From an uncultured virus (IMG/VR IMGVR_UViG_3300032038_000017) (taxonomy: Duplodnaviria; Heunggongvirae; Uroviricota; Caudoviricetes): a DNA stretch of 64,000 bases. Each line of letters begins with the position of its first letter. The stretch's first letter is position 1. Positions 1 through 64,000 of the stretch are shown one piece after another. Made by a program: the position numbers and the translations under genes. The stretch lies in IMG/VR virus record IMGVR_UViG_3300032038_000017. One strand, written 5' to 3'. Under the pieces are notes generated by a model. The model had not been told where the DNA came from, ran no database searches, and worked only from the letters and a program-made list of their open reading frames with translations.

Positions 1-159
1 TTGTAGGAAGTATTACGCCTTCCCTATACCTAAGAACATAACCGTATGTTTGAACCTCATTAAAATATTTTTCTGGATTATAATTCAAATCCATTTCTTT
101 TATTTTAAGGACTAACCCTGTACCTTTCTGTTTAAGAATCTTAATCGCTTTATTAAGTT

Positions 160-480
160 TCATTCATCTGGCTCCCAAAAATAAATACAAAAAGCGTCGT
201 CGTGATATTTGATTCGTGTTTTCAAATGAAGTTTATGTGTATGGTTATAAACTACTTCTTCCACTTTTCCCTTATCAAACTTTTCGCCATTTATAAATCC
301 AACGTCTCTGGTATCTGTGTCAAAAGCATACCCAGAGCCATTAAATACACCAAGCCCCATATTAACTATTGCTTTTTCTACAATCCTAGAAACGCCCATA
401 ATGTCTACGGTACTTTTATGTTTTCTTGGTTTATAATCCGGGGATTTCCAATAAGGAACGTCTATTTCACATCGTTGCAT
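160..480 (-). CDS. hypothetical phage protein
   Basis: 106-aa ORF in a run of tightly overlapping minus-strand ORFs. Confidence 0.6.
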   Translation of the reverse strand: MQRCEIDVPYWKSPDYKPRKHKSTVDIMGVSRIVEKAIVNMGLGVFNGSGYAFDTDTRDVGFINGEKFDKGKVEEVVYNHTHKLHLKTRIKYHDDAFCIYFWEPDE

Positions 481-680
481 TTACATTCCTCATTATTTGT
501 AATTATAAGTCTTGCAGTTTTATCGGACAAAACTTCAACGTCAAACATCGGTTCTTTTATGACAACGGTACTTTCACAACCGTTACAAATAGTATGCACT
601 TCAAGTTCGTGCATTGCATAACCTTCGTGTCCTTTCGTCTGTAAAAGACTGCAAAGCTGGGAAATGTTTACTTTCATCAA
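462..680 (-). CDS. hypothetical phage protein
   Basis: 72-aa ORF, start overlaps the upstream stop, AGGAGG Shine-Dalgarno on the minus strand. Confidence 0.55.
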   Translation of the reverse strand: MMKVNISQLCSLLQTKGHEGYAMHELEVHTICNGCESTVVIKEPMFDVEVLSDKTARLIITNNEECKCNDVK

Positions 681-1150
681 GGTTCCTCCTTTTTATTCAA
701 AATTTCTATTATTTTTTCAACGTCAGACAGTTCTATCCCTTTTGAACCATTGACACGCACCAAGTTTGGTAAATCTACATACTGGTCGTCAAGAATAGCA
801 TATTTTTCTACATTGTGTTCTTTTATGTAATCATAAATTTCATCACCACGACGACCATACCCGTAGTTTGGCAAAAGACCAAACTCGCCGTCAAAATCTA
901 TACCGTACTTTTTGAAGATTTTATAGGCGTAATTATACATCTTGTATTTTCGTAGTGTTTTCCAACCGTTACGCCAGCTACTTGATAATACATAATCACA
1001 CCCAGTAGTGTCATGAATGTCTTTAAGAAGTTTTACTTTTTCTTCGTCGATGCACTTCCATTCGGCTTCATTATCTGGAACTTTTGCAAAGAATCCGTCA
1101 TGATTAAGAACACCGTCAATGTCCAAAAAGACAATCTTCTTAAAGTTCAT
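677..1150 (-). CDS. HAD-family phosphatase (Swiss-Army-knife RNA-repair-type HAD domain)
   Basis: FLDIDGVLN motif I, LSSSWR, RGDEI and YAILDD; likely start is MNFKK at 1150. Confidence 0.8.
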   Translation of the reverse strand: MNFKKIVFLDIDGVLNHDGFFAKVPDNEAEWKCIDEEKVKLLKDIHDTTGCDYVLSSSWRNGWKTLRKYKMYNYAYKIFKKYGIDFDGEFGLLPNYGYGRRGDEIYDYIKEHNVEKYAILDDQYVDLPNLVRVNGSKGIELSDVEKIIEILNKKEEP

Positions 1151-1151
1151 A

Positions 1152-1676
1152 CTACCATCTAACCTCTTGCATTCCCAAAAGACCACCAAAATCTGAATCA
1201 ACTTTATAATCATCATTTTCACGGGACTGAATGTTTTTCAAAAGTTTTTCAGACGTAAACTTCATTGTATCTGGGTCGATAAAACAACTTACATGATTAT
1301 TCAACCACCAACCCCAGACCAGTTGTGCAAGATTTCCAATTTTTTTACCAAAATCAAACTGGGCAATGTGACTACTCGGTATAAAATCGTCCAAGGTATT
1401 CAGTGCTTTAATCAGCTCGCTCGGCGTGATGTTACCTAAGTCAATGTTCAAATGTCGCAAGTCTGCATTTTCACGCTCGTCCATATAATTCAAACGAATG
1501 TAAAACTTACAAAGATTTAATACATGGTTGGCAGCAACACGTAGGGACATGTCTTGAAAGGAATCCTCAGTGTCTTGACCGTCATAAACTATAACAACTT
1601 CAATTTCGAATGAGAACTCGTCGTTTTTATGTGACGAATGAATAAACTTTTCAAATATTCGCTTTTTTTCATTCAT
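1152..1676 (-). CDS. hypothetical phage protein
   Basis: 174-aa ORF coupled to its neighbours. Confidence 0.6.
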   Translation of the reverse strand: MNEKKRIFEKFIHSSHKNDEFSFEIEVVIVYDGQDTEDSFQDMSLRVAANHVLNLCKFYIRLNYMDERENADLRHLNIDLGNITPSELIKALNTLDDFIPSSHIAQFDFGKKIGNLAQLVWGWWLNNHVSCFIDPDTMKFTSEKLLKNIQSRENDDYKVDSDFGGLLGMQEVRW

Positions 1677-2392
1677 TAGGCATTTTTCTCCTTCAACCAG
1701 TCTACTATTTTTTGTTCTTCTACTTCTGGATTAAGTATGCAATCTGTCCACTTAAAATCAAAGATTTTCCATCCAAGACATTTATAAAGGTTTCTTGACT
1801 TTTCAGAAATGTTGTCGTCAAATACAAATACAACCTTTAACCATACAGACAAAACAAGTTGGTCTATAAATGACCAAGAATCTTGTAGTATTACGCTTTC
1901 GTGGACACCATTTTTTTCGAATACAGACTGCACCCAGCTTAACTGTAAAAACTTATCGTCGTCAATAGCCATTACTTTATTTTTAATAGCATTATTTCTT
2001 TTTACTTTCTGCAAGTATTCTACTGCGTGCCTTAAAGTAATGCCCATTGCTTCGGCTGCAATTACACCGTCACATCTGTGATTTACCAAACAATCTCTAT
2101 GTGTTTCCAACTTATTTTTAGACATACCTATTGGTTGTCCACAAAAAGGGCACTTTCCAGTCGGCTCGTCATAAATGAACTCTTTACAAGGTGTCCCTGC
2201 TTTACGCATTTCACGTCTGTGGTTATAAAACTTCTCCCTACTAGGAAATACTTGACCACACGTGCACTTCCATTCGACTGCACTTCTTTTTAATTTTAAG
2301 CAGTCGGCACATCGCCTAAGACCCGTTGGATTATTCGGGTCGGCAGAGGGATATTCGTATGGTTTTCCACAAACATGACATATTCTTCGCAT
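1676..2392 (-). CDS. multi-zinc-finger protein with degenerate DUF559/Vsr-like endonuclease C-terminus
   Basis: CxxC, CxCG...H and CPFCG...H knuckles; C-terminal FID...KVVFVFDD...LGWKIFDFKW resembles the DUF559 pattern. Confidence 0.5.
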   Translation of the reverse strand: MRRICHVCGKPYEYPSADPNNPTGLRRCADCLKLKRSAVEWKCTCGQVFPSREKFYNHRREMRKAGTPCKEFIYDEPTGKCPFCGQPIGMSKNKLETHRDCLVNHRCDGVIAAEAMGITLRHAVEYLQKVKRNNAIKNKVMAIDDDKFLQLSWVQSVFEKNGVHESVILQDSWSFIDQLVLSVWLKVVFVFDDNISEKSRNLYKCLGWKIFDFKWTDCILNPEVEEQKIVDWLKEKNA

Positions 2393-2402
2393 TATATGAA
2401 TA

Positions 2403-2948
2403 TTAATAGACTGCCTTTATACCGTATGAATAACCGTCACGAAGCGGATTATAGCCGAGGGATTCAAAATAATCACAAAGGTAATTCCATTCTATAACAT
2501 TATGGTCGGCGGATTTTATTTCTGCACAACTTAAAGCTGCGTGGCAAAGTTCGTGAATAATCAAGTTATCTGGTATCTCATATTTCGGATTATGAAGAAT
2601 CCAGATGCATTCATTATCTTTACAACAAGTCGCAGTTACATTATCATATTCCTTAGCGTTAAGGATGTCTGCGTATCTGATTTCTCTTGTAATCGGAAAC
2701 CAGGTTTTATCAAAAAGCTTTTCGAGCTCTTTTCCTCTATTTCTAAGTTCGTTATCATACTTAAAAACGCAAGGAACATTATTAACCATAGTGTTAAACT
2801 CTTTTGAAGCTTTATAGTTATTTTCAAGTTCTGTATTATAGCTACTTACAGTATCATTTGCTATGGAACTACACTGTTTGATACAAGATGTAAAAATGAT
2901 AATGTCTGTAATAATAACTACAAAAAGAACTGTAAAAAGCTTTTTCAT
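2403..2948 (-). CDS. membrane-anchored HExxH zinc metallopeptidase-like protein
   Basis: Start MKKLF at 2948 after GAGG; N-terminal hydrophobic segment; LIIHELCH...DH motif. Confidence 0.6.
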   Translation of the reverse strand: MKKLFTVLFVVIITDIIIFTSCIKQCSSIANDTVSSYNTELENNYKASKEFNTMVNNVPCVFKYDNELRNRGKELEKLFDKTWFPITREIRYADILNAKEYDNVTATCCKDNECIWILHNPKYEIPDNLIIHELCHAALSCAEIKSADHNVIEWNYLCDYFESLGYNPLRDGYSYGIKAVY

Positions 2949-2969
2949 CTGTTTCCTCTTGCCTTGAAT

Positions 2970-3000
2970 ATTATAACTCTTGTAAATTTTACCCTGTAAA
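2970..3000 (-). promoter_or_regulatory. class A promoter TTTACAGGGTAAA...GTTATAAT (19-bp spacer)
   Basis: Same motif and spacing at 6993-7023, 7533-7563, 15365-15395 and 15458-15488. Confidence 0.75.
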
Positions 3001-3137
3001 AATTCCATATATAAATTTCGAATTCAAATCTAAATTTAGAAAAAATTCAACCTTAAAAATTCCTACCTACCCCTCATAATATGTATAACCAGAATTTCCA
3101 AAAAATTCACCTTTTTAAAGAAAATTCGTAAAAAATT
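2995..3137. repeat. ~140-bp dispersed direct repeat, copy 1
   Basis: Matches 41009-41150, with identical 30-bp TTCCTACCTACCCCTCATAATATGTATAAC and 27-bp AAAAAATTCACCTTTTTAAAGAAAATT blocks. Confidence 0.9.
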
Positions 3138-3182
3138 CCTATTATTTTTTGTATAGTATTTTTAGTTAATATCTACTATACT

Positions 3183-4127
3183 ATGGAAAGAAAAGTAGGT
3201 TTACAACAAATGACCGAAGTCCCAACAAAAATAGATTATTGGGGCTTACAAGTGCCAACATATGAAAGTAACTTTAGCACAAATCCTAGATGGCGAAATA
3301 ATGAAGACGACCAGTTTATTTGTACTGCCGTTTTCAGAAAAAGCTATGTAGAAAAGATAAACGCAGAAGGTGGCACACTGTCAAGAAGTGCAGACAACAT
3401 GCTCCCCGCATTTTTTGTATACGAATCTGATACTCTACCTATACCAGAACAACTTAAAGTCTGTAAAAGTATTCTTAACGACCCACTGGTTGCAAGTTGG
3501 ATTTTTAGTCAGACATTTTCTGGAAGTAAATCAATTCATACTCTAGTCTATATTGCCCCAGAATTCCGTGAAAGCATAACAAAGGATTTTAAATTTTACT
3601 GGCGTGAAGTTGGTGAACGCATCTTCGGCGAAAACATGACTGGAATGCTAGACCAACAGTGTGCGTCTATTGCACGTCTTTCCAGAAACCCAAACGGAAT
3701 ACGTATCAAAGATTCTGGCGAAAAGATAAAACAAACTTGTATTTACTATAACCCGGACAGTGTAAACCACCCTATAAACCTTAGTGGATGGATAACGGAA
3801 CATACAAAATTCCTGGAACAACTTGAAATCAGAATGCAAGCCGATGCTAAAAAGCGAATGGAAGCATATGCTAATGCAGTTGATGAAAAGAAAAAACTTG
3901 AAGGTATTTACAATAAAGGTAATTGTAGTGAATCGTTCAAGTTAGCCTATAAAGTTTTGGTTGAAGGTGTATGTCCACAAGGTGGTAAATACATTTCGGC
4001 AGCAAGTTCACTTCACGGTTGTGGTTTTTCTAAAACCATAATTCGGGAAATGCTTGAACGAGCTTCGGCAGCACATCCGTCTAACATTTCACAAAAACGT
4101 GTAAATCAGATAATTGACCGACTTTGA
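3183..4127 (+). CDS. archaeo-eukaryotic primase (AEP/RepB-like primase-polymerase)
   Basis: VYESDTLPIPEQ, SGSKSIH and D...ARLSRNPNGIR match phage AEP motifs I-III; helical C-terminus. Confidence 0.7.
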   Translation: MERKVGLQQMTEVPTKIDYWGLQVPTYESNFSTNPRWRNNEDDQFICTAVFRKSYVEKINAEGGTLSRSADNMLPAFFVYESDTLPIPEQLKVCKSILNDPLVASWIFSQTFSGSKSIHTLVYIAPEFRESITKDFKFYWREVGERIFGENMTGMLDQQCASIARLSRNPNGIRIKDSGEKIKQTCIYYNPDSVNHPINLSGWITEHTKFLEQLEIRMQADAKKRMEAYANAVDEKKKLEGIYNKGNCSESFKLAYKVLVEGVCPQGGKYISAASSLHGCGFSKTIIREMLERASAAHPSNISQKRVNQIIDRL

Positions 4128-4179
4128 AAAAATAGGTTAGTATCTAAATAAATAGAATAAATTATAAGGAGAACGGAAA

Positions 4180-4578
4180 ATGAACTTCCCATTGAAAGGC
4201 GACGAAAAGTTTCTTAGGAATCTTAAAAAAGATACACCACTTTACATCGCAGAAGTAAACTGGAATAAGGACTCTGGTAAAATGGATTTGGTTATTAAGA
4301 CTATTCTTTTTGACCATTATGAACAGAAAATGATGGACGGCGACAAAAATAGTATTCCGGCAGTTTTACGTAAAGGCTCAATTTCTACAGAAACACACAA
4401 CATCCTTTACGGCTTTTATGAAACACCTATGAAGGCTATGGAATCTATGCGTCAACTTTATCAAGCTGGCTTAGACGCAACCAAGCAAGCTATTAAAGAA
4501 GAGAACAAACGTTTACAGAAACTGGTAAACGCAACTTTACCGAGTGGACACACAAGCCCAAAGACAGAAGTAAAATAA
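4180..4578 (+). CDS. hypothetical protein
   Basis: 132-aa ORF, AAGGAG SD. Confidence 0.75.
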   Translation: MNFPLKGDEKFLRNLKKDTPLYIAEVNWNKDSGKMDLVIKTILFDHYEQKMMDGDKNSIPAVLRKGSISTETHNILYGFYETPMKAMESMRQLYQAGLDATKQAIKEENKRLQKLVNATLPSGHTSPKTEVK

Positions 4579-4613
4579 GCTTTGTTTATAAAAATGAAAA
4601 AGGAGAAAATGCA

Positions 4614-5225
4614 ATGTTAAACAAATCAGTAAATGGACATAAATGGATATCAGTAGCTTTGGATAAGTTAAAGGCTTATCTAGGTAGAGCACCTATTATC
4701 GTAAGTGACATTACAGGGACTGTTGACGGTCAGGACGGTGTTTTTATCGTTTTGAACGATAAAAAGAAAAAGAACTTCTTTCCATACGAGTACGAGGAAG
4801 ACCCAAAAGTTTGGGTACACGGAATTAAGAACTGGCTTGTAAACTATTATCCAAGACTTATAGAAACTATAACTGCTCCGGTAGAACTTACTGCCGACGA
4901 AAAAGCACTTATAGTTGAAAGAACTGGCTCCATTGATAATTTACCGGATTATCAGGAAAAAGTAATTCAGAAAAATTCTTGGCGTATTGACAAGATTCTG
5001 GCTCACCGTGACATTTTCCTTCTTCAAAAGGAAGGGGAGATAAGCGAAAACGGTGATTTTATTCCGGCAGAAAATCCTATTATGCGTAGGTTTAAGTATA
5101 CTGGTAGCACAATTATCTTTTTGAAAAAGTATCGTTCTTCTACTTATGAAGAACTTCCAGAAATAAGTAAAGACTTCTTTACTAATGCAATTCCTCTTGA
5201 CGACGTAGCAATCCGAAACGAATAG
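4614..5225 (+). CDS. hypothetical protein
   Basis: 203-aa ORF, AAGGAG SD, followed by a terminator. Confidence 0.75.
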   Translation: MLNKSVNGHKWISVALDKLKAYLGRAPIIVSDITGTVDGQDGVFIVLNDKKKKNFFPYEYEEDPKVWVHGIKNWLVNYYPRLIETITAPVELTADEKALIVERTGSIDNLPDYQEKVIQKNSWRIDKILAHRDIFLLQKEGEISENGDFIPAENPIMRRFKYTGSTIIFLKKYRSSTYEELPEISKDFFTNAIPLDDVAIRNE

Positions 5226-5235
5226 CAAAAATAGG

Positions 5236-5265
5236 AAGACTAGCCGTAAAAAGCTAGTCTTTTTT
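5236..5265 (+). terminator. intrinsic terminator
   Basis: AAGACTAGC-8 nt-GCTAGTCTT followed by a T-run. Confidence 0.8.
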
Positions 5266-5424
5266 ATAATTCGAGATAAAATTTGTAAGTTTTTAACCTT
5301 TTTAAAATGTTTCTACTAAATATGTTAGATTACTGATAATGAAGTCGTCTCTCTTTATTTTTCAGTATTGAATACGGAATTAATAAAAACACATAAAATA
5401 TAAACTTTATAAGGGGATTAGTGA

Positions 5425-5751
5425 ATGGCAGATTCATTTACAGAAGACTATGAAAGCTTGAAAAAAGCCATGAGCAGTTTAGGTTTGTTGCCTAACAGTG
5501 GTAATTTTTCGAAGTTTTCAGCAACTGTTAATAACGTGAATGTTAATGTCGCTGCACGTATCGCTACTCAAAAACCATTATTCCGTATTGGCTCGTCTGA
5601 AGTTTATGAAGACAAGTTCTATCAATACCAAATTTGGGCAGAGAGAAACGGTAACACACTTACTTCCATTTCTGGTGGTGGTGAAGGCAGTCTTGACGTT
5701 GAAAGCATTAAAAGTGCAGTTACTGAAGTCTTGAACAAGATTAAAGCCTAG
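5425..5751 (+). CDS. hypothetical protein
   Basis: 108-aa ORF, AAGGGG SD, upstream CTAAAT motif. Confidence 0.7.
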   Translation: MADSFTEDYESLKKAMSSLGLLPNSGNFSKFSATVNNVNVNVAARIATQKPLFRIGSSEVYEDKFYQYQIWAERNGNTLTSISGGGEGSLDVESIKSAVTEVLNKIKA

Positions 5752-5954
5752 TGTTTGGATGATTGGTGGGACATCATGCGACTGACATATAAAATGTCAT
5801 CTGGCACGACCCTTCCTTTACTTACGTTTCCAAACTTTCTCTTCATTTCTTTTCCGCATTTCTCACAAATCGGACTTAGTGGTTTCGTCCCCGCTTCAAA
5901 GTTCACTTCTTTAGTCTCATTACAGTCTTTGCAAATAAAAATTGCTTTGCTCAT
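5748..5954 (-). CDS. FmdB-like zinc-ribbon protein
   Basis: FICKDC...CEKCGKEMKRKF pattern. Confidence 0.7.
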   Translation of the reverse strand: MSKAIFICKDCNETKEVNFEAGTKPLSPICEKCGKEMKRKFGNVSKGRVVPDDILYVSRMMSHQSSKH

Positions 5955-5956
5955 TT

Positions 5957-6508
5957 TTATCGTTCCTTCAAAATGTTCGTAAGCCCAGTTTCTAATGGCT
6001 TATTCTTTTCTATGTAACCTTTAAGAACCAAATCCATGTTTCCATAGACTTTTTCCAAAGTTTCCTTAGTAATTATATTATCAAAGGTAAAAAGATTTTT
6101 ATGAACCTCATTATAAGGCAACTGTTCAAGTTTATCCTTATGAATAGAGAACTTGTTCTTGTAGAGTTCACCCATAAAATCGTTCCATTCAAATACATAC
6201 ATTCTCTGGTCGCCACGAGCAACATTTACACCGAGGATAACATAGGAAATAATACCATTGCATTTATTGTATGTATTAAGATAATAATTTTGATGTGGCT
6301 CTATCTTCTGAAAATTAAAAGCCGACATAGCCTTCAAGTATTTTGCTTCCCAACAAACAAAATGTAATCCGTCTTCTTTTTCAATAGTTCCAATACCGTC
6401 GAAACAACGCTGACTGGTAGACTGGAACGCTCCACTTGGGTCCGGGATTTTAAAACCATCTTTTAATGAGTTTCTAATAATGGTACAAACTTCTGCTTCG
6501 TTTTTCAA
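5957..6508 (-). CDS. RecU-like Holliday junction resolvase (PD-(D/E)xK)
   Basis: CFDGIG...WEAK...FNFQKIEPHQ; TTG start with GGAGG SD. Confidence 0.7.
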   Translation of the reverse strand: MKNEAEVCTIIRNSLKDGFKIPDPSGAFQSTSQRCFDGIGTIEKEDGLHFVCWEAKYLKAMSAFNFQKIEPHQNYYLNTYNKCNGIISYVILGVNVARGDQRMYVFEWNDFMGELYKNKFSIHKDKLEQLPYNEVHKNLFTFDNIITKETLEKVYGNMDLVLKGYIEKNKPLETGLTNILKER

Positions 6509-6550
6509 AACGAACCTCCTGATAATATTTAGGAGCTACTACCTAAAGCC

Positions 6551-6594
6551 AAAAAAGTCCGCCTATCATTGAGCATCTTGATAAACGGACCTTT
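6551..6594 (-). terminator. intrinsic terminator downstream of ncRNA 6604-6950
   Basis: Minus strand GGUCCGUUUAUCA...UGAUAGGCGGACU then U-run; G-U pairs form on the minus strand. Confidence 0.8.
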
Positions 6595-6603
6595 ATTTGG
6601 TAG

Positions 6604-6950
6604 TAATTAAGAACGCCAAGTCGGTTGTAAACCCGCTATTTTACAAATCTTCTAATTTTCCGAGTACTTTATCTTCCCCGTACTTATCGACGTTTTTTAT
6701 GAAAAAAGGGCGGTAGCGAGGTGCCCGTTTCAAACGTTTTAAACTATCTTAACTTGGCATACACGCAAGTATGGAACAAGCCACGTTTTCCGTCAAGCTC
6801 TTCCTGTACTTCTAGGTTGTCGTACTAGTCTCGAACGATAACGATTTATAAGCCTAGATACTGCAAGTCCAGGTAAAAGACTTACGACCTATAAACTATA
6901 CTGTTACCTCAGTGTTAGGGCTCAGTGATTACGGATTAATATCTTAATCA
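6604..6950 (-). ncRNA. putative ~350-nt structured ncRNA (group-I-intron-like core topology, family unknown)
   Basis: ORF-free; ACTAATTA motif at 6953-6960; 5' UGAUUAAGA pairs with 3' UCUUAAUUA; several internal helices with G-U wobbles on the minus strand; own terminator. Confidence 0.65.
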
Positions 6951-6992
6951 GTTAATTAGTAAGAATGTAAGTTTTTCTATTAAAAATGTGTT

Positions 6993-7023
6993 TTTACAGG
7001 GTAAAAGTTCGCAAGGTTATAAT
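6993..7023 (+). promoter_or_regulatory. class A promoter
   Basis: TTTACA-GGGTAAAAGTTCGCAAGGT-TATAAT. Confidence 0.75.
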
Positions 7024-7046
7024 ATACAGACTAGAAGAGGTAAATT

Positions 7047-7490
7047 ATGGGATTTTTCGGAAACATTTTTAATAAGGAAAAACACTTGGTTACAGACGAA
7101 GACTTTGACAAAAGATACAAAATCGTTGTCATTAAGGGGTTCAACGATACCACCCCCTACATTTGTGAAATCGACGACGATAGATACACAAGTGTTCTGT
7201 TTGATTTCCCTAAGGATTACTCTGCTAAAGATATAAAAGTTTACAAGTTTTCAACTGGCGTAAAGGAACTCTGTGTAAAAGAACTACGTTCTTTGCTCTT
7301 CTACAAGGACTATAAATTTAATAGAGAAGATTTTATTAATTACCTCAAAAAAGCTGGGTGTTCAGATATCGTTATCGACGGTTTTATAGACTGCACTTCA
7401 AGCGACATTAACAAAGATAAAATGCCAAAAACAAATTATCTTAAAGTCTATGACTACGACGGAAAGTTTATTGGCACAAAAAGAAAATAG
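7047..7490 (+). CDS. hypothetical protein
   Basis: 147-aa ORF, GAGG SD, class A promoter. Confidence 0.75.
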   Translation: MGFFGNIFNKEKHLVTDEDFDKRYKIVVIKGFNDTTPYICEIDDDRYTSVLFDFPKDYSAKDIKVYKFSTGVKELCVKELRSLLFYKDYKFNREDFINYLKKAGCSDIVIDGFIDCTSSDINKDKMPKTNYLKVYDYDGKFIGTKRK

Positions 7491-7532
7491 GCTATGTCTG
7501 TAAAAACGGTTGATATTGAAAATTGATAAAAT

Positions 7533-7563
7533 TTTACAGGGTAAATGGCAGATAGGTTATAAT
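7533..7563 (+). promoter_or_regulatory. class A promoter
   Basis: TTTACA-GGGTAAATGGCAGATAGGT-TATAAT. Confidence 0.75.
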
Positions 7564-7591
7564 ACTTAAACTGGAAAGATTGGAGGTAAGT

Positions 7592-7834
7592 ATGATTAAT
7601 TTTGACGAATGGGTTGCAGACGTTTCTTCAAAGTATAGTGTAGGTGTATTTAAGTATAGCCTTGAAAATGTGCAGCTCGGTTGTGTTTCTTTGAAAGAAG
7701 GACTTGAATACGCTAAAAAACTAAAAATACCTTTTATCTGTTATAACACAAGTTCTGATGAAAAAAAGAAAGTTTGTAAAGAACTTAACGACATTGTTGG
7801 TGTAGCTGGAATTTCTGGGACAGAACCATGCTAA
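7592..7834 (+). CDS. hypothetical protein
   Basis: ATG at 7592 after GGAGG; class A promoter. Confidence 0.7.
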   Translation: MINFDEWVADVSSKYSVGVFKYSLENVQLGCVSLKEGLEYAKKLKIPFICYNTSSDEKKKVCKELNDIVGVAGISGTEPC

Positions 7835-8301
7835 ATATTCCTTGCTTGTTCTTCAACGTCGTGCATAACGTTCTTATAAGCTTCGCCCTCACCACAAATT
7901 CTTACATAGTCAGCCATGTACCGAATGTATTTTAGTCTTAAAACAGGGCTGTGTATGTTTGTATTAACTATGTTTGTAAACTCACGAATAAAATCATCAA
8001 CAGTATTATTAGGTCTGTCTTCCCAAGGTAAACTGCGTATGTCTCGTAGTCGGGCTTCCTTTTCGGTTCTATGTCTTTCACTATTATAATGACTATTTAA
8101 TGTTGCTTTTAATTTAGGTGTAGATTTATACCAATCTTGTATAAGTTCTTCATCATGTTCTAAATCACAATCATTCCGTAAATACAAATAATACGCTTGA
8201 GCAGTTTCTTCTGAAAAGCGACTCAAACTATGTTCTGATTCAAAAAGACGGTTTTTGGACTCAAAAAATACTTCTTCAAAAAAGTGAAATGGTTTTACCA
8301 T
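7831..8301 (-). CDS. hypothetical protein (late, possibly virion-internal)
   Basis: 156-aa ORF; ACTAATTATTT directly before ATG; FFEE/FFES/LFES in the N-terminus. Confidence 0.7.
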   Translation of the reverse strand: MVKPFHFFEEVFFESKNRLFESEHSLSRFSEETAQAYYLYLRNDCDLEHDEELIQDWYKSTPKLKATLNSHYNSERHRTEKEARLRDIRSLPWEDRPNNTVDDFIREFTNIVNTNIHSPVLRLKYIRYMADYVRICGEGEAYKNVMHDVEEQARNI

Positions 8302-8349
8302 AAATAATTAGTTGCTACCTAGGTAGCAACACTATTTACTAACATAGCC

Positions 8350-8383
8350 AAAATAAAATAGGCTATACCTTTCAGTATAGCCT
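8350..8383 (-). terminator. intrinsic terminator
   Basis: AGGCTATAC-6 nt-GTATAGCCT with a U-rich tail on the minus strand. Confidence 0.7.
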
Positions 8384-8390
8384 TAATAAA

Positions 8391-9449
8391 CTAAGCAAAC
8401 TCTTTTTGAACGTCCGTTCCGTTATTCCAAACGTTTTCTTTATTTACTGGGAACCAGTCTGGATGTGCGTCTAGGACAGAATCGTGTTCCTCACGGTCTT
8501 CAATTATCTTTTTTATTACGTCCATGTCGAACTCGTATGTTCCACCAATTCCAAACCAATTTCCAAGTATCTCTACTATTTGTGCTGAACTATACCCTTC
8601 TTCTTTAAGCTTCGTAACTACCTCGTCAACAAATGCCAAAGTATCTTTTGGGTCATATTCTTCCTTTCTTGTTCCATCTGGGAAGGTCTGGTCGTGAAGC
8701 TTAATAAATGAGTTTCTTACTCGTTTCAAATCGCCGTCTTTAACAGCCTTAACAAACCTTTGAGCCGTCATTTCACGTAGTATTGCAAGACTACGGATTG
8801 ACTTGAACGATTCTTTTAATGTCTGCTCTCGTAAACACCTTACACCAGCAAACTTTATATACATTCTTTCAACAAGTTCTTTTTCGTCAAAAGTGTTTTC
8901 TTTACCGTAATCAGAAATTTCTTGCTTCATTTTCAAGTAAATCTGGTCACGTGTAAGATTATCTTGATGTGGTTCTGCAATCTGATAATCCGGATGAACT
9001 TCTGAAACAACCGTATCACCCTGTATTTCTTCTGATTCTGTCAAACCTTTAAGTGCTTTAGAATTATTTGCGTCGGCTTTTGTTATGTCTACACCTGCGT
9101 CGGCTGCACCTGCAACTGCGGAAGCTTGTAACACAAATTTTGTTTTGTATTCGTCTGGCTCCTTTTCCTTCATACCTGCGTCAGAAAGTTCCTTTGCACG
9201 CTCTTCGCCAGCTTTTGCAAGGTCTTCCTCGTTTGGTTTTTTTGCTTCCAAATCTTTTTTGATTACGTCTATGTCTGATTTTACTTGTTTGTCAACTTCG
9301 GTTTCTTCTTCCTCTATAAACCTAATGTAATGAAGTTTACCTAAACTGACATTTCCATTCTCAGTTAAAACTACTCTTTGTCCGTTCTCAGTAAATGACA
9401 ATTTTCCTTCTACAATCTTGTCATCTTTATCATATGCAGAAACTATCAT
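8391..9449 (-). CDS. hypothetical acidic protein (possible head/internal protein)
   Basis: 352-aa ORF with several hydrophobic-X-E sites (FIEE, LTES, LREQ, LKES, LREM). Confidence 0.7.
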   Translation of the reverse strand: MIVSAYDKDDKIVEGKLSFTENGQRVVLTENGNVSLGKLHYIRFIEEEETEVDKQVKSDIDVIKKDLEAKKPNEEDLAKAGEERAKELSDAGMKEKEPDEYKTKFVLQASAVAGAADAGVDITKADANNSKALKGLTESEEIQGDTVVSEVHPDYQIAEPHQDNLTRDQIYLKMKQEISDYGKENTFDEKELVERMYIKFAGVRCLREQTLKESFKSIRSLAILREMTAQRFVKAVKDGDLKRVRNSFIKLHDQTFPDGTRKEEYDPKDTLAFVDEVVTKLKEEGYSSAQIVEILGNWFGIGGTYEFDMDVIKKIIEDREEHDSVLDAHPDWFPVNKENVWNNGTDVQKEFA

Positions 9450-9452
9450 AAA

Positions 9453-9704
9453 TTAGAATCCCCTTCTACGTCTGCCATAGTAATCAATAAATTGATTGTC
9501 TGCAAACTGCTTTAATTGCTCAATAGACCTATCTTCGTCTTCAAGATAGTTGGACAAATTCTCATAGAAATCTGGTATTTCGTCCAGTATCTCATTCGGT
9601 TGAAAATGATGTTCGTATAAAATGTACCCGAAGAACGCTTCGGCGGTTTTGTCATCAGTTTCAGAAGCAAAGGCCTGAAACATATCATCTCTTATAAGTT
9701 CCAT
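9453..9704 (-). CDS. hypothetical protein
   Basis: 83-aa ORF; CTAATTTATT directly before ATG. Confidence 0.65.
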   Translation of the reverse strand: MELIRDDMFQAFASETDDKTAEAFFGYILYEHHFQPNEILDEIPDFYENLSNYLEDEDRSIEQLKQFADNQFIDYYGRRRRGF

Positions 9705-9744
9705 AATAAATTAGTTATACCCTTGCAAATAAATCCAAGTTATT

Positions 9745-10800
9745 TTAACTGGCTTTTGCTTCTTCCAAATCTTTAAGACCTGGATTGTCCGTAGGGTTTT
9801 CTATACTCATAAATTTCTTGAGTAAACCTATCTGTTCGCTAGAAAGGCTCTTTGGTAAGTTAACATCGATTCTTACATATAAATCTCCGGCTTCTCCAGC
9901 TTGATTCTTTACGCCACAACCACGCAGTCTTAAAAGCTTACCATTAGGAGTATCTGCCGGAATTGTAATCTTTATAGATTTTTTATAAATTGTATCTATC
10001 CAAATGTCGCTGCCTAACAAAGCTTGTGTAAAAGAAACTGGTAAGACGCAATACAAATCATTGCCTTTTCTTTCAAACTTGGAATGTTTTCCAACGTGCA
10101 ATTTTATAATTAAATCACCAGATTTAGGATTGCTAAAGTCTTCCATTTGAGCTTCGTCGCCCATACCCGGAACTGTTATTACCTTTTCGTCTTGAACTGC
10201 TGGTGGAATTTTTATAGTTATGTTTTTTAATTTTACCGACATCTTTTTGCCAAGACATTCTGGGCAAGGTCTTAACCCACCACCATAGACTGGTTTAAAC
10301 CCCATACCATTACAGGTTTTACAATTTTCTTTACGAGTAAATTGGATTGTTTTGTTTGTTCCAAAAATAGCCTCTTCAAAACTTAGGTCGGCTTCAATAT
10401 TTACGTTTTCACCTTTACTTTCTGTTCTTGAATTGAATCCTTTTCCAAAGCCTTTCTGCCATGTATCATTAAAGTCATACCTTGATGAAGACCATTTTCT
10501 TTTATTAAGAAGGTCTTCAAAAAAGTCTTTCAAATCACTATAGTCTTTGCTACTACTGGTATACCTTGCCCAATCACTGCTTTGACCAGAACTTCCAAAA
10601 GAATCATAGTCAGAGCGTTTACCATTATCTGAAAGGACTTCGTAAGCTTCCGTAGCTTCCTTAAACTTTTCTTCCGCAGACTTATCTCCGGGGTTTTTAT
10701 CTGGGTGATATTTTGCGGCAAGTTTTCTGTATGCTTTTTTTATTTCTTCAGGAGTTGCACTTTTACTTACACCAAGAATGTCATAATAATTTTTTGCCAT
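9745..10800 (-). CDS. dnaJ: DnaJ/Hsp40 co-chaperone (shortened zinc finger)
   Basis: NYYDILGV...[11 protein letters not shown]-domain; only two Cys repeats ([16 protein letters not shown]); DnaJ C-terminal domain; start MAKNYY at 10800 after GGAG. Confidence 0.95.
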
Positions 10801-10851
10801 TTTAAGCTTTATCTCCAATCATAGTAATTAAACCTTTATAGGATATTAAAC

Positions 10852-10884
10852 AAAAAGCCAGACAATCAAACACTGTCTGGCTTT
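10852..10884 (-). terminator. hairpin/terminator after dnaK
   Basis: AAAGCCAGACA-N9-TGTCTGGCTTT. Confidence 0.7.
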
Positions 10885-10897
10885 GATTTCTTAGATT

Positions 10898-12793
10898 TTA
10901 TGACGCTTTCTGTTCGTCGTGAACCTCATACTGAACATCGTCTGCCTGTCCAGAAGTTTTGCAACTTTCACCACCACAGTTATTACACTGCTGGTTTTGT
11001 CCGTAAAGCTGCTCGGCTATCTTGTATGAAGCCTGTTTAAGCGTCTCTGTTTTTGACTTGATTTCGTCAACATTATCGCCTTCCAGTGCTTTCTTCAAAT
11101 CTGAAATCGCATTTTCACAAGCAGATTTATCAGAACTACTTACTTTATCACCCAAATCCTTAATAGATTTTTCTGTCTGATAAATCAAACTGTCGGCTTC
11201 GTTTTTAACGTCCTGCTTTTCACGAAGCTTCTTATCTTCATCTGCGTGAGCTTCTGCGTCTTTAACCATTTTTTCAATTTCTGCTTCAGAAAGACCAGAA
11301 CCAGAAGTAATAGTAATCTTCTGCTCTTTACCAGTTCCCAAGTCTTTTGCAGAAACATTTACAATACCGTTAGCATCGATATCGAATGTAACTTCAATCT
11401 GTGGAACACCACGTGGAGCTGCAGGAATACCGTCAAGATTAAAGTTTCCAAGTGTTCGGTTATCACTTGCCATACTTCGTTCACCTTGGAGTACGTGAAT
11501 TGTTACGGCAGTCTGGCCGTCTGCGTATGTAGAGAATACTTGGCTTTTCTTTGTAGGAATAGTTGTATTCTTGTCGATAATCTTTGTAAATACACCACCG
11601 GCAGTTTCAATACCGAGTGAAAGAGGGGTTACGTCCAAAAGAACAATGTCCTGTTTTACGTCGTTATTCAAGATACCACCCTGAATAGATGCACCAATAG
11701 CAACTGCTTCATCTGGATTTACAGATTTATTTCCCTCTTTCCCAAATACTTCTTTTACCAAGTTCTGAATAGCAGGAACACGTGTTGTACCACCTACCAA
11801 AAGAACGTCATCAATGTCTGACGTAGACAAGCCAGCGTCTTTAAGTGCCTGGAGCATTGGTGCACGGTGACGTTCAATCAAATCATGAATAATTGCCTCA
11901 AACTTGGAACGACTGATTTCCATCTGCAAGTGCTTTGGACCAGTTGAGTCGGCAGTAATAAATGGAAGATTTACACTTGTAGTAGTTGAACTTGAAAGTG
12001 CAATCTTGGCATTTTCGGCAGCTTCCTTAATTCTCTGCAAAGCCATAGAATCTGTTCGAAGGTCTACACCGTTTGTTTTCTTGAATTCATCACAAATGTA
12101 GTCAACAAGTGCATTATCAAAGTCTGTACCACCAAGTTTTGCATCACCAGATGTTGCAAGTACTTCAAATACTCCGTCTGAAACATCGAGGATAGAAACA
12201 TCAAATGTACCAGAACCTGCGTCAACTACTGCAAGTTTCTTGTTAAGGTTTTTCTTATCAAAACCAAATGCGATAGCTGCGGCAGTTGGTTCTGCAACCA
12301 AACGAAGAACGTTCAAACCTGCAATCTTTCCGGCGTTCTTTGTAGCCTGACGCTGTGCGTCATTAAAATACGCAGGAACAGTAATTACTGCGTCTTTAAC
12401 TTCTGTTCCAAGATAATCTTCTGCCGTTTTCTTCATCTTCATAAGAATCTGTGCAGAAATCTCTTCTGGCGAAAGGTCTTTACCGTCTACATTAACTCTT
12501 GCGTCACCGTTACTACCTTCAGTAACTTTATAAGGGACAATGTTTACCCAGTCTTTCATTTCTGAGTATTTATTTCCCATAAAACGTTTGATTGCATAAA
12601 TTGTATTCTTTGCATTAGTAATTGCACCGTTTTTTGCCGCTTTACCTACTGTAATGTTTCCGTCTTTATAAGCAACAAATGAAGGTGTTGTTCTATCACC
12701 AGTATCATTTACAATAACTGTTGGTGTACCATTTTCAATAACAGATACACAACTGTTACCAGTTCCTAAGTCAATTCCGATTACTTTAGACAT
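10898..12793 (-). CDS. dnaK: DnaK/Hsp70 chaperone
   Basis: [51 protein letters not shown]. Confidence 0.98.
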
Positions 12794-12828
12794 ATATTTC
12801 TTTTCTCCTAAACTCTTAATTCAAAAAT

Positions 12829-12860
12829 AAAACCCAGACAAATTTTCATCTGTCTGGGTA
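12829..12860 (-). terminator. hairpin between hsp20 and dnaK
   Basis: ACCCAGACA-N10-TGTCTGGGT followed by Us on the minus strand. Confidence 0.55.
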
Positions 12861-12957
12861 TAAAAATTGTTTATCTTATTTTTTCAAGAGAAACAATAAC
12901 CTCCAGACAAGCAGTGCTAATAAAGCACTGCTCCGAACCTCCAAATAACTTTTATGC

Positions 12958-13617
12958 TTAGTCGTTAAATGTAAGCATCTTAGGTTTTGTTTCTTCTTTT
13001 GCAGGAACAATGATGGTCAAAACACCGTTTTCGAGTGTCTTTGTGAGATTTGCAATGTCATACTGTGAGCTATCACAGATTACTCTCTGATACTCGTATG
13101 GTGTTTCCAAAGTCTGGTGCTGAACAATCTTTCCCCAGTCTTTGAGCTCACGTGCACCACCTTCGTCTTCTGGAATTGTGTAAGTTTCGCCGTCTTCGCA
13201 CTTTACAAGTACATCTTTCCAAGATTTATTTCTTGTAGCGATGATATTGAAATATCCATTTTTGTAGTCCATGTAAACCTGGTCTTTTGAGAATCCAGGA
13301 AGGAATACTTCGATTTTGTAATCGCCCTTAATGTCATTTCCTACATTTGTTTTTGGGTAGTCACTAAGGACATACTCTTTCTTTGCACGAGTAGGGAACA
13401 AGTTTCCGTTATCAGCACAGTGTGTGTTATAACAGACTACTGTTGAACCATCTGGAGACTTGTAAGTCTTTGTGTTAGGGTCGTTCATAAGTTCCTGCAT
13501 ACGTGCATCTGCATCTGCAAGCAATGAATTAAATGAATTGAAAATTGAAAATGGATTAGAATTGAAAAGTGAGTCCATCTCTTCGATGATGGAAGGTAAA
13601 TTGTTGTTGTTACGCAT
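12958..13617 (-). CDS. small heat-shock protein Hsp20 (alpha-crystallin domain)
   Basis: PKTNV...YKIEVFLPGFSKDQV...LENGVLTIIVP; lies upstream of dnaK. Confidence 0.85.
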   Translation of the reverse strand: MRNNNNLPSIIEEMDSLFNSNPFSIFNSFNSLLADADARMQELMNDPNTKTYKSPDGSTVVCYNTHCADNGNLFPTRAKKEYVLSDYPKTNVGNDIKGDYKIEVFLPGFSKDQVYMDYKNGYFNIIATRNKSWKDVLVKCEDGETYTIPEDEGGARELKDWGKIVQHQTLETPYEYQRVICDSSQYDIANLTKTLENGVLTIIVPAKEETKPKMLTFND

Positions 13618-13816
13618 AACCGATTTCTCCTATTAGCGTTTTTCGTCTTGGTTTATTGTTATGCCCCAGCCAAGTGGGCGAATTATTTTGTGAATACCAA
13701 CTATTTTCGTCTGACTCGATTAGGTACCGTGTCGCAATCAAACTATCTTCATTGCATATTCATATAATTAGTAGAAGTTTTGCAAAAGCATTCACTTCCC
13801 TATTACGCTTATTATA

Positions 13817-15331
13817 TTAACACAAATTTTCTTTTAGAATACTTTCAATACGATTATACAAGCCTTTATTACGGAAATAGTTACTTACATAAGTTCTTGT
13901 TGACAAATGCTTCTTTGAGCAAAAGCTCTTGATAATGTCGTCTTCAAAAATAGAAGTAATTACTTCCTTTGTAAGTTCCTTTTGTGAACCGTCATCATCA
14001 TTCCTACGCATTTCACCAACACGCTCAATGATAGTAAACTTTATTTCGTCCAACATGTTTTTATCGTACTTATAATTTTCAAATAAACTTGGCACGAAAT
14101 TATACATCAATGAGATGTCATTAACAAGGTGCTTATGGTAAAGCAGTGTATTCATCAACTCGTCTTTGTGTACTTTATGGAAGCTTTCGCCAAAATCGTA
14201 AAGTTTTAAGGTGCTCAATTCATTTTCGTGGAATGTATCGGCATATGCAGACTCTGGGATAACAAAGTTGAATCTTGTCTTCAGTGCAAACAAGAATCCA
14301 CGGTCGTGAAATCTATCCTCTGTTTTCCAGACATTTGCTGCATAAAGTAAAGCCAAAAATTGAGAATCGTCCAAGTCTGTAAAAATCCTTACTGGTGCAG
14401 AATAACTAAGCAACTTTTTATCTGTAATGTACAAAAGTCTTTTGTAACCGTCAATAAGTTGATACTTCCCAGATTTAGAATCAACATTTATTGTGATTGG
14501 TTGAGCTTCCAAGTTCTGCAAGTATTCAATTTCACCGATACGATTATTTCGATTAATAACGGCGTTAACTGCATCGTCGAATGTTTTCTTTGCTACAGAC
14601 TCTGGTACGTGAGTTAACACGCTAACCATGTCGTCTTGATAAAACCTTATTTTAGAGGTATGACCATAAAGTTCGACCCTTGGGTCATACTCAACAAAAA
14701 ACCATTCGTCAATACCACTGTATTCTTTATACATTTGATACACTTCCGAAAAGTTAATTGAGGTAGCTGTATTAACGTCCACGTGTGACGGTAAGCCAGT
14801 GAAATGGTCTGAATAGCAATAAGTATAATTCCCAAGAATGTAGTTATCACCAAAGTTTTCTTTAATGTATGATGTTATGTATTCTTTAGCACTCTTTTTA
14901 ATTGCTTTCTTTACAGTATCATTTACATTTCGTAAACTTCTACCAAATCTTTCAGAGGCGTTTCGAATATCAAATGGTAAACTACGGTTTTTATCCACAG
15001 AACTTCGAGCAATGTTTTCCAATGTAAGGTCTGGACAATTCATCTTGCAATCTTCAAAAGCTTTATTAAATTCTGCGTCGTATAAAGACTGGGCAGTTTT
15101 ATTTGCTTCATCAATAAGGAAACGCCCATATTCGTCTTCAATTGTTTTAATGTCTTTAAGGTTCTGCTCTGTTAAAACCGACTGATATGTTAAATCAATC
15201 CTTGATTTTTCATGGAATCCTTTAAGAATGTCCAAAGACGTGAGACTATTTTCTTCTATAATTCGATTTCTTAAATCCGAAAGGCTAATGTCTTTCATTT
15301 CATAATTTGCTTTTACCAGATTACTATACAT
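13817..15331 (-). CDS. ParB/Sulfiredoxin-domain protein
   Basis: QPITIN...YQLIDGYKRL...APVRIF...LLYAAN is a ParB N-terminal-like motif. Confidence 0.7.
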   Translation of the reverse strand: MYSNLVKANYEMKDISLSDLRNRIIEENSLTSLDILKGFHEKSRIDLTYQSVLTEQNLKDIKTIEDEYGRFLIDEANKTAQSLYDAEFNKAFEDCKMNCPDLTLENIARSSVDKNRSLPFDIRNASERFGRSLRNVNDTVKKAIKKSAKEYITSYIKENFGDNYILGNYTYCYSDHFTGLPSHVDVNTATSINFSEVYQMYKEYSGIDEWFFVEYDPRVELYGHTSKIRFYQDDMVSVLTHVPESVAKKTFDDAVNAVINRNNRIGEIEYLQNLEAQPITINVDSKSGKYQLIDGYKRLLYITDKKLLSYSAPVRIFTDLDDSQFLALLYAANVWKTEDRFHDRGFLFALKTRFNFVIPESAYADTFHENELSTLKLYDFGESFHKVHKDELMNTLLYHKHLVNDISLMYNFVPSLFENYKYDKNMLDEIKFTIIERVGEMRRNDDDGSQKELTKEVITSIFEDDIIKSFCSKKHLSTRTYVSNYFRNKGLYNRIESILKENLC

Positions 15332-15364
15332 TAAAGTTTCCTTAAAGTTTTTATTATTTTATAT

Positions 15365-15395
15365 ATTATAACCATTAAATAATTTACCCTGTAAA
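15365..15395 (-). promoter_or_regulatory. class A promoter
   Basis: Minus strand TTTACA-GGGTAAATTATTTAATGGT-TATAAT. Confidence 0.75.
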
Positions 15396-15457
15396 TACAA
15401 TCAGTATTAGCTTCTTGTAGGTTTGCATGATTAATATTTTTCTAGTAGAATATTAAA

Positions 15458-15488
15458 CTTGCAGGGTAAATTAATCACAAGTTATAAT
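15458..15488 (+). promoter_or_regulatory. class A promoter (divergent partner of 15365-15395)
   Basis: CTTGCA-GGGTAAATTAATCACAAGT-TATAAT. Confidence 0.75.
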
Positions 15489-15509
15489 ATAAAAATAACG
15501 AGGTAATAA

Positions 15510-15968
15510 ATGAATAATAAACAGTTTCTTAAAGAGAAAACACCGTGGCCGAAAGACACACAAGAATTGATTTCTTATGTTGAAAAGGTGTCAGAAGAAT
15601 ACAATACAAGCTATAATGACGCAGTTTACGGACCGGCTTTGGCGGCGATTGCTGCTTTTAATTATGCTGCGAGCAAAATGGGTCTTTCTGGATTCCAAGC
15701 TGGCTACTCAGAAATGTTATTTCTAATGAAACAAAAAAACTTGGAGAACGGTTTTAGTGTTATCGACTTTAATGACCTCTTGTACCCTCAAAATCTTTAC
15801 AAATTTAATATTACTCCGGATAAACTTATCCGAGAAAACTTGGAATCTCTGAAAACATCTGCTAGAAAGCTTTTACAGGAAAATAATTATGCTTCCGAAG
15901 AAGTTCGTAATCACTGGCAGAGTATACTTGACATCCCGGACGAAGAAAAGCTAGAGAACGAGGGCTAA
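15510..15968 (+). CDS. hypothetical phage protein
   Basis: 152-aa ORF, GAGG SD. Confidence 0.75.
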   Translation: MNNKQFLKEKTPWPKDTQELISYVEKVSEEYNTSYNDAVYGPALAAIAAFNYAASKMGLSGFQAGYSEMLFLMKQKNLENGFSVIDFNDLLYPQNLYKFNITPDKLIRENLESLKTSARKLLQENNYASEEVRNHWQSILDIPDEEKLENEG

Positions 15969-15972
15969 TAGC

Positions 15973-16368
15973 ATGAAAGTAATCATCCAGAAAACAGCTA
16001 AAATAGTTGTTGACATTCCAGAAAATAGAGTTAAGGACTACTTTAATGGTAAACTTAACGAAATGGATTTCATTGCTTGGGCAGACCAGGACATGTATCT
16101 TGAAGCATCAGAGCAATATGACAAAGACGTTGAAGCGTGGATTAATGACGAAACGACTGAAAGCATAGAAATCGAAGACTGTCCAAAAGAACTTCAAAGC
16201 CACTATTCAAAAGAAGAAATAATGAAAGCCATAGACGAGCGTGAACGTATGGAACACTGCTATGAGTGTGGTGGATATGGGGACGACGTTTTTTATAATA
16301 AAGAAACAGACGAATTAGAATATTGGTGCCCCAATTGTCCGTTTAACAAGTCGAGCTATGAAGATTAA
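15973..16368 (+). CDS. hypothetical protein with C-terminal zinc ribbon
   Basis: CYECGG...CPNCP. Confidence 0.7.
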   Translation: MKVIIQKTAKIVVDIPENRVKDYFNGKLNEMDFIAWADQDMYLEASEQYDKDVEAWINDETTESIEIEDCPKELQSHYSKEEIMKAIDERERMEHCYECGGYGDDVFYNKETDELEYWCPNCPFNKSSYED

Positions 16369-16379
16369 GGAGCTTAAAA

Positions 16380-16718
16380 ATGACAATTCAGATTGGTGAT
16401 GTAAGTGTATCTATCCCGGTTGCTATCTCAAATTGGGCTAAGGAATCTGACGATAATAGAACAGAGTTTGACGGAATGATTCAGTCAATGATGTATGCAG
16501 TAAACAAGGTTATGAAGGAACGTAATCATGTTACACCTAACCCATACCAACCGCTTTACGACGAATTACTTACAAAAGCCAGAGAAGCAGGTATGTCAAA
16601 AGACGAGCTTGATAAAGATATCTCTAAAAGTGTAAATGTTCTTATAAACATGCTCAAGACTGGTGATTACGGTAGTGACGCAGGAACACTTATGAGACTA
16701 CTAAGTACACTTAATTAA
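16380..16718 (+). CDS. hypothetical protein
   Basis: 112-aa ORF, AAGGAG SD. Confidence 0.7.
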   Translation: MTIQIGDVSVSIPVAISNWAKESDDNRTEFDGMIQSMMYAVNKVMKERNHVTPNPYQPLYDELLTKAREAGMSKDELDKDISKSVNVLINMLKTGDYGSDAGTLMRLLSTLN

Positions 16719-16728
16719 GGAATAAAAA

Positions 16729-16935
16729 ATGGTCGCTAAAATAGCATTTGTACTATTTATTGGAAAGCTTGTATCTTATGTGTATAATCTAATCCAATCA
16801 AAGATTTCTATTAAACACGATGTTGAACATACGTGGGAACGCAAAGTAATCTGTAAGAAGACTGCTAACGCACTTATGTGCGAAACGTTCACATATGGTA
16901 TTATCTTTATTGGTGCTTTGATTCTTAAGGTATAG
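16729..16935 (+). CDS. small two-TM membrane protein
   Basis: Hydrophobic segments at both ends; AAGGA SD. Confidence 0.6.
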   Translation: MVAKIAFVLFIGKLVSYVYNLIQSKISIKHDVEHTWERKVICKKTANALMCETFTYGIIFIGALILKV

Positions 16936-16936
16936 A

Positions 16937-17407
16937 TTGATGGGTAACAGTCTACTAAGAAAACTTGAAGTATGCAAGTTCCTGGATGAAAACAAAATTA
17001 AAATTTCCCGTGAAAACGTCGATTGGATTATAAAACATTATAGCCCTAATGAAGAATATTCAAGTGAAGACGCTATGTGTAGATGTTTAAAGTCCTTAAT
17101 GTTTGATAAAATAGAAGACCCATGTAAAAAGGATATCATCAAAGTTGGTAAAGAGTTTTTTAGAAAAACGCCTGTAAACGCTACTACGGAAGGAACAAAA
17201 AAGTATTTTTTTAAGTATTGCTATAACATGGAATTCATAAGGGACGTTTTTGAAATCCCACTGTTATGGCAAAAGAAGTCCCTATTTATTATGTTGATAG
17301 GGACTGACTACATGAATGACGTAAGGCTTCGGTTTGACTTACCGTGTGTTATAGCGACAGTCGGAAAGTTTAAAAAACGAAGAATCTATAATCCAGTATA
17401 TTCATAG
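16937..17407 (+). CDS. hypothetical protein
   Basis: 156-aa ORF in the same operon. Confidence 0.6.
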   Translation: MMGNSLLRKLEVCKFLDENKIKISRENVDWIIKHYSPNEEYSSEDAMCRCLKSLMFDKIEDPCKKDIIKVGKEFFRKTPVNATTEGTKKYFFKYCYNMEFIRDVFEIPLLWQKKSLFIMLIGTDYMNDVRLRFDLPCVIATVGKFKKRRIYNPVYS

Positions 17408-17448
17408 GTTAATATGTAATTAAAACAAAATAAATTGGAGGCTATAAG

Positions 17449-18702
17449 TTGCTTATAAGTTCAGAATACGTGTCGCTCGGCCACCCCGACCGAACTTGCG
17501 ACACAATTGCTGCCAACCTTATCAACCGTATCCAGCATAAAGACAAAGAGAGTAGCCATGCTGCTATTGAAGTTTTTGCGTCTGACGATACTATTATTTT
17601 TGGTGGTGAAGCGAAAACAACCTTGAAGTTGAACAAGAAACTTCTTAAAGAAATTGTTGACGAGTCTTTCAGGGCTTGTGGGTATCTCCCGGATAAACGC
17701 AAAAGCTTCAAAAAAGATGAAGTATATCTTGCAAAAGACGTTAAAATCATCAACAAGATTCACGCACAGTCACCAGACATTGCACGTGCAACAACAGATA
17801 AGAAAGACGGAACTGGTTGGAACGACCAGGGTATTTTCTTCTCTGGTTTTGGTAACAGAACACCTACTGGTCAAGGAGTAGGAAAGTTCTTGGCACAAAG
17901 CTTTGGTGATTACATTTTTGATTATTCGAAAAGCCATTCTGACATGGGCTCGGATATCAAAATCGTTGTAACCCTTGACGTTGATGATAAAGACATGATT
18001 ACTGCCAAAAAGATTGTCCACATTACAGTTGCCTTTCCGTCGCTTGAAGACGGTGAAGCTAACAAAAACTTGATTGAATCACTCTATGAAGACTGGCAGA
18101 AAGAGTTTAGCTATGTTGAATCTTTCCCTGAACTTCACAAACTGGTAGTAAACAGTAAACCTGATTTTACTGTTAACGGAACTGGTCGTTATGTAAACCA
18201 CGGATTCCATTCCGACGCTTCGATGACTGGTCGCAAACTTGCAGTAAATAACATGTCTGTCGGTCCGGTATATTCTATGTGTCAGTGTGGTGGGGGCTCA
18301 TACATTAAGCCTTGGCACGCTTCTGATTTCTTGCTCCCTATGGCAGCAACTTGGGTATCAAAAGCACTTGTAGACCTTGGACTTACAAGTTATGCAAATG
18401 TAGCCCTTGCTTGTACAATCGGCTCAAGAAAAATTGACAGTTTCTGTATTACTGGCGACGCAAAGTTTAATAAAGATGTAAAGCTCAGAAACTTGTTGAC
18501 AAAAGCCTTGATTAACTATGGAATTTCTCCGGAAGGCTTGAAAGACCAGTGGGGTCTGCTTGACAGCTTTGACTTTTATAAGTCTGAACTTCAGAACTTC
18601 GTTATAGTAGATAGTAATAAACGCAATGTTCCTTGGTATGATACAAAGAACCTTGTTAATTATCTGCGACCTATTATTGACGAAGATATTATGGATAACT
18701 AA
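17449..18702 (+). CDS. metK: S-adenosylmethionine synthetase (divergent)
   Basis: SEYVSLGHPDRTCD, GEA, QSPDIA, DQG, NGTGRY, D..MTGRK; TTG start after GGAGG. Confidence 0.9.
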   Translation: MLISSEYVSLGHPDRTCDTIAANLINRIQHKDKESSHAAIEVFASDDTIIFGGEAKTTLKLNKKLLKEIVDESFRACGYLPDKRKSFKKDEVYLAKDVKIINKIHAQSPDIARATTDKKDGTGWNDQGIFFSGFGNRTPTGQGVGKFLAQSFGDYIFDYSKSHSDMGSDIKIVVTLDVDDKDMITAKKIVHITVAFPSLEDGEANKNLIESLYEDWQKEFSYVESFPELHKLVVNSKPDFTVNGTGRYVNHGFHSDASMTGRKLAVNNMSVGPVYSMCQCGGGSYIKPWHASDFLLPMAATWVSKALVDLGLTSYANVALACTIGSRKIDSFCITGDAKFNKDVKLRNLLTKALINYGISPEGLKDQWGLLDSFDFYKSELQNFVIVDSNKRNVPWYDTKNLVNYLRPIIDEDIMDN

Positions 18703-18706
18703 AACA

Positions 18707-18736
18707 AAAGAGGCTAACCAAATAGGTTAGCCTTTA
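18707..18736. terminator. bidirectional terminator between convergent genes
   Basis: AGGCTAACC-AAATA-GGTTAGCCT. Confidence 0.75.
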
Positions 18737-18739
18737 TTA

Positions 18740-19096
18740 TTATGCTTTCGTTTTAAAGAACAAGTCGTCCAAGATTTTATTTAGTTGACTCATTAATTCA
18801 GATTTTGAAATGTCCTCATTATTTGCTAATGTCCTTATTTTAGCAAACGCTGCAAGTTGTTTTGTATGTTTTTCGTGTAACATAAAATAAGCTTTTTCGT
18901 AATTTTCTGATTGAGCTTTATTTAATTCTTCTTCAAGTTCTGAAATCCTTAAATCTTTATCTGGCTCATCTAATAACCACGTATCTTCACATTCATTCCA
19001 CCCCATACGGAATGACTGCTCATCTAGTCCTGGGGTGTTTTTGGAGATTTTTTCAAACTTTGATTTTATCGTTAACTGCTTATTGTCCATGTCCAT
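18740..19096 (-). CDS. hypothetical coiled-coil protein
   Basis: 118-aa ORF; TTAATAT motif just upstream. Confidence 0.65.
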   Translation of the reverse strand: MDMDNKQLTIKSKFEKISKNTPGLDEQSFRMGWNECEDTWLLDEPDKDLRISELEEELNKAQSENYEKAYFMLHEKHTKQLAAFAKIRTLANNEDISKSELMSQLNKILDDLFFKTKA

Positions 19097-19115
19097 AGAT
19101 ATTAATATAGTCAGT

Positions 19116-20069
19116 ATGACGAAAAATCAAGATTACATTATCCAAATACTTGATAAAGCAGGTATAAAAATGTACATACCTACAAATGTTCGACCAGACG
19201 CTACAAAAGAAGAGCTTTCTATTCAAGCAACAGTAAAAGTGGAAGAACATAATATGGTATCATTTGTACGACCTATTGTTTATATACCGTATGAAGTGGC
19301 TTTAAAAATAGACGAATTTTATGGAATAGAACTGCTTCGATTTGGTATGTTGCTTGAGTCGTTCATTAAAAGACTTGACTTCTACATGTCATATGATAAC
19401 TCACTTGATGTGTACAAGCAGTATGAATACTTTTATGAGTTTTTTAACCTTGTATCCAATCTCCATTTTATAGGACAATTCGCATTTATTATTGGTAAAT
19501 CTGAGCCGTCAGAAATAAACAGAAATTCAGATAGGATAGTATATCCTAGTAAGTTTAGACTGGAAGATACAATCTATGCCATAGAAATTCAACACCTCGC
19601 CGACAACCTTTTTCATAAAAGGATTTTGGTTGCACAAGACGGTTCTATAAATGTTGAAATACCAGACTATGAAACTGCATTAAAGTTTTGTGTCCCTATG
19701 AAAAGTCATACATTACCACCAAGAAGCTTTCTTGACGAGTTCCCTCTTTCAATTAAAAACGCACAATTTGTTCCAATAATTTTGGAAACGTATGATGTTA
19801 TACAAGATACATTAAAGCACATGGACGAAATAAACATCAACGTTTTAAGAAACAATAACGTTAAAGAAAAATTATTTAATAATGTAGAAGAGTTCATACC
19901 ATGTATTACTGAAAGTATATTTGGTCGGTCAAATGAAATATTCAAATCTGGCTTATTTCCAATAAGGTTCGATGACATCAATGTTGCTATAAATAGCTTT
20001 ACAACGCCTACTGTAAAAACTGTTGAAGTGTCTGCTTGTATCCTAAAACAAATCTTCTGTAAGAGTTAA
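19116..20069 (+). CDS. hypothetical protein
   Basis: Likely start MTKNQ at 19116, 7 nt after TTAATAT. Confidence 0.7.
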   Translation: MTKNQDYIIQILDKAGIKMYIPTNVRPDATKEELSIQATVKVEEHNMVSFVRPIVYIPYEVALKIDEFYGIELLRFGMLLESFIKRLDFYMSYDNSLDVYKQYEYFYEFFNLVSNLHFIGQFAFIIGKSEPSEINRNSDRIVYPSKFRLEDTIYAIEIQHLADNLFHKRILVAQDGSINVEIPDYETALKFCVPMKSHTLPPRSFLDEFPLSIKNAQFVPIILETYDVIQDTLKHMDEININVLRNNNVKEKLFNNVEEFIPCITESIFGRSNEIFKSGLFPIRFDDINVAINSFTTPTVKTVEVSACILKQIFCKS

Positions 20070-20154
20070 AACTTTTTGGTTAATACTAACTAATTAATAA
20101 ACCAAACGAGTTTTGGTAAATCTAAATTTAGAAAACCTATATAGGAGAAATATT

Positions 20155-20538
20155 ATGACACTTAAGGAACAACTTGATAAGTTCAATGAATGGCATGATG
20201 AAGATTACGAAGACGAGCGTGGAGCTATCGAGTATGATAACTTCGATGACCACGAAGCAGAAGATGGATATGGTCGTGATGAGTTCGTAGACGGTTCTGA
20301 CGACCTTTCAGAAGAAGAAGCTATGGACGCTATGGGATTGAATGACAGTTCTGTAGACGACTGGTGGGCAAGTCTTGGTGCAAGTGATACCAGAACAGAA
20401 GAAGAAAAAGAAGCTGATTCTGCCGCAGATGAATGGCTTGGTGAAAACGAAACAGTTGATTCACTCACTGCAAAAGAAGCAAAACTTCAGGAAGCTCTTA
20501 AGGCTGTTCAGGAAGCAAAAGCAAAGCTTGCAAAATAA
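20155..20538 (+). CDS. highly acidic hypothetical protein
   Basis: Start MTLKEQ after AGGAG; D/E-rich; CTAATTA motif upstream; terminator downstream. Confidence 0.75.
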   Translation: MTLKEQLDKFNEWHDEDYEDERGAIEYDNFDDHEAEDGYGRDEFVDGSDDLSEEEAMDAMGLNDSSVDDWWASLGASDTRTEEEKEADSAADEWLGENETVDSLTAKEAKLQEALKAVQEAKAKLAK

Positions 20539-20559
20539 TCATAATCCATTCTAAATTAA

Positions 20560-20600
20560 AAAGCCTTGGAAATCAGTAATCTTATTCCAAGGCTTTCTTT
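20560..20600. terminator. bidirectional terminator
   Basis: AAAGCCTTGGAA...TTCCAAGGCTTT between convergent genes. Confidence 0.75.
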
Positions 20601-20603
20601 ATT

Positions 20604-21167
20604 TTAAACCGCCGTTTCAAGCAGTTTCTTTACCCATTCCGTAGCTTTTTTAGACTCGTCCAAATCTTCTGGACGTTCATTTATAGGTTTGTCAGAAACC
20701 AGTCTTGAGTCCAATTCCTCATACCCTACACGCCATTCGTTCTTAGATTTTTTATTTATTTCGTCTACTTTCTTTCTGAAATCGTGACCGTGGTCTGCTT
20801 GTTCCATACTGTCAGAAACTAACCTTTGGTAAACATGACACATTTCATGAAGTAGGATTGAAGCCCAGTAGTATTTACCTTTACCGTGAGCTTCTTTTGG
20901 CATAGCAATGTATGAATCGGCTATGATATCTTCCCACTCGTCCATTTGAGTTTGACTTGCACGTTTATTAAAAACTGCTTTTTTTATGTCAAAGAACTTT
21001 TCCTTTTTACCGTCTTGATGTTTCAATGCTGCCGTATAAATAAAAGCACCGACTGCTTCTTTATCCTTAATTTTCTCAATACGGATATCTACGTCTGGAA
21101 GCTCATTATGAAAAAATTCTTTATTAAACTTTTTGTAGTATTTCTTGTATTCGCCTACTGCACTCAT
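20604..21167 (-). CDS. SprT-like zinc metalloprotease
   Basis: Y..FNKEFF..ELP, ILLHEMCH, HG..F. Confidence 0.85.
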   Translation of the reverse strand: MSAVGEYKKYYKKFNKEFFHNELPDVDIRIEKIKDKEAVGAFIYTAALKHQDGKKEKFFDIKKAVFNKRASQTQMDEWEDIIADSYIAMPKEAHGKGKYYWASILLHEMCHVYQRLVSDSMEQADHGHDFRKKVDEINKKSKNEWRVGYEELDSRLVSDKPINERPEDLDESKKATEWVKKLLETAV

Positions 21168-21184
21168 CTGTTTACCCTCTGCAA

Positions 21185-21946
21185 TTATACGGAAGCAATA
21201 ATTTGAACGTCACCTTTTGAAGTATCAATCTTTACGCTTTCTATCTGGATACCAGGAACAGTAGATATTGTCTGATAAATATATCCTTGGTCTTGTTCTA
21301 CTGCACCCTCTGGGAAGTCGCTGCCCAACCAAAGGTCAACTGTATAATGCAACTCTGCTACTACACGGAAGTCATTATTCTGGAAGTAAGCACTTGACAC
21401 AAAAGAAGTTCTGTCATATGCACCGGAAGTTTCCAGGAGTTCTATCAAAGCTTTTTCTACAAGAGGAACAAGTGTCTGACGAATAGTAGTTACTTTCTGA
21501 CTGTACTGTTGTGCAGACTGTGTAAACAAATCCCAGTTACCTTTGTCAAAAGTAACCTCATAATTTTCGTTGTCCTGGTCCACTTCACCAACTTGGTCTT
21601 CACTATCGGTAGCAATGTGTGTCTGTGTTCCGTCATTAAGTGTCAGGTTTTTAGGTGCATTAAATCCGTGGTTTACTTTGTCGGACATTTTGGAAATTTC
21701 TTGATTCTGGTCTTTTTCTTCTTCCCCGGCAGAACCGTCGCCACTCCCACCGTCGTCACCCATATCACCCGTGTCATCTCCGCCTGCTTCGTCTGCACCT
21801 GCGTCTCCACCGTCGTCGTCACTTCCGTCGTCTTGGTCTTCGTCACCCTCACGTAAGTGATTCAGAACACTATTTTCTATTTCTGTTTTACTTTCCTCAA
21901 TAGCCGAAGCCACAAGGTCTTTTATCAAGTCTTCTGTTACTTTCAT
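21185..21946 (-). CDS. hypothetical protein with acidic Gly/Asp linker (possible virion protein)
   Basis: 253-aa ORF between the alarmone hydrolase and SprT genes. Confidence 0.7.
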   Translation of the reverse strand: MKVTEDLIKDLVASAIEESKTEIENSVLNHLREGDEDQDDGSDDDGGDAGADEAGGDDTGDMGDDGGSGDGSAGEEEKDQNQEISKMSDKVNHGFNAPKNLTLNDGTQTHIATDSEDQVGEVDQDNENYEVTFDKGNWDLFTQSAQQYSQKVTTIRQTLVPLVEKALIELLETSGAYDRTSFVSSAYFQNNDFRVVAELHYTVDLWLGSDFPEGAVEQDQGYIYQTISTVPGIQIESVKIDTSKGDVQIIASV

Positions 21947-22504
21947 TTATTTTGTCCTCATAATTTCTAGTATAGAGTCTATAAGTTCCCAATGTTTTTC
22001 GTCCAAGTCTTTCCTATGGGCGATTAGGTAATCAATGTTAGCTTTCATTCTTTCAAGCTGGTCTTTACGACAGTTGTCTGTGGAATTATGCAAGATGTCT
22101 GCAAGCTTTACAAAAAGTGCTTCCTTAGATAAAGATACAAGCTTTTCGTTCATGTAAGCTTCCTTACCTATCTTAGAAATCTTAAAGGTGTCATTTGTCA
22201 GCTCTTTTACTATGCTTGCTACTTCTATTCCGAACTTTTCAGTTATGTCTTCGAAAGTCGCACCGGTATCTTCCATCGTATCATGTGCCAGTGCTGCTTT
22301 TATTTCAATATCGCTTCCACCATATGCAATTACTATTTTAGCAACGGCTTCTGGATGAACGAAATATGGCTCGCCAGAACCCTTTCTTTTGGCACCAGTA
22401 TCATCGTGCTTTCTTTTTGCAAAGCGATACATTGGTCGGTCATTCTGAGGAAAGTCATAAACGGACTCAAAAAATTCTTGAACAAGCAATTCTGCATAAT
22501 TCAT
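21947..22504 (-). CDS. small alarmone (p)ppGpp hydrolase, RelA/SpoT HD domain (SAH/Mesh1-like)
   Basis: RKGSGEPYFVHP, AALAHDTMEDT, ELTND, VKLADILHN; no synthetase domain. Confidence 0.9.
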   Translation of the reverse strand: MNYAELLVQEFFESVYDFPQNDRPMYRFAKRKHDDTGAKRKGSGEPYFVHPEAVAKIVIAYGGSDIEIKAALAHDTMEDTGATFEDITEKFGIEVASIVKELTNDTFKISKIGKEAYMNEKLVSLSKEALFVKLADILHNSTDNCRKDQLERMKANIDYLIAHRKDLDEKHWELIDSILEIMRTK

Positions 22505-22527
22505 AAATATTTAGTTAGACTTTTAAT

Positions 22528-23124
22528 ATGATACTATATACAAAAGGGAAATTTATGGAATACAATCTTTTTGGCTTCAAGCCTGCTCCACTTTCAACAG
22601 TAGAGTTTGCATATAAAACTGATTTATCATTAGACTGCTATTATTTTATGGTGTCAAGAAAAGACTACCCTTGTAACATTTACGTAAAAGTTAAATTAGA
22701 TGGAACGATTACAGAAATGTACCCAGTTTACATTAACTCTATGAAAAACTCTATTGAAATAATAGAAAGAAATCTTAGGTATCTTGGAACCTATGACTAT
22801 AAACACTACGCATACATGAGCTGGGACATGAAAAATGACCCTATTGAAATCTATCTTCCAAAAGGTAAGGATTATATAGAAAAATACAAAGAAGATAAAC
22901 TTGACGCAAAATATTATACGGTTTATGATTTGTCTAAACTTGATGAACACAAATTACTGTCTGACGAAATTAAGAACTTCGTAAGAAAGGAAAACCCCGA
23001 CGTTTTTATGTATGTAACTAAAAACGACGAGGTTAAAAGATTCTGTAATATTTTTAATTTTACAAATGATAATTACATGGAAAAGCGTGACCAGATACAA
23101 GCTATTAAAAGCAAGTGGGTTTAG
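22528..23124 (+). CDS. hypothetical protein
   Basis: 198-aa ORF; the start may be the later ATG (MEYNL). Confidence 0.65.
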   Translation: MILYTKGKFMEYNLFGFKPAPLSTVEFAYKTDLSLDCYYFMVSRKDYPCNIYVKVKLDGTITEMYPVYINSMKNSIEIIERNLRYLGTYDYKHYAYMSWDMKNDPIEIYLPKGKDYIEKYKEDKLDAKYYTVYDLSKLDEHKLLSDEIKNFVRKENPDVFMYVTKNDEVKRFCNIFNFTNDNYMEKRDQIQAIKSKWV

Positions 23125-23576
23125 TCTATCTCTATAAAATCTACTTCTAGCCCAGATTTTTTAAGAAAGTCTATAGAGCCGTCTGCACGGTCATATTTAT
23201 TACTAAAAACTGCACGCTTGATACCAGACGCAACTATAAGCTTTGAACACTCATAGCAAGGTTGTAAGTTTACATAAATCGTTGCACCACTCACATTGAT
23301 ACCATTCTTTGCAGCAAAAGCAATCGCATTCTGCTCTGCATGTATTTCGTTTTTTACTGCGAACTCATGGTGTTCTTCACGAACGGTATTATCCGAGAAG
23401 TCCTTACCTGCAAATACATCACAACAATTACAAGCACCCTCTGGAGTGCCGTTATACCCACAACTTAAAATCCTTTTATCTTTTACTAATACTGCGCCAA
23501 CTTTTACTTTTGCACACTTACTGTGTTCTGAAATTAAATCCGCTATTTTAAGAAATGTTTCGTCCCAACTTGTCAT
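23121..23576 (-). CDS. dCMP deaminase
   Basis: SKC..VKVGAVL, GYNG, HAEQNAI, PCYEC. Confidence 0.93.
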   Translation of the reverse strand: MTSWDETFLKIADLISEHSKCAKVKVGAVLVKDKRILSCGYNGTPEGACNCCDVFAGKDFSDNTVREEHHEFAVKNEIHAEQNAIAFAAKNGINVSGATIYVNLQPCYECSKLIVASGIKRAVFSNKYDRADGSIDFLKKSGLEVDFIEID

Positions 23577-24847
23577 AAACAAAAGCCCACCTTTCTGCTC
23601 TTTTCGTTTTCAATCTTTTCATCTTTACAAAGCTCTAAAATCTTTGTTACGTTAGCTTTGTTACCGTCGATAATGTAATCAATAGACGCTTTCTTTTTTA
23701 TGTTCTGAATATTACCACCAGTGAAGTTATCATAAGCACTTACAACCTTTTCAATGTCGTCATCCGCAAGATTCGGGAACTTGTTCTTCCAGATAGCTTT
23801 TTGAGTAGACGTGTTTGGATTATCAAACTTAATTTTATACAAAAAGCGTCTTTCCATAGCTTCATCAAAGTTCTGAAGACGGTTGGTTGTAATAAACAAA
23901 ATACCGTCAAAATTTTCTATGTGATTTAATAATTCTGCTTGTAACTGGTTATTTTCACGATTTGCAGTATTATTAGTATCAGTTTCGTCGTGACGTTTTG
24001 CAAAAAGAGCGTCGGCTTCGTTTAAGAGAAGCACTGGCTCTTTAATACCCATTTCACGATATTTTTCACAAACGCTCTTAAAGTTTGTAAACATCTTGTT
24101 TATGGTCTTCTGCTTTTCACCGCAATATCTTGTTTCTGAATCTGCAATATTGTAGTTGTAAATATCCCTTCCGGCTTCCTTACAAAGTTGCAAAACTTTC
24201 TCGGTCTTACCAGTTCCAGAAGGTCCATAAAAGGACACACAGATACCTGCGTGTTGGTTGTCCTCAAGGATTCTTTCACGAATACCTTTAAGGTTATTTT
24301 CGTCAAGAATCTTTTTAACACCTTCCAATGACTTCAAGAGGTCTTCACCATAGTAAAGTTCTACTTTCTTGATAGTGTCTGCCTTTATAAGATACTTATT
24401 TTTAATAGTGTCTTTACTTTCGCTCTTTTTTATCTGGGTGTTTCCCCCACTTAATTTTGACCAGAAAGATTGAGACAAACAATATGACTTTCTTTCGGAA
24501 CTATCACCGAAATCATCCTCATCTATACATTCTTCCAAAAACCCAAAAGATTCCAGGTCTGTAAGAAGTCTTGATACAATTATAGGTGGAAGTTCAAAGA
24601 ACTCGCAAGACGTTGTTCGTCTTGGAAACTCTGACGCAACAAACCTTGCCAAAATGTAGAGATGTGCGTTATCTAGGTCTTGTTCAATACCAGCAAGTTT
24701 CTTAAATCCTTTAAGCTTAGTTTCAGTAAACTTGTTATCTTCGAACATCTGGTTTATTATAAGCAGGTTTTTCATGTCGGTATCTACTATTTTTGATGAA
24801 AACTTTAATGAAAAAACGCCGTCTTCTGTTTCTTTTTCTAACTTCAT
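23573..24847 (-). CDS. AAA+ ATPase
   Basis: Walker A GPSGTGKT, Walker B LLLNEAD, TTN...DEAMERRF second region of homology. Confidence 0.9.
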   Translation of the reverse strand: MKLEKETEDGVFSLKFSSKIVDTDMKNLLIINQMFEDNKFTETKLKGFKKLAGIEQDLDNAHLYILARFVASEFPRRTTSCEFFELPPIIVSRLLTDLESFGFLEECIDEDDFGDSSERKSYCLSQSFWSKLSGGNTQIKKSESKDTIKNKYLIKADTIKKVELYYGEDLLKSLEGVKKILDENNLKGIRERILEDNQHAGICVSFYGPSGTGKTEKVLQLCKEAGRDIYNYNIADSETRYCGEKQKTINKMFTNFKSVCEKYREMGIKEPVLLLNEADALFAKRHDETDTNNTANRENNQLQAELLNHIENFDGILFITTNRLQNFDEAMERRFLYKIKFDNPNTSTQKAIWKNKFPNLADDDIEKVVSAYDNFTGGNIQNIKKKASIDYIIDGNKANVTKILELCKDEKIENEKSRKVGFCL

Positions 24848-24887
24848 TTTAAAAATATTAATCCCGTTTTTGTTTTTTAAAAAACGA

Positions 24888-24920
24888 AAAAACCAGATAA
24901 CACTAGATTACCTGGTTTTA
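24888..24920 (-). terminator. intrinsic terminator after the giant gene
   Basis: Minus strand AAAACCAGGUAA...UUAUCUGGUUUUUU. Confidence 0.65.
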
Positions 24921-24927
24921 TCAATCA

Positions 24928-27900
24928 TTACAAACTACTTGGGTCTACACAAGAACCTTGCTTTACATAAGCCGTGAAGCTAATGTGTTGTGTACTTGTT
25001 CGGTACTCGATTGGTGGGAATACTGCATAAGCAATCAATTGGTGATACTTATTGAACAAACCGAACTCAGTTACTTCCTGAATCTCTGATTCTTTGTCTC
25101 TTGGGTCTGCCAAGTTCTGTGTACTACATACTGTGTATGTAGAATCTATGTAAGAAGAAAGACTCAAGTTGCTTCCGTCCCAAACACTGCTTCCGTAGAA
25201 TGGGTTCTGTGCAGTAATACCGTATTTAATAAACTGCTTTTCTGTCTGGTACTTAGAAGCCGGCTTATCCAATACGAAACTGATTGAACCAGCTTTTTTA
25301 TCAACTGGGTCAGCGTTTGACTGAATTGTACAAATGTCGTCTTTTACGTCTACCAAAATAGTTCTCTTTGGAACTACATACTGGTCTTCTGTAGCTACCT
25401 TAGACATAACCATTTCCTGTGTAGAACGAACATATTCGTTAACAGACAACTTCTGTTCCCAAACGTGGTTCTTATTGAATACACTTGTTACATTAAGAAC
25501 TTGCCAGTAAGGGTTAGATTCTTTACCCTTAATGTAGAACTCGTTCTTAAACCAGTCTTGACAAGTTTCATAAATAGGTGCCTTAGGAATCTGTGCGTCA
25601 GACAATACGTTCTTTAATGGGTCAAGAACGAACTCAACTGCTACACTATCAATAGTTCCGTCGTCATTTTTAATGTAACCCTCTGCTGCCTCTGGTAAAC
25701 CGTCGTTATTATTATCATAAGAAGAGATTACACTTGAATCAGTACTTCTTGTATAGCCTACAAGGTATCCATTTTCATTACAACGGTAAACTGAATATCC
25801 GTTATTATTCTTGTATGAAGTATCAGAATACTGTTCATTGTTAGCAGAATTGAAAATGTTGTTTCCAATAACTACCGGAGGAACCGGATATCCGTCTGGG
25901 TTAAACCATACACGGTCAGGTGTAAACTTTGACTTTTCAGAAATACTGATTTCTGTAAATTCTGAATCTACATTGCAGTTTGCAATTTCAGTTCTAATGG
26001 TAGACTGGGTAAGCCAACGCATGTTAATGTAATGCTTTTCACCATCATTGAAACCTGCAATATCCAACATTTCCGACAAACTAATGTTATTATCTTCACC
26101 AGTCATACCTACTGTTAATGTATCATTTGTAGTTCCAGTATAAAGAATAGAGTCGTCACCTTTATTGATTACAAAGCCCTTAGCGTCCAAAAGATTCTTG
26201 AACGTATTATATACTGGTTTTCTACAGATTACCTTACCATAGAAACCGTTAACGTATACATTGTTACTTAATTCATTGTATGTGTCGTACTTTACAATTT
26301 CAACAGAAAGTTTCTGTGTATCGTTCAACAATACCGAACCGTCACGCATGTTCAAGTAGTAGCCTTTGTTTAATTCACTACTGAATAATGAAGGCTTTGT
26401 ATTATTATACTTTCCAATTACGGTAGAATTATAAATAGTTGTGGCTATGCCCTTCTTTGCAGTATTAGACAACAAAACTTCAAGTGTTTCTTCATTGTAG
26501 CTTACATACAAGCTTGTAAGGTCGTCCAAACAGATATTATCGATATATGTCTTTCTAACCCAACTATCTTCCGTAACCTTTCCTTCTTCAATCTTGTCTA
26601 CTACATAATCACAAACAGTTGTTACGTTTCCTAACATAAAGATAGGGAGCTTAACTGAAACCGTTCCGCCTACATACAACTTAACAGTATTATTTAAGTC
26701 TCCTTGAGCTGACTGCATGTTAAATACAATACCACCATTAACTCCCTCGTCATATCCAACTATGCTTGAATCATAGAGTGAGCTTAATACACTATTGTTT
26801 GAAGCGTCAAGAACGGATATAGAATCAACCTTTGGATTACCGTCCTCGTCTACTCGGCTTATTACCAAGTTTAATGAAGACTTATTAGTATAGTCCTTAT
26901 AAGACTCTTCTGCATTAACAAGATTCATCTTAATGAGTTCGTATGAAGATTGTTTCTGGTAAATTGCATAAGAATCAAAATAGATTGAACTGTTTGAGTT
27001 ACCAGTTACTACTAAGGATTTTACTTTTACACCTTCTTCGAATCTTTCATCAATTTCAAAATCAAGTGTCAAACCAAACTTCAATTCATACTTTTGATTA
27101 TTAACATAGAATGTAACCAAAAGGCTCTGAATGTCAATTTCATTGCTTGGGCTAACGTAGAAAGCTTGTTGCAGAACGTCTGGTTTTACAAACTTCAACA
27201 TCTTTGAGTTTTCATCATATTCAAAGTCGTAAATAGACTTGTTACCTACTGTGAGTTTTGTTGTTCCACCACAAGGAACATATCTATAAGTGTCCTTTCC
27301 GGTTTTTCCATAATATTTGAATGAAATATTTGGATTACCATTTGCGTCTTTGTCAATATCCACAAGTTTATAGCTTTGGTAAGCCCACAAGTTTATACAG
27401 AATGGGGTTGTTCCAAGCTTAAAGTCACTTATTGGTGTATATACACTTACTCCCCCACTGCCCAGCTTCATAACCTTTTTCTTGTAGGTATTATTTGCAT
27501 TTGAGTATACATACAAATCTTTAGAATCCTTTGTTCCCAAGAAGCTTGCATTTATACTGAATGTATCGCCTACTTTTTTCTCTTGCTCTGCGTCATAAGA
27601 CTTCAAAACCTTACCACTAGCATCAACCATGTATACTGGTTCATCAAGTGAGTTAGTCAGGTATTCACCTAATGTGAATGCGTCTGGGTCTACCAACCAA
27701 GGAACAGTATTTTCCCAGAAAGTTGTATTGCTTCTTGAACCACCATATCCGAAGTTTGACAAATAAACGCCAGTGATTGGATTTGGAAGACTATAATCTG
27801 TTCCAGAAATGTCGTCAAAGCCCATGTTCTTGTAAGCAGTAATACCAGCTTTGAAGCAGTATGGAACCAAAGCCAATGCACTAAGATATCTCTTTTTCTT

Positions 27901-30900
27901 CAAAGGATATTCTTGAGTTAATTTATCAAACCAGAACTTGTGTTCTACATTAACTGTTTCTTTTGTAACTTGACCACTTTCATCAGTTGTTGTAGACTCT
28001 TCTTTTGTTATGTAAGAAGTCTTTAATATAAATCTCTGTTCATATACTGGGACACCGTCCTCAACGTTTCCAGTATCATAAGTAATGTTTGAGATTCTTG
28101 CTATTGCTGCTTCTTCATCAGTTTTTGAAGTATCTTCCAAAGAGTTTCCTAAAAGGTCAGTCGTTGAAGACAAGTACTGAACGAACTCTTTTGAGTCTGA
28201 GCTTGAGAACAAGTAATCTGAAATGTCCTTTATAAGCAAGCTGTTATTTGTAGACATCTTTACGTAAGGAACGTCATTATCGTAGCTAATTCCAAGGATA
28301 ACTGAGCCAGTTAAGTCCAAACGCTTACTGAACTCATCGTCACCTAAGCGAATAGACGGGTTACTTTCTGCTTCTTTCAATGAAGCATACAACGGTTGAT
28401 ATGCTACCTGAAAGAGCTCTTGTGCATAAGAGCCACGCATTTCGAGTGTTCCAAGAATACGTCTGTTACTTGTTTTATCTACAAAAATGTAATACTTTCC
28501 AGAAGCGTCACACAAGTAAACTGTGTCGCCATTACCGTTTGTCATAGCTACTGGTGTCTGAATAGTTTCGCCAGTGTCTGAATTGTATTTTGAAGTGTAT
28601 TCATACAAAGCATACTTTGTATCTTCGATTACTGCCGGATATCCGTATGGGTCGTAGGAATCGCTTGTAGTATCGAGGCTTTCTGGATTAAGAATTTCAC
28701 GATATGAGTAGAATCTGTTAGCCATGCTTACGTCGTCTACCATTGTTACCTCTGGAACACGTAAGTTACCCATTTCGCCAACATACTTTTCACCACGCTC
28801 CATGTTCAAGTATTCAAGTGAATTATTTATGTTTTCACGAACATTGAATGCCAACAATACGTCAAACTCTGAGTTTCCTTCCTTAGTTAATGCAGTCGTT
28901 ACGGTAATAGAACCACTTGTCTTAGACTGAACTATTACATTTTCACCAAATCTTACTGCCTTAGTAGAAAGAATATAGAAGCAGTTTGCACCTTCTGTAA
29001 ACATCATTCTATAATATCCAGAAGGAATAGAGTTAAGTTGGCTTGTTGAAGAAGACGTATCTGAAGGCTCATCATAGTCATTAGTTCCGGTTGTAGAGTC
29101 TACGTCGAACTCGTGTGCTAATGCAATGTCGCCATAATCGTCCATTTCCTTAGAACCGGTTGTTGTAGCGAAATCAAATAATCCGTCTTCGTCTTGTTCA
29201 ATATAATAGTAGTATTCAAGGTTGTCTTCATCACCAACGTTACGAACAAATACTTTGTATTCATTTTCTGCGAATACAACGCCAGATACATAAGAAGTCG
29301 AAGATGGTTCGCTAGAACCTTCCCACTCAAGCGACTTACCACTTGTAGATTTAAGTGTAGTCATGTTGAATGTGCTTCCCTTATCTGTTGAGTAAAGTAA
29401 TACTGGTGTTCCCTGGTTCTTGAACTTTGAAGGCTCAAGAAGTCTTGTTAAAACTTCTTTCTCGTCGTCACTTCTGTTGTCTTTCCAAGTCTGATATTCT
29501 GAATCTGTTTTATCACCACGGAAGAAGTCGTCATAAATTAATTCAATCTGTGTCTGTGAATAGATGTATCCACCGAACAAAATTATTTCTTCATTTGCAT
29601 AAGAACATTCAACGTGGAATGTGTTCTGCTTTGTTAAAACTTCAGGTCTTGGAATAGAAATTACCTGACTACCAATCTTATAATTTGAAGTTCCAAGAAC
29701 GTCTCTTTCAACTGCGTAGCAAGTCAATTCACGTGGGAATGAAGAAGCGTTCCAGTGTTCTGGATTTTCAATGTCGTCACGGTTATGCAAATAACAAAGA
29801 CCGATAGAGTTTATATTACCCCTTGTATCAGTTACCAACATGTTACTATCAGTAAACTGAATGTCGGAAATGTTAGAAGAAGAAACTATTTCTGTATTTT
29901 CTGCGTTACCACAAAGGTAGTATGTATAGTAATAAGCAAATGTTGCAAAGGCATGCTCATAATTAACCATTGGACCGTCGTCGATTAATTCAAATGCAGT
30001 GAAATATTTTGAAATGTCTGCGGCAGTTGGAGCCAATTCTGCAAATGTCTGCTTACTTGCACCTACTACATCATATCCGTCTGTTACTGTTTCGGTTACA
30101 AGTTTGAAACCATAACAACGGAATGTCCACTTAGTTCCACTATACTGAACCAAGAGTGGATAGCCGTCAGCATTAGAAATAACTTTATTTGAGCCGTCTG
30201 CTTTTACCCATTTACTTCCTACGCTAGATTTATTAGCTTTAGCGTAGTCCATTGCAGAAACCACGTTTTCATAAGTTACTACATTGTCGAACTCAATACT
30301 ATCACTGGTATAAACACCTTTATAACCGGAAATAGCCTTAAATACATCCCTAATGTTTCCAAGCAATGTATTGTCATAGTCAATACTCATTGCTCTTCCG
30401 TCAACGGTTATACCTGCGTTTCTGTTAGCAGTCAAATCTACACTATGGCCTAAGATTTCGAGCATTCTCATCATAGACATTTTAACCAAGTCATTTACTG
30501 CCTGTTTATCTGTTACAAGAGTAGAACGAATAGTTAAGAACATCTTTTCATTAAAAATTGGGGCATTTGCGTGCTTCCAAAGTGAGTTTGCTGTCAAGAA
30601 GCCATTGTATGAGTAGCCATTACTAAATCCACTATTTCCAGTCTTTGTTTTTTCAACAATAGACGTTGGGGATTTAACGAACAAGCTGCGTCCTTTTGCG
30701 TATACTGTATATTTTCCGGAGTTATCCTTTTTCAAAATAGAACGGCTTAACAATGTACTTGCGACTGGTATCTTAGAGCCATTTGCAGTTACAATCATTG
30801 AAGTGTCTGCAAAGTAAGGCTCTGAAATGTAGTTACTGTCAAGTTCATAAACATTTTTATCTGAACTGCTCTGTGTAAGTTTTGCACTTGAAAGAGCAAG

Positions 30901-33900
30901 GTCACGGTAAAGAACCATAATATCTGTATCGTCACCGTCACCACCTACAACGTAAGTATACTGTTTTCCAAGACCTTTGACTACTGCATTTTCGTCAAGG
31001 TCTGTCAATACCTCGTCAGATTTTTCATATGTATACTTTTCACCAGAAGGTTCTTCATTTCCGTAAGAATATTCTTTCCAAATACTTGCTTCTTCCGTTA
31101 TGTAAACCTTAGCAGTATATGTTGTATAGTTCACTGTTCCGTTAGTATTCTTCTCTGGGATTATTACGGAACCATTTGACTCTGATACAGAAGATGTTTC
31201 ATACAAAAGATACATTATAACGTTACCTTCGTTATCAATCTTTTCAACATTGTATGTTTCTGATGTTTTGAAGTTTCCGTCAAATGTATTTACAATTGTT
31301 TCTGAACTACTGTTATCAGTAATTGCAGCCTTAATAAACTCTTCTGCCTTTTCAATAGTTACTTTAACAGTATAATCAACATTATCACCGTCATAGATTT
31401 TTGTAGTCCAGATAGCATTATCAGAATTGTCATAAGAAATGTCTGTATCTTTGCTCATTATCTGGATACCTTCGGTTTTACCGTTATATCTAACTGTTAA
31501 AACACGAGGTGTCAAGTAGTCTTTATTGTATTCACCAAGAGTATGTCCTACCAATGTATGTTTGCTACCATTATCATAGTCAACATATACATGCTTACCA
31601 TTAGACATGTAAGCCTGTGAGAGGATAGATTTATTGTTACCGTTCTGGTCTATTGTTTCAGTAATGTCCAAAGAGCAGATAATAGAGGTCTTATCTTTCA
31701 AGTTGATTTCAACATACCAACCCAAGTCTTTAGACCAACCTACCATAACTACTTCGCCATTGTATCTTGAGTTTTCAAGATTATCATAAATAATAGACTT
31801 TTTACATACGATGTCGGAAGTTACACTAGCTACGTCAATATCATTATTGAAATAAACTACACCGTCTTTCTGAACAGCACGGAACTGACCATTTGCAAAG
31901 TAAGCATACTGGATTGACGCACCATTTACAGTCTGTCCGTCAACGCTAATTGAAATCTTAAATTTGTCTTCATTTCCAGTTGGACCAAGTGCATATGCAC
32001 CAACAAGAGTATCGCCAACGTTTACCTTTCCAATTGCGTTCTTGAATAAACTGCCATCAACATTAGGGGTCATAATAACCTTAGGGTTAGAAGTGTTAAT
32101 TTTTCCTCTAACAACAAGGTTATTCTTAAAATATTCAAACTCACGGTTAACAAATGTTGCTTCGTCCTTACCGTCATAAGAATCACTTAGCAAAGGCTTT
32201 GTAATAGAAATTTTTGACAACTGTGGATTTTCATACTCATCACCAAAGTCAATAGTTGTCTGCTCAGTAGCCAGCTCTGTTGAATAAGTGCTTGTAAGCT
32301 CATCAAACGTAGTATTAATAGGTATAAGGTTCATAACGTTTGTTATGAAGTTATACTTTTCTGTTGAGTTTGTTGGGTTATCTGGTAAGTAAGATAGATA
32401 AAGCTCATTATTTTCAGTTACACCCTTTACTGGGTAGTTTACATTAAAGTAATTACTAAAGAAGATAGGCTCCAGGCTTGTAGCATACAATGAACGTAAA
32501 TCAAGCTCCCTTACTTCCAAGAGTTTATCGCCTACTGCCAATTTGTCAATAGGGAACTCAAGACCATTTATACCAGTTAAAGTTGGTGTCTGCTTAATTT
32601 CTTGTTCACCAGATACCAATGCGTTTTTTACTTGATAAACACATGGCAATCTTAATGTGTTTTTGAAGAACTTCTGCTCATTAAACTTTATTGCAACCTT
32701 ATGCGTTTCTGTTCCCCAGCTTCCGTCTTCGTTCAAAAGGTTAGAGAATGTGTAGAATACGTCATTATCAGTGTCATAGTAAATTGAGCCCTTCGTTGTG
32801 CAGAACTTTACTTCTTTGTCTGTATTAATAGTCATGTTATCACTATTATACAAGTATCCAGTAGAAGTAAAATGTGGGTCAATCGTAAAATTAAAATTAT
32901 ATGAACCTTCCGTTATGTAACTACGTGGAAGGTTTATTGTTGAGTTAATTTTTCCAAGGAGTGAGTTAATACCACACTTCTGACTGTCTTCCATAAAGTC
33001 GGCTTCATCGAGGATAACACTGTATTCTGTATCAGTTACATACTGCCATTTAGAAATAGGTAAACTTATACCCAAGATGCTGTCAAGGTTAATCTTGAAT
33101 ACATACCATTCATTTTCGTCAGTTTCCGTAATTGTGCTTAAAGTACCACTTTCAGATTCTGCTGGGTTGAAGTTTATTAAAGCAACACGGTCACCAACAT
33201 CAAAGAAGTCATGATAATCTATACCGTCTGGTTCTTTAAGCCAGTCTCTATCACGTGTATTTTTCCAATAAACATCCGGATTATATTTTGTTTTGTCTGG
33301 GCTAAATGTTCCAGCATAAATCCAGTAGAGAATGCTGCTTCTGTGAATAGGTGTTATGTTTCCAAAATCTGCCAAAGCCTCTGGCAAGTTTATTTTAGAA
33401 GATAAGTCTGTACTATCAACATAGAATACTTTATCACCAAAACCAGTATTTCTTATTACTGTAGAATAATAGCTTGGTGATTTTGTATTTGCAGCTCGCA
33501 AATAATACTGCAAAAGTCTTTCCTTAAAGGTATATGTGTATTTTTTTGTAGCACCATTTTCACCTTTAAGGTTATCTGTACCAGTATCACTAAGGGATAG
33601 GTTAGAATCTGGTGTAACATTAACACGGTTATAAACGTCGTCTACGTCCTTTATATAGTCAAAACCGTCGCCCACAAGACCAAGGTACTGGAAGCTCTTA
33701 ACATACCAATTTTCTTGATAGTAAAATAAGACATCTGCACGCTTAAATGAACGTGTTGTCTGACCGGTAACTTTTCCGTCAACCCTTACAACAATGTTTG
33801 ACAAGTTAACGTCTTCTTCTACAACGTAATACTGCAAGTTTAATGGTGATTCTGGATAAACAAGCTCATACATGTTTGTCACTTTACCAGTTTCATCATA

Positions 33901-36900
33901 GTATGGTGTCTTAGTAGGAACCCAAACACCACCATAAATAAATGTGGTATCGTCGGTGGAACTACAACTTATAAGAACGTTGTTTTTAGTGAAGTCATTA
34001 CCAATAATCTTAATGTTTGATTCGTCCTCACCAAGATACTTCATTATGTTTGTAAAAGTCTGTGAGTAGAATGATGCCTGTGTGATAGAAAGCAGATTTT
34101 TCTGAGTACCTACATTATGTGAATACTTTGTTACGGTATCATATTCACCAAGTGGGATTTCAAACAGAGGACTTTCTACGCTTGTATATTTCGTTGAGTT
34201 CTTCCTTTTAAGGGTATCGGATTGGTCTTGACCATAAACACTTACGTTTCTAAGTTCACCATAGTTATTGTAGAACTCTGAATTTTCATCAAAAGTTGAT
34301 GGGTCTTTTACATTATCGTATACCTGATTACCCCAAACGCTTGGATATGTAATGTCCTCTGGTGATTTGAACCAGTTACGACGACTCTTACCACCATTAC
34401 CAATCTGTGCGTAACATGGTGTTGTCCAGTCGTTATCTTTAAGGTCACGCTCTGGCCACATGTCTTGACCATCAAGGTTCAAAGTAATAAACTTCAAACG
34501 AATCTGTGGGTCTGTATAGTCCATATTACTAAGCAATGTATAATATCCAGTTGTGTCTGTTTCCAACATAACGTTAACGCCAACATTAACATTATCAGTC
34601 GCACGAGAAGACTGCATTAAGCTGTCCTCAATATAATCAAGCCATTCAACAGACATAAGAATAGGGTTAGTCTTAGATTTTACAGTTGGATAGTAAAGAA
34701 GCTTATTTAAGTTAAACTCCAAGAATAATTCATTATTGAACTTTATGTCTGACGGCATTAAATACTGATTTTTTGAGCCGTCTTTATCTTCTACCAAGAT
34801 TTCATAATCGTCCCAGTGAGTATCTTCGAGAACTTTTGTAAATGAGTTACTTACGCCGTTCTGATAGTTATGTATATTATAGAATGAAACATCTGGCAAG
34901 CTATCAAGGATAGCAGTTGATACCTTAGGATAATCGGCAGAAGGCCAAAGACCGTGTTCAAAAGGATTTGTAACTGAGTACAAACCGTTATTGTAAAGCC
35001 TTTCCTTGTATTCCAACAAATTATCTGTAATGTCGCTTGGAGATACGTTTGTCTTTACATAATAATTCAAAACAAACGTTCCAGACTGTTGAAGATTTAC
35101 GTTTACTGTAACTTCATTATCACCGATATGTGTAATAAATACATCATTGTCGTCAGAATCTATACTTGGTCCGGTAACAATGTCACCAATTGAAAGCGAC
35201 TTAAACATTTCACGTGCTACGTCGCTTTCAAAGAAGATTACGTTCTCAAAGCCTTCGTGACTTACGTCGATAACAGATTCAATTTGAATTGTCTCACGGC
35301 TTATAGAGCAAACTGTAATGTTTGTATCTTCTTCATTCTTTTTACCAAGAGTATACAACCTGAGCACTTCGTCCATAGAAGAAACTGCTTGCTCATAATT
35401 ATTTAAGATTTCCTTTTTATTGTTTGTAGCGTCGAGAATGTTTATATAATCGTGTTGTGTGTAATCGTCTGAGGTTGTTACGTAGCTAAAGTTAAGTGAC
35501 TGACCATTTGGTGATTTTAATGTTACAGTTGTCTCCAAGATTTCAGGGTTACTTGTTGGAACGTGTTGAAGTGTTCCCTCAATGTTGTAAATAGAACAAA
35601 CGTTCAAGTTTCCAAGAGAAATAGCACCTACTTCACCTGCTAAGTAGCCAGACTTCTTTGTGAGAGTTACATAGTCTATTTGGTTCTGGTAAGAGCTTTC
35701 ATTAAATACTTCAACAGTAGAAGTTGTACCGTCTTCATTTACAATAGTTTTTGTAACTGTATCTGGTACTGTTTTAATCCCCAAAGCTTTTGTGCCTTGA
35801 AGAACATATAGAACCTTACATCCAGGATAAACAGTAGATTCTTCTGTTTCGTATTCTTCACCGTCAACTTCATAAGTAATTTTGTTATAAAGATACTCGC
35901 TATTCTTGCGCCAGTTTTCGATGTTCTCTTCGTACTGTAACATTTTCTTCACGTATTCCAAGAATGAAGGGTAATCTTTATCAGATTCTTTTATAGCTTC
36001 TTTGGCTTTCAAGTAAAGTTCGTCGTCTTCTGAGTAATAGTTTCTTGCAACTGTTTCGTCAAAGCCATTTGCAACGTAAGCGTTCACATAATCTTGGTTT
36101 GTCCATTCGTGTGTATCACTTGAACCAGTTGCAGTAAGCTGTCTTACTGTTTCTGGATAGTCCTCGTAAAGGCTTTCCATCATGCTATCAGTCTTTTCAA
36201 ATGGAATAGCAGCTATGTCAAAATGCTCTGATGTCAGTATGTAACGACCGGCGGAAGGTGTTGTTTTTACAGTTAACTTACCTTCAAGAACAATAAGGTC
36301 ACCGTTCTCATTTTCAATTACGATACCGTTACTATCGTCAACTCTTTGAGTTTCTTCAATGTTAAATACTGGTGCATTTTCTGAGGCTTCTGTTTCGTCA
36401 ATTATAATATCCACATAACCCTTAGTAAAGTTGGTAACTTGAATTGTTGATTTAACAGTATTTGTATTACTGTCTGATAAGTCTTCAATTGCAAGGTATG
36501 TACCTTTTTCAATACAGTCCCAAACTATTTCTGTTTCAGGAACGTAGAATGAGCCTTTGTAATCCTGATTATCACCACTGTATGCTTCAATTCCGACTGA
36601 ATGAGGGTAGAACGAAATTGTATTACTTGGTGTAGTAAACAATGTATCTTCAACAAGAGGGTTATAGATTACTGGGAACTTTTTAACTATCCCCTTCATT
36701 ACATCTTTTGTGAAACCTTCACCAGTATATGTTGAGTAATAAATAGACAAGAAGTTGTACTGTTCAAAGTCGCTAGGCTTTTTATCTTCTTTAAGGAATG
36801 TATCATGAGCATTATTTTCAATAGCGTTGTATTCTTCTTGTGTCAATGTCTTACTCGACATTGGGGGATACGCACACAATTCCTTATAGATAATCTTGTT

Positions 36901-38256
36901 CTTACTTGTAGTAGTTACGCTATGAATTTCCTCTGTTATCTGTGAATCAACATCAATTCTACTACCCAGAGAGTTCGTTGCGTCCAAGCTTATTCTAAGC
37001 AAAGAAATGTCTTCGTTCTTGTTCTTTATGTAATTTGTAGCATGGTCATACTCATTTATAGAAATTTCGTTTGATATTTCAAAAGCAGAGAACATTGAAG
37101 ACGTATCAGAACAAGCTGGTGCTTCGAATACTGTATATTCATTAAATGGTAATGAGTAACCGAAAGCATAATTATTCATGTCCTTTGGCTTTGGGTATGA
37201 AGAATTGCTTCCGTCGTAATCTACAAGACGGAACTTTCTGTTGTAGTGTTTTGAGTAAGTGTCAATTACACGATTTCGTTGTCTAATGTAATCATTGTAT
37301 TTTGACGTATCGTAGCTATGACCAGTAGATTCATTCCACTCTTTTAATTGGTCTACATCTATCATCGGACTTACTGGTGAGTAGCTATTTTTATAATTTT
37401 CTATTTCTTCTTCGCTTGCACCAGAAGCTTCGAGCTCGTCTAAGTGCTCGTTATATTCAGAAGTCTTGATAACTGTATTACTATCTACAGTGCTCTTCAT
37501 GTAAGTTGTACCGACTTCTTTCAAATAGGTCTTTTTATCAACTGGCTTAATTGGCAGATATGTAGCAACTGGAAAAACTGTTGCATTTTGGAAGATATCG
37601 CTTGCCAACATCCTAAATCCAAGTTTAGAACCGTAAACACGCTTTCTGAAGCCTTCATTTTTAAGGTTTCTAATTTTAAGCATTGCCGCTTCAATTTCTT
37701 CGTCTGAAGCATTAATACCTAATGAGGATGCAACTGTATCAAAGAATTTTACATTTGGTTCATAATCAATTACTGCACCGGCATTGATTATCATGTCGTT
37801 AAACTCGTTTTCTGTTAGGAGTGCAGTCATGTCTGGATGGTCTGGATACATTGTACCTAGATAACGATATACTTCATGTAAGAGGAAATCGAACTCTGGC
37901 AATAATACGCCATATTCTTCGAGTCTATGATATGTTTCGTTTTTAGAGGCTTCTGGACCGTATTGAACGTCTTCTACAATTTTACCGTTTACCATTTTAT
38001 AGTAAACTTCGCCTGAATCAATACCGTCTTCGTGAGATTTTTCGTAATATTTTGTTCCGTCACTAGGGTTTGTTCTTTCTACGTCGATTTCATAAGGGAG
38101 ACCAAACTCTACGTCTGTAAATCCTAAAATCCACTTCCAAAGGTCTGTCTGTAACACTGTGTTCAGTCCACCAAACATGTCATAAGGTGGAATTTCATTT
38201 GTGAAATGGATTCTTTTTTCGATGTCAAACTCGGAGCGACTTGTGTATAAACTCAT
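24928..38256 (-). CDS. giant (4442 aa) baseplate/tail-fibre structural protein
   Basis: Directly downstream of the gp6-like wedge; N-terminal RKRVYGSKLGF resembles wedge gp7/P2 gpI; Asp-box YSTDKGSTF; C-terminal EVTEFGLFNKYHQLIAYAVFPPI resembles the tail-collar motif. Confidence 0.75.
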   Translation of the reverse strand: MSLYTSRSEFDIEKRIHFTNEIPPYDMFGGLNTVLQTDLWKWILGFTDVEFGLPYEIDVERTNPSDGTKYYEKSHEDGIDSGEVYYKMVNGKIVEDVQYGPEASKNETYHRLEEYGVLLPEFDFLLHEVYRYLGTMYPDHPDMTALLTENEFNDMIINAGAVIDYEPNVKFFDTVASSLGINASDEEIEAAMLKIRNLKNEGFRKRVYGSKLGFRMLASDIFQNATVFPVATYLPIKPVDKKTYLKEVGTTYMKSTVDSNTVIKTSEYNEHLDELEASGASEEEIENYKNSYSPVSPMIDVDQLKEWNESTGHSYDTSKYNDYIRQRNRVIDTYSKHYNRKFRLVDYDGSNSSYPKPKDMNNYAFGYSLPFNEYTVFEAPACSDTSSMFSAFEISNEISINEYDHATNYIKNKNEDISLLRISLDATNSLGSRIDVDSQITEEIHSVTTTSKNKIIYKELCAYPPMSSKTLTQEEYNAIENNAHDTFLKEDKKPSDFEQYNFLSIYYSTYTGEGFTKDVMKGIVKKFPVIYNPLVEDTLFTTPSNTISFYPHSVGIEAYSGDNQDYKGSFYVPETEIVWDCIEKGTYLAIEDLSDSNTNTVKSTIQVTNFTKGYVDIIIDETEASENAPVFNIEETQRVDDSNGIVIENENGDLIVLEGKLTVKTTPSAGRYILTSEHFDIAAIPFEKTDSMMESLYEDYPETVRQLTATGSSDTHEWTNQDYVNAYVANGFDETVARNYYSEDDELYLKAKEAIKESDKDYPSFLEYVKKMLQYEENIENWRKNSEYLYNKITYEVDGEEYETEESTVYPGCKVLYVLQGTKALGIKTVPDTVTKTIVNEDGTTSTVEVFNESSYQNQIDYVTLTKKSGYLAGEVGAISLGNLNVCSIYNIEGTLQHVPTSNPEILETTVTLKSPNGQSLNFSYVTTSDDYTQHDYINILDATNNKKEILNNYEQAVSSMDEVLRLYTLGKKNEEDTNITVCSISRETIQIESVIDVSHEGFENVIFFESDVAREMFKSLSIGDIVTGPSIDSDDNDVFITHIGDNEVTVNVNLQQSGTFVLNYYVKTNVSPSDITDNLLEYKERLYNNGLYSVTNPFEHGLWPSADYPKVSTAILDSLPDVSFYNIHNYQNGVSNSFTKVLEDTHWDDYEILVEDKDGSKNQYLMPSDIKFNNELFLEFNLNKLLYYPTVKSKTNPILMSVEWLDYIEDSLMQSSRATDNVNVGVNVMLETDTTGYYTLLSNMDYTDPQIRLKFITLNLDGQDMWPERDLKDNDWTTPCYAQIGNGGKSRRNWFKSPEDITYPSVWGNQVYDNVKDPSTFDENSEFYNNYGELRNVSVYGQDQSDTLKRKNSTKYTSVESPLFEIPLGEYDTVTKYSHNVGTQKNLLSITQASFYSQTFTNIMKYLGEDESNIKIIGNDFTKNNVLISCSSTDDTTFIYGGVWVPTKTPYYDETGKVTNMYELVYPESPLNLQYYVVEEDVNLSNIVVRVDGKVTGQTTRSFKRADVLFYYQENWYVKSFQYLGLVGDGFDYIKDVDDVYNRVNVTPDSNLSLSDTGTDNLKGENGATKKYTYTFKERLLQYYLRAANTKSPSYYSTVIRNTGFGDKVFYVDSTDLSSKINLPEALADFGNITPIHRSSILYWIYAGTFSPDKTKYNPDVYWKNTRDRDWLKEPDGIDYHDFFDVGDRVALINFNPAESESGTLSTITETDENEWYVFKINLDSILGISLPISKWQYVTDTEYSVILDEADFMEDSQKCGINSLLGKINSTINLPRSYITEGSYNFNFTIDPHFTSTGYLYNSDNMTINTDKEVKFCTTKGSIYYDTDNDVFYTFSNLLNEDGSWGTETHKVAIKFNEQKFFKNTLRLPCVYQVKNALVSGEQEIKQTPTLTGINGLEFPIDKLAVGDKLLEVRELDLRSLYATSLEPIFFSNYFNVNYPVKGVTENNELYLSYLPDNPTNSTEKYNFITNVMNLIPINTTFDELTSTYSTELATEQTTIDFGDEYENPQLSKISITKPLLSDSYDGKDEATFVNREFEYFKNNLVVRGKINTSNPKVIMTPNVDGSLFKNAIGKVNVGDTLVGAYALGPTGNEDKFKISISVDGQTVNGASIQYAYFANGQFRAVQKDGVVYFNNDIDVASVTSDIVCKKSIIYDNLENSRYNGEVVMVGWSKDLGWYVEINLKDKTSIICSLDITETIDQNGNNKSILSQAYMSNGKHVYVDYDNGSKHTLVGHTLGEYNKDYLTPRVLTVRYNGKTEGIQIMSKDTDISYDNSDNAIWTTKIYDGDNVDYTVKVTIEKAEEFIKAAITDNSSSETIVNTFDGNFKTSETYNVEKIDNEGNVIMYLLYETSSVSESNGSVIIPEKNTNGTVNYTTYTAKVYITEEASIWKEYSYGNEEPSGEKYTYEKSDEVLTDLDENAVVKGLGKQYTYVVGGDGDDTDIMVLYRDLALSSAKLTQSSSDKNVYELDSNYISEPYFADTSMIVTANGSKIPVASTLLSRSILKKDNSGKYTVYAKGRSLFVKSPTSIVEKTKTGNSGFSNGYSYNGFLTANSLWKHANAPIFNEKMFLTIRSTLVTDKQAVNDLVKMSMMRMLEILGHSVDLTANRNAGITVDGRAMSIDYDNTLLGNIRDVFKAISGYKGVYTSDSIEFDNVVTYENVVSAMDYAKANKSSVGSKWVKADGSNKVISNADGYPLLVQYSGTKWTFRCYGFKLVTETVTDGYDVVGASKQTFAELAPTAADISKYFTAFELIDDGPMVNYEHAFATFAYYYTYYLCGNAENTEIVSSSNISDIQFTDSNMLVTDTRGNINSIGLCYLHNRDDIENPEHWNASSFPRELTCYAVERDVLGTSNYKIGSQVISIPRPEVLTKQNTFHVECSYANEEIILFGGYIYSQTQIELIYDDFFRGDKTDSEYQTWKDNRSDDEKEVLTRLLEPSKFKNQGTPVLLYSTDKGSTFNMTTLKSTSGKSLEWEGSSEPSSTSYVSGVVFAENEYKVFVRNVGDEDNLEYYYYIEQDEDGLFDFATTTGSKEMDDYGDIALAHEFDVDSTTGTNDYDEPSDTSSSTSQLNSIPSGYYRMMFTEGANCFYILSTKAVRFGENVIVQSKTSGSITVTTALTKEGNSEFDVLLAFNVRENINNSLEYLNMERGEKYVGEMGNLRVPEVTMVDDVSMANRFYSYREILNPESLDTTSDSYDPYGYPAVIEDTKYALYEYTSKYNSDTGETIQTPVAMTNGNGDTVYLCDASGKYYIFVDKTSNRRILGTLEMRGSYAQELFQVAYQPLYASLKEAESNPSIRLGDDEFSKRLDLTGSVILGISYDNDVPYVKMSTNNSLLIKDISDYLFSSSDSKEFVQYLSSTTDLLGNSLEDTSKTDEEAAIARISNITYDTGNVEDGVPVYEQRFILKTSYITKEESTTTDESGQVTKETVNVEHKFWFDKLTQEYPLKKKRYLSALALVPYCFKAGITAYKNMGFDDISGTDYSLPNPITGVYLSNFGYGGSRSNTTFWENTVPWLVDPDAFTLGEYLTNSLDEPVYMVDASGKVLKSYDAEQEKKVGDTFSINASFLGTKDSKDLYVYSNANNTYKKKVMKLGSGGVSVYTPISDFKLGTTPFCINLWAYQSYKLVDIDKDANGNPNISFKYYGKTGKDTYRYVPCGGTTKLTVGNKSIYDFEYDENSKMLKFVKPDVLQQAFYVSPSNEIDIQSLLVTFYVNNQKYELKFGLTLDFEIDERFEEGVKVKSLVVTGNSNSSIYFDSYAIYQKQSSYELIKMNLVNAEESYKDYTNKSSLNLVISRVDEDGNPKVDSISVLDASNNSVLSSLYDSSIVGYDEGVNGGIVFNMQSAQGDLNNTVKLYVGGTVSVKLPIFMLGNVTTVCDYVVDKIEEGKVTEDSWVRKTYIDNICLDDLTSLYVSYNEETLEVLLSNTAKKGIATTIYNSTVIGKYNNTKPSLFSSELNKGYYLNMRDGSVLLNDTQKLSVEIVKYDTYNELSNNVYVNGFYGKVICRKPVYNTFKNLLDAKGFVINKGDDSILYTGTTNDTLTVGMTGEDNNISLSEMLDIAGFNDGEKHYINMRWLTQSTIRTEIANCNVDSEFTEISISEKSKFTPDRVWFNPDGYPVPPVVIGNNIFNSANNEQYSDTSYKNNNGYSVYRCNENGYLVGYTRSTDSSVISSYDNNNDGLPEAAEGYIKNDDGTIDSVAVEFVLDPLKNVLSDAQIPKAPIYETCQDWFKNEFYIKGKESNPYWQVLNVTSVFNKNHVWEQKLSVNEYVRSTQEMVMSKVATEDQYVVPKRTILVDVKDDICTIQSNADPVDKKAGSISFVLDKPASKYQTEKQFIKYGITAQNPFYGSSVWDGSNLSLSSYIDSTYTVCSTQNLADPRDKESEIQEVTEFGLFNKYHQLIAYAVFPPIEYRTSTQHISFTAYVKQGSCVDPSSL

Positions 38257-38326
38257 ATTTGAGATTTTCCTCTTTACTAGATAAGTTAATTAATTATTTA
38301 GTAAAAAGGTTAACCTCTCATAAAAA

Positions 38327-40936
38327 TTATTCTTTCGTCTTAATGACTCTTTCTACCTTGATGTTGTCATCGTCAACAAAGCAGATTGCGTTCATGTCTG
38401 TAGGCTCAATGCTTGACTGTTTTGGTCTTGCATATACGTTTAATGTAATGTAGTTATTTAACAGTTCAGAAAGAAGGGTCAAATAGTCAGAAGAGCCAAA
38501 TTCAAGTTCTGCCAAAACGGTAGTAAATCCCAAATATTTTATAGGGATTAAGAAATAGCCGTGTGCATAGTTAATAGAGTCTGGCTCGTCATAGTCTTCA
38601 TTAAACAGAATGTCAACGAAATCATAGTAATCGTTATTTTTCTTATAACAGTATGTTGCGTCAGAGTTCCTTAATGGACTACCGTCAAAAGCAATACGGT
38701 CATCATAATCAACGTCGGATACGTTACAAGATTTATTTTTTCCATTTTCGTCAACTTCATAAGGACGGTTTTCATATGGTGCAGTCGTAAAGCTCTTCGC
38801 TTTTCCCATAAATGTACTATTTGTAATTTCACTTATGTATGGGAACTGTGCGACACGAACAGAACGGTCGTTAAAGTTTTCAATTGTTTCGTCAAAGAAC
38901 TCAACCTTTATTCCCAAATTACTCTTACTATTTACCAGTTCGGCAGTAGAATCCTTACGGAAAGAGTTGTTATTTAGGTCGTTCGTAATACTGTCTTGCA
39001 AAGATACGGAGTCGTCTTCACGGTTATCAAACAAGAAGAACGTTCTGTTATTTGAATCTCCGGAAGTTGTATTTTTGAATATCAAGTCTACCTTTAATAA
39101 GTATGGACTAGAAGTAGAGCAGTTATGGAAACCTAGCTCGTATTTATTTGTTGCGTAGACTTTATCGAAGCTAAAAGGTATTGCAACTACGTCCAAAGAT
39201 TTTGACATTTTTTCGTTATTGATGTATTTCAACTTCATAACTTTTATGTCGTTCTTACCCATGTCTACGTTTGCCATTGCCTCGTTCATTACTTCAACAG
39301 AATCTGTGAAGCTAAACAATGAAGCCAAATAAGAAATCTTTGAATCGTAGAACGGGACCTTGAAATCAGTATTAAAGATAGAATATTCAGAAGAAACGGC
39401 AGCCTTAATACTGTCAATAATTTCTGATTCCGAAATACCACGGTCGTATGTATTGATAGTAATAGACGGTGCTATTTTAATAAAGTTTGGTTCTTTATAG
39501 CTTAAAGAGTCGTTTGGTCCTTTCAAATCACCGATAGACTTTGTAATAGTCTTAATAAAGTCTTCTGATTCTTCGTCAGTAACCATTTCTCCGTTTGCTT
39601 TTACGGCAGAAACAAACAAAGCGTTAGAAATTACAGAAACTTCATTTGCTACTTCTTCATCCAGGTCTTCATCAAGTGTAACGTCTACTTGTTTTGCATT
39701 AAATGAAGAAGACGGATAACATACTACCTTAGACAGAAGAACTGGTGAGTTATTCATTATCTGCTCTTTATAAGCAGCTTTTACTGCCGTAGTAGAAGAA
39801 CTAAGATATGCCAAGGGAGCTTTCGTCTTAAAGTCGTCTTCGTCTTCAATGTCCTTACCACCCATTAATGAAGTAACATTTGTACAACTTAAAAATGACG
39901 ATTCCATGTTAGTTCTTGGGTCTATCATCTTTGAGCCTGTTGGAAATGTCATTGTGTTTATCTGGAACTTTTGTTCTATGTTTCCGGCAGAACCTTTTGT
40001 TTCCAAATAGTGAACTATTATCTGTGAGTTTTTTACTGGAAGTTTGCCTGAAACGCCATCACCAAACTTTATAATAACGTTTGTACCATCGTCAGAAAGC
40101 TTTACTTCATAAACCTTGTCATATGGTCCTGCCATACGGATTTTCTGAATTTCTACCCATTTTTCTGAATCGTTTGCGTTAGGTGGGATTACTTCTACAT
40201 AAAAGTACTCTTTTGATATTGTATTGCTTGCATTTTCTACATTTGTAGCCGGAAATGAGAAAGACTGGAATCTTGAACCGTCTGCCGTTCCCAGTACTTG
40301 TTCACGTTGAACACCCTGGATAACTGGAACTTTTAGATACTTTAAACCGTCCCAACCACCAGCTTTATAGAAATCACTAAGTTTTGTTTCATTATTTTTT
40401 ATTGAACTCCAAGGGGTACTAAGAATACGAGTTTTTACTGTTTTTGTAGAAATAAATTGGGTTCCATTTGCAGCCGTGAAGATTGTTCCTTTTGGAACTT
40501 CATAAACACTAGGATTTGTCCAAGGAACTAATGCAGATTTTTTAATGTAGTTTGCATCCTCTTCTTTTTCTATATTATCATAATCAGAGTTTTCATCTAA
40601 GTCAAAAAATGTAGAACCATAGTTTGAAAGTCTTTCTACGCCTTCCTTGTCTGTATGTGAAACTATTACATAGCCTATTGCAGATTTAGCCCTTTGACGC
40701 TTTCTACCAATAAGGTTTCCCATAGTCTGCAATGACGACATGTTATGTGCTGTCTGCCATTTGTTTTCAAGAGAACGATACTCTACGTATCTTGCTATTT
40801 CCGATAAGCCTTCACAAAAAACGTCCATAAGGTTAGTGAATGTACCGTCATCAAGGATTGTAGCACTATCACTATTCATTACCATTCTATCTTTAAGTCT
40901 GGACTTTATTGCATCATATGTAAATCTTTTACCCAT
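38327..40936 (-). CDS. baseplate wedge protein (T4 gp6 / baseplate-J-like)
   Basis: EN.WQTA...SL, VPKGTIF, IKFGDGVSGKLP, YLETKGSAGN, GGKDIED..FK..AP. Confidence 0.88.
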   Translation of the reverse strand: MGKRFTYDAIKSRLKDRMVMNSDSATILDDGTFTNLMDVFCEGLSEIARYVEYRSLENKWQTAHNMSSLQTMGNLIGRKRQRAKSAIGYVIVSHTDKEGVERLSNYGSTFFDLDENSDYDNIEKEEDANYIKKSALVPWTNPSVYEVPKGTIFTAANGTQFISTKTVKTRILSTPWSSIKNNETKLSDFYKAGGWDGLKYLKVPVIQGVQREQVLGTADGSRFQSFSFPATNVENASNTISKEYFYVEVIPPNANDSEKWVEIQKIRMAGPYDKVYEVKLSDDGTNVIIKFGDGVSGKLPVKNSQIIVHYLETKGSAGNIEQKFQINTMTFPTGSKMIDPRTNMESSFLSCTNVTSLMGGKDIEDEDDFKTKAPLAYLSSSTTAVKAAYKEQIMNNSPVLLSKVVCYPSSSFNAKQVDVTLDEDLDEEVANEVSVISNALFVSAVKANGEMVTDEESEDFIKTITKSIGDLKGPNDSLSYKEPNFIKIAPSITINTYDRGISESEIIDSIKAAVSSEYSIFNTDFKVPFYDSKISYLASLFSFTDSVEVMNEAMANVDMGKNDIKVMKLKYINNEKMSKSLDVVAIPFSFDKVYATNKYELGFHNCSTSSPYLLKVDLIFKNTTSGDSNNRTFFLFDNREDDSVSLQDSITNDLNNNSFRKDSTAELVNSKSNLGIKVEFFDETIENFNDRSVRVAQFPYISEITNSTFMGKAKSFTTAPYENRPYEVDENGKNKSCNVSDVDYDDRIAFDGSPLRNSDATYCYKKNNDYYDFVDILFNEDYDEPDSINYAHGYFLIPIKYLGFTTVLAELEFGSSDYLTLLSELLNNYITLNVYARPKQSSIEPTDMNAICFVDDDNIKVERVIKTKE

Positions 40937-41008
40937 TTTATTCCCTTTTCATTCAAATTCTATTTGAATTAAACCTAGTATTCTTAATAATTAGTATTAT
41001 AGTTTACT

Positions 41009-41150
41009 TGTAAAAATTCCCTATATATAAATTTAGAATTCAAATCAAAATTTAGAAAATTTATACTTAAAATTTCCTACCTACCCCTCATAATATGTAT
41101 AACTGAAAATTCAAAAAAATTCACCTTTTTAAAGAAAATTTGTAAAAATT
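41009..41150. repeat. ~140-bp dispersed direct repeat, copy 2
   Basis: Matches 2995-3137 in the same orientation. Confidence 0.9.
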
Positions 41151-41162
41151 TTTGAGAAATTT

Positions 41163-41663
41163 CTAGGAGTCAGAGGCAACAGAAATCGCTTCACCGTTTA
41201 CATACATTGTATTATCAATAATACCAGTTTTCTTGTCAAGGATAGAAACCTTTATGTTCCATCTACGATTAGGCTTATCCAAATAAACCTTTACGTCATA
41301 GATTTCAAGTTGTGGGAACTTACTTTCCGCCGCAGACTTCAATAAAGCTTCAATTACGGGGCAACTGGCTTCTATAAAAGGTCTTTTTACTACGTTCTTT
41401 GCCAAGAACCCACCTTCACCAGGATTTCTATGGAAATCACCGTCATCCGACATAAGCCAGATTCTAAACTTGTCCCTTAAACAAGCAACACCTTCTATTC
41501 CTACGGTTTGCTCAACATACTGCTTTTTATTACCCTCGTCATCTGTAAAAGTCTTAGTTTGATTAACTATGCCCCTAAAATTTAAGTCAACATAGTCAAC
41601 GTTTTCTTTCATTGAGGAATAGAACGATTTTATTGCTTTTTCAACTCTATTTTCCATCGACAT
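41163..41663 (-). CDS. baseplate wedge protein gp25-like
   Basis: YVDL...WLMS..GDFHRNPGEGG...FPQLEIYDVKV; upstream of the gp6-like gene. Confidence 0.7.
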   Translation of the reverse strand: MSMENRVEKAIKSFYSSMKENVDYVDLNFRGIVNQTKTFTDDEGNKKQYVEQTVGIEGVACLRDKFRIWLMSDDGDFHRNPGEGGFLAKNVVKRPFIEASCPVIEALLKSAAESKFPQLEIYDVKVYLDKPNRRWNIKVSILDKKTGIIDNTMYVNGEAISVASDS

Positions 41664-41678
41664 ATAATCACCTCAAAA

Positions 41679-42530
41679 TTAAATGTAGTAAACAGCCTGA
41701 TGTAAACCGTCCTTACACTTTGAGAACTGACCGTCAGGCTTCATTCCTTCCAGTGTATCTGTAAAGCCAACAATACCAGTATTCCATACTTCATTAGGCT
41801 TTGTCTTCTCATAATCGTCTGCTTTCTGAATAATATCTGCTATTCCACCCAAGAACTCACGTTCGTCTTTTGTAAATGGGTAAAAGTAAATTTCAAGATA
41901 GTTATAAGTATACTTTATTGACGTAACCGGTTCTACTTCTTTACCCCATTCGAGGTCTCCGTCTGGAAGAGACTCTGGAATAAGACCTTTAAATTCAAAT
42001 CTTGCAATAGGAACAGCTTTCTGAATAGGAATAGCTGTTTTTTCGTTCAAGTTTTTGTAATGGAATAGGTATAAAACCATGTTCCTAAACTTACCCTCTT
42101 GACCGACTACCATACAGTCCAAGTATCGGTTATACCAGTGGTTCATCCAGTTCATATGATAACGCTTTACAGACCAGAATGCGTCTTCCAGCCAGTCAAT
42201 AGTTATAACATTCTTATCCTTAGTTCGTCCAGTCGAAACGTAGTTCCAACGAAATGGTGATTCCATTTGTGGACTTATGTCCAAGCCCGGTAACTTAAAG
42301 CCACTTACCTTCTTAATTCTATATTTGATTTTATCTGGACTTCTTGCAGTTACATTGTAACCGTCTGTATCTGATTTACCATTATATGGGTCATAAAACT
42401 GGTCCATCATAAAGAGGTTATTTTGTTGAGGTGGTAAATCATAAATGTAATTATAGCCGTTATACTGGAAGTCTTGTAATTCTTGAAATTCTGAATACGG
42501 CTTAAGATTTGTTGAGTCCGTGCTTATCAT
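41679..42530 (-). CDS. tail-tube-fold baseplate/tube initiator protein (gp48/gp54-like)
   Basis: RIKKVSGFKLPG...ITIDWLEDA...FEFKGLIP aligns by eye with the tube protein at 46773. Confidence 0.55.
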   Translation of the reverse strand: MISTDSTNLKPYSEFQELQDFQYNGYNYIYDLPPQQNNLFMMDQFYDPYNGKSDTDGYNVTARSPDKIKYRIKKVSGFKLPGLDISPQMESPFRWNYVSTGRTKDKNVITIDWLEDAFWSVKRYHMNWMNHWYNRYLDCMVVGQEGKFRNMVLYLFHYKNLNEKTAIPIQKAVPIARFEFKGLIPESLPDGDLEWGKEVEPVTSIKYTYNYLEIYFYPFTKDEREFLGGIADIIQKADDYEKTKPNEVWNTGIVGFTDTLEGMKPDGQFSKCKDGLHQAVYYI

Positions 42531-42541
42531 AGTTAATTAGT

Positions 42542-44803
42542 TTAGTTTGTCAAGTTGTTATCTACCGTAGTAATCCTTCTAAAAATAATGTCTACAGACG
42601 CAGTAGTTTTACTAGCGTCATCACGCTTAAATTGAAGCTTATTAGAAAGACCTAAGATTTTTACGTCTTCTAAAACAAACTGTCTGTAAGAGCGTGGGTC
42701 ACCATAAACTTGTTTTCCATTTCGGTTTTCAACCATGTCATTTTCTGATTGAAGTATCTGGGTAGCTGGCATGTAATTACTCTTGCTAGGAATATCTTCA
42801 TCACGGAAATTAGGATTAACCCGGAAGTCATTATAAGTAACTACCAAGTCCAATCTACCTTTATTTTCTGGTGAGAAATCAACTGGGAATAAATTATGAA
42901 CATACCTATTATGCTCGTCATTATCTTTAATGTATCCAAAATTGCCAGTAAGGATGTTGAAACTTCTAACCAACAAGCCCATTTCGTCAACAGTAAAGTC
43001 AATAGTTATTTTATGGTTTTCCGTAAAATTATTCCCAGGCTTTTTAATGTTTCTATTCAAGAAAGGAACAGAATAAGGCTCAATACTTGCACCAGGAATA
43101 GTTATACCTTGCATACGAACATAATATGTTTTAATTATCTTTTCATAAGCTTCTGTTAGTTGTGTTAATAACTGAGCATTCTGACCTACACGTGCCAAAC
43201 CTAATGTTTTATCTTCTTCATAACCGTTTAACGAAGTTACAAGTTCATTAAAGTTTTGTATTTTACCAATACCATCTGGAATAGTATAAACAAAAATACC
43301 ATGATACATGTTTTGTCTGAAATCTGGTGTTTTTCTAAGCATAGCTTCAACACTTGTGCTATACAGCTTATGATAAAAGTCTTCACGCATCGGATTAGAA
43401 ATACCATAACTACCATTTCTTGCAGAAAGAGGTTTTGAAGAAATGTTAAAGTTTCCCAAGTCAATACTTGGTAAAACCAATGGATTACCTAATGTTCCGA
43501 CATTATACGTTACAAATCCGTATTTATCAAATTCCATTATAACATTGTCTGCGTTACTATTAAAATGACCGTTATTTATTGACGCAACAGACATCTTCTT
43601 TCTCATTTGAGAAAGCTCGTCCATTAACATACCAGCATTGTTAAAACCTTCCTTTTCATCTTCATCAGAAGTAGACGCAAACTTTAATAAACTATTTAAG
43701 CTTTTAGTAAAATCATTTTCCGAAGGAGCTATACCCTTTAGTCCACTTATACTTTCCCGCATAGACAAGCGGTTAAGTTGTTTAACACGCATTTCAATAG
43801 AATTTCTATCTTTTTCGTAAGCCCAGTTAGGAATGTAATATTCCTTAGATGTTCTGTCAACTGCTTTTAAGTTTTCCCAATCAGATTTAGAATATGGGTT
43901 ATTACGTTTACCTTTTGGTCGATTTATTTTCCTATAATTTCCCATTTTTCTGATAATCTTTATAGATTTTTGAAGCTGAATAATCTTTGGCAGGTTTGCA
44001 AGAGAACTGTCCATACGTATGTAATATCCAGAGCTTTCCAAATCTGGCTTTTCTATAAACGACGGATTATCAATAGTAAAGTTTGTCCTTACTATTTCCG
44101 AACTAACATCTATCTTTTCATTATTTGGCTTTACCAAAGCAGCCGAAGACGCTAAAAATAAATCCAAGCCTTCTATTACGTCCGTATTAATGTTTAAGCT
44201 TTTTAAGAGTGCGTCATAAATGTCAAGGCGTTCACCGTGGTCATTTTTCTTGAGATTTTCCAAAATAGCCTTAGCTTGAATAGTCCTTATAGCATTTCTG
44301 TTATCCGTAGCATTTGCAACAAGGCTTGATAAGTCTATCTTATTTTTAGATTTTTTCTTATTCTTATCTTCTGAGCCGTCATTGCTACTTATAAAACTTC
44401 CAAGGGTTTCTTTACTTGCAACACCTGGTTGTGTTTTACCGCCTTTACCACTGCTACTACTATTAGAGCCACCAGAGCCAGAACTTAAAAAGCTACTTAA
44501 TGTTGCTTGAGCAGCTCTTGAAGCACTACTATCTTTAGACGAACTTCCATCAGAGCTACCACCACCGTTTTTCATTGAACTAACAAATGACGAAATTGCA
44601 GAAGACGCGCTAGACCTAGAACTGCTTGTAGAGCCTTTACTTCCAGAACTTGAAGAACTGGAAATAAAGTTAGAAAGAGTCTGGCTCAATGTCATTGTTG
44701 CCCTACTTTCAGTAGAGGCTGAGTCCATTAATTGTCTTTTTCGTTTTGTGGCTTCATCCTGTAATTCAGAAATCGCCGTTCTTTCGTCACTAGCTTGTTT
44801 CAT
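42542..44803 (-). CDS. tail protein with Ser/Gly-rich N-terminus and C-terminal tube-fold domain
   Basis: QNMY...VRMQGITIPG...VPFLN...ITIDFTVDE...LEDVKILG. Confidence 0.6.
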   Translation of the reverse strand: MKQASDERTAISELQDEATKRKRQLMDSASTESRATMTLSQTLSNFISSSSSSGSKGSTSSSRSSASSAISSFVSSMKNGGGSSDGSSSKDSSASRAAQATLSSFLSSGSGGSNSSSSGKGGKTQPGVASKETLGSFISSNDGSEDKNKKKSKNKIDLSSLVANATDNRNAIRTIQAKAILENLKKNDHGERLDIYDALLKSLNINTDVIEGLDLFLASSAALVKPNNEKIDVSSEIVRTNFTIDNPSFIEKPDLESSGYYIRMDSSLANLPKIIQLQKSIKIIRKMGNYRKINRPKGKRNNPYSKSDWENLKAVDRTSKEYYIPNWAYEKDRNSIEMRVKQLNRLSMRESISGLKGIAPSENDFTKSLNSLLKFASTSDEDEKEGFNNAGMLMDELSQMRKKMSVASINNGHFNSNADNVIMEFDKYGFVTYNVGTLGNPLVLPSIDLGNFNISSKPLSARNGSYGISNPMREDFYHKLYSTSVEAMLRKTPDFRQNMYHGIFVYTIPDGIGKIQNFNELVTSLNGYEEDKTLGLARVGQNAQLLTQLTEAYEKIIKTYYVRMQGITIPGASIEPYSVPFLNRNIKKPGNNFTENHKITIDFTVDEMGLLVRSFNILTGNFGYIKDNDEHNRYVHNLFPVDFSPENKGRLDLVVTYNDFRVNPNFRDEDIPSKSNYMPATQILQSENDMVENRNGKQVYGDPRSYRQFVLEDVKILGLSNKLQFKRDDASKTTASVDIIFRRITTVDNNLTN

Positions 44804-44806
44804 TTA

Positions 44807-46714
44807 TTATTTTTCTTCGTCCTTTTCTGTTATTGAAGTTTCGTCATACATTTGACCATTCAAGTTCTTTCCGTTAAACAAGGAACTTCTACTTATGCCT
44901 TGTGTTATTGCGAATGGTAAATTATCCGGCTTATAATACGTTTCAAGTCGTCTAGCTATAAATCCAGCCTCTACAGTCTGGGAAGAATCACTTTCTGTAG
45001 CAAACTTTATGTCACTGCCACCCAAGAACCTAACATCCTTGAATACGTATAAAATGTTACTAAAAAATCCACCACCACCCGGATTAACGGTTTTATCATT
45101 ATACATACCTAATCCATGTGATGAAACTACTATGTCAACAGAAGACATTTGAAATCCCAATTTTGCAGGAGCCATAAATGGGAAATGACTTACGTGGTCA
45201 AACATGTCTTTCTTTATAGGTTCTAACTCTGTTTTCTTACCATTACGGAATACGCCGTCCCTTTGAAGCCCAGCTAACGCTAGGAACATATCATTTACGT
45301 ATGTATTAGCGTCACAATCTACACTTAGAGTTCCTTGTAAATCATACTCTACCATACCACTAGGTCTTTCAACCTTTGTATTTAAAAACGGTACGCTTGT
45401 TGAGCCCCTATTAACAAAAGGAATATCTACGGTTGCCGTTCTTACACTCATAGAATAAACGTCTTGGAAGGTAGATTGGTATACATAGCTTGACTTTTGT
45501 GTAGCCTTGCCTTTTTTATCTGCAATAAGAACTGGACAAAAAAAGATGTATTTTGTTGGGTCAGAAACGTCTGCCGGTTTTTCTGCACTGTCCCTTGGGA
45601 AGGTAGGAGTATTATTAAAGCGTAGATAAACATCAAACATATTTGAATACAAATCTGGTCCGGCTAAAAGCAAATCACGAACAAACGGATTATTCTTTTC
45701 ACGTGCTTTGTTTTCACTACTTGCAGAATCTGGCTTACTTACTCTTAATGCAAGGTCATCCTTTACCTTAAAGTCCATTCCTTTCTTTTTGAAGTAAGAG
45801 TCTTCCTCGTAAGAATAACCCTTTTGTTTTACACGTTTTACCCTTCTAAGCTTTGAAATGTATGTTACAGAAAGCTTAGATAAGCTTACTGGGTCAAGTT
45901 TACCATAAGAAGGTTTCTGCTTAATGTTTTTTCCGTATCTGTAGACAACAAAATTAAAGCGAAAGTTAGAGCCACTGGAATTGTCATTTTGTATCATGTA
46001 TTCAAGCCAATTTTCTGAGGCTTCGTTCATGTTATCACCGTTTACGCTTTTAATACTGTCACGCTCTGCTTCTTCATCTGCTTCGGCTTCTGATGCTTCT
46101 TTTATTTCTTTAAGCCACTCGCTAGAAATTTCCGTCATAATGTCGCCAGTATTAGCACTTTTTATACCATTTTCTGGTTCACGGTTTACTTCCTTTAGCT
46201 CGTCAAGATGTAATTCCGCATCTGTTTTTCCACCACTACCAAAACCAAATAACTCTGAAATTGCGTCTTTTGCAGTATTGAAGTTTTTCTTTATGTCTTC
46301 TACAAGCTTTGCACCGTCCAAAAATGCTTTAACTGGAGCAAAACTTTGCAAGTCTTTTACAATGCCCTCATTAGTTTTATCTATCTGACGGTTGATTTCT
46401 GTCAGTGTCTTATCAAAAATTACTTGGTTATAATTTGAAGTAGTAATAACTTTTTGTTCCGAGAGAGAAATGGCTTTATTTGCAACTTTATTATTGACTA
46501 TCATAGATTTTTTCAAAAGGTCTGGATAGTCGGCTTCTACTTCTTTACGTGTCATTGGCTTAGAAGCAGCTTGCAAAATTTCGAGACTAGTTTTGGGTTT
46601 TTTACTTTTAGTTTCTACTACGAGCTCTTTTAATGCGTCTTTTACACTTTGGTCTGAGCTTTTTTTAAGCACATCCAAAGACGCAAGATAGCTCGAAACG
46701 TTCTCATCAGCCAT
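44807..46714 (-). CDS. tail protein with C-terminal tube-fold domain
   Basis: SNMFDV...SVRTATVDIP...VPFLN...LSVDCDA...FKDVRFLG. Confidence 0.6.
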   Translation of the reverse strand: MADENVSSYLASLDVLKKSSDQSVKDALKELVVETKSKKPKTSLEILQAASKPMTRKEVEADYPDLLKKSMIVNNKVANKAISLSEQKVITTSNYNQVIFDKTLTEINRQIDKTNEGIVKDLQSFAPVKAFLDGAKLVEDIKKNFNTAKDAISELFGFGSGGKTDAELHLDELKEVNREPENGIKSANTGDIMTEISSEWLKEIKEASEAEADEEAERDSIKSVNGDNMNEASENWLEYMIQNDNSSGSNFRFNFVVYRYGKNIKQKPSYGKLDPVSLSKLSVTYISKLRRVKRVKQKGYSYEEDSYFKKKGMDFKVKDDLALRVSKPDSASSENKAREKNNPFVRDLLLAGPDLYSNMFDVYLRFNNTPTFPRDSAEKPADVSDPTKYIFFCPVLIADKKGKATQKSSYVYQSTFQDVYSMSVRTATVDIPFVNRGSTSVPFLNTKVERPSGMVEYDLQGTLSVDCDANTYVNDMFLALAGLQRDGVFRNGKKTELEPIKKDMFDHVSHFPFMAPAKLGFQMSSVDIVVSSHGLGMYNDKTVNPGGGGFFSNILYVFKDVRFLGGSDIKFATESDSSQTVEAGFIARRLETYYKPDNLPFAITQGISRSSLFNGKNLNGQMYDETSITEKDEEK

Positions 46715-46722
46715 ATAAAATT

Positions 46723-46750
46723 AGTGGGGCTTTTTCGAGCCCCACTTTTT
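46723..46750. terminator. GC-rich hairpin after the tail tube gene
   Basis: AGTGGGGCT...AGCCCCACT; overlaps the CTAATT motif of the next gene. Confidence 0.65.
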
Positions 46751-46772
46751 AGTAAAAACTGATAATTTAAGT

Positions 46773-47399
46773 TTAGTTTGCTGTGAAACCACCAGTTCCA
46801 AGACCGTTGATTGCACCACCTGCATAGAATGGATAATCACAATCCCCGAATACGAAGTCAACGCCGTATGTCAAATATCCACCATCACTGCCGTCGAACT
46901 TTGGCTGTCCTACTTTTGCTACCCATACGTCATAGAATGTCCATTCTGCGTTGTCCGTAGAATTTGCAATTGCGTATGTAGAAGCAGTATCAATATAAGT
47001 GTTTACAGATGTTGCTGCGTATGTACCAGTCAATGCCTGGACACGTACCTTACCAGTAGAGTTTGCCCAGTTTGCAACACCACCGTTTACTGGGTCTGCA
47101 ACTGTCTGATGCCAAGTGATGAACTGTTGATACAAAGAATAAGAAGCGTCCAAACGGAACTCCAAGCTGAACTTGCGTTCAAACTCGATGGAAGTCTTAG
47201 GAACGTTTACTGTTGTTCCGTGATATTTTCGTTCATCCATACCAACATTAGCTTCTTTAACTTCAAAGTTCTGTGCACGTGTAGAAAGAACTACTTCGTC
47301 GTTAGGATTCCAAGGAAATGTTACCCAAACGTCAAACATGTTCTTTTGTGCGTCTGCACCTGAGGCTAACATTGCTTGAACTGCTGAATTATTTGCCAT
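46773..47399 (-). CDS. major tail tube protein (T4 gp19-like)
   Basis: 208 aa; NMFDV, FSLEFRLD..Y.LY..F..W, WTFYDVW...VDFVF; strong SD, own promoter motif and terminator. Confidence 0.75.
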   Translation of the reverse strand: MANNSAVQAMLASGADAQKNMFDVWVTFPWNPNDEVVLSTRAQNFEVKEANVGMDERKYHGTTVNVPKTSIEFERKFSLEFRLDASYSLYQQFITWHQTVADPVNGGVANWANSTGKVRVQALTGTYAATSVNTYIDTASTYAIANSTDNAEWTFYDVWVAKVGQPKFDGSDGGYLTYGVDFVFGDCDYPFYAGGAINGLGTGGFTAN

Positions 47400-47513
47400 T
47401 TTATAATCTCCTTAAGAAGTGTATTTAAGATATCTTATTTAATTAGTGGAGTTGAATCTGTGAGACGTTGCTAAAATAGCTAATTAAATAAATAATTAAG
47501 GAGGAATAACTTA

Positions 47514-48341
47514 ATGACTGAAAAAAACGGAATCGTTACATTTGAGTGTGATAAAGACAATAAAGGTAACGAAATTTTGAACTCTTCTCAAAGAAATAAT
47601 GAACTTGTATTTCCAGACCCTAAAAAATACCCAAAAGCACAGTACACAACAAATTGGAAGAACATGTGTAATGTTACAAGCTACATAATGTTCCTTGAAT
47701 ATTCCGGGGCAAAATTTCCAAGCGGTAAATTTAATCAACCAGAAGATAACCTTGGCTATTTTATTTTGACAGATAAACGAATCTTGGAAAAATACAAAAA
47801 AAGTCAGCCAGTTCTTTATAATGCGTGGCAGAAAACGTTCATTGGAACGGCTACAAAAACAGACCTTGAGAACGCTTACCCACCAACAGAACTGCACGAT
47901 TACCTTTCTATGGGTGCAAATCTCTGGCTTGGATATGAAGCTTCCGGATTTTCTACCAACGTAAACTTCAAGAAAAAGCTGTGGGAAGAAATGGTTGAAA
48001 ATGATAACCCACTTGTTATTTCTACTACTTTTGGTGGCTTTGGACATATTGTTTGTGTAACTGGCGTTCAGTATAATAAAAACGATTACGAAGCTATCAA
48101 GGCTACTAAACTTACTGGTGGAAATGTAGACGCAATGATAGATTCAGTAACACCCGTCGGAATTATTATAGACGACCCTTGGGGGAAATATAACCCTAAG
48201 ACAAATAAATACGACGCACCTAATGGTGGAAACGACATAGTTATACCTTGGGACGTAGTAGTTGCAAGAGTTAAGCCTGCAAACAGTAAATCTGTAAAAT
48301 GGGCACACTTTATTAAGAATAAAGGAATGGCTACGGTTTAA
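47514..48341 (+). CDS. C39-like cysteine peptidase (candidate endolysin)
   Basis: SQRNN...CNVTS...GHIVCVTG...IIDDPWG gives the Q/C/H/D catalytic set; late-type promoter motif, AGGAGG SD. Confidence 0.8.
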   Translation: MTEKNGIVTFECDKDNKGNEILNSSQRNNELVFPDPKKYPKAQYTTNWKNMCNVTSYIMFLEYSGAKFPSGKFNQPEDNLGYFILTDKRILEKYKKSQPVLYNAWQKTFIGTATKTDLENAYPPTELHDYLSMGANLWLGYEASGFSTNVNFKKKLWEEMVENDNPLVISTTFGGFGHIVCVTGVQYNKNDYEAIKATKLTGGNVDAMIDSVTPVGIIIDDPWGKYNPKTNKYDAPNGGNDIVIPWDVVVARVKPANSKSVKWAHFIKNKGMATV

Positions 48342-48347
48342 AATAAG

Positions 48348-48379
48348 AAAGGCTCGTATTTATTACGAGCCTATTTTTT
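48348..48379. terminator. bidirectional terminator
   Basis: AGGCTCGTA-TTTAT-TACGAGCCT plus T-run. Confidence 0.8.
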
Positions 48380-49046
48380 ATTTGTTTGTAAAAACTAAAA
48401 TACCTAACTGGTCATCTTTTTTTACTATTTTTACCAAGAAATGCTCGGACTCGGAAGTTGCGAGTTCCCCGTCTTCGTCAACACCATTTGAAACACTTTT
48501 GCAAGCTTTCTCTACTGCGTCTTCCATATCTCCACGGAGTTCTGCAACACAATAAAATAAGGAAATCCCTAGCTTGTTAGACAAATCTTCTAAATTAATT
48601 TTTTCCATAGCGTTGTCTACTAAAACTTGGTTAATTTGCTTGATTCGCTCTGGTATCTCTTGCTCTTCTGGTTCGACTATTTTTGGTTCATGTTCTTTTA
48701 ACGTACTTTCTATTTTTTCTTTTGACTTTTTAAGGTCAATTAAAGCATTTAACAATCTTCCTTCAATTTCTTCCGAACAATTTGCCAATGCGTCATGGTA
48801 TACCCGCATCTTTGCATTTATACCGTCAAGCCTTATTCTTAAAAATTCGTTAGTGTCCTTTGGGCGTTTTGCTTCCGATAACTCCTTATCAAGGTTAGCA
48901 ATTACAAAGTCTGCTGAGGATATTTCTTTAGAAATCCAATCGTCTATTTTTTCGTCTTTCCCTTGTAGCTTAGAAATTGAATCTAACGTAGAACGAAATA
49001 GTTTAAAAGCAGCTAATGTTTTTTCAATCTTTTCAATGTTTCTCAT
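48378..49046 (-). CDS. hypothetical coiled-coil protein
   Basis: 222-aa ORF. Confidence 0.7.
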   Translation of the reverse strand: MRNIEKIEKTLAAFKLFRSTLDSISKLQGKDEKIDDWISKEISSADFVIANLDKELSEAKRPKDTNEFLRIRLDGINAKMRVYHDALANCSEEIEGRLLNALIDLKKSKEKIESTLKEHEPKIVEPEEQEIPERIKQINQVLVDNAMEKINLEDLSNKLGISLFYCVAELRGDMEDAVEKACKSVSNGVDEDGELATSESEHFLVKIVKKDDQLGILVFTNK

Positions 49047-49061
49047 TATGTATTAATGTCC

Positions 49062-49883
49062 TTACAAATGGTAGTTTGAAGGCTTGGCAACAGCTCTTTC
49101 AATCTCATTACGCTCAATGTCTGTAATACCAAACTTTTTACATAGGTCTTCTTCAGTCCAAGGGTGTGTATAGTCGTCCAAAAATGGAATACAGTCTGGA
49201 TGAACGTGCATATCAACCTTTGACACACTATTTACGGCAATGTAAAATGGCGTTTTCAAGCTGTCAAGAAAGTTTTTAGCTTCGTTATAACTATTAAATC
49301 TGACATGCTCAATTACACCACGGTCTTGTGCAGTAGCACTACGTCGTTCCTGGAAACTCTTACCGTCTTCTGCAATACCATTTGTATAAACACAGTCTTG
49401 GTTAGACGTAACCAACTTAGACATCTTTGCGTTATCTGCGCCACCACCACCACCAATAAGGGAGAATACTACGGCGTAATCTTTAAGAACGTCTATGTGC
49501 ATTACATCCTTTACTGACTTGTTAATGTTTTTGATTACTTTATTGTAGATGGATTCCATTACAACCGGGTCAAAATCAAAAGACCTCATAGCAAACTTGT
49601 TTATTTCGTTTACTTTCTTAGTATTTTCCTTAAGGGTTGAAATAACTAGGTCGCCGGAAATGTCCATACCACAAAATAGAACTTTGGTATTTTCCCTTAC
49701 AAGCTGTATTTCTTTAATATAACCATCAAAATGGCGTAGTTCTTTTGGGCTAGTTAAAGACTGAATCCACCTTGCAGGATGAAGAAATACGGTTTCGTCT
49801 GCTTTTTTGAAGCAGAAATTCAAGATTTTAAGATGTAAGTCTTTTTCATAGGGTGGATTACCGTAAATATACTCTATTTTCAT
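49062..49883 (-). CDS. N6-adenine DNA methyltransferase C-terminal half (NPPY plus target-recognition region; Eco57I/TaqI-like)
   Basis: Starts MKIEYIYGNPPY; LH, P.RW, and C-terminal D..WT.EDLCKKFGIT..E; no SAM-binding motif I. Confidence 0.75.
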   Translation of the reverse strand: MKIEYIYGNPPYEKDLHLKILNFCFKKADETVFLHPARWIQSLTSPKELRHFDGYIKEIQLVRENTKVLFCGMDISGDLVISTLKENTKKVNEINKFAMRSFDFDPVVMESIYNKVIKNINKSVKDVMHIDVLKDYAVVFSLIGGGGGADNAKMSKLVTSNQDCVYTNGIAEDGKSFQERRSATAQDRGVIEHVRFNSYNEAKNFLDSLKTPFYIAVNSVSKVDMHVHPDCIPFLDDYTHPWTEEDLCKKFGITDIERNEIERAVAKPSNYHL

Positions 49884-49893
49884 GTATAGTATA

Positions 49894-50289
49894 TTAATAA
49901 TTATTATCTACAACCCTACCTTTGTACAAAATAGTAAAAGAATACATTTTTCGACCAACATTTGCCTTTCTTTGATTTATAGGTGGTCGGTATGGCAGTT
50001 CTTGAAAGTATTTTGTAAGATAAAAGAACTGTTCACTTTCAATGCTTGCAAGAGTTTCCTCACTAGGTAAACCACTATAAAAATAGACTTCAACCTTTAT
50101 TTCAAAGTAGAGCTTATAGTAGCACGCTACAACGTAATAACCTTGCTCTTGGTTAGAATACCGAATTACAGTTGTGTTATCGGTGTCCTTAACCGTTTCA
50201 TAAGTTACTGGACTTGCTATACAAAAAGAGAAAGATAGAAATAAACAACAAAGCATACGCTTTAATAATTTATAATGTCTCTGAATCAT
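49894..50289 (-). CDS. putative exported protein
   Basis: Basic N-terminus plus hydrophobic signal-like segment; overlaps the upstream gene. Confidence 0.6.
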   Translation of the reverse strand: MIQRHYKLLKRMLCCLFLSFSFCIASPVTYETVKDTDNTTVIRYSNQEQGYYVVACYYKLYFEIKVEVYFYSGLPSEETLASIESEQFFYLTKYFQELPYRPPINQRKANVGRKMYSFTILYKGRVVDNNY

Positions 50290-51193
50290 AATTTTTTACC
50301 AACATTAAAAAGTCTTCAAACTTTGAGTCACTTGGCAATATTTGTTCTAGTTTAGGGTTGGCTTTTATAATCTTATTGATAAGCCTTGCATTATATAATC
50401 TTCTAGCACCTTGTAAACGATACGACTTTGAAATTAGGAATCTTAGATAGTCAGTATCATTTCGTTCTCTCGAACAATAATGCATGACATTATTTATCTC
50501 GAAAATTATACCGAAAATTGGCATTATAAATATGATAACCAACATAATTTCGTCGATTGAATCGATGTTATTGTCCAGTGTAATCATTGCATATAAAATA
50601 ATAGGAACGTCAGTCAGTGTGTCCAACAATAATGTTTTATGACCCCTCTTCTCCAAAGCATCAAAAGTTACAATGAATAGGTAGCACATTAAAGAATAAA
50701 GTGCCGGCATAGAATGCAAAAAAGCGTGTTCCCTAATTCCACAACCTGCACCAATAACATAGCATGCATACTTTAGTCTTGATGCACAAGGGTCAATTGG
50801 AACTTGCAGCCTTGTAAGATAAAAAACCTCTACTATGGTAGTTACATAAAATCCTATGGTTATAATTATGTAGAAGAGGTTTTTAAGCTTCTTTGGGAAG
50901 AATAAAGATTTATACCCAAGAAGTCTGAAAGCTGCCATGAAGTAAAACATAAAAGATATGTAGGTTCGAAACAAATATACGTCTGTATAAGAGCTTTCTT
51001 TTCTAAACAAGAAAGAGAATAACTCTACATTTATCAGTACCAAAAATACCATGCATTGCGAAAGGGTGCAGACCCTTAAATCTGCACCATCAATAATGTA
51101 AGTATAAATTGCTTTAATGTATGTTGAGAATACATAGATACTAACTGCCAAAAATGTAACGGCAAAAGCGACATATAAGTAATTACTAATCAT
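50270..51193 (-). CDS. multi-pass (~7 TM) membrane protein
   Basis: About seven hydrophobic segments and a basic C-terminal tail. Confidence 0.7.
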   Translation of the reverse strand: MISNYLYVAFAVTFLAVSIYVFSTYIKAIYTYIIDGADLRVCTLSQCMVFLVLINVELFSFLFRKESSYTDVYLFRTYISFMFYFMAAFRLLGYKSLFFPKKLKNLFYIIITIGFYVTTIVEVFYLTRLQVPIDPCASRLKYACYVIGAGCGIREHAFLHSMPALYSLMCYLFIVTFDALEKRGHKTLLLDTLTDVPIILYAMITLDNNIDSIDEIMLVIIFIMPIFGIIFEINNVMHYCSRERNDTDYLRFLISKSYRLQGARRLYNARLINKIIKANPKLEQILPSDSKFEDFLMLVKNYDSETL

Positions 51194-51836
51194 TCTTATA
51201 AAACCTCCCTTTGTCTATCCAAATTATTTTTAATACCACTAAGTCAATAAACACTAAAATTAATCTGGCGAAATTAATTATAAACCGACTATCAAAACAT
51301 ATAGAAACCGTGGTTACAAACAAACACAAGCAAAGAAGAGTCCTAAAAATAAATATGGTATTTTTTACGCTTTTATACTCTTTTACAATTATTAAAACAT
51401 TAAAAATAATAGTAGCTAATGTAATGAGGATTACAATAAAATGGCTTATTTCATAAAAACACTTCAAATAGCCAACTTTATCAAGACAAGTTATTTTTCT
51501 GAATAATTCTATGTTTACCAGAATGTAAATTAATGAAATGGAACTACTTAGAAAAAGAATATACTTTTTTATAAACCCTTTTTTACAAGAAATACAAAAC
51601 TTGGAACTATACAAAAGCCCGTATACTACAGACAGATAGATAATGTACGAGCTTAATACATAGTATTCCGCAGGTTTTAGAATATAAAGAAACAGAATCG
51701 GTATCTGGATTGCTAACCCTGTTGACAACCAGTTCTGTTGAACTGGTGTCTTCTGTGCCTTATAAATGTTTATGTTATAAACAATAAGGATAAGTGACAG
51801 TAGGAAAATAGCAAGATTAAATATTTGCTCCAACAT
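51186..51836 (-). CDS. multi-pass (~6-7 TM) membrane protein
   Basis: Almost entirely hydrophobic helices. Confidence 0.7.
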   Translation of the reverse strand: MLEQIFNLAIFLLSLILIVYNINIYKAQKTPVQQNWLSTGLAIQIPILFLYILKPAEYYVLSSYIIYLSVVYGLLYSSKFCISCKKGFIKKYILFLSSSISLIYILVNIELFRKITCLDKVGYLKCFYEISHFIVILITLATIIFNVLIIVKEYKSVKNTIFIFRTLLCLCLFVTTVSICFDSRFIINFARLILVFIDLVVLKIIWIDKGRFYKND

Positions 51837-52542
51837 TTTCTAACTTTGACAACTCCTCAATTAAATTGTATATCCTTTCTTTGGCATCGGCTTTTATCGT
51901 GCTTAACGTTGTATCATAAGTAGACCGAACAGCAGATAATTTACTTATAGATATACGCAGTTCATCAAATATCTTTCTTGTGTTGTTCACTAGAACGTCT
52001 TCGATATTTCCAAAAAGTTTTGACACATAAGTATACCGTTTTATTCCCAATGCCATAGAATCAATTAACGTATGTGTCAAATCTTCTACCAAGTCTGTAA
52101 GTTCAGACTGTTCTGTTGAATTTGCAAGATTACTATAATAAACTTGTTTTAGCTTTGGGTGTAAAATGTTTCTCAAATCTCGTGCTAAATAAAGTTCCAA
52201 CAAGTCTTGCACTTTATTTACCTCGTAAACGTCCCATTTTGGGTCTATGACACTACTATACTCAAACAGAACTAGACTTATAATGTCGTTTACGGTTGTA
52301 TCTATTATAGATTCTATCTGTTTTTGAGAAACTTCTTCTGCATTCGCAAGTCCGCTCATGTACTTGCTGATGGTATAATCAATCTCTATTGTTGTTTCTT
52401 TCTTCGTCTGCCCCTTAAAGAAAGAGCACTTTCCAATTTTAGCCAAGACAAATTTATAAGTTAAAAATGCAAATGACGACATCACTGCAAGTAATGAGAT
52501 ACAAATTATAATAATAATTTCTAAAGAAATACTGAAATTCAT
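51817..52542 (-). CDS. single-TM membrane protein with large soluble domain
   Basis: N-terminal TM, helical remainder; GGAG SD. Confidence 0.7.
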   Translation of the reverse strand: MNFSISLEIIIIICISLLAVMSSFAFLTYKFVLAKIGKCSFFKGQTKKETTIEIDYTISKYMSGLANAEEVSQKQIESIIDTTVNDIISLVLFEYSSVIDPKWDVYEVNKVQDLLELYLARDLRNILHPKLKQVYYSNLANSTEQSELTDLVEDLTHTLIDSMALGIKRYTYVSKLFGNIEDVLVNNTRKIFDELRISISKLSAVRSTYDTTLSTIKADAKERIYNLIEELSKLENVGANI

Positions 52543-52583
52543 AAAGCTACTCCATTAAAGTTAGTTATTTAAAACAGCTAATT

Positions 52584-52931
52584 ATGTATATGGAATTGAG
52601 AATAAAAAAGAATAACCAAGACGTTTACGTCATAGAGCTTTCCGGTGAGCTTGACTTATACAATTCTTATAAAGTCAAGGAGCTCTTTTTAAAAATGGTT
52701 GAAAGAGGAATAAAGTACATTATATTTGATTTGAGTCGGACAGATTACATAGACTCGACTGGCATTGGTGTTTTCATTTACTGTTTTGACGTAGCTAAAA
52801 AGCAATACGTCAAAACTTGTCTATGTAATGTATTCGGAACAGTATTAAAAGTTATACAGCTTACCAAATTAACCGGCTATTTCACTATGACTAAAACAAT
52901 AGAAGAAGGTATAGACATAGTAAAAAGCTAA
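52584..52931 (+). CDS. STAS-domain anti-sigma factor antagonist (RsbV/SpoIIAA-like, spirochete type)
   Basis: LSGELDLYNS, FDLSRTDYIDSTGIG, VLKVIQLTKLTGYF; the start may be ATG 52590. Confidence 0.92.
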   Translation: MYMELRIKKNNQDVYVIELSGELDLYNSYKVKELFLKMVERGIKYIIFDLSRTDYIDSTGIGVFIYCFDVAKKQYVKTCLCNVFGTVLKVIQLTKLTGYFTMTKTIEEGIDIVKS

Positions 52932-55198
52932 ATTAATGCAAATCCAGATTTCTCCAGGAAACTATTAGTTTTCTGTTTCAAAGTTTCATAATCCCTTGCC
53001 TTATTTGTTTCTGGATTCCAAACAACATAAGGTAAATATTCATTAGAATACTTGTTTAACAACGTAATAGCCGCCGTAATAGAGTCCAAAGCATCCTTTG
53101 CATTTACACCACGCATATCAGTATTCCAGTTTCCGTCGCCTTGTGTTACGATTTCGCCACTCATATGGTCAATCTTTGGCTTACCACTTCCCTTACGCTT
53201 AACAACTTGAATTGACTTCATGTTATTCTTAACATAAATGTTCTTACCACAATGGAAACGACCGTGTTGAACATAATCAATAAAGTTGTAGTAGTGTTCG
53301 TTCTCTCTATCGACTGATATGTTTTCAACGTGAATACCCTTTCGAAGCAAATACTGTTTAGAAGCTTCTGACTGGAAGGTATCGTATGAAACATGCATTA
53401 TTTTAAGGTTTCCAAGTGTAACTAAGTCAGAAATAAAACACTTGATAGCGTCCAAGTTAATAATACCACCCGCCGGAATAATAACAATGGTAAAGTCTGT
53501 TACGTATACCTTATACGCTTCACCAGTTTCTGGGTCTATCTTATTAGGGTCACGTTCAACGTGGACCATAGAAATTCCGGTAACGTCCCCAGAGAATGAC
53601 TGGTCAACTGCCAAAGCCCTAGGAATGCCAGGTTCGTAGTAGAAATAGTATTTATCAAGAACACGGTTAAAGAATGTGTCCTTAATTTGGTTCCATACCA
53701 AGTGTTCTGGTTCTTCCTCTGCAGGTGCCGTAATTTCGCCCATAAGATTCTTCAAGTTGTTATTAAAACAATTTTCGATAGTTTCTGGGTTATTGAAGAT
53801 ACGGTCTGCCGTTCCAGACGGAATACCACACCAGTCTTTCATAAACTCGATAGGGGTAGACTTAGCTTTATCGTACATGCTAATACCACCACCCTCACGT
53901 GGACACCATACGATGTCTATAGGGTCAAATCTTTCAAGGTCTTGCTCGCTTTCAACTGGTCTAGGTAAAAGACCATTACCACCCTTAAACATTGGGAAAC
54001 AAGTTTTGAAATCACGCTTTATGTTACCATACTGGTCGTAACAACCTTGGAAATCTTGCTTAAAGAACTTCCAACGTGCGCCAGTAAAGAGCAAGTTTTT
54101 AGGGTCTTTTGGTGCGTCTTCCCAAATCCATTTATCAATAACTGATTCCATAGTGTTTGGTGAAGAGTCCAAAATAAATCCAGAAATACGGTTTCCTTTC
54201 ATACGTGAGTCGATACGGTCACGAAGCTTAGTAAAGAACTCATAAATCTGTTCGTCAGTCCAACCACCTTGCTCACGCCAGAAGCCCAACTCAGTTGCAG
54301 AACCCATAATAATGTTCTGACCAATAATGTCACCATTAGAAGATACAATGTTAAAGTTTAAGTTGTTTGAAATAGAAATACAACTCGTCGGTGCAGCCGT
54401 TGTCCAGTAGAGGTTTGGAATACCAGTGGTATTGTTGAACTCCTTATTAGCCTTAACCATGTCGTCTATTGTACGACACTGTTGCCAGAAATCTGCCTGA
54501 CGTAATACGTTCAAAAGTGGACCCATCAAAAGTTCGTAAGCTTTCTTCTGTGAGAATCCACCAAATACGATAGTAAACTGTGTTGAAGGGGCATATCCGT
54601 AATACTTGTATGGTGCCCACATAAATGCAAACTGTAAAGCGATATACATGTTTGCCAAAACGGTAAGGGTAGATTTACCAGTACCAATACAAGAAGAAAG
54701 AATTAAGTTACGATACGGTGAAAGAGGGTTAAAGAATCGCAAGAACGTTTCTTTAATCCAGGGGTGTAATGTATTTGCCTGGTCACCAATGTATTTTGGG
54801 GTAAGAAACTCTTCTGGTGTAGGGGGTTTATCACGAAAGTTTAATCGCCAACCTTGTGTAAGAAGCTGGGTTTTCATCTCGGTTGTCATGTCATTATTTT
54901 TTGCCAACCATTCGAGTGCTTTCTTTACCTTGTCGAAACCGAGTTGCTTAAATTCTGGTCTGTTCATCGCTGACTTATCGCCAGCAAGGATGTCTTGAAA
55001 TATGTATTTTAGCTCACCAAGTTTATCTGGCGTAATAATCTGATACTTTGAATTATCAACGGCTATCTTAGCACCCAATTCTGCTGTGCCGTCTTTTTTC
55101 ATTTCCCATGCAGTTTTTTCAGGGTCGTCTACATTTATTTCTATATTATGTGTTGCGTTTTCTTTAACTGTTTCAGTTTTTAGTTCTTCATTTTCCAT
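52928..55198 (-). CDS. terL: terminase large subunit
   Basis: Walker A SSCIGTGKST, coupling motif LDSSP, RNase-H-like nuclease LAVDQS..GD, SYDTFQS, KDALDS. Confidence 0.85.
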   Translation of the reverse strand: MENEELKTETVKENATHNIEINVDDPEKTAWEMKKDGTAELGAKIAVDNSKYQIITPDKLGELKYIFQDILAGDKSAMNRPEFKQLGFDKVKKALEWLAKNNDMTTEMKTQLLTQGWRLNFRDKPPTPEEFLTPKYIGDQANTLHPWIKETFLRFFNPLSPYRNLILSSCIGTGKSTLTVLANMYIALQFAFMWAPYKYYGYAPSTQFTIVFGGFSQKKAYELLMGPLLNVLRQADFWQQCRTIDDMVKANKEFNNTTGIPNLYWTTAAPTSCISISNNLNFNIVSSNGDIIGQNIIMGSATELGFWREQGGWTDEQIYEFFTKLRDRIDSRMKGNRISGFILDSSPNTMESVIDKWIWEDAPKDPKNLLFTGARWKFFKQDFQGCYDQYGNIKRDFKTCFPMFKGGNGLLPRPVESEQDLERFDPIDIVWCPREGGGISMYDKAKSTPIEFMKDWCGIPSGTADRIFNNPETIENCFNNNLKNLMGEITAPAEEEPEHLVWNQIKDTFFNRVLDKYYFYYEPGIPRALAVDQSFSGDVTGISMVHVERDPNKIDPETGEAYKVYVTDFTIVIIPAGGIINLDAIKCFISDLVTLGNLKIMHVSYDTFQSEASKQYLLRKGIHVENISVDRENEHYYNFIDYVQHGRFHCGKNIYVKNNMKSIQVVKRKGSGKPKIDHMSGEIVTQGDGNWNTDMRGVNAKDALDSITAAITLLNKYSNEYLPYVVWNPETNKARDYETLKQKTNSFLEKSGFALI

Positions 55199-55238
55199 AT
55201 GTATATTTAGGAAAAGTAACTAAAACTGAAACTGTATA

Positions 55239-56084
55239 TTATCTGTTATTATGTTGAACTTCTTTTAGCATTTTCTGCCATTCTGTTTCCGTAACGCCAT
55301 AAACTTTACACAGGTCTTCGTTTGTCCAATCTGATTTATATCCAACTTTACCAGTCCTTGGATTAGTAACAGACGCAACGTATGGTGTAAATTGCGGGTG
55401 CACTGGAGGGTCAATGGTTACTTTCATAACACAGTACCCTACAAAATCTAATTGCAAGAAATTATACAAGTTTTCTATCTCGTCTAACTCGCTTTCTACA
55501 ATTCTAATTTCACCAAGTTCTCCTTGCGTTACGTGAACGTCTCCATCCATAATTTGACAAGGGTTTTTACCGTTGAACTGGTCATTAATAAATATACCGT
55601 ATAGTTTTGGGTTCTTCAAGATACAAGTCAAGAAACGACCGTTCTTTCGTTCTGGGTGAACACCAGAGAAGTTCTTTATTACGAAATAAGGCTTTTTATG
55701 GTCGGACTTTGTATATTTTGTAAAAGGAACACCATATAAATTACTTCCAAGTATTTTTTCTATTATAGGGTCGTGTAAAGATTTACAGTCAAAGCCACCT
55801 TTATGCGTTAACTTATAAATACCTAAATCACAAGCTGCACCTATGTCAAAATGGTCATTAGCTTCAGAAGCCTTTATTACAAGTAATGTATCTATCTGGT
55901 TTCTAACATTTTCAAACTTTTTCCAGTCTGTCCCTTGTTTATATTCTGCAAGCGGGTCTTGTATCCATCTAACTGGTGATAGGTCTATACAGTTTTCCAA
56001 ATAATTATTTATAGCAACGCTCATAATAGAAATATGCAAGTTACTACTATAAGGGGGATTCATTAAAATGTTATTGAACTTCAT
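55239..56084 (-). CDS. N6-adenine DNA methyltransferase C-terminal half (paralog of 49062-49883)
   Basis: Starts MKFNNILMNPPY; LH, PVRWIQ, VHP, WTNEDLCKVYGVT..E; no motif I. Confidence 0.75.
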   Translation of the reverse strand: MKFNNILMNPPYSSNLHISIMSVAINNYLENCIDLSPVRWIQDPLAEYKQGTDWKKFENVRNQIDTLLVIKASEANDHFDIGAACDLGIYKLTHKGGFDCKSLHDPIIEKILGSNLYGVPFTKYTKSDHKKPYFVIKNFSGVHPERKNGRFLTCILKNPKLYGIFINDQFNGKNPCQIMDGDVHVTQGELGEIRIVESELDEIENLYNFLQLDFVGYCVMKVTIDPPVHPQFTPYVASVTNPRTGKVGYKSDWTNEDLCKVYGVTETEWQKMLKEVQHNNR

Positions 56085-56385
56085 TGGTTCTCCAAGAATA
56101 CTTCATACCATTATCGTCAAACTCTAATTTACCCATAGGGTCATAATGGCTTGCGTTCCAGTTATCTATTGTAAATCTGTAGACATGTCCTACATAGCCG
56201 TCTATCTTTTCCCAAGGTAGAATTCTATTCTTGTTCGCTTTAAGCCAGTCAACTACAATAGAGAACTTTTTATAGTAATTATTCTTATCTGCTTCTGACA
56301 AATCTTGCCAACGCTTTACATTTTTATAGTCATCCATACTACTTATCATATTAAACAAAAAGGCACAGTTCCGTGCCTGTGCCAA
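56071..56385 (-). CDS. hypothetical protein
   Basis: ORF overlapping the methyltransferase start; start uncertain. Confidence 0.5.
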   Translation of the reverse strand: MAQARNCAFLFNMISSMDDYKNVKRWQDLSEADKNNYYKKFSIVVDWLKANKNRILPWEKIDGYVGHVYRFTIDNWNASHYDPMGKLEFDDNGMKYSWRTNEVQ

Positions 56386-56468
56386 GTGTATGATATTTAA
56401 TTTTGGTTGTGAATTTCGTCTTTGTTTGGATGTTTTCTAAAAACTACGCACGGACGTAGAATAAAGTC

Positions 56469-57311
56469 TTATTTTGCTTCTGATTGAGTGCCTTCTGTTG
56501 CCATCAAAGACTTGTTATAATCTGTCTGGCGAAGGTAGATTTCAATGTCTCGACGTGTTCTGTTTTCAAGTTCTTTCTTTGCCTGAACACCAAATACTTC
56601 GTCAGCTTCAAGACCACGCTCGTAAGCTTCGTCTGTAACTGCCTTATCGTAAATCATAGTAATCTTTTTAATACCTACGATAGAAGTTGGACTATACATC
56701 CAATCACCCGGTGCACGGTGTGTAATTACTTCAATTTTTGTAAGACGAATGTCAGTCATTTTAAGACCTGCAACCGGAATCTGTGCAGTTGAACGGTTCT
56801 TTACGTCGTCAATGTATTCTGCAAAATTAATGTGTGCAGTAAACTCAATCATAGACTCAATAGTAGAAGTTGCGTCAGAAGCCTTGAACTTACGCTTATG
56901 TTCTACACCATTCTGCAACCAGAAGATTTCTACTTCGTCATATCCACGGTTAAGTGTCAATACAATGTCTGCACTTTTAACAGAGGCAGCGTTCTTAATG
57001 TATCCAGCACCAGTATTAGCTTCGTTAAAAGAAGGCTCAATAAATGCGATACCATAACGACTGTCAGTATACTGAGGTGCACAATCTGTTCTGATACAAA
57101 GACCATACTTTTCTGAAAGTACTGGGTTATAAAGATTACGTCCTGGCTCATAAGTTCCAGAAACACCAATAGCCCTTGCACCTGCTACCCAGTCGTAGCC
57201 AGTTCCAAGTACATCTGCTTTTGCAGTAGAATCAAAAAGGGTTGCTTCGTCTGCGAAAACCAATCCGATAGCCATAATAGCTACGACCAACAAGCTAAAA
57301 AGCTTTTTCAT
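56469..57311 (-). CDS. flaA: periplasmic flagellar filament sheath protein FlaA homolog (divergent)
   Basis: Signal peptide ending VFA/DEATLFD; GYIKNAASVKS, YIDDVKNR, MIYDKAV and LMATEG match spirochete FlaA blocks as I recall them. Confidence 0.8.
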   Translation of the reverse strand: MKKLFSLLVVAIMAIGLVFADEATLFDSTAKADVLGTGYDWVAGARAIGVSGTYEPGRNLYNPVLSEKYGLCIRTDCAPQYTDSRYGIAFIEPSFNEANTGAGYIKNAASVKSADIVLTLNRGYDEVEIFWLQNGVEHKRKFKASDATSTIESMIEFTAHINFAEYIDDVKNRSTAQIPVAGLKMTDIRLTKIEVITHRAPGDWMYSPTSIVGIKKITMIYDKAVTDEAYERGLEADEVFGVQAKKELENRTRRDIEIYLRQTDYNKSLMATEGTQSEAK

Positions 57312-57379
57312 CTATTCTTTTCTCCTTGAATTAGATTTTGTGTAATTTCTGGTGATTCACTTTTAGCATAAAGCTAGAA

Positions 57380-57691
57380 TTACGCTACGTGCCAATGCTT
57401 AGTTTTATTAAAGCTAAGAATGTCAAAGTCTAAGCTTTCGTTTGCGTCTTCAACAGGCTCAAATGTTCCCAACAAACGAATGTTTGCACTGTCTTTCAAA
57501 TCATTTATAAACTTGTTGTCATAAACGTAATGATTATCTTCACAGTAGTTACTTGCTACTTCTCTTGTAAGTGCAAGAAGTGCCTGATTTTCGTTCAAGT
57601 CTTTATTAACTGCTGCAACCAAACTTACAAACACGCCGTGTTCATTCTGGAATGTAACCTTGTACAAATTCTGCTTACTCATTTTAATCAC
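57380..57691 (-). CDS. hypothetical protein between flaB and flaA
   Basis: 103-aa ORF, GAGG SD, TTAATAT motif at 57731-57737. Confidence 0.7.
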   Translation of the reverse strand: MIKMSKQNLYKVTFQNEHGVFVSLVAAVNKDLNENQALLALTREVASNYCEDNHYVYDNKFINDLKDSANIRLLGTFEPVEDANESLDFDILSFNKTKHWHVA

Positions 57692-57744
57692 CTCGTAATA
57701 TAAAGATTTTCCCCTCTTAATCTACTTTTTATATTAACGTTAAA

Positions 57745-57768
57745 GGTGGGCTTATTATAGCCCACCCC
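57745..57768 (-). terminator. terminator after flaB
   Basis: GGTGGGCT-TATTAT-AGCCCACC, followed by UUU on the minus strand. Confidence 0.65.
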
Positions 57769-57817
57769 TTATAAACTTTTTATCATTCAGCCACGAACCC
57801 ACCAGTAGATGGCGTTT

Positions 57818-58669
57818 CTATTTTAGCAAAGCCAATACGTTCTGTGACTGGCTGTTTGCCTGAGCAAGCATTGCAGTAGCGGCAGACTGAAGAATCTGGT
57901 CTTTTGTATACTCAACAACCTCTTTTGCCATGTCTGTATCACGGATACGGCTTTCTGCTGCCTGGGTATTTTCTGCTGCAACATTGATACCTTTCTGTGC
58001 CATCTCCATACGGTTCTGATAAGCACCAAGGTCTGCTCTCTGTTTATTTACATTTTTTAATGCTTCGTCGATTGTTGAAAGTGTTTTGCTTGCATCGTCT
58101 GGACTGTTTACAGAAATTATGTTTGACTCGTCACCCTGTTGTCCTTTAAGACCAAGAGCAGTTGCAGTCATTGTTCCAATGTAAGCACGAATGTTCTGGT
58201 CTACGTTAGCACCAATCTGGAACTGCATAACTGTATCTGACTCACGAGCGAAACGTCCAGTTAAAAGGTTCATACCGTTAAACTGTGCAGAACTTGAAAT
58301 ACGGTCTACTTCTGCTACCAACTGCGATACCTCTACGGCAATCTGCATACGGTCTTCATCCGAATAAACGCCGTTTGAAGCCTGAACTGCCAGCTCACGA
58401 ATACGCTGGAGAACGTCTGTTGTTTCTGCCAAGTATCCTTCTGAAACCTGAACGAAAGAAACTGCGTCACCAATGTTGCGTGAAGCCTGATTAAGACCAC
58501 GAATCTGTGAACGCATTTTTTCTGATACTGCAAGACCAGAAGCGTCGTTACCTGCCTTGTTAATTCTTTCTCCAGAAGAAAGTCTTTCCATAGCAGACTG
58601 CAAGCTTGCGGCATTGAGCCCTTCTTGACGACTAGCAAACAAGCTAGACATGTTGTGATTAATTACCAT
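57818..58669 (-). CDS. flaB: flagellin, spirochete periplasmic filament core protein FlaB
   Basis: [72 protein letters not shown]; 283 aa with no D2/D3 domains. Confidence 0.97.
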
Positions 58670-58757
58670 AATTATACTCCTTTCTGGTTATGGTTTACCA
58701 GATTTCTATTAGACTAGACTATCCGTGTCTAGTCTAATCCAACATAAATGATATTAA
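58670..58757 (-). promoter_or_regulatory. flaB promoter/leader with CsrA-type GGA hairpin
   Basis: TTAATAT at 58751-58757; 12-bp stem AUUAGACUAGAC/GUCUAGUCUAAU with loop ACGGAUA (58708-58738); AAGGAG SD. Confidence 0.65.
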
Positions 58758-58778
58758 GATAATCTACTAAAAAGTAAA

Positions 58779-59156
58779 CTATTCTTCCCACTCAAAGTCT
58801 TCCTTTGCGTCAGACGCACGGGAAGCTGCCGTTGCTACACCTGGACGTGAACGGTCACTTGCAGGAGCAACCGTTGAAGCAGAAACAACCTTGCCTTTTT
58901 TGAGTTTCTGTTTGCTTACAACGTCCTTTACTTTTTTATTTGAAACAGGTCCATAAATGAACTTGTTGTCACTTAGTTTGACATAATCCTTAAAACCAGT
59001 AATGGTAATAATGGATTCGTCGTCGAGTTCCTGTCCTACGCTTATTGCACCGTTTGTTGAACGTGCCTTGCCTTGAATCTGAACTACTGTATATGTTTCG
59101 GCAGAAAGCAATAAAGACATTAGGAAAATCGCTCCAAATAGCAATATTTTTTTCAT
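58779..59156 (-). CDS. exported protein with FecR-like beta-strand N-terminal domain
   Basis: Signal peptide; YTVVQIQGKA...VGQELD...ITG..YVKL; C-terminal TAASRA; GGGGAGG SD. Confidence 0.6.
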   Translation of the reverse strand: MKKILLFGAIFLMSLLLSAETYTVVQIQGKARSTNGAISVGQELDDESIITITGFKDYVKLSDNKFIYGPVSNKKVKDVVSKQKLKKGKVVSASTVAPASDRSRPGVATAASRASDAKEDFEWEE

Positions 59157-59171
59157 ATAAACCTCCCCAGT

Positions 59172-59348
59172 TTATACCAATAAATCAATCAAGTGCTGAG
59201 ACTTCTCGTCTTCACTTGAACCCTCTTTCTTTTCTTCTAAAACTTTTTGATTAATTTCTTCGACTTTTTGTATTAAAGCTTTATTAGCTTTACCCTCCAG
59301 TCTGGACACCAAAGACGGTGGTTTAATGATAACATTAGGCACCTTCAT
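59172..59348 (-). CDS. small 58-aa protein (not in the ORF track)
   Basis: ATG at 59348 with AGGAG SD, open to TAA at 59172, directly upstream of the 58779-59156 gene. Confidence 0.45.
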   Translation of the reverse strand: MKVPNVIIKPPSLVSRLEGKANKALIQKVEEINQKVLEEKKEGSSEDEKSQHLIDLLV

Positions 59349-59547
59349 ACACGCAAACTCCTTTTTGCTAGTTATAAAGACTTACACAAATGCAAGCCAA
59401 CCTCAATGTTGACTCTTATGTAATTAGTTATTTTAACCCTGTCCACCCTATTAACATTATATTAATTTTTGTATTTATCGGCGAACTACACTAATTATTT
59501 ATAAGATTAAACTATAAACTAATTTTGTACAAAATAGGAGTAATAAA

Positions 59548-60552
59548 ATGGCAAGAGAGAACGTAGATAGTCTAATTGACGAATTAGACGATTTCGCAGC
59601 AGACATCTCAAGCATTGCTAACGATAATAAAGCAGTTACATTTATTATTGGTCTTGAACAACTTGCAAATGACAGTGCATCTTTCGGTGGTAAAATCGCA
59701 CAGATTTGTCCGGCAAAGATTAGGGAGCAGAAGGCGGCTCTTGAAAACGCACTTAAACAGTTTGCAGAGTCTTGTAAGGGTGTAGCAAACAACCTTACTG
59801 GTCTTAAAGAAATGCTTGAAAACATGCCACTTAAAGAGTTGCGTGGTACAAACCTTAATTCCGCAACTGCAAAAGCACAAGTTGAAAAATCAATCGGTAT
59901 TGACAATAATGGCGTAGAAGCACAGACACCAGTAATGGCACCAGACGCACCGGCTAATGTAAGTGCTTCAACCGGTCCAAAGTCTGCTATGCTTCAAGCT
60001 AATGAGTCTTCTGTCTGGAGCAACCTTAAAGGTCAGTTCCGTTTCACAGAAAGTTTAAAGTCTGGATTCGACTGGGGTTCCATTTCTGAAAACGTAGACG
60101 CACTTAATATCGACGTAAGTGCTACAACAGAAGGACCAAAGCAGACACTCTTTGAATCTATCATTTCAAGTGGTCTTCCAAAGTCAGCAGGTGACCTTAA
60201 TTCTAAGCCGGACCCACGTGATTCTTATGACTACAATTCTGAATATGCAGACGTTCTTCCTGGCGAAGTTCCACACTTTGCAGAAGCACAAGCACCAGTT
60301 GTACAGAAATCAACGGTTCAGCACATGACAGAAAGCGTTGCAGAGCCAGTAAGCTCTAAACCCGGAGACATAAACACACAAGCACACAGTCTTTTTGAAA
60401 ACTCTGAATCGGTAAGCTCTATGGCTTCACTTTCAGAAACTATTAAAGCTTTTGGAAACAGTAAAGACTTCGACTTCGAAAACTTGGATTTGGAATTAGA
60501 AAACACAGATAGAATTTCAGACATGAGTCTGGAAGGACACCTTGTGGAATAA
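59548..60552 (+). CDS. hypothetical late protein (possible head-internal/scaffold protein)
   Basis: 334 aa; AGGAG SD; ACTAATTA upstream; many X-X-E-S/N sites (ANES, FTES, LFES, MTES, LFEN). Confidence 0.75.
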   Translation: MARENVDSLIDELDDFAADISSIANDNKAVTFIIGLEQLANDSASFGGKIAQICPAKIREQKAALENALKQFAESCKGVANNLTGLKEMLENMPLKELRGTNLNSATAKAQVEKSIGIDNNGVEAQTPVMAPDAPANVSASTGPKSAMLQANESSVWSNLKGQFRFTESLKSGFDWGSISENVDALNIDVSATTEGPKQTLFESIISSGLPKSAGDLNSKPDPRDSYDYNSEYADVLPGEVPHFAEAQAPVVQKSTVQHMTESVAEPVSSKPGDINTQAHSLFENSESVSSMASLSETIKAFGNSKDFDFENLDLELENTDRISDMSLEGHLVE

Positions 60553-60605
60553 ATGCTTTCCCCTTATTTAAAAACAATTTAACAATCTGTTCATTTAAAA
60601 ACAAC

Positions 60606-60634
60606 AAAGCCTGGACAAGTATCCAGGCTTTTTT
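60606..60634. terminator. bidirectional terminator
   Basis: AAAGCCTGGA-CAAGTA-TCCAGGCTTT. Confidence 0.8.
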
Positions 60635-60638
60635 AATT

Positions 60639-61145
60639 TGTAGGATTCGCACCTACCGTTCAAGTATAATGTGCGACTGCGTTCCCTTTCACACTTAGGT
60701 TCTCGCATACTTGAACGCCATAAAGACGTTACTCTAAATGGTTTTTCCGAACCTCTTCTTTCCTGCTAATCTACTTATACAATAAACAATAGGTGCCCCA
60801 ATTAGCGTTTAATGTATAAGACGCAGTTTTTCATGTGTTAATTCACAAGTCACCCAAATGGAAAGTAGGTCATTTGAAGCCCAAGAAACATGTCTTGAAC
60901 CAAACTCATTAGCCTTTTTACGCCTATTCGTAAGGATATAAAGGGCAACAAATCCAAACGCTTTATAAAGTAAGCTTTTCGCAAAGCCTACAATGGGCTG
61001 GTAGCGATTAAGCTACCCCAGTTCACACGTGCTCGCTGCAACGGCTTGGCTACCGTAATCTCGTATGGAATTAGCATACTCTGAAACTAAACGCACTCCT
61101 GGCTTAAACTCCAGCTTTTCACATAAGGTAGTGGAGCCACCTTAT
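60639..61145 (-). ncRNA. putative ~505-nt large ornate ncRNA (GOLLD/ROOL-like class)
   Basis: ORF-free; TTAATAT at 61151-61157; more than ten helices with minus-strand G-U pairs, several pseudoknots, terminal T-loop-like hairpin GUAGG-UGCGAAU-CCUAC, then a terminator. Confidence 0.75.
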
Positions 61146-61153
61146 AATTTATA

Positions 61154-61501
61154 TTAACTGCTAAATGACTCATAAAAGTCTATTGAACGTTTTATGTCGT
61201 TCATAAAAAGTCGAAGCTTTACGAGGTAGTCTTCTACTGAGATTTCTTCAACTTTGTAATTGTTCTTGTCATTAAGCTCTTGACCCATTAACCAGACTTC
61301 TGGATAATACCTAAAGGTGTTGTTCTTTGGGTTATAGTCAACTACTTTATAGCAATACAAGTTGCCCAAGTTTTTATAATCCTTAGAATCAAGTGCACCC
61401 TTTTCAACCTTGAAATAAGTTTCCCAAGGTTCAAACAAGTCTGGTTGCAAGTCTGGCTTGTAAGCCATCTTATAGAACTTTCCTTCTTCAAGGTTAACCA
61501 T
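61154..61501 (-). CDS. hypothetical protein
   Basis: GGAGG SD; small-gene operon. Confidence 0.7.
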   Translation of the reverse strand: MVNLEEGKFYKMAYKPDLQPDLFEPWETYFKVEKGALDSKDYKNLGNLYCYKVVDYNPKNNTFRYYPEVWLMGQELNDKNNYKVEEISVEDYLVKLRLFMNDIKRSIDFYESFSS

Positions 61502-61511
61502 ACTTTACCTC

Positions 61512-61871
61512 CTATCGCCAGAACCCTAAGAACTCTATCGGAGCCGTAGTTTCTACTGCGACTTCTTCAAGAGCTACGTGTTTAAGAATTGGAATCCAAG
61601 TAGATACATTTCCTTTTACAACCGAAATAGAATTACTCCCACGTGAAGAGTATACATTGTACCCATAAACATTAAGAACTTGATACTCTTTAATATCGTC
61701 TGGCGTATAATACACACAATACTTTATAGTTCCGGGTTGCTTGCCAGTTACACAGTCTTGTTTCTTGAAGAATAAGTCCAACCCAAACACAATCCCTGCT
61801 ACAAGCACTATTGGAATAATAACATCCTTTAGACAGTCTAAAATCTTTTCTTTTCTACTTTTATAATACAC
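61512..61871 (-). CDS. single-TM hypothetical protein
   Basis: N-terminal TM VIIPIVLVAGIVFGL; GTG start. Confidence 0.65.
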   Translation of the reverse strand: MYYKSRKEKILDCLKDVIIPIVLVAGIVFGLDLFFKKQDCVTGKQPGTIKYCVYYTPDDIKEYQVLNVYGYNVYSSRGSNSISVVKGNVSTWIPILKHVALEEVAVETTAPIEFLGFWR

Positions 61872-61882
61872 TGTAAACCACC

Positions 61883-62290
61883 TTACGCAATCTTGTACAA
61901 GTTCCAGTTTATTCTCATGTTCTTTACAAAGTAATCCCAGTTCTTTTGTCCAGCTAATCTTATGAATGCTTCCTTAGAATGGACTACTTCATAAAGGGGT
62001 TTATCGTCCCTACCAAGAAATACCAATACTGGATAGACATATGAATAGCCATCGTCGTTTTCCTTACGGAACGCTAAAACGTATAGAAGGTCATTCCAAC
62101 CTTTCATGTATACGTCTGTTACAGACAGTGCCCCGAAAGAATAAGGTAAGTCGTCAAACAATACCCTAAATCCGTCATTACTTGACCAAAGTTGAAGGCG
62201 TTTACAGTTTACGGTTACTTCCTGTTCAAGATACCATTTGATTAGCTTGCGTCTTTTTCTACCCCTAATAAGCTTGTTTAAGATACTCAT
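61883..62290 (-). CDS. hypothetical protein
   Basis: AGGAG SD; same operon. Confidence 0.7.
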   Translation of the reverse strand: MSILNKLIRGRKRRKLIKWYLEQEVTVNCKRLQLWSSNDGFRVLFDDLPYSFGALSVTDVYMKGWNDLLYVLAFRKENDDGYSYVYPVLVFLGRDDKPLYEVVHSKEAFIRLAGQKNWDYFVKNMRINWNLYKIA

Positions 62291-62292
62291 AC

Positions 62293-62703
62293 CTAGCTCC
62301 TTGTGTCCATAAACGATTGTATAGAGTTGATTGTTTCCTTAGTCTTTTCTTCCTTTGTTATATCTGAAAGCAACTCGTTTAATGACTTCTTATAAAATGT
62401 CAAAGTCATAAGAGTTGTGTCTACACCGTCTATTTTAGCCTTGATTAGCCCGCCACGAACTTTATTACCAATGTTGTCCTTAGTCTTGTGAAGATGAAAG
62501 TAATCTAATGCAGCACTTATCCAACCCAATGCCTCTACTTCATAAAAAAGTTTTTTACTGGCTTCCGGAGACACTACCGTTACCTTACCAGACGCTTTAA
62601 TCTTATTAGCCAAAGTATTTATAGACTCTTCCGAGCCTAGTTCCAGTAATGTAGATAAACCAGTATTTTCGTCTTTATCAGTTACAAGGTAGTATTTTTC
62701 CAT
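62293..62703 (-). CDS. hypothetical protein
   Basis: TTAATAT 7 nt before ATG. Confidence 0.7.
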   Translation of the reverse strand: MEKYYLVTDKDENTGLSTLLELGSEESINTLANKIKASGKVTVVSPEASKKLFYEVEALGWISAALDYFHLHKTKDNIGNKVRGGLIKAKIDGVDTTLMTLTFYKKSLNELLSDITKEEKTKETINSIQSFMDTRS

Positions 62704-62755
62704 ACAATGTATATTAATTCTACACGATATTTACCTTTTAGTAATAATCACACTA

Positions 62756-63016
62756 CTATGCTAGAAAGAGCCGGATAGTCTTATTCAATTCTTGGGTAGA
62801 CCATGAATCCTTTGAGGCTATTACCATTTTCATCTTTTCGAATGCGTCTACTGCACCCTGGATGTAACCATCCTCTGCCCCGGAAACTTCTCCGTCATTA
62901 TAGGCACGGTCAGCTTCAAGTTGTGTGTCATTGTCGTATACACCAAGTGTTTGTTTTTCTTCGACTTCTTCTGCATAATGTCTTGCAGCTTCACAGATTA
63001 TGCTATGTTGACTCAT
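62756..63016 (-). CDS. hypothetical protein
   Basis: AGGAG SD; ATGA overlap with the upstream gene. Confidence 0.7.
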   Translation of the reverse strand: MSQHSIICEAARHYAEEVEEKQTLGVYDNDTQLEADRAYNDGEVSGAEDGYIQGAVDAFEKMKMVIASKDSWSTQELNKTIRLFLA

Positions 63017-63408
63017 ACTTTCTCCTTTCCATAAATACGTTTCAAGATGGTTATTACGTCGTTCATTTTGTAAACAGACGAAGAATTGAACTTTGATTCT
63101 ATGTCGCAGTAATTTGACAACCCTGTGCGTAGCTTTCGTGAGAACAACTGCTGCTCCCTATTATTCTTCCATCTAAAGTATACACGGTAGTTATCCGTCT
63201 TAGGGTAAGCACCTTTTCCTTGTTGTTCCCACGCTCTTAATGCGTTGTTAAAATTAACCTTACCAATGTTTTGAAGTTCATACCATTCACAGACAGCCTC
63301 CCAGTCTAATTCTGGGTTAACAACAAAGGTGCCGAATCGGTTATCTTCTATTTCAAAGTTGTCCTTTTTGCACACCATAACCGTAGCTTCAAGATAGCTT
63401 GGTTTCAT
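63013..63408 (-). CDS. hypothetical protein
   Basis: GGGGAG SD; ATGA overlap. Confidence 0.7.
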   Translation of the reverse strand: MKPSYLEATVMVCKKDNFEIEDNRFGTFVVNPELDWEAVCEWYELQNIGKVNFNNALRAWEQQGKGAYPKTDNYRVYFRWKNNREQQLFSRKLRTGLSNYCDIESKFNSSSVYKMNDVITILKRIYGKEKV

Positions 63409-63728
63409 ATAGTACTCCCCTTGCAGAATACTCTGGCAAGTCTTCCGGCGTTTACCTTGTCCAGTTTAACACAAATGTAATCTTCAAAGCCTTCAGGTGA
63501 ATCCGAACTGTATGAATGTTCTACATAGCTATATACAATGTTGTTATTTTTGATGTAGTTGAATACGTTTCTGTTCTGTTCCCGTGTCTTAAAATACATA
63601 CGTGCAACCACGTCGTAATCCTTGTCCATAGTCAAGGTCAATGAACCCAGTAAATTACTCTTCAGATAAACGCCGTCGTCCTTTAACGAATTACGTATCT
63701 TTTCCAATACCTTAAATACGTCTGACAT
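63405..63728 (-). CDS. hypothetical protein
   Basis: 107-aa ORF behind a class A-like promoter (63733-63764). Confidence 0.7.
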   Translation of the reverse strand: MSDVFKVLEKIRNSLKDDGVYLKSNLLGSLTLTMDKDYDVVARMYFKTREQNRNVFNYIKNNNIVYSYVEHSYSSDSPEGFEDYICVKLDKVNAGRLARVFCKGSTI

Positions 63729-63768
63729 AATCCTTATAACCCCTCATATGAATTACCCTGTAAACCAT

Positions 63769-63975
63769 TTACAACGGTTGCCAATGCTTTGTTTCTTCTG
63801 CCGTAGCCGTAAGGCTAAAGTCTTCGACATTTATAGTATCAATGTCGGTAATGTACTTTACAAGCCGTGAATACGGAATTATACCGTCAAAGCCCCACTG
63901 CTTTGCATAGTCCATGTTGTAAGTCTTCTCGGTAAATACCATAGCACCACAGTTCAGGAAATGAATACGTGCCAT
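63769..63975 (-). CDS. hypothetical protein (may extend beyond the window)
   Basis: 68-aa ORF at the window edge. Confidence 0.45.
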   Translation of the reverse strand: MARIHFLNCGAMVFTEKTYNMDYAKQWGFDGIIPYSRLVKYITDIDTINVEDFSLTATAEETKHWQPL

Positions 63976-64000
63976 CCTTGAACCACCACAAGGTTTGTAT

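Follow-up and report, generated by a model that had tools for sequence, protein, structure and literature searches.

What is encoded in the 538-nt gap (6509-7046) that parts a RecU-like nuclease gene from a divergent open reading frame in the genome of an uncultured giant phage of ruminant guts? The source contig is novel and jumbo-phage-like, its lineage had no cultured relative in the phage collection searched, and by 'the window' we mean the whole 64,000-nt stretch of it that was analysed. An earlier note, made from the sequence alone, had proposed for the minus strand of this gap a stand-alone RNA of ~350 nt (6604-6950) with a group-I-ribozyme-like core and no exons. All sequences quoted there were located at the given minus-strand positions. 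The observation was confirmed in part and its interpretation supported in part: the gap holds a minus-strand non-coding RNA gene, while most of the proposed group I mapping did not survive comparison with a related locus. Taken as a whole, the explanation we favour is an independent gene for a stable, compact giant-phage non-coding RNA that lies outside Rfam and acts in trans, a view in which our confidence and our doubts are about evenly balanced. The features of the locus are as follows.

5957..6508, minus strand: RecU-like PD-(D/E)XK nuclease gene with a TTG start and an AGGAGG ribosome-binding site; the downstream neighbour, outside the RNA.
6525..6552, minus strand: promoter-like TTGGCT-N15-TAAATAT, after the terminator and before the nuclease gene's ribosome-binding site.
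6545..6602, minus strand: 3′ tail and intrinsic terminator (A-tract, hairpin 6557-6591, U-tract 6551-6556), probably the primary transcript end.
6603..6940, minus strand: core of the non-coding RNA, with its 5′ end near 6940; conserved with the related locus L001 and covered by stand-alone RNA-library contigs.
6941..6985, minus strand: presumed promoter region of the RNA, holding CTAATTAA (6959-6952), which overlaps the 'late-type motif' of the earlier note.
6997..7026, plus strand: promoter of the divergent gene 7047-7490, CAGGGTAAA-N9-GGTTATAATATA, at the far end of the same intergenic region.

All six reading frames are closed within the RNA. No gene is broken by it and no frame continues across it, in line with the earlier note, which stated that no interrupted gene flanks it. 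Each frame carries at least two kinds of stop, and coding under a changed stop codon was rejected on that ground. The alignment of the window with L001 has 349 columns, 77 with substitutions and 8 with gaps, and identity is 77% (264 of 341 bases). It revealed no 3-nt periodicity, substitutions being spread over the codon phases as 22/30/25 (p = 0.53). The small ORFs of the region are not common to L001, which together with the missing periodicity led us to reject a small conserved peptide. At third codon positions of three neighbouring genes, identity between the same two sequences is 43%, 57% and 43%. Among the differences listed for a variant found in the RNA library X17, at least 7 fall in 6603-6940 vs at least about 20 in 6410-6543. 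We conclude that the RNA is non-coding and under purifying selection. Having its own terminator, being conserved beyond the neutral rate and being present as RNA, it shows what is generally expected of a stand-alone non-coding RNA gene. A tRNA or tmRNA was rejected, as the window has no tRNA genes anywhere. An antisense regulator was rejected as well, the best match to the RNA elsewhere in the window being only 14 nt long (E 0.07), and a covariance model found no second copy of the RNA in the window.

Presence of the locus as RNA was judged from sequencing runs. The stretch occurs in 20 runs from 12 studies, and six of these runs, from 4 studies, are RNA libraries; they contain 0.36-0.43 of its words, vs 0.69-0.85 for DNA runs. 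The RNA libraries in which the RNA has contigs of its own come from cattle and sheep gut. A contig of 338 nt in X18 equals 6603-6940, and one of 317 nt in X15 and X16 equals 6624-6940; the results of the latter two runs do not differ, and they probably represent a single data set. Both contigs come close to the bounds that had been proposed for the RNA. Their depths are 59.2 and 33.7, vs 2.8-5.9 for contigs of flanking genes, depth being a poor measure of expression in runs that were selected for containing this stretch. Contigs show presence only, and no splice-like joints were seen in them.

The two contigs, assembled from two studies, both end at 6940 with no loose end. This is a weak hint that the RNA starts there; the shared end could instead reflect a branch of the assembly graph at the point where strains diverge. 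On the 3′ side, the stretch 6527-6583, where the terminator lies, has no cover in X18, and in X15/X16 the high-depth contig stops at 6624, a separate low-depth contig (6209-6597) running from the nuclease gene through the terminator. We considered two explanations for this loss of cover, a processed end near 6603 and poor capture of a hairpin at the 3′ end. The run X17 is uninformative on the ends of the RNA because the whole region sits there within one 8-kb contig.

The terminator itself, already pointed out in the earlier note, is real. Hairpin and U-tract together fold at -22.0 kcal/mol (z -5.28), a value equalled by 0 of 200 shuffles, and L001 has a different stem sequence in the same hairpin and U-tract shape (-24.2 kcal/mol, z -6.33). 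A simple terminator scan missed it because its loop is longer than 8 nt. At the opposite end, the neighbouring gene is read divergently from a promoter of its own, whose motif CAGGGTAAA-N9-GGTTATAATATA recurs upstream of 13817-15331(-) and 15510-15968(+), so the RNA needs a transcription start of its own. We infer a promoter within 6941..6985. The 'late-type motif' ACTAATTA (6953-6960) suggested earlier is not the strongly recurring promoter of the window; it does have a counterpart in L001, where an exact CTAAATAT stands at the corresponding place, 15 nt ahead of where the RNA alignment begins, amid surroundings that otherwise do not align. Pairing of the two ends (6942-6950 with 6604-6612) has no L001 counterpart and reaches outside the RNA contigs. 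An inverted repeat (6601-6610/6952-6961), tried as a closing stem, was rejected since it too is unconserved in L001 and outside the contigs. The exact ends given here for the RNA are putative.

Synteny between the window and L001 ends precisely at the 5′ edge of the RNA: the upstream flank is wholly different in L001 and the RNA is kept. In L001 the gene preceding the RNA points the same way and stops ~40 nt short of it; at that locus, then, the RNA could be a 3′ untranslated region. Such an untranslated tail, or a conserved DNA element (an origin, a packaging site or a regulatory site), would account for the conservation and would make the RNA contigs by-products, and the 8-kb contig of X17 as well as a single-sequence folding energy at chance on both strands agree with this. 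We nevertheless regard it as very unlikely. The window has no co-directional gene upstream of the RNA. Direct repeats or iterons were not found at the locus, which led us to reject an origin of replication. The terminator is conserved in shape, short contigs of just this stretch occur in two RNA studies, and the fold signal described below is strand-specific and uses G-U pairs, which are irrelevant to DNA.

The neighbourhood of the nuclease gene raises another possibility. Its product matches Pfam RecU (1.9e-06) and the PHROG family of Holliday junction resolvases (3.4e-07), and its closest relatives, at 80-84% identity, come from other sources. The order RNA, terminator, ribosome-binding site and gene is identical in the window and L001, the terminator lies only ~40 nt upstream of the nuclease start codon, and the low-depth contig of X15 spans the gene through the terminator. 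Moreover, the conserved 5′ sequence UCCGU(AAUCA) can in both sequences pair alternatively with the 3′ strand of the terminator, a pairing chosen by RNAalifold when the terminator is included. The RNA might accordingly be a cis-acting 5′ leader of the nuclease gene, of attenuator or riboswitch-like type, with the terminator 6551-6591 as its decision point and the abundant short RNA as the terminated leader. We consider this unlikely, including its account of the short RNA. Past the terminator and ahead of the ribosome-binding site, the TTGGCT and TAAATAT blocks are conserved in L001, and the X17 variant has them without a change. Their spacer and the stretch that follows do vary and contain insertions. 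The two blocks may act as a promoter for the gene. At ~340 nt the RNA far exceeds known leaders. No known riboswitch, T-box or attenuator family was recognised, the best Rfam cis-regulatory model being Thr_leader at 15 bits (E 5.6). There is no adjacent terminator/anti-terminator pair, the only alternative partner of the terminator's 3′ strand being the 5′ end ~340 nt upstream. Finally, five relatives of the nuclease gene at ~50% identity lack such a leader: in four (L002, L003, L004 and L006) the gene is not preceded by any long non-coding stretch, and the 494-nt upstream gap of L005 is dissimilar to the RNA. An obligate pairing of the RNA with the RecU-like gene was rejected for the same reason.

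We return to the independent RNA gene and to the question of what it folds into. The comparison set consisted of two diverged sequences, the window and L001, plus near-identical variants. The elements of the predicted fold, which was curated using both diverged sequences and is provisional because only these two could be compared, are listed below.

6833..6923, minus strand: 5′ domain, with helix A (6923-6920/6836-6833) and helix B (6917-6914/6842-6839) enclosing hairpin C (6913-6910/6903-6900) and a long arm D-E-F (6896-6878/6870-6844).
6741..6831, minus strand: central arm, with the P7-like helix AGACUA (6831-6826)/UAGUUU (6746-6741), extended by 6825-6823/6759-6757 and 6820-6818/6763-6761 and then by the terminal hairpin H (6804-6791/6785-6773).
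6700..6732, minus strand: hairpin I, with UGAAA/UUUCA and GGGC/GCCC and a conserved 11-nt loop ACCUCGCUACC.
6659..6667, minus strand: bridging strand GUACUCGGA, predicted to pair with AGUAC (6810-6806) and with the 5′ UCCG (6935-6932).
6625..6646, minus strand: hairpin UUGUAA/UUACAA with the loop AAUAGCGGGU.

The consensus energy computed by RNAalifold was -63.65, vs -38.55 ± 4.46 in 200 column shuffles, none of which was as low. The consensus contained 8 compensatory pairs against a null of 4.4 ± 1.8, with 7 of 200 shuffles having as many; the reverse complement reached -40.9 with 2 compensations only. In the curated model all 170 of 170 cells are paired, with 9 compensatory pairs and 12 one-sided compatible changes, vs 0-1 compensatory pairs in slid controls. 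G-U occurs at 18 of its pairs in one sequence or both, which assigns the fold to the minus strand. Tests that start from a single sequence showed no clear excess over controls. Folding energy was at chance for the core (z = +0.43 on the minus strand, +0.20 on the plus strand) and z was -1.88 with the terminator included. In a less biased test, a fold was derived from each sequence alone and applied to the other; of the changed pairs, 17 of 36 and 18 of 42 were still paired, vs 9-15 of 34-40 and 12-19 of 40-46 in slid controls. For the central region two near-equal consensus folds were obtained (-63.65 and -61.9). Taken together, the alignment shows that a strand-specific fold is predicted in common for the window and L001.

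Helix B is UAAC/GUUA in the window and CGUU/AACG in L001, compensated at 4 of 4 pairs; a helix with 4 compensations arose in 0 of 300 column shuffles. Hairpin C has one compensatory pair, and helix F has 3 wobble-compatible changes in L001 and 2 more in the X17 variant. The central arm is compensated at 6820/6761 (A-U to U-A) and in hairpin H (G-U to C-G). The P7-like helix at its base gives no covariation because it is invariant in both sequences. For the bridging strand, a G-to-U change at 6667 in L001 is compensated by C-to-A at 6806, and a C-to-U change at 6662 retains a G-U pair with 6932, evidence that comes from two sequences only. The pairing of this strand with AGUAC would cross the central arm and form a candidate pseudoknot. 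A second candidate long-range contact joins two loops: CUCGCUA (6720-6714) in the loop of hairpin I is complementary over 7 pairs to UAGCGGG (6638-6632), making AAUAGCGGGU a possible kissing partner. Since all 7 pairs are invariant, the contact is proposed from complementarity.

Measured against this alignment, the nine pairings drawn earlier inside the RNA fared unequally. Three are supported: GUUUAUAGG/CUUAUAAAU retains 8 of 9 pairs in L001, GUAAGUCU/GGACUUGC retains 8 of 8 with 3 wobble-compatible changes, and GGGC/GCCC shows one compensation, from G-C to A-U. Two, UUGUAA/UUACAA and the P7-like AGACUA/UAGUUU, never vary and hence carry no information. The remaining four are broken in L001, where GCUUG/CAAGU loses 2 of 5 pairs, CAUAC/GUAUG 1 of 5 and the local AGUAC/GUACU hairpin 4 of 5, and where the P3-like UCCGU/ACGGA loses 2 of 5 pairs although its 5′ strand is invariant. 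The better-behaved partner of UCCG is the one at 6662-6659 in the bridging strand.

The loss of P3 bears directly on the claim of a group I core. In group I introns a P4-P5 arm and then P6 lie between P3 and P7. The feature that prompted the comparison is real: GUUCGAGACUA (6836-6826) and AAGAUAGUUU (6750-6741) are similar to GGUUCAaAGACUA ... AAGAUAUAGUCu of the Rfam group I consensus and to T4 introns, stand in the correct order ~75 nt apart and are invariant in L001. Their 6-bp AGACUA/UAGUUU helix with GUUC and AAGA flanks is reminiscent of the R and S elements. After the P7-like 3′ strand comes a hairpin, as P9 does in group I, a crossing long-range pairing with one compensatory change makes a pseudoknot possible, and the gene next to the RNA encodes a PD-(D/E)XK nuclease. 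For gut jumbo phages, group I introns have been described as numerous, as have free-standing homing endonuclease genes of PD-(D/E)XK type (PMC12880540). The RNA could thus be pictured as a domesticated, exon-less group I fragment, in which the P7-like helix with its J6/7- and J8/7-like flanks forms an active site with an altered, G-U guanosine pocket on a new scaffold, and which would work during infection as a free-standing catalyst, processing itself or cutting another RNA as its candidate activity.

Most observations speak against this picture. The Rfam group I model RF00028 (Intron_gpI) did not match the RNA at the gathering score or at E ≤ 10 in searches of 751 nt and 348 nt, nor did it match L001, and all other Rfam families were silent at E ≤ 10 in the 348-nt search, whereas the T4 td and nrdB introns used as positive controls scored 40.3 and 35.7 bits. 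The two helices of a P3-P7 pseudoknot are not both maintained, the P7-like one being kept with 6 of 6 pairs invariant and P3 being broken; alternative P3 candidates are either 4 bp and invariant or contradicted. For the segment after the P7-like strand no 5′ partner survives, as GUCGUA/UACGAC acquires a C-U mismatch and is incompatible with helix F. In the 5′ domain, which covariation supports, a single stem (A, B) branches into C and D-E-F; it is not P4-P5 followed by a separate P6 before the P7-like strand. The pair equivalent to the guanosine-site G-C is G-U (6830 with 6742) in both sequences, as the earlier note had said. Exons and splice joints were not found; the RNA is bounded by a divergent promoter and a terminator, with no frame running across it, and its upstream context differs between genomes. 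P- and Q-like strings AAUAGCGGG and CUCGCUAC, tried as a displaced P4, were rejected because both their order and their side of the P7-like helix are wrong. Because the local R/S likeness is real, 'group-I-derived' stays a minority reading and not a family assignment; we find such a descent, and with it any self-processing or trans-cutting activity, quite improbable.

The other part of the earlier claim, a new stand-alone class of non-coding RNA without exons, holds up as a conserved, terminator-ended non-coding unit with its own RNA-library contigs and without an Rfam family. Rfam 15 gave no family match on the minus strand at E ≤ 10, ROOL and GOLLD included. In the phage collection nothing was found by blastn with the intergenic region, megablast with 25 kb or tblastn with the nuclease. 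Single-protein searches of IMG/VR with both flanking proteins returned no homologue, and four of five pattern scans of IMG/VR with conserved blocks gave zero hits. The fifth gave a single locus, L019, which we take as a chance match because it is coding-like and matches neither the RNA model nor Rfam. BLAST and a covariance model applied to two related jumbo-phage records and one metagenome-assembled genome reached 11.7 bits at best (E 1.06), the covariance model run over the window and six loci recovered only its two training sequences, and BLAST over 401 genomes of the order of G003 revealed no members. The family is either narrow or beyond the reach of the collections searched. In the literature searched we found no description of this RNA.

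Under the favoured explanation, transcription would start on the minus strand from a phage promoter that precedes 6940 by a few bases and end at the intrinsic terminator 6551-6591, giving a transcript of ~390 nt with a conserved body of ~340 nt (6940-6603). Its fold would consist of a 5′ domain with branches, a long arm in the centre and a pair of hairpins on the 3′ side, tied together over long distances by UCCG and AGUAC, which share one bridging strand, and by the two mutually complementary conserved hairpin loops. The RNA would act in trans through its folded shape, most likely by binding a phage or host protein or by assembling with copies of itself during infection; a role as intron or as nuclease-gene leader, or antisense action, appears less likely. 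We infer the promoter, the exact ends, the tertiary contacts and this role, and the trans-acting mode is argued by elimination and by analogy with ROOL and GOLLD. By the same analogy, the two complementary loops may link copies into an RNA-only assembly.

It is rare to find a large intricate RNA to which no function is assigned, and phages are the source of several known cases, ROOL and GOLLD among them. To these the locus adds a candidate with unusually direct metagenomic support: a terminator, selection, a strand-specific fold and RNA contigs of its own. If the likeness to group I strands reflects descent, an intron core would have found new use away from introns; if copies are joined through the complementary loops, this would be another self-assembling natural RNA. 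The size of the RNA suits in vitro transcription, chemical probing and cryo-EM, which makes the question directly testable.

Three known systems invite comparison. The lariat-capping ribozyme GIR1 is reportedly group-I-like, non-splicing and located upstream of a homing-endonuclease mRNA; it resides inside a twin-ribozyme intron of eukaryotic rDNA, and Rfam includes a GIR1 model. The RNA described here similarly would be a stand-alone group-I-like RNA directly upstream of a nuclease gene, but a strong terminator and a promoter-like element part it from that gene, and it matches no Rfam family at E ≤ 10. In the packaging RNA (pRNA) of phi29, which is ~170 nt long, two complementary loops drive ring formation between copies. 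Both RNAs are phage-encoded and structured with complementary loops (over 7 nt here), which is an analogy only: size and fold are unrelated and the present RNA does not lie beside packaging genes. The third comparison is with ROOL and GOLLD, large 'ornate' RNAs of phages and prophages for which Rfam has families. ROOL is reported to be highly abundant, was first found in cow rumen and was studied as a 659-nt RNA, many GOLLDs exceed 800 nt, and both self-assemble via kissing loops (PMC12286853). Unlike them, our RNA measures ~340-390 nt, shows no sequence or structure match to either at E ≤ 10, does not lie beside tRNA genes and is so far confined to a single narrow phage lineage. Like them, it is phage-encoded, several hundred nucleotides long and multi-branched, with predicted long-range pairings and no known protein partner or function, and, as a ruminant-gut phage RNA, it carries two conserved hairpin loops that are complementary to each other over 7 nt.

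The window appears to belong to an uncultured jumbo phage. Its GC content is 31–40%, and it encodes DnaK, DnaJ, Hsp20-like, baseplate-J-like, AAA ATPase, SAM synthetase-like and flagellin proteins as well as a 4442-aa ORF; most of the remaining ORFs are without a family match. The phage collection held no DNA-level match to it, and protein-level matches were only remote (e.g. Lak megaphages, 28% identity over 19% of a baseplate protein). This phage-like contig carries a DnaJ–DnaK–Hsp20-like cluster (9745–13617, minus) and a full-length flagellin gene (57818–58669, minus); the 4442-aa ORF (24928–38256, minus) has no Pfam match, and 677–1222 (minus) encodes an RNA-repair HAD domain, 'Swiss Army Knife' in type.

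The RNA, a minus-strand element with its core at 6603–6940, sits in a 538-nt gap (6509–7046) that is among the largest in the window, 92% of which is coding. About 6545–6985 of the gap is left for the element. Features of the locus, and all copies of an octamer found beside it, are:

5957–6508, minus: RecU-like PD-(D/E)XK nuclease gene, TTG start behind AGGAGG; next after the gap on the minus strand
6997–7026, plus: promoter-like motif CAGGGTAAA-N9-GGTTATAATATA, ahead of the 147-aa ORF
7047 (start), plus: 147-aa ORF, other side of the gap
5316–5323, plus: octamer CTAAATAT
6525–6532, minus: octamer CTAAATAT
7831–7838, plus: octamer CTAAATAT
22507–22514, minus: octamer CTAAATAT
55203–55210, minus: octamer CTAAATAT

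The motif CAGGGTAAA-N9-10-GGTTATAATATA is strongly conserved, resembles a phage promoter and stands ~20–40 nt upstream of three start codons, its other copies preceding 13817–15331 (minus) and 15510–15968 (plus). The octamer occurs at the chance rate (5 copies vs 4.6 expected), yet four of the five are intergenic; three precede a start codon by 2–17 nt and are oriented toward it, two near enough to suggest leaderless mRNAs. In L001, the sole diverged homologous locus of the RNA, the identical octamer immediately precedes the RNA. Other long ORF-poor stretches of the window (60553–61153, 601 nt; 59157–59547, 391 nt; 18703–19034, 332 nt) matched neither an Rfam family at gathering score nor R1, the covariance model of the RNA.

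Each frame of the RNA stretch, on either strand, is closed by two or more different stop codons, and reassigning any one of these would therefore not open it. Substitutions between the window and L001 show no three-base periodicity (22/30/25 by codon phase, p = 0.53), and such small ORFs as occur are not shared by the two; together, these results rule out a coding function. An antisense regulator and an origin of replication were also rejected, the window containing no antisense target and no origin-type repeats being present.

The nuclease has 60 database relatives, and a profile built from an alignment of 42 nucleases (41 of these relatives and that of the window) retrieved seven loci, six encoding nuclease relatives and the seventh, L007, being a short marginal match. 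The RNA element was found only in L001, whose nuclease is 81% identical to the window's; there is no second copy in the window, and no members were found in related phage records or 401 sampled genomes. Four of five relatives at ~50% nuclease identity lack a long non-coding stretch upstream of the nuclease, and the fifth, L005, has a 494-nt gap there that is unlike the RNA. Between L001 and the window the element is 79% identical over 388 aligned columns (blastn), and 264 of 341 aligned core bases are identical (MAFFT alignment). This is well above the identity at third codon positions of three flanking genes (43%, 57% and 43%), and the rate of change in the RNA stretch is thus far below that of silent sites. 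Synteny holds downstream of the RNA and breaks exactly at its 5′ edge, beyond which lie ~1.9 kb in the window (about 6941–8826) vs ~140 nt in L001. The window-specific segment comprises ORFs 7047–7490 (plus), 7580–7834 (plus) and 7831–8301 (minus) and the C-terminal 145 codons of ORF 8391–9449.

Within the nuclease gene, L001 (at its positions 2501–3061) and a variant contig from the RNA-library run X17 share an identical in-frame 6-nt insertion, TAG CCG (KIP, stop-P, DPSG), at window 6440–6445 (minus strand), codons 22–23. The window's gene is without it and has an uninterrupted frame under table 11. N-truncated calls of 123–126 aa make up ten of the 60 database relatives, and two more are of 100 aa. 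Retention of the TAG across diverged lineages could reflect read-through or TAG recoding in relatives.

The clearest single feature of the RNA is its terminator, which the earlier note had correctly recognized: hairpin (6557–6591) and U-tract (6551–6556) reach –22.0 kcal/mol (z –5.3), and L001 reaches –24.2 kcal/mol (z –6.3) with a structure of equal shape whose stem sequence is quite different. The terminator is followed by TTGGCT-N15-TAAATAT, which L001 conserves and a third variant carries without change, while its spacer, like the segment leading up to the ribosome-binding site, varies and has gained insertions. This element is probably the nuclease gene's own promoter, which would make the RNA a separate unit. 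That the RNA is a leader of the nuclease gene, which follows it on the same strand, is the reading we rank second and consider unlikely. A 10-nt inverted repeat (6537–6546/6596–6605, 90% complementary), partly kept in L001, brackets the terminator hairpin and could extend it or mask the promoter-like element behind.

The stretch around the RNA is present in 20 public runs from 12 studies, labelled as bovine, sheep or unspecified gut plus one bioreactor series. Six of these, from four studies, are RNA libraries, in which 0.36–0.43 of the sampled words of a 701-nt query were found, vs 0.69–0.85 in DNA runs. Four of the six RNA runs (X15–X18, one per study), themselves chosen by means of this stretch, were compared with window 5900–7600. 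A 338-nt contig from sheep run X18 corresponds to 6603–6940, and a 317-nt contig in both X15 and X16 to 6624–6940; X15 and X16 gave the same results and are probably a double deposit of a single data set. The 338-nt and 317-nt contigs alike end at 6940 with no loose end, a weak hint, since a strain branch could also stop a contig there. Their depth is 59.2 and 33.7 vs 2.8–5.9 for flanking-gene contigs in the same runs, depth being a poor measure of expression. In X17 the whole region lies in one 8-kb contig of a variant strain, the differences listed from the window numbering at least 7 in 6603–6940 and at least about 20 in 6410–6543.

Folding bears on a further reading, improbable in our view, that the conservation is non-RNA or a by-product. 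Single-sequence folds are no better than dinucleotide shuffles (z = +0.43 minus, +0.20 plus, –1.88 with the terminator), so helices seen by eye are not in themselves above chance; folds predicted from one sequence and scored in the other kept 17/36 and 18/42 changed pairs vs 9–19 of 34–46 in slid controls, no clear excess. A different picture comes from folding the two sequences jointly: the RNAalifold consensus of window and L001 has –63.65 kcal/mol and 89 pairs. None of 200 column shuffles was as low (mean –38.55 ± 4.46), and the reverse complement stayed at the null level (–40.9). Eight pairs are compensatory, a number reached by 7 of 200 shuffles (mean 4.4 ± 1.8). The strongest single item is helix B (6917–6914/6842–6839): the window's UAAC/GUUA is replaced by CGUU/AACG in L001, both members of each of the four pairs being different. 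None of 300 column shuffles produced a four-compensation helix. A curated 85-pair model, chosen with the help of both sequences, pairs 170/170 cells, with 9 compensatory pairs (0–1 in slid controls); another 12 changes are one-sided but compatible. Paired columns contain 30 substitutions, none of which disrupts pairing, and the remaining 47 fall in unpaired columns. Among the differences listed for the X17 core, two fall in helix F, in the long arm of the 5′ domain, both Watson–Crick to wobble, and the other five in unpaired columns. For the central region, two alternative consensus folds differ little in energy, and the fold is provisional, being based on two sequences.

Of the helices drawn in the earlier note, GUUUAUAGG/CUUAUAAAU, GUAAGUCU/GGACUUGC and GGGC/GCCC are supported by the comparison with L001. 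UUGUAA/UUACAA and the P7-like helix (AGACUA, 6831–6826/UAGUUU, 6746–6741) are present and invariant, hence without covariation support. L001 contradicts GCUUG/CAAGU, CAUAC/GUAUG, the local AGUAC/GUACU hairpin and the P3-like UCCGU/ACGGA; the pairing of the 5′ and 3′ ends and the AT-rich inverted repeat flanking the RNA are not conserved there. For two of the contradicted pairings there are better-behaved alternatives, GUACU (6667–6663) with AGUAC at 6810–6806 (one C-G to A-U compensation) and CGGA (6662–6659) with the 5′ UCCG (a C-to-U change keeps G-U), so that one 9-nt strand bridges two distant segments. In the model the former crosses the central arm as a candidate pseudoknot. The loops of hairpin I (6700–6732; CUCGCUA) and the UUGUAA hairpin (6625–6646; UAGCGGG), both invariant, are complementary over 7 nt and may form a loop–loop contact.

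A group-I-derived ribozyme, for which the earlier note saw a core, is as improbable as the non-RNA or by-product reading. The local motif likeness is genuine. Set beside the Rfam group I consensus (...GGUUCAaAGACUA... and ...UgAAGAUAUAGUCu...) and two T4 introns, td and nrdB, the RNA shows counterparts GUUCGAGACUA and AAGAUAGUUU in the same order, ~75 nt apart, forming a 6-bp helix as in group I, except that the guanosine-site G-C is G-U in both window and L001. The drawing was mostly wrong in detail, however, and the other features tested fail: the RNA has no supported P3, its 5′ domain has a single stem that forks into two hairpins where group I has P4–P5 then P6, and no exons surround it, the upstream flank not even being conserved in L001. 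Searches down to 348 nt gave no RF00028 or other minus-strand match at E ≤ 10 (T4 controls: td 40.3 bits, nrdB 35.7 bits), a negative limited by RF00028 not scoring P7 as pairs; two related jumbo-phage records gave no RF00028 match above 11 bits. According to PMC12880540, gut jumbo phages commonly carry group I introns as well as free-standing endonuclease genes of PD-(D/E)XK type, so a distant group I derivation stays a reasonable possibility.

The earlier observation is confirmed in part, and the locus is firmer than the sequence by itself could reveal: it holds a genuine non-coding RNA gene, under selection and ended by a terminator, that is found as a separate contig in gut RNA libraries. 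The group I core was not borne out as drawn. We rank as most likely, at about an even chance, a folded RNA that belongs to a new family, stands alone and acts in trans. Neither the window nor the L001 sequence of the RNA matched an Rfam family, and no tRNA or tmRNA was found. Its closest known counterparts in kind are ROOL and GOLLD, large RNAs encoded by phages and of unknown function, from which the RNA differs in being smaller, unrelated in sequence and without adjoining tRNA genes. In PMC12286853, both are described as phage- or prophage-encoded and as forming RNA-only cages, partly via kissing loops, and ROOL as first found in cow rumen, with high abundance reported.

Follow-up and report, generated by a model that had tools for sequence, protein, structure and literature searches.

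A spirochete-type flagellin gene and a divergent FlaA-family gene carried together by huge tailed phages of the ruminant gut

Results

Layout of the locus

The stretch of DNA analysed here (the window; 64,000 nucleotides of the uncultured virus record IMGVR_UViG_3300032038_000017) carries a flagellin gene of spirochete type and a gene for a divergent FlaA-family protein, together with small open reading frames (ORFs) and candidate control signals (Table 1). These elements appear to be arranged as one module, in the order sigma-28-type promoter, two small ORFs (one with a putative signal peptide), CsrA-type leader, flaB, a further small ORF, the FlaA-like gene and a terminator. The 756-aa ORF beyond it is the large terminase gene, terL, as identified by tblastn; 1,271 bases separate its end from the FlaA-like gene, in agreement with the 1.3 kb given in an earlier reading of this DNA that used its sequence alone (hereafter the sequence-only reading). 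The positions which that reading gave for the two filament genes were confirmed, both on the minus strand.

Table 1. Features of the module and of the phage genes around it, by position in the window.
Feature	Position	Strand	Basis or remark
Baseplate wedge / Baseplate_J-like protein	38327..40936	-	phrog_6, E 4.3e-16; Pfam Baseplate_J, E 1.8e-4; TIGR02243, E 1.5e-9
Tail tube protein	46773..47399	-	phrog_45, E 2.4e-12
Terminase large subunit (terL), 756 aa	52928..55198	-	tblastn; marks the DNA as phage
Terminator-like hairpin and T run, directly 3' of the FlaA-like gene	56444..56459	-	terminator scan
Divergent FlaA-family protein, 280 aa; signal-peptide-like N-terminus, beta-sandwich, C-terminal helices	56469..57311	-	profile, relatives, AF2 model
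Small cytoplasmic ORF, 103 aa	57380..57691	-	likely start at the ATG at 57682, giving 100 aa
G+C-rich hairpin 3' of the flaB stop (GGGGTGGGC...GCCCACC, then TTTA)	57741..57770	-	read by eye
flaB, FlaB3-type spirochete core flagellin, 283 aa, D0 and D1 only	57818..58669	-	Pfam domains, PDB match
flaB mRNA leader	58670..58778	-	15-bp hairpin at 58707-58744 with loop ACACGGAU; Shine-Dalgarno AAAGGAG holds the second GGA
125-aa protein, signal-peptide-like N-terminus, acidic C-terminus (EDFEWEE)	58779..59156	-	translation
58-aa ORF, first gene past the promoter	59172..59348	-	ORF call
Exact sigma-28 (FliA) consensus TAAA-N15-GCCGATAA, pointing into the module	59475..59501	-	motif scan

Homologues of the 125-aa protein lie upstream of flaB in two further loci (L003, 45% identity; L023, 30%), and the protein has no match in Pfam, PHROG, NCBIfam or the PDB. 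The 103-aa ORF, homologues of which are found directly 3' of flaB in loci L001, L004, L007, L009, L020 and L021, matches no family or PDB entry and returned only weak viral clusters in an Atlas search. A FlaAP1- or FlaAP2-like assignment is not possible for the 125-, 103- and 104-aa proteins, none of which matches a PDB sequence.

The core flagellin

Structural comparison is provided by Treponema denticola, for which the filament report names FlaB3 (TDE1475; 10PP), FlaB1 (TDE1477; 10PL) and the major sheath protein FlaA (TDE1712; 10PL/9PIM) (PMC13439194). The flaB product matches both Pfam flagellin domains (Flagellin_N, E 4.9e-41, 140.5 bits, cut-off 26.6; Flagellin_C, E 2.3e-25, 89.1 bits, cut-off 23). 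Residues 1-282 of its 283 align to residues 1-284 of 10pp_A (E 1.7e-114), and the alignment to 10pl_Ba is likewise end-to-end (E 6.6e-110); Leptospira-type and other spirochete chains follow as the next PDB matches. With this length, close to 285 aa, and without outer D2 and D3 domains, the protein has the build of a spirochete FlaB.

In the T. denticola filament, Q88, R91, E92, D106, R223 and E225 are contact residues between subunits, and FlaB is O-glycosylated at S115, S126 and T137 (PMC13439194). R223 and E225 correspond to R220 and E222 in the numbering of the window FlaB, and Q88, R91, E92, D106, R220, E222, S115, S126 and T137 are all present, each being invariant or found in at least 20 of the 22 aligned sequences. 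The same report describes FlaB1 N147 as contacting FlaA, and FlaB3 as forming an unsheathed filament (PMC13439194); N147 sits in a loop that is shortened in the phage FlaB, likewise in FlaB3. Judged by its sequence, flaB therefore encodes a full-length spirochete core flagellin, predicted to be exported to the filament and to polymerise there, and the intact flagellin announced by the sequence-only reading is borne out as a full-length FlaB3-type protein with both Pfam domains.

A tblastn search of 50,697 GenBank phage records with this FlaB returned 12 matching records, the best at 45.5% identity, and no spirochete-type flagellin was found among these 12. The contigs bearing the nearest FlaB proteins (P0156, P0201) measure up to 592 kb; P0201, found on a 397,621-bp contig, is identical to the FlaB of locus L011. 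Rows of phage context are mixed with rows that have no assigned context in the FlaB tree (34 rows), which has no bacterial anchor and is therefore silent on a single phage clade.

The FlaA-like protein

On its own, the 280-aa protein (P0002) fails the gathering score of Pfam FlaA (PF04620) and has no direct match in Pfam (to E 10), PHROGs, NCBIfam or, by phmmer, the PDB. FlaA is, however, the best Pfam match in 11 of 11 distant relatives (24-34% identity, E 5e-26 to 8e-6), nine of which score above the cut-off. A family profile of 22 sequences (A2) matches T. denticola FlaA (9pim_BR, E 2.2e-20; 10pl_Ab, E 5.9e-18) and, below E 0.5, nothing besides FlaA chains. The FlaA identity thus follows from the relatives and the profile, which form the sole route to homology. 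The earlier claim of a FlaA homologue holds by this route, while a direct Pfam or PDB match failed to appear; its description as strongly diverged fits the failure to reach the Pfam score.

In the profile match, the aligned part of FlaA runs over residues 171-336, with the YDKAV core and the LMATE end of the C-terminal helix, and the N-terminal ~97 residues of the phage protein stay unaligned. The latter is ~70 residues shorter than T. denticola FlaA and, in our own reading of the profile alignment, K280 and D293 of FlaA are not kept. Read by eye, its N-terminus consists of a K-rich start (MKK), a hydrophobic run and then VFA|DEA, and it parallels the N-terminus of T. denticola FlaA in the profile alignment; A20-D21-E22-A23 are invariant in 17 family sequences, which have a mean column identity of 75%.

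An AF2 model computed from 22 diverse sequences (pLDDT 84.3, pTM 0.81) superseded an earlier one from 17 close sequences (pLDDT 61.6), which was discarded. The model has a beta-sandwich fold like that of the solved sheath proteins. Its top Foldseek match is FlaA1 (9cyn, E 4.8e-5), and VIA-align places 9cyn_A first among 48,161 chains (Z 10.5, rmsd 3.7, 169 residues), with generic CBM sandwiches trailing within about 1 Z. Taken from profile, relatives and model, the 280-aa product is a FlaA-family sheath-type protein, with putative Sec export and core binding. Prediction of a complex between FlaB and the FlaA-like protein in its mature form returned no answer (score 0.00, mark 0.32) and weighs neither way. 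Two scans of 185,579 species genomes with a few peptide patterns found no relative of the family, and tblastn found no match in the 50,697 GenBank phage records.

Phage context and contiguity

The terL product aligns by tblastn with annotated large terminases of GenBank phages at 22-24% identity over 73-80% of the length (E to 3e-18). The window also encodes tail and baseplate proteins; no capsid or portal gene was identified alongside these and terL. Only two of the 58 window ORFs pass a curated NCBIfam cut-off (DnaK and a STAS protein), the other 56 having no such match. Scans with Pfam (47 ORFs) and NCBIfam (58 ORFs) found no other flagellar gene in the window, as the sequence-only reading had stated.

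A chimeric assembly had been raised as a concern. The junctions are bridged by contigs of other runs: a 3,485-base DNA contig (run X1) spans 53473-56957, a 2,011-base contig from a separate study (run X2) spans 56056-58066, and together they join terL, the FlaA-like gene and flaB. IMG/VR contig L001 also reaches from the 3' end of flaB through terL with 100% protein identity. Contiguity from terL to flaB is thereby shown.

Three related IMG/VR phages (G001-G003; 240-386 kb) have terL homologues 44-49% identical to that of the window. G002 (300,878 bp) is the one with direct terminal repeats, and G001 (385,934 bp) is rated 100% complete. Given terL, the genes for tail and baseplate, and a relative whose genome is bounded, we assign the window to a huge tailed phage. 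The module was seen in bovine and sheep gut runs of 16 studies and is hence not rare; given the flagellin type and these runs, the host is most likely a ruminant-gut spirochete, Treponema.

Recurrence and selection

Each of the three related phage records (3/3) holds one flaB and one FlaA-family gene. At most about 4 kb separates the two in the window and in L003, L005-L007, L011, L014-L019 and L023, and about 52 kb in G002; in G001-G003 flaB is distant from terL. In L014 and L015 the flaB neighbour exceeds the Pfam FlaA cut-off of 25 bits on its own, with 35.4 and 40.4 bits. No FlaA-family ORF was found in the covered flank at 10 of the 17 IMG/VR flaB loci (L001 excluded). The 133 ORFs flanking the pair in five loci include phage-type genes, with no further flagellar gene among them.

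Both filament genes are under purifying selection. The dN/dS ratio of flaB is about 0.06-0.17, and that of the FlaA-like gene, among its closer relatives, 0.08-0.10, dS being saturated; the proteins are 74-87% identical despite the saturated synonymous sites. In G001, flaB is frameshifted by one base around codon 44. A functional module would have been called into question by relaxed selection or by a lack of the genes in related phages, and neither was observed.

Control signals and RNA coverage

The motif scan used TAAA-N15-GCCGATAA, which we take to be the sigma-28 consensus. The site in the module is the only match without mismatch in the 64 kb, and matches with at most one mismatch number four against 0.49 expected. 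It lies 832 bases upstream of flaB, not immediately before it. Related -10 boxes (G/TCCGATAA) occur immediately before flaB in L011, L013, L020 and L021; T. denticola PflaB2 has the -10 box CCGATAA (PMC9481697).

The flaB leader folds at -31.7 kcal/mol (z -3.34), a value equalled by none of 200 shuffles, and GGA-loop hairpins of similar form precede flaB in other loci. Its layout is that of a two-site CsrA-type leader, making it a candidate CsrA target; this leader and the exact sigma-28 consensus are new relative to the earlier reading. Genes for CsrA, FliW and FliS were each found in 0 of the 3 related phage records. The hairpin following the flaB stop, which was not flagged in the terminator scan, is possibly an attenuating terminator.

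RNA-library contigs (two samples, one study) cover 56380-57865 and 57934-59392, and the contigs from X14 and X16 stop just past the terminator-like hairpin, at 56380 and 56396 respectively. Such contigs may contain DNA and do not serve to rank the genes, and gaps between them (55128-56227 in X14) do not count as silence. For the expected expression during infection, they amount to a hint in favour.

Discussion

Spirochete flagella are periplasmic and double as a cytoskeleton. Since both filament genes are present together with host control signals, the phage probably reconstructs or sustains the organelle with which its host swims. We propose, with a probability of about 0.58, that a huge spirochete phage provides core and sheath, as replacements or in altered form, so that the infected cell keeps or changes its motility and perhaps its shape. 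Most likely, the flagellar products would be exported by host pathways and built into the host periplasmic flagella. We infer the following sequence. The filament module would have been acquired from a host lineage and would be transcribed by host sigma-28 RNA polymerase, with translation of flaB gated by the host CsrA/FliW checkpoint. FlaB would then leave the cytoplasm via host FliS and the flagellar type III apparatus, to be added at the distal tip of existing periplasmic filaments, and the FlaA-like protein would cross the inner membrane by Sec and coat the filament. In this manner, motility and perhaps shape would be kept or altered through a long infection. The view of the sequence-only reading, that the phage supplies a filament module, withstood the tests of contiguity, recurrence, selection and FlaA-profile matching, and is supported.

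A more specific version of this proposal is possible, albeit tentative: a matched pair of FlaB3-type core and the phage's own shortened FlaA, triggered at the late checkpoint of the host, may build a phage-specified distal segment that alters stiffness or curvature, and hence swimming and shape, to the advantage of the phage. If true, the virus would reprogram locomotion via the structural parts of the organelle, not via its regulation.

Alternatively, the module may act as a regulatory decoy, in which the leader RNA titrates CsrA, or cytoplasmic FlaB titrates FliW or FliS, shifting the host CsrA regulon or shutting down host flagellin synthesis, with entry into the filament being incidental. 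The conservation of the CsrA-type leader across many loci is compatible with this, as is the absence of CsrA, FliW and FliS from the phages, which leaves the host partners as the sole ones available. However, strong purifying selection acts on the whole of FlaB, including the D0/D1 contacts needed only for polymerisation, and a co-carried Sec-exported sheath protein would be superfluous, so we regard a decoy as unlikely.

Poisoning or exclusion, in which a FlaB3-type core and an aberrant short sheath act in a dominant-negative manner to stall or stiffen the flagella and immobilise the cell, could serve, for instance, to keep the cell in a niche rich in hosts or to alter its envelope so as to fend off superinfection. 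The FlaA-like protein is indeed strongly diverged and truncated compared to host-type FlaA, and the FlaA-contacting loop of FlaB1 is not kept. Yet FlaB has kept its glycosylation sites and the residues for polymerisation just as working flagellins have, and the conservation within the FlaA-like family fits a precise structural role equally well. We consider poisoning improbable.

That both proteins are structural or decoration parts of the virion is suggested by the position of the genes, which lie immediately 5' of terL and the structural genes and share the orientation of the structural module, and by the presence of CBM-like beta-sandwiches in phage tail proteins (e.g. 8qpg, Z 8.3; 5w6h, Z 7.1); it is nevertheless very unlikely, as the FlaA-like and 125-aa proteins carry export signals, read from the sequence, whereas virions assemble in the cytoplasm, as flaB is remote from terL in G001-G003, and as the module bears host flagellar control motifs. 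An assembly chimera with host DNA or a recent, functionless capture, for which the frameshifted flaB of one relative and the large contigs of the closest FlaB proteins might speak, is largely refuted by the bridged junctions, the presence of both genes in a genome bounded by terminal repeats, and synonymous sites that are saturated between proteins 74-87% identical.

The proposed supply of filament parts can be set against known systems. The phage FlaB resembles T. denticola FlaB3 in its full-length alignment, its short D1 loop and the conserved contact and glycosylation residues, and the phage pair would in principle use the same export routes as T. denticola FlaB and FlaA. The pair differs in being phage-encoded and in its FlaA-like protein, which is shorter, Pfam-negative alone and unaligned over its N-terminal third. 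T. denticola flaB3 is sigma-70 driven, whereas the phage module has a sigma-28 consensus, like flaB2. Two-site CsrA leaders, as part of a CsrA-FliW-flagellin partner switch, control B. subtilis hag, C. jejuni flaA and Borrelia flaB. The putative phage leader resembles these in that one GGA sits in the loop of a hairpin and another in the Shine-Dalgarno sequence of a flagellin gene, but it stands on the gene of a phage that has neither CsrA nor FliW. Furthermore, the phage genes are adjacent, whereas flaA of T. denticola is an orphan in another operon (PMC9481697).

The closest functional parallel is the Enterobacter prophage FRphi, which encodes its own flagellin isoform and thereby changes the host filament and host properties (PMC13418256). 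FRphi is a temperate siphovirus of a host with external flagella, silences host fliC through an RNA-guided repressor (TldR) and has no sheath gene (PMC13418256). Unlike FRphi, the phages described here are huge, have contractile-tail genes, infect cells with periplasmic flagella and carry a sheath-family partner, and no repressor was found. A literature search found no paper on a phage with a spirochete flagellin or FlaA, in line with the earlier statement that no phage carrying both layers was known, and some jumbo-phage surveys mention neither flagella nor Treponema, spirochetes or motility.

In conclusion, the module extends the idea of phage flagellins to huge phages of gut spirochetes and to periplasmic flagella, with a sheath partner. 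To our knowledge, temperate Enterobacter phages, which act on external flagella, are to date the one system in which phage flagellins have been shown to remodel host flagella. As a sheath-family protein travels with the flagellin here, the virus encodes two layers of the organelle. Should the products enter host filaments, these phages would offer a natural experiment on the fit between FlaA variants and FlaB cores, a live question in spirochete motility since the filament structures of 2026, and the host functions maintained or rewired by large phages would come to include motility organelles.

A FlaB3-type flagellin and a diverged FlaA

The window carries an intact flagellin of the spirochete type, as the sequence-only reading had proposed and as both Pfam domains and an end-to-end match to solved core flagellins now bear out. 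Among all PDB sequences it is closest to four chains of solved Treponema filaments, each a core flagellin of the spirochete kind (9pil_Fd and 10pp_A at E about 1e-114; 10pl_Ba and 9pim_CJ at E about 1e-110 to 1e-108), where, according to the T. denticola filament report, 10PP is a FlaB3 filament and 10PL the sheathed FlaB1/FlaA filament (PMC13439194). Since the alignment to FlaB3 runs end to end with single-residue gaps only, and the D1 loop of FlaB1 is four residues longer than that of the window protein, flaB is classed by sequence as FlaB3-type. Polymerisation contacts and glycosylation sites listed in the same work (PMC13439194) are conserved, namely Q88, R91, E92, D106, R220, E222, S115, S126 and T137. 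The host genus and the description of FlaB as host-like are what we infer, and the FlaB tree was built without a bacterial anchor.

The 280-aa partner by itself matched nothing in PHROGs, NCBIfam or the PDB, nor in Pfam with E as high as 10. A word-indexed search gave 187 relatives, and for the best 120 of them, 73-100% identical to it, no Pfam domain has been precomputed. When 1.84 billion cluster representatives were searched exhaustively with HMMER, 22 proteins reached E <= 0.001. Eleven of the more distant HMMER relatives (22-34% identical in A2, the 22-sequence family alignment) were scanned with Pfam; FlaA (PF04620) was the top family for all of them, with nine exceeding the 25-bit gathering score and P0143 and P0144 below it. 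The A2 profile matched the T. denticola flagellar filament outer layer protein (9pim_BR, E 2.2e-20; 10pl_Ab, E 5.9e-18) from profile positions 98-272 to FlaA residues 171-336, a region with a common YDKAV strand and a C-terminal helix finishing in LMATE, the next PDB match coming only at E 0.54. An AlphaFold2 model from a diverse alignment is a confident beta-sandwich with C-terminal helices (pLDDT 84.3, pTM 0.81), for which the top Foldseek match is the sheath protein FlaA1 (9cyn, E 4.8e-5). FlaA1 also ranked first of 48,161 chains in an all-against-representatives structure search (Z 10.5, rmsd 3.7 A, 169 residues), with carbohydrate-binding sandwiches next, within about one Z unit. The protein is a real FlaA-family member, strongly diverged and shortened: the earlier claim of a diverged FlaA homologue stands through relatives and profile, though not through a Pfam match of its own. 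Its N-terminus, read from the sequence, begins with MKK, continues with hydrophobic residues and reaches VFA|DEA, and so resembles a signal peptide of the Sec type. The family had no relatives in 185,579 species-representative genomes in a pattern-based scan, which is no proof of absence.

Phage context and contiguity

The placement of the pair about 1.3 kb from the terminase among phage genes is upheld, with 1,271 bases separating the FlaA-like gene from terL and with tail tube and baseplate genes downstream in the same orientation. The terminase ORF has a Walker-A-like motif (GTGKST) and is matched over 73-80% of its length by large terminases in 77 GenBank phage records (E to 3e-18). Other phage-typical genes include dCMP deaminase, a RecU-like resolvase and a SAK-type HAD domain; curated NCBIfam cut-offs were passed among 58 window ORFs only by DnaK and the STAS protein, and G+C is ~36% throughout.

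Features of the flagellar region and its surroundings (window coordinates unless a locus is named)
Feature	Position	Strand	Description
flaB	57818-58669	-	283 aa; Pfam Flagellin_N E 4.9e-41, Flagellin_C E 2.3e-25
FlaA-like gene	56469-57311	-	280 aa; FlaA homology via relatives and family profile
125-aa ORF	58779-59156	-	predicted exported protein, upstream of flaB; also L003 1474-1860, L023 8275-8679
TAAA-N15-GCCGATAA	59475-59501	-	sole exact match in the window; divergent intergenic region heading the module
terL	52928-55198	-	large terminase, 756 aa; matches annotated GenBank phage large terminases
Tail tube		as terL	phrog_45; downstream of terL
Baseplate wedge protein		as terL	phrog_6, Baseplate_J; downstream of terL
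4,442-aa ORF	24928-38256	-	single ORF directly downstream of baseplate gene; no Pfam or PHROG match
Chaperone set	9745-13617	-	full-length DnaK (NF001413, 958 bits), DnaJ, weak Hsp20-like protein
STAS protein	52584-52931	+	anti-sigma-factor antagonist; TIGR00377, 79.9 bits, above cut-off; adjoins terL
HD hydrolase domain protein	21947-22504	-	SpoT/RelA-type
MetK-like SAM synthetase	17449-18702	+	diverged
dCMP deaminase	23121-23582	-	
Paralogue 1	55239-56084	-	about 275-281 aa; between FlaA-like gene and terL
Paralogue 2	49062-49883	-	about 275-281 aa; N-terminus matches phrog_11371
G001 flaB	L019, about 10000-10845		one-base frameshift near codon 44

An artefact is one rival explanation of the arrangement, and the contiguity of terL and flaB now has support from other assemblies: one DNA contig, of sequencing run X1, covers 53473-56957, another, of run X2 in a separate study, covers 56056-58066, and the IMG/VR contig L001 reaches from the flaB 3' end to terL. 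The stretch, whole or in parts, occurs in 20 runs of 16 studies, all of bovine, sheep or unspecified gut metagenomes. Divergence of L001 from the window is uneven across one 4.9 kb (dS 0.114 in the terL part, only 0.005 in the FlaA-like gene), which may reflect recombination between strains.

Several neighbours deserve mention in their own right. The 4,442-aa ORF may encode a protein for host contact or a tail fibre of giant size, and the HD hydrolase protein, MetK-like synthetase and dCMP deaminase are candidate host-takeover or nucleotide-metabolism genes. The STAS protein could act on the partner switching of sigma factors in the host, and to connect it with the sigma-28 module is purely speculative. 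In L007, too, a DnaJ homologue is found close to the pair. The two paralogues are 21% identical by tblastn through L001, and L024 has a homologue ahead of its own flaB.

Recurrence and selection

Scanning IMG/VR with FlaB as query gave 18 loci, and scanning metagenome contigs with the FlaA-like alignment as query gave 10. With the A2 HMM run on all ORFs of all loci, a FlaA-family ORF was found beside flaB in L003, L005, L006, L007, L011, L014-L019 and L023, and none in the available flanks of L012, L013, L020, L021, L022 and L024-L028; the partner in L014 and L015 passes Pfam FlaA directly. In the 133 ORFs that surround flaB and its partner in L005, L006, L007, L014 and L015, Pfam identified a split family-A DNA polymerase, 5'-3' exonuclease, QueC, PARG and SLT lysozyme, numerous ORFans and no further flagellar gene. 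Occurrence in related phages was confirmed in all three whole records, G001 (385,934 bp, rated 100% complete), G002 (300,878 bp, direct terminal repeats) and G003 (239,841 bp), each with one flagellin and one FlaA-family gene, ~52 kb apart in G002. The frameshifted flaB of G001 has both halves otherwise intact, the rest being 84% identical to that of the window; the shift is a sequencing error or else a defect of recent origin.

The terL of these records is 44-49% identical to that of the window, and FlaB is 71-87% identical among phages with terL only 44-49% identical. Relaxed selection finds no support in pairwise Nei-Gojobori comparisons with the window, where dN/dS was below 1 for both genes in all pairs with estimable dS, and far below for flaB (dN 0.12-0.38, dS 1.5-3.0, ratio 0.06-0.17) and the closer FlaA-like genes of L002-L007 (dN 0.14-0.19, dS 1.6-1.9, ratio 0.08-0.10), the distant group giving 0.29-0.45; the ratios are rough because dS is saturated.

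Control signals

The motif heading the module is an exact match to the sigma-28 consensus. The -10 element of T. denticola PflaB2 is CCGATAA (PMC9481697). Of the 24 locus rows in which the start of flaB is present, 6 contain TAAA-N14-16-NCCGATA (L011, L013, L020, L021, L032 and the window); L032 and L020 are one record, and the window's match lies at -832 from flaB. The RNA between the 125-aa ORF and flaB forms a 15-bp hairpin with ACACGGAU in its loop (z -3.34), followed by the Shine-Dalgarno AAAGGAG, an arrangement of two sites as in flagellin leaders under the control of CsrA; a GGA-loop hairpin is present in at least 10 rows by our own reading of the printed leaders, which is no statistical test. 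A terminator-like hairpin lies directly 3' of the FlaA-like gene, and a sigma-70-family gene occurs in one of the three whole records. Contigs of two RNA libraries from one study cover 56380-57865 and 57934-59392, and such contigs neither prove transcription nor rank genes.

At its C-terminus the 125-aa protein has a conserved tail of acidic and aromatic residues (EDFEWEE in the window, EDFDWDE in L003). It may be one more protein associated with the periplasmic filament, although it matched no solved FlaAP chain.

Proposed role in host flagella

Neither a literature search nor a term search of jumbo-phage surveys gave a description of a phage with a spirochete flagellin or FlaA, and no such flagellin or FlaA-like protein was found in GenBank phages. 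Remodelling of host flagella by a phage flagellin is already known from the Enterobacter prophage FRphi (PMC13418256).

Any contact between the two phage proteins would have to be made through an interface unlike that of T. denticola, since the FlaB1 loop bearing N147, a FlaA contact, is shortened in the window FlaB, and the N-terminal third of FlaA with S86 has no counterpart in the FlaA-like protein (residues as given in PMC13439194).

We argue from the conserved contacts and glycosylation sites and the full D0 termini that FlaB is probably retained as a flagellin able to be exported and assembled, and from the export signal and FlaA homology that its partner would act on filaments in the periplasm. 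The host-type promoter and leader, in phages without the chaperone and regulator genes (CsrA, FliW and FliS were each found in none of the three whole records), likewise argue that the module would be tied into the late flagellar programme of the host. Taken together, these arguments on assembly, periplasmic action and host control favour, at a probability of 0.58, that both products would be built into the periplasmic flagella of the host and would remodel or maintain them. A regulatory decoy, a poison and a virion part are rivals to this reading.

What the first reader, a model, noticed from the sequence alone, without database searches (positions are those of the whole stretch)
60639..61145. 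~505-nt pseudoknot-rich ornate ncRNA with a tRNA-like 3' T-loop hairpin
Seen on the minus strand: it starts 5-7 nt after TTAATAT with hairpin AUAAGGUGG/CUACCUUAU. Further stems are GUAUG/CAUAC, ACGGU/GCCGU, GGUAGC/GCUACC, GUAGGCU/AGCUUAC and CAAAUG/CAUUUG, plus an 11-bp stem (60707-60717 with 60657-60667). An H-type pseudoknot forms from 60813-60820/60774-60781 crossing 60801-60806/60765-60770. Two long-range loop pairings are 60821-60826 with 60677-60682 and 60749-60754 with 60697-60702. It ends in GUAGG-UGCGAAU-CCUAC (60640-60656) followed by a terminator. Established: GOLLD and ROOL are large phage-associated ornate RNAs of unknown function. Inference: this is a divergent member of one of them or a new class.
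Basis: partly seen in the sequence, partly recalled or inferred. Interest (0 to 1): 0.74.

Follow-up and report, generated by a model that had tools for sequence, protein, structure and literature searches.

The report
Abundant uncatalogued RNA in rumen phage

Summary
The stretch 60630-61159 (minus strand) is an ORF-free gap between convergent genes of a large phage. The 6-8 bp "pseudoknot" and long-range pairings occur no more often than in shuffles. The folding z-score is not distinctive against coding controls. No Rfam 15 family matches, even at E<=10, so GOLLD, ROOL, OLE and raiA are all excluded.

Two results still point to a real RNA gene. In relatives from bovine gut runs the block differs at 12 of 1219 aligned bases, against 226 of 4456 in the flanking genes. 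The conserved block begins exactly where some relatives carry a 660-nt insertion. In metatranscriptome contigs, pieces inside the block reach depth of about 6000, against 327-602 for the neighbouring contigs; a DNA run is flat.

The 3' hairpin is a genuine tRNA-type T-arm. The same 17 bases close a cloverleaf tRNA-like gene in another viral contig. Twenty-six bases are identical to a small CCA-ending tRNA-like RNA of T4-like phage contigs.

Verdict: probably a new large phage ncRNA family. Architecture and function are unproven, because no divergent homologues could be fetched.

The parts
60630..61159 (-). Conserved cassette, the proposed ncRNA gene (about 515-530 nt of RNA plus the -10-like box)
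   Evidence: It is ORF-free. Relatives differ at 0 of 371, 8 of 530 and 4 of 318 bases here, against 1.1-8.9% in the flanks. Contigs of two RNA runs carry a 660-nt insertion exactly at 61159/61162 (table 5).
61151..61157 (-). TTAATAT, a -10-like box overlapping the stop codon of the upstream 115-aa gene; a possible promoter element or processing region
   Evidence: Read from the sequence. No matching -35 was found by the scan, so the true 5' end is unknown.
61122..61146 (-). 5' hairpin: 10-bp stem with loop CUCCA
   Evidence: mean pair probability 0.95.
61041..61056 (-). Hairpin ACGGU/GCCGU
   Evidence: probability 0.76.
60994..61020 (-). Hairpin GGUAGC/GCUACC with an outer UGG/CCA
   Evidence: probabilities 0.93 and 0.66.
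60970..60991 (-). 9-bp hairpin capped by a GCGA (GNRA-type) tetraloop
   Evidence: probability 0.93. The loop was read. The GNRA classification is recalled knowledge.
60903..60954 (-). Long interrupted hairpin domain (helices of 9, 5, 3 and 3 bp)
   Evidence: probabilities 0.63-0.87. Thermodynamic prediction only.
60878..60901 (-). 9-bp hairpin GGUUCAAGA/UCUUGGGCU
   Evidence: probability 0.94.
60763..60826 (-). Imperfect palindrome or long hairpin (CUUAUACA/UGUAUAAG and UAAACG/UGUUUA), overlapping the very deep RNA-library pieces at 60781-60871
   Evidence: (probabilities 0.91-0.93; I2). Depths of 6030 and 6483 come, table 8.
60657..60717 (-). 11-bp stem (CGUUCAAGUAU/AUACUUGAACG) enclosing a branched insert. 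Its 3' strand can alternatively pair with GUUUAAG at 61109-61103.
   Evidence: the 11-mer occurs in 14 of 500 shuffles. The alternative pairing is (probability 0.52).
60640..60656 (-). tRNA-type T-arm: 5-bp stem with 7-nt loop UGCGAAU
   Evidence: probability 0.91. The same 17 nt occurs in the cloverleaf element of L003 and in the tRNA-like RNAs of L001, L002 and L010. The one listed variant, 60641 T>C, turns U:A into U:G.
60596..60631 (-). Bidirectional intrinsic terminator (11-bp G+C-rich stem plus U tract)
   Evidence: (probability 0.97). RNA-run contigs from two studies stop at 60614, while a DNA contig runs through.

Best explanation
The gap encodes a stand-alone or operon-terminal non-coding RNA of roughly 515-530 nt on the minus strand. 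It runs from about 61150 to the intrinsic terminator at 60631-60606, in a large phage of the cattle and sheep gut. It accumulates far above the neighbouring messages and is held almost invariant while the genes around it drift. I read it as a structural RNA of the GOLLD/ROOL kind but of a separate family. In this reading, a body of several stable hairpins acts as a scaffold or decoy. Its 3' end carries a tRNA 'elbow' mimic (a T-arm stacked next to a long stem) that engages something which normally recognises tRNA T-arms, whether host tRNA-processing or modifying enzymes, the ribosome, or a tRNA-directed defence.

Shown: absence of coding capacity, the complementarities, the terminator, the T-arm identity, the lower divergence, and the higher depth in RNA libraries.

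Inferred: the strand, the 5' end, the overall fold, any multimer formation, and the tRNA-mimic role.
For: (1) Conservation. 12 differences in 1219 aligned bases (0.98%) inside the block against 226 in 4456 (5.07%) in the flanking genes of the same contigs, Fisher p = 7e-13. The RNA is the least divergent segment in each of X1, X17 and X18.

(2) The conserved block starts at 61159, exactly where contigs of two RNA runs from different studies carry 660 other letters (table 5). It ends at the terminator. It therefore behaves as a discrete cassette.

(3) RNA-library depth. In X18, 60-nt pieces at 60781-60840 and 60812-60871 have depth 6030 and 6483, against 327 and 602 for the adjoining contigs. 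The RNA-bearing contigs of X17 and X11 have 224 and 102, against 20.8 and 19 for the convergent gene. The DNA run X1 is flat at 10-15.

(4) No coding capacity. There is no ORF longer than 44 aa and the code is standard. The 67-aa open frame has no relative among 5.8 billion proteins.

(5) Strand. The minus-strand MFE is -162, against -142 kcal/mol for the plus strand. The T-arm and GNRA-type loop read correctly only on the minus strand. The 26-nt identity to the L001, L002 and L010 RNAs, whose direction is fixed by their CCA end and terminator, matches the minus strand.

(6) The only listed variant in the block (60641) keeps the T-stem paired, U:A to U:G.

(7) The stem 5' of the T-arm is kept by one-sided changes between the window and L001/L002/L010: C:G/U:G, A:U/G:U and A:U/G:U (read).

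(8) It is widespread. 20 of 24 listed runs from 13 studies hold part of the 3.5-kb stretch, 6 of them RNA runs.
Against: No covariation test was possible. Only near-identical relatives were seen, and their differences inside the block are not listed.

Folding energy is not distinctive: 2 of 14 coding controls do as well, and the plus strand has the better z-score. The short pairings are at chance level.

All laid runs are contigs. These cannot show strand, ends or true level, and depth is one figure per contig. RNA libraries can also contain DNA (caveats printed).

The low divergence could reflect recent exchange of a mosaic cassette rather than constraint.

There is no recognisable promoter. 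RNA contigs run on from the block into the upstream gene, so the RNA may be only the tail of an mRNA.

The tRNA-like part has no acceptor stem and no CCA, and neither ARAGORN nor the Rfam tRNA or tmRNA models see it.
Confidence: 0.55

Rival explanations
1. It is the long, stable 3' untranslated tail of the upstream minus-strand operon. It would be a degradation-resistant by-product protected by its hairpins and terminator, with no function of its own.
For: The block begins 3 nt upstream of the stop codon of the 115-aa gene, and no promoter is found. RNA-run contigs bridge from the block into the upstream gene (X11 record 11, X17 record 16, X18 record 25).
Against: A functionless tail should diverge at least as fast as the coding flanks, yet it is five times less divergent. 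In two runs a 660-nt insertion separates it from the upstream gene without disturbing it. Depth of about 6000 against at most 602 implies an accumulating species.
Confidence: 0.15
2. It is a non-coding mosaic or mobile cassette recently exchanged among rumen phages. In that case the low divergence reflects recency, not constraint.
For: The boundaries are sharp at 61159 and at the terminator. Neighbouring content is variable (the 660-nt insertion). Divergence is uneven between the two flanks, 3.4% against 8.9% in X17.
Against: There are no terminal inverted or direct repeats beyond chance-sized ones, no tandem repeats, no second copy in 64 kb, and no mobility gene nearby. This reading does not explain the very high RNA depth.
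Confidence: 0.1
3. It is a highly divergent member of ROOL or GOLLD that the Rfam models miss.
For: It has the same habitat as the first ROOL sequences (cow rumen) and is phage-borne, of similar length and highly abundant. GOLLD can carry covalently linked tRNAs (PMC12286853, passages seen).
Against: There is no hit to RF03087 or RF02032 at E<=10 on inputs of 541 or 1001 bases, where the filters are at their laxest. There are no tRNA genes in the 64-kb window. I ran no positive control with a known ROOL.
Confidence: 0.05
4. It is a DNA-level element (replication origin, packaging site or regulatory region), or simply spacer whose stems are chance.
For: The stretch is rich in inverted repeats (8 pairs in 751 nt), and the folding statistics are not exceptional.
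Against: There are no iterons or tandem repeats. Depth in RNA libraries exceeds that of the flanks while the DNA run is flat. The T-arm identity to tRNA-like genes points to an RNA-level feature.
Confidence: 0.07
5. It hides a small protein gene: the 44-aa TTG ORF at 60850-60984 or the 37-aa ORF at 60595-60708.
For: These short ORFs exist on the minus strand.
Against: The 67-aa frame containing the 44-aa ORF has no relative in the protein collection. The 37-aa ORF runs through the T-arm and terminator. Conservation spans all 530 nt, not one ORF.
Confidence: 0.03

Closest known systems
ROOL RNA (Rfam RF03087, 574 model positions)
   Same: Both are phage-borne, occur in cow rumen, are roughly 0.5-0.65 kb long and reach very high cellular abundance. 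Neither has a known protein partner, and both have many hairpins (PMC12286853, passages).
   Different: There is no match to the covariance model at E<=10. There is no tRNA island nearby. Nothing is known here about multimer formation.
GOLLD RNA (Rfam RF02032, 416 model positions)
   Same: Both are large phage RNAs. GOLLD is often next to tRNAs or carries them covalently (PMC12286853). This RNA carries a tRNA-type T-arm module at its 3' end.
   Different: There is no match to the model. This RNA is shorter and has only a partial tRNA-like module, without acceptor stem or CCA.
Small CCA-ending tRNA-like RNA behind a DUF4338/DruA-like gene in T4-like phage contigs (L001, L002, L010; not catalogued as far as I could find)
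   Same: 26 consecutive bases are identical, covering the 3' strand of the stem before the T-arm plus the whole T-arm. The topology is also the same: stem, one G, then T-arm.
   Different: Those RNAs are about 67 nt and fold into a cloverleaf-like shape with an acceptor stem and UCCA. The window's RNA is about 520 nt, has a 39-nt insert (60668-60706) enclosed by its 11-bp stem, and lacks the acceptor and CCA. The two phages share no protein: 19 ORFs of L015 against the window gave 0 hits.
tRNA and the tmRNA tRNA-like domain
   Same: It has a 5-bp stem with a 7-nt T-loop. The identical T-arm closes a cloverleaf next to a 6-tRNA cluster in L003, which I read as anticodon GUA with a long variable arm.
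   Different: There is no acceptor stem, D-arm or CCA. ARAGORN finds 0 genes, and there is no Rfam tRNA or tmRNA hit at E<=10.
OLE (RF01071) and raiA (RF03072) RNAs
   Same: They are large or abundant structured bacterial RNAs of unclear function.
   Different: There is no model match. Those families are chromosomal and bacterial, not phage-borne.

Membership tests
ROOL (RF03087) | Match to the family covariance model (gathering score 99.1 bits) | tested here: not met
   There were 0 hits at gathering on the whole window. ROOL was not among the 12 hits at E<=10 on 60400-61400, nor was it the single hit on 60625-61165. No positive control was run.
ROOL (RF03087) | Encoded in phages or prophages, often near tRNA islands | tested here: inconclusive
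   The phage context is met: baseplate wedge PHROGs at E = 4e-16 and Baseplate_J. There are 0 tRNA genes in 64 kb. Only a T-arm module is present.
ROOL (RF03087) | Assembles into an RNA-only homo-oligomeric cage | not testable with these tools
   This needs SEC, mass photometry or cryo-EM.
GOLLD (RF02032) | Match to the family covariance model, which covers the conserved 3' region (gathering score 150 bits) | tested here: not met
   There was no hit at E<=10. The accession was checked.
OLE (RF01071) | Match to the family covariance model (gathering score 50 bits) | tested here: not met
   There was no hit at E<=10. The accession was checked.
raiA (RF03072) | Match to the family covariance model (gathering score 101.3 bits) | tested here: not met
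   There was no hit at E<=10. The accession was checked.
tRNA / tmRNA | Cloverleaf or tRNA-like domain with acceptor stem and a 3' CCA or discriminator | tested here: not met
   ARAGORN found 0 genes. There was no tRNA or tmRNA model hit at E<=10. The sequence after the T-arm runs straight into the terminator.
tRNA-type T-arm | 5-bp stem with a 7-nt loop whose first and fifth bases are U and A (the T-loop rule is recalled knowledge) | tested here: met
   GUAGG/CCUAC with loop UGCGAAU (pair probability 0.91). The identical 17 nt closes cloverleaf folds in L003 and in L001, L002 and L010. The second loop base is G where tRNAs usually have U (recalled).
Structured ncRNA in general | Compensatory base changes in homologues | not testable with these tools
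   No divergent homologue was found. Searches: phages and plasmids by blastn; viral contigs with five DNA patterns and three flanking or nearby proteins; metagenome contigs; genome contigs. The differences inside the block in the laid contigs are not listed.
Rho-independent transcription unit | G+C-rich hairpin followed by a U tract at the 3' end | tested here: met
   11 pairs, 5 of them G-C, then GUUGUUUUUA. Pair probability 0.97.

The most novel reading that the evidence does not exclude
This is the founding member of a new class of large phage RNAs that are among the most abundant phage transcripts in the rumen. The RNA would fold or assemble without protein, as ROOL and GOLLD do, and display a tRNA-elbow mimic. 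An unrelated T4-like phage lineage encodes the same 26-nt module in a miniature CCA-ending tRNA-like RNA. On this reading the module is a shared tool by which different phages capture or blind a host factor that reads tRNA T-arms.
Probability: 0.15. Interest if true: 0.85.

Novelty: new variant of a known kind. Interest (0 to 1): 0.6.

Why it matters
Large, highly structured phage RNAs such as GOLLD and ROOL have been known since 2009-2017. They were recently shown to build RNA-only cages, yet their function is still unknown (PMC12286853, passages seen). A further, unrelated family would give an independent handle on what such RNAs do. This one is widespread in cattle and sheep gut data, extremely abundant in metatranscriptomes, and carries a recognisable tRNA-type module. 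It would also be an obvious new target for structure determination. The 26-nt module shared with a small tRNA-like RNA of unrelated phages suggests a concrete, testable point of contact with host tRNA biology.

Tried and rejected
Homologue hunting found only near-identical relatives.
- blastn 'distant' against phages gave no match at E<=1e-5 or E<=10. Plasmids also gave none.
- IMG/VR scans with three core words of 19-22 nt gave 0 hits each.
- IMG/VR searches with the two flanking proteins and the baseplate protein gave no usable locus.
- Flanking proteins had no Pfam, PHROG or PADLOC family. Their Atlas scores were 0.81-0.87, below the tool's lead threshold.
- The upstream protein had no tblastn hit in phages.

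T-arm 18-mer. Three genome hits (Pseudomonas, Dongia, Porphyromonas) contain no tRNA. By my estimate about 17 hits are expected by chance in 596 Gb, so I treat these as chance. L009 is a chance hit inside a G+C-rich coding region.

Other negative checks:
- No second copy of the RNA lies in the window.
- The L001-L003 records hold nothing beyond the T-arm module. L010's record was not held and was not searched.
- Alternative genetic codes were rejected. Under TAG=Q a 110-aa frame opens and code 4 adds little, but TAG ends 16 of 60 genes and TGA ends 5 of 60.
- An origin or iteron reading was rejected: no tandem or iterated repeats.
- tmRNA, including permuted forms, was considered because of the GGC-UCCA in the 5' hairpin loop. 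I rejected it: ARAGORN finds none, and no acceptor strand follows the T-arm.
- I first thought the L002-family RNA belonged to a Druantia defence island because of its DruA hit. I rejected this because the contig is a T4-like replication module with UvsW, gp46/47-like, gp45 and gp44.

Limits of the control run.

Parts of the laid stretch without cover in some runs (for example X11 at 59351-59467 and X18 beyond 62276) are not interpreted.

Earlier scan notes showed no look-alike of this sequence in other windows.

Literature searches (listings only) turned up no description of this RNA. The candidates of PMC10690425 could not be compared by sequence.

Full report
WHAT IS THERE

The finding lies in a 601-nt gap (60553-61153). 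On one side is a plus-strand 334-aa gene ending at 60552. On the other is a minus-strand 115-aa gene ending at 61154. The longest ORF in the gap is 44 aa.

The window uses TAA, TAG and TGA as stops: 39, 16 and 5 of 60 genes. The frames that open under TAG=Q or code 4 are therefore not evidence of coding. A 67-aa stop-to-stop frame from the gap has no relative among 5.8 billion predicted proteins of 36-118 aa.

The window looks like part of a large phage. It holds baseplate wedge families (phrog_6 at E = 4e-16, Pfam Baseplate_J), a DnaK-like gene whose tblastn relatives include uncultured 480-735-kb phages and Lak phages at 47-54% identity, a 4442-aa ORF and a flagellin gene. There are no tRNA or tmRNA genes in the 64 kb.

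CHECKING THE OBSERVATION

The T-arm-like hairpin (60656-60640) is followed by a strong bidirectional terminator at 60631-60606.

The short pairings carry no weight, however. In 500 dinucleotide shuffles of the 529-nt RNA, perfect 6-mer pairs average 45.1 +/- 8.8 against 54 observed, and 90 of 500 shuffles reach 54. For 8-mers it is 3.2 against 5, with 133 of 500. Only the 11-bp stem is unusual, 0.03 against 1, with 14 of 500.

The minus-strand fold is -162 kcal/mol with z = -2.68, or z = -2.24 without the terminator. Of 14 coding control segments of the same length, 2 do as well or better, over a range of +0.67 to -3.40. The plus strand has the better z-score, -3.57 to -3.84, although its energy is weaker in absolute terms at -142.

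In the partition function, these have mean pair probabilities of 0.76-0.97:
- the 5' hairpin,
- ACGGU/GCCGU,
- GGUAGC/GCUACC,
- the 9-bp GCGA-capped hairpin,
- CUUAUACA/UGUAUAAG,
- the T-arm,
- the terminator.

GUAUG/CAUAC also does not reach 0.5. So the letters are there, but neither thermodynamics nor counting shows an 'ornate, pseudoknot-rich' fold.

KNOWN FAMILIES

Rfam 15 (4227 models) gives nothing at gathering thresholds over the whole window. At E<=10 it returns 12 hits on 60400-61400: several terminator look-alikes, the strongest MicC at 23 bits against a threshold of 90, plus other weak chance hits. On 60625-61165 it returns one (snR8 at 19 bits against 45).

ROOL = RF03087, GOLLD = RF02032, raiA = RF03072 and OLE = RF01071 are all in the library. 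None appears. I ran no positive control with a known member.

EVIDENCE THAT IT IS NEVERTHELESS A REAL RNA GENE

Twenty of 24 listed public runs, from 13 studies, hold part of 59000-62500. They are almost all bovine or sheep gut, and 6 are RNA libraries. I laid contigs of one DNA run (X1) and three RNA runs from three studies (X11, X17, X18) on that stretch.

(a) Conservation. Records covering the block differ from the window at 0 of 371 bases (X1), 8 of 530 (X17) and 4 of 318 (X18). The same or adjoining records differ at 11 of 974 and 19 of 519 (X1), 38 of 1103 and 68 of 762 (X17), and 90 of 1098 (X18) in the flanking genes. Pooled, that is 0.98% against 5.07%, Fisher p = 7e-13, and the block is lowest in each run. 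Of the 40 best-supported single-letter differences listed, one (60641) lies between 60640 and 61240. A further 237 are not shown.

(b) Boundaries. In X17 and X18 the alignment breaks at 61159/61162 with 660 other letters between. The conserved block therefore starts 14 nt before the 5' hairpin, includes the TTAATAT box, and is separable from the upstream gene. X11's contig runs through without the insertion.

(c) Abundance. In X18, 60-nt pieces at 60781-60840 and 60812-60871 have depth 6030 and 6483, while the adjoining contigs average 327 and 602. Even if all words of those contigs came from their RNA part, the part would average at most 2334 and 5344. In X17 and X11 the RNA-bearing contigs have 224 and 102, against 20.8 and 19 for the convergent gene. 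The DNA run is flat at 10-15.

(d) Ends. RNA contigs of two studies stop at 60614, inside the terminator, while a DNA contig and the X18 contig run through. By the tool's own standard this is a weak hint.

The caveats printed by the tool apply. Contigs give one depth each, and cannot show strand or ends. RNA libraries can also contain DNA.

STRAND

Four lines favour the minus strand:
- Its fold is 20 kcal/mol lower, reflecting G-U pairs.
- The GNRA-type loop reads correctly only on that strand.
- The T-arm reads correctly only on that strand.
- The 60641 variant gives U:G on the minus strand but A:C on the plus strand.

THE tRNA-LIKE END

The 18-mer covering the T-arm is unique in the window, even allowing 2 mismatches. 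In IMG/VR it occurs in three contigs.

In L003 it closes a cloverleaf fold beside six called tRNA genes. I read this as anticodon GUA with a long variable arm. ARAGORN and Rfam do not call it.

In L001 and L002, and in the metagenome contig L010 found with a relaxed pattern, it belongs to a roughly 67-nt RNA. That RNA lies downstream of a 426-aa DUF4338/DruA-like gene (E = 4e-18). It has an acceptor stem, a 3-bp D-like hairpin, a 7-8-bp arm, the T-arm and a 3' UCCA, followed by a terminator. ARAGORN calls nothing in L001 or L002, and Rfam at gathering thresholds calls nothing there either.

The identity between the window and these RNAs extends to 26 consecutive bases, 28 of 29 by blastn. It covers the 3' strand of the stem preceding the T-arm. 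That cannot be chance once the 18-mer is given. The 5' strand of that stem differs between the window (GUUCAAG locally, or GUUUAAG at 61109-61103) and L001/L002/L010 (GUUUAGG or GUUUGGG), but always pairs.

The L002 contig is a T4-like replication module with UvsW, gp46/47-like, gp45 and gp44. It shares no protein with the window: 0 hits from 19 ORFs.

The window's RNA lacks an acceptor stem and CCA.

Three exact 18-mer hits in 185,579 species genomes are not tRNAs and are within chance expectation. The module therefore does not copy a common host tRNA.

WHAT IT MOST LIKELY IS AND DOES

The best reading (confidence 0.55) is a discrete, highly expressed, selectively constrained phage ncRNA of a family not in Rfam. 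It is comparable in kind to ROOL and GOLLD: phage-borne, rumen-associated, abundant and linked to tRNAs (PMC12286853, passages only). It is not a member of either. Its mechanism is inferred only: a folded scaffold or decoy whose 3' T-arm module mimics the tRNA elbow.

The rivals are:
- a stable but functionless 3' UTR (0.15),
- a recently exchanged mosaic cassette (0.10),
- a DNA-level element or chance (0.07),
- a divergent ROOL or GOLLD (0.05),
- a small protein gene (0.03).

WHAT COULD NOT BE DONE

No divergent homologue could be fetched. Searches of the phage and plasmid collections, of IMG/VR and of metagenome and genome contigs found none. There is no paralogue in the window. No covariation test was therefore possible, and the secondary structure in the parts list is thermodynamic prediction only.

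Earlier notes of this scan list several other uncatalogued large phage RNAs, one from a rumen phage that is likewise far more abundant than its neighbours. None is a sequence look-alike of this one.

Literature searches (listings only) found no description of this RNA.

Noticed in passing
L002:1463-1529 (+); L001:1495-1561 (-) by my count; L010:1469-1535 (+) by my count: A conserved tRNA-like RNA of about 67 nt sits directly after a DUF4338/DruA-like gene in T4-like phage contigs. It has an acceptor stem, a tiny D-like hairpin, a 7-8-bp arm, a T-arm, an encoded UCCA, a terminator and what reads by eye as its own promoter. ARAGORN calls nothing in L001 or L002, and Rfam at gathering thresholds calls nothing there either.
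   Followed up: partly
L003:1490-1572 (-): A cloverleaf element sits next to six called tRNA genes. I read it as anticodon GUA with a long variable arm and an 8-bp acceptor. Neither ARAGORN nor the Rfam tRNA model calls it. It has the same T-arm as the window's RNA.
   Followed up: partly
window 61159-61162: Contigs of two RNA runs from different studies carry 660 extra letters here, between the upstream gene and the RNA block.
   Followed up: no
window 57818-58669 (-): A complete flagellin gene (Flagellin_N at E = 5e-41, Flagellin_C at E = 2e-25) lies inside what looks like a phage genome, 2 kb from the RNA.
   Followed up: no
window 24928-38256 (-): A single 4442-aa ORF lies next to baseplate-like genes. 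It was not analysed.
   Followed up: no
window 10898-12793 (-): A DnaK/Hsp70-like gene (phrog_22485 at E = 2e-258). Its tblastn relatives at 47-54% identity include uncultured 480-735-kb phages and Lak phages.
   Followed up: partly
window 6509-7046 and 59157-59547: Two further gaps, of 538 and 391 nt, have no ORF of 80 aa or more. Neither has an Rfam hit at gathering thresholds. They were not folded, because the control run stopped for time.
   Followed up: no
window 60718-60722 and 60694-60699 (-): UAUGG and CCUAAG lie 18 nt apart. From recall, these are the two strands of the 11-nt GAAA-tetraloop receptor. By eye I found no helix-closed GAAA tetraloop in the RNA, and the intervening bases are claimed by the 11-bp stem, so this may be chance.
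   Followed up: partly
window 60638-60650 with 60981-60993, and 60649-60660 with 60785-60796: Both halves of the T-arm have alternative partners of 12-13 nt elsewhere in the RNA, 83-85% complementary (I4 and I6). This could be a conformational switch or chance.
   Followed up: no
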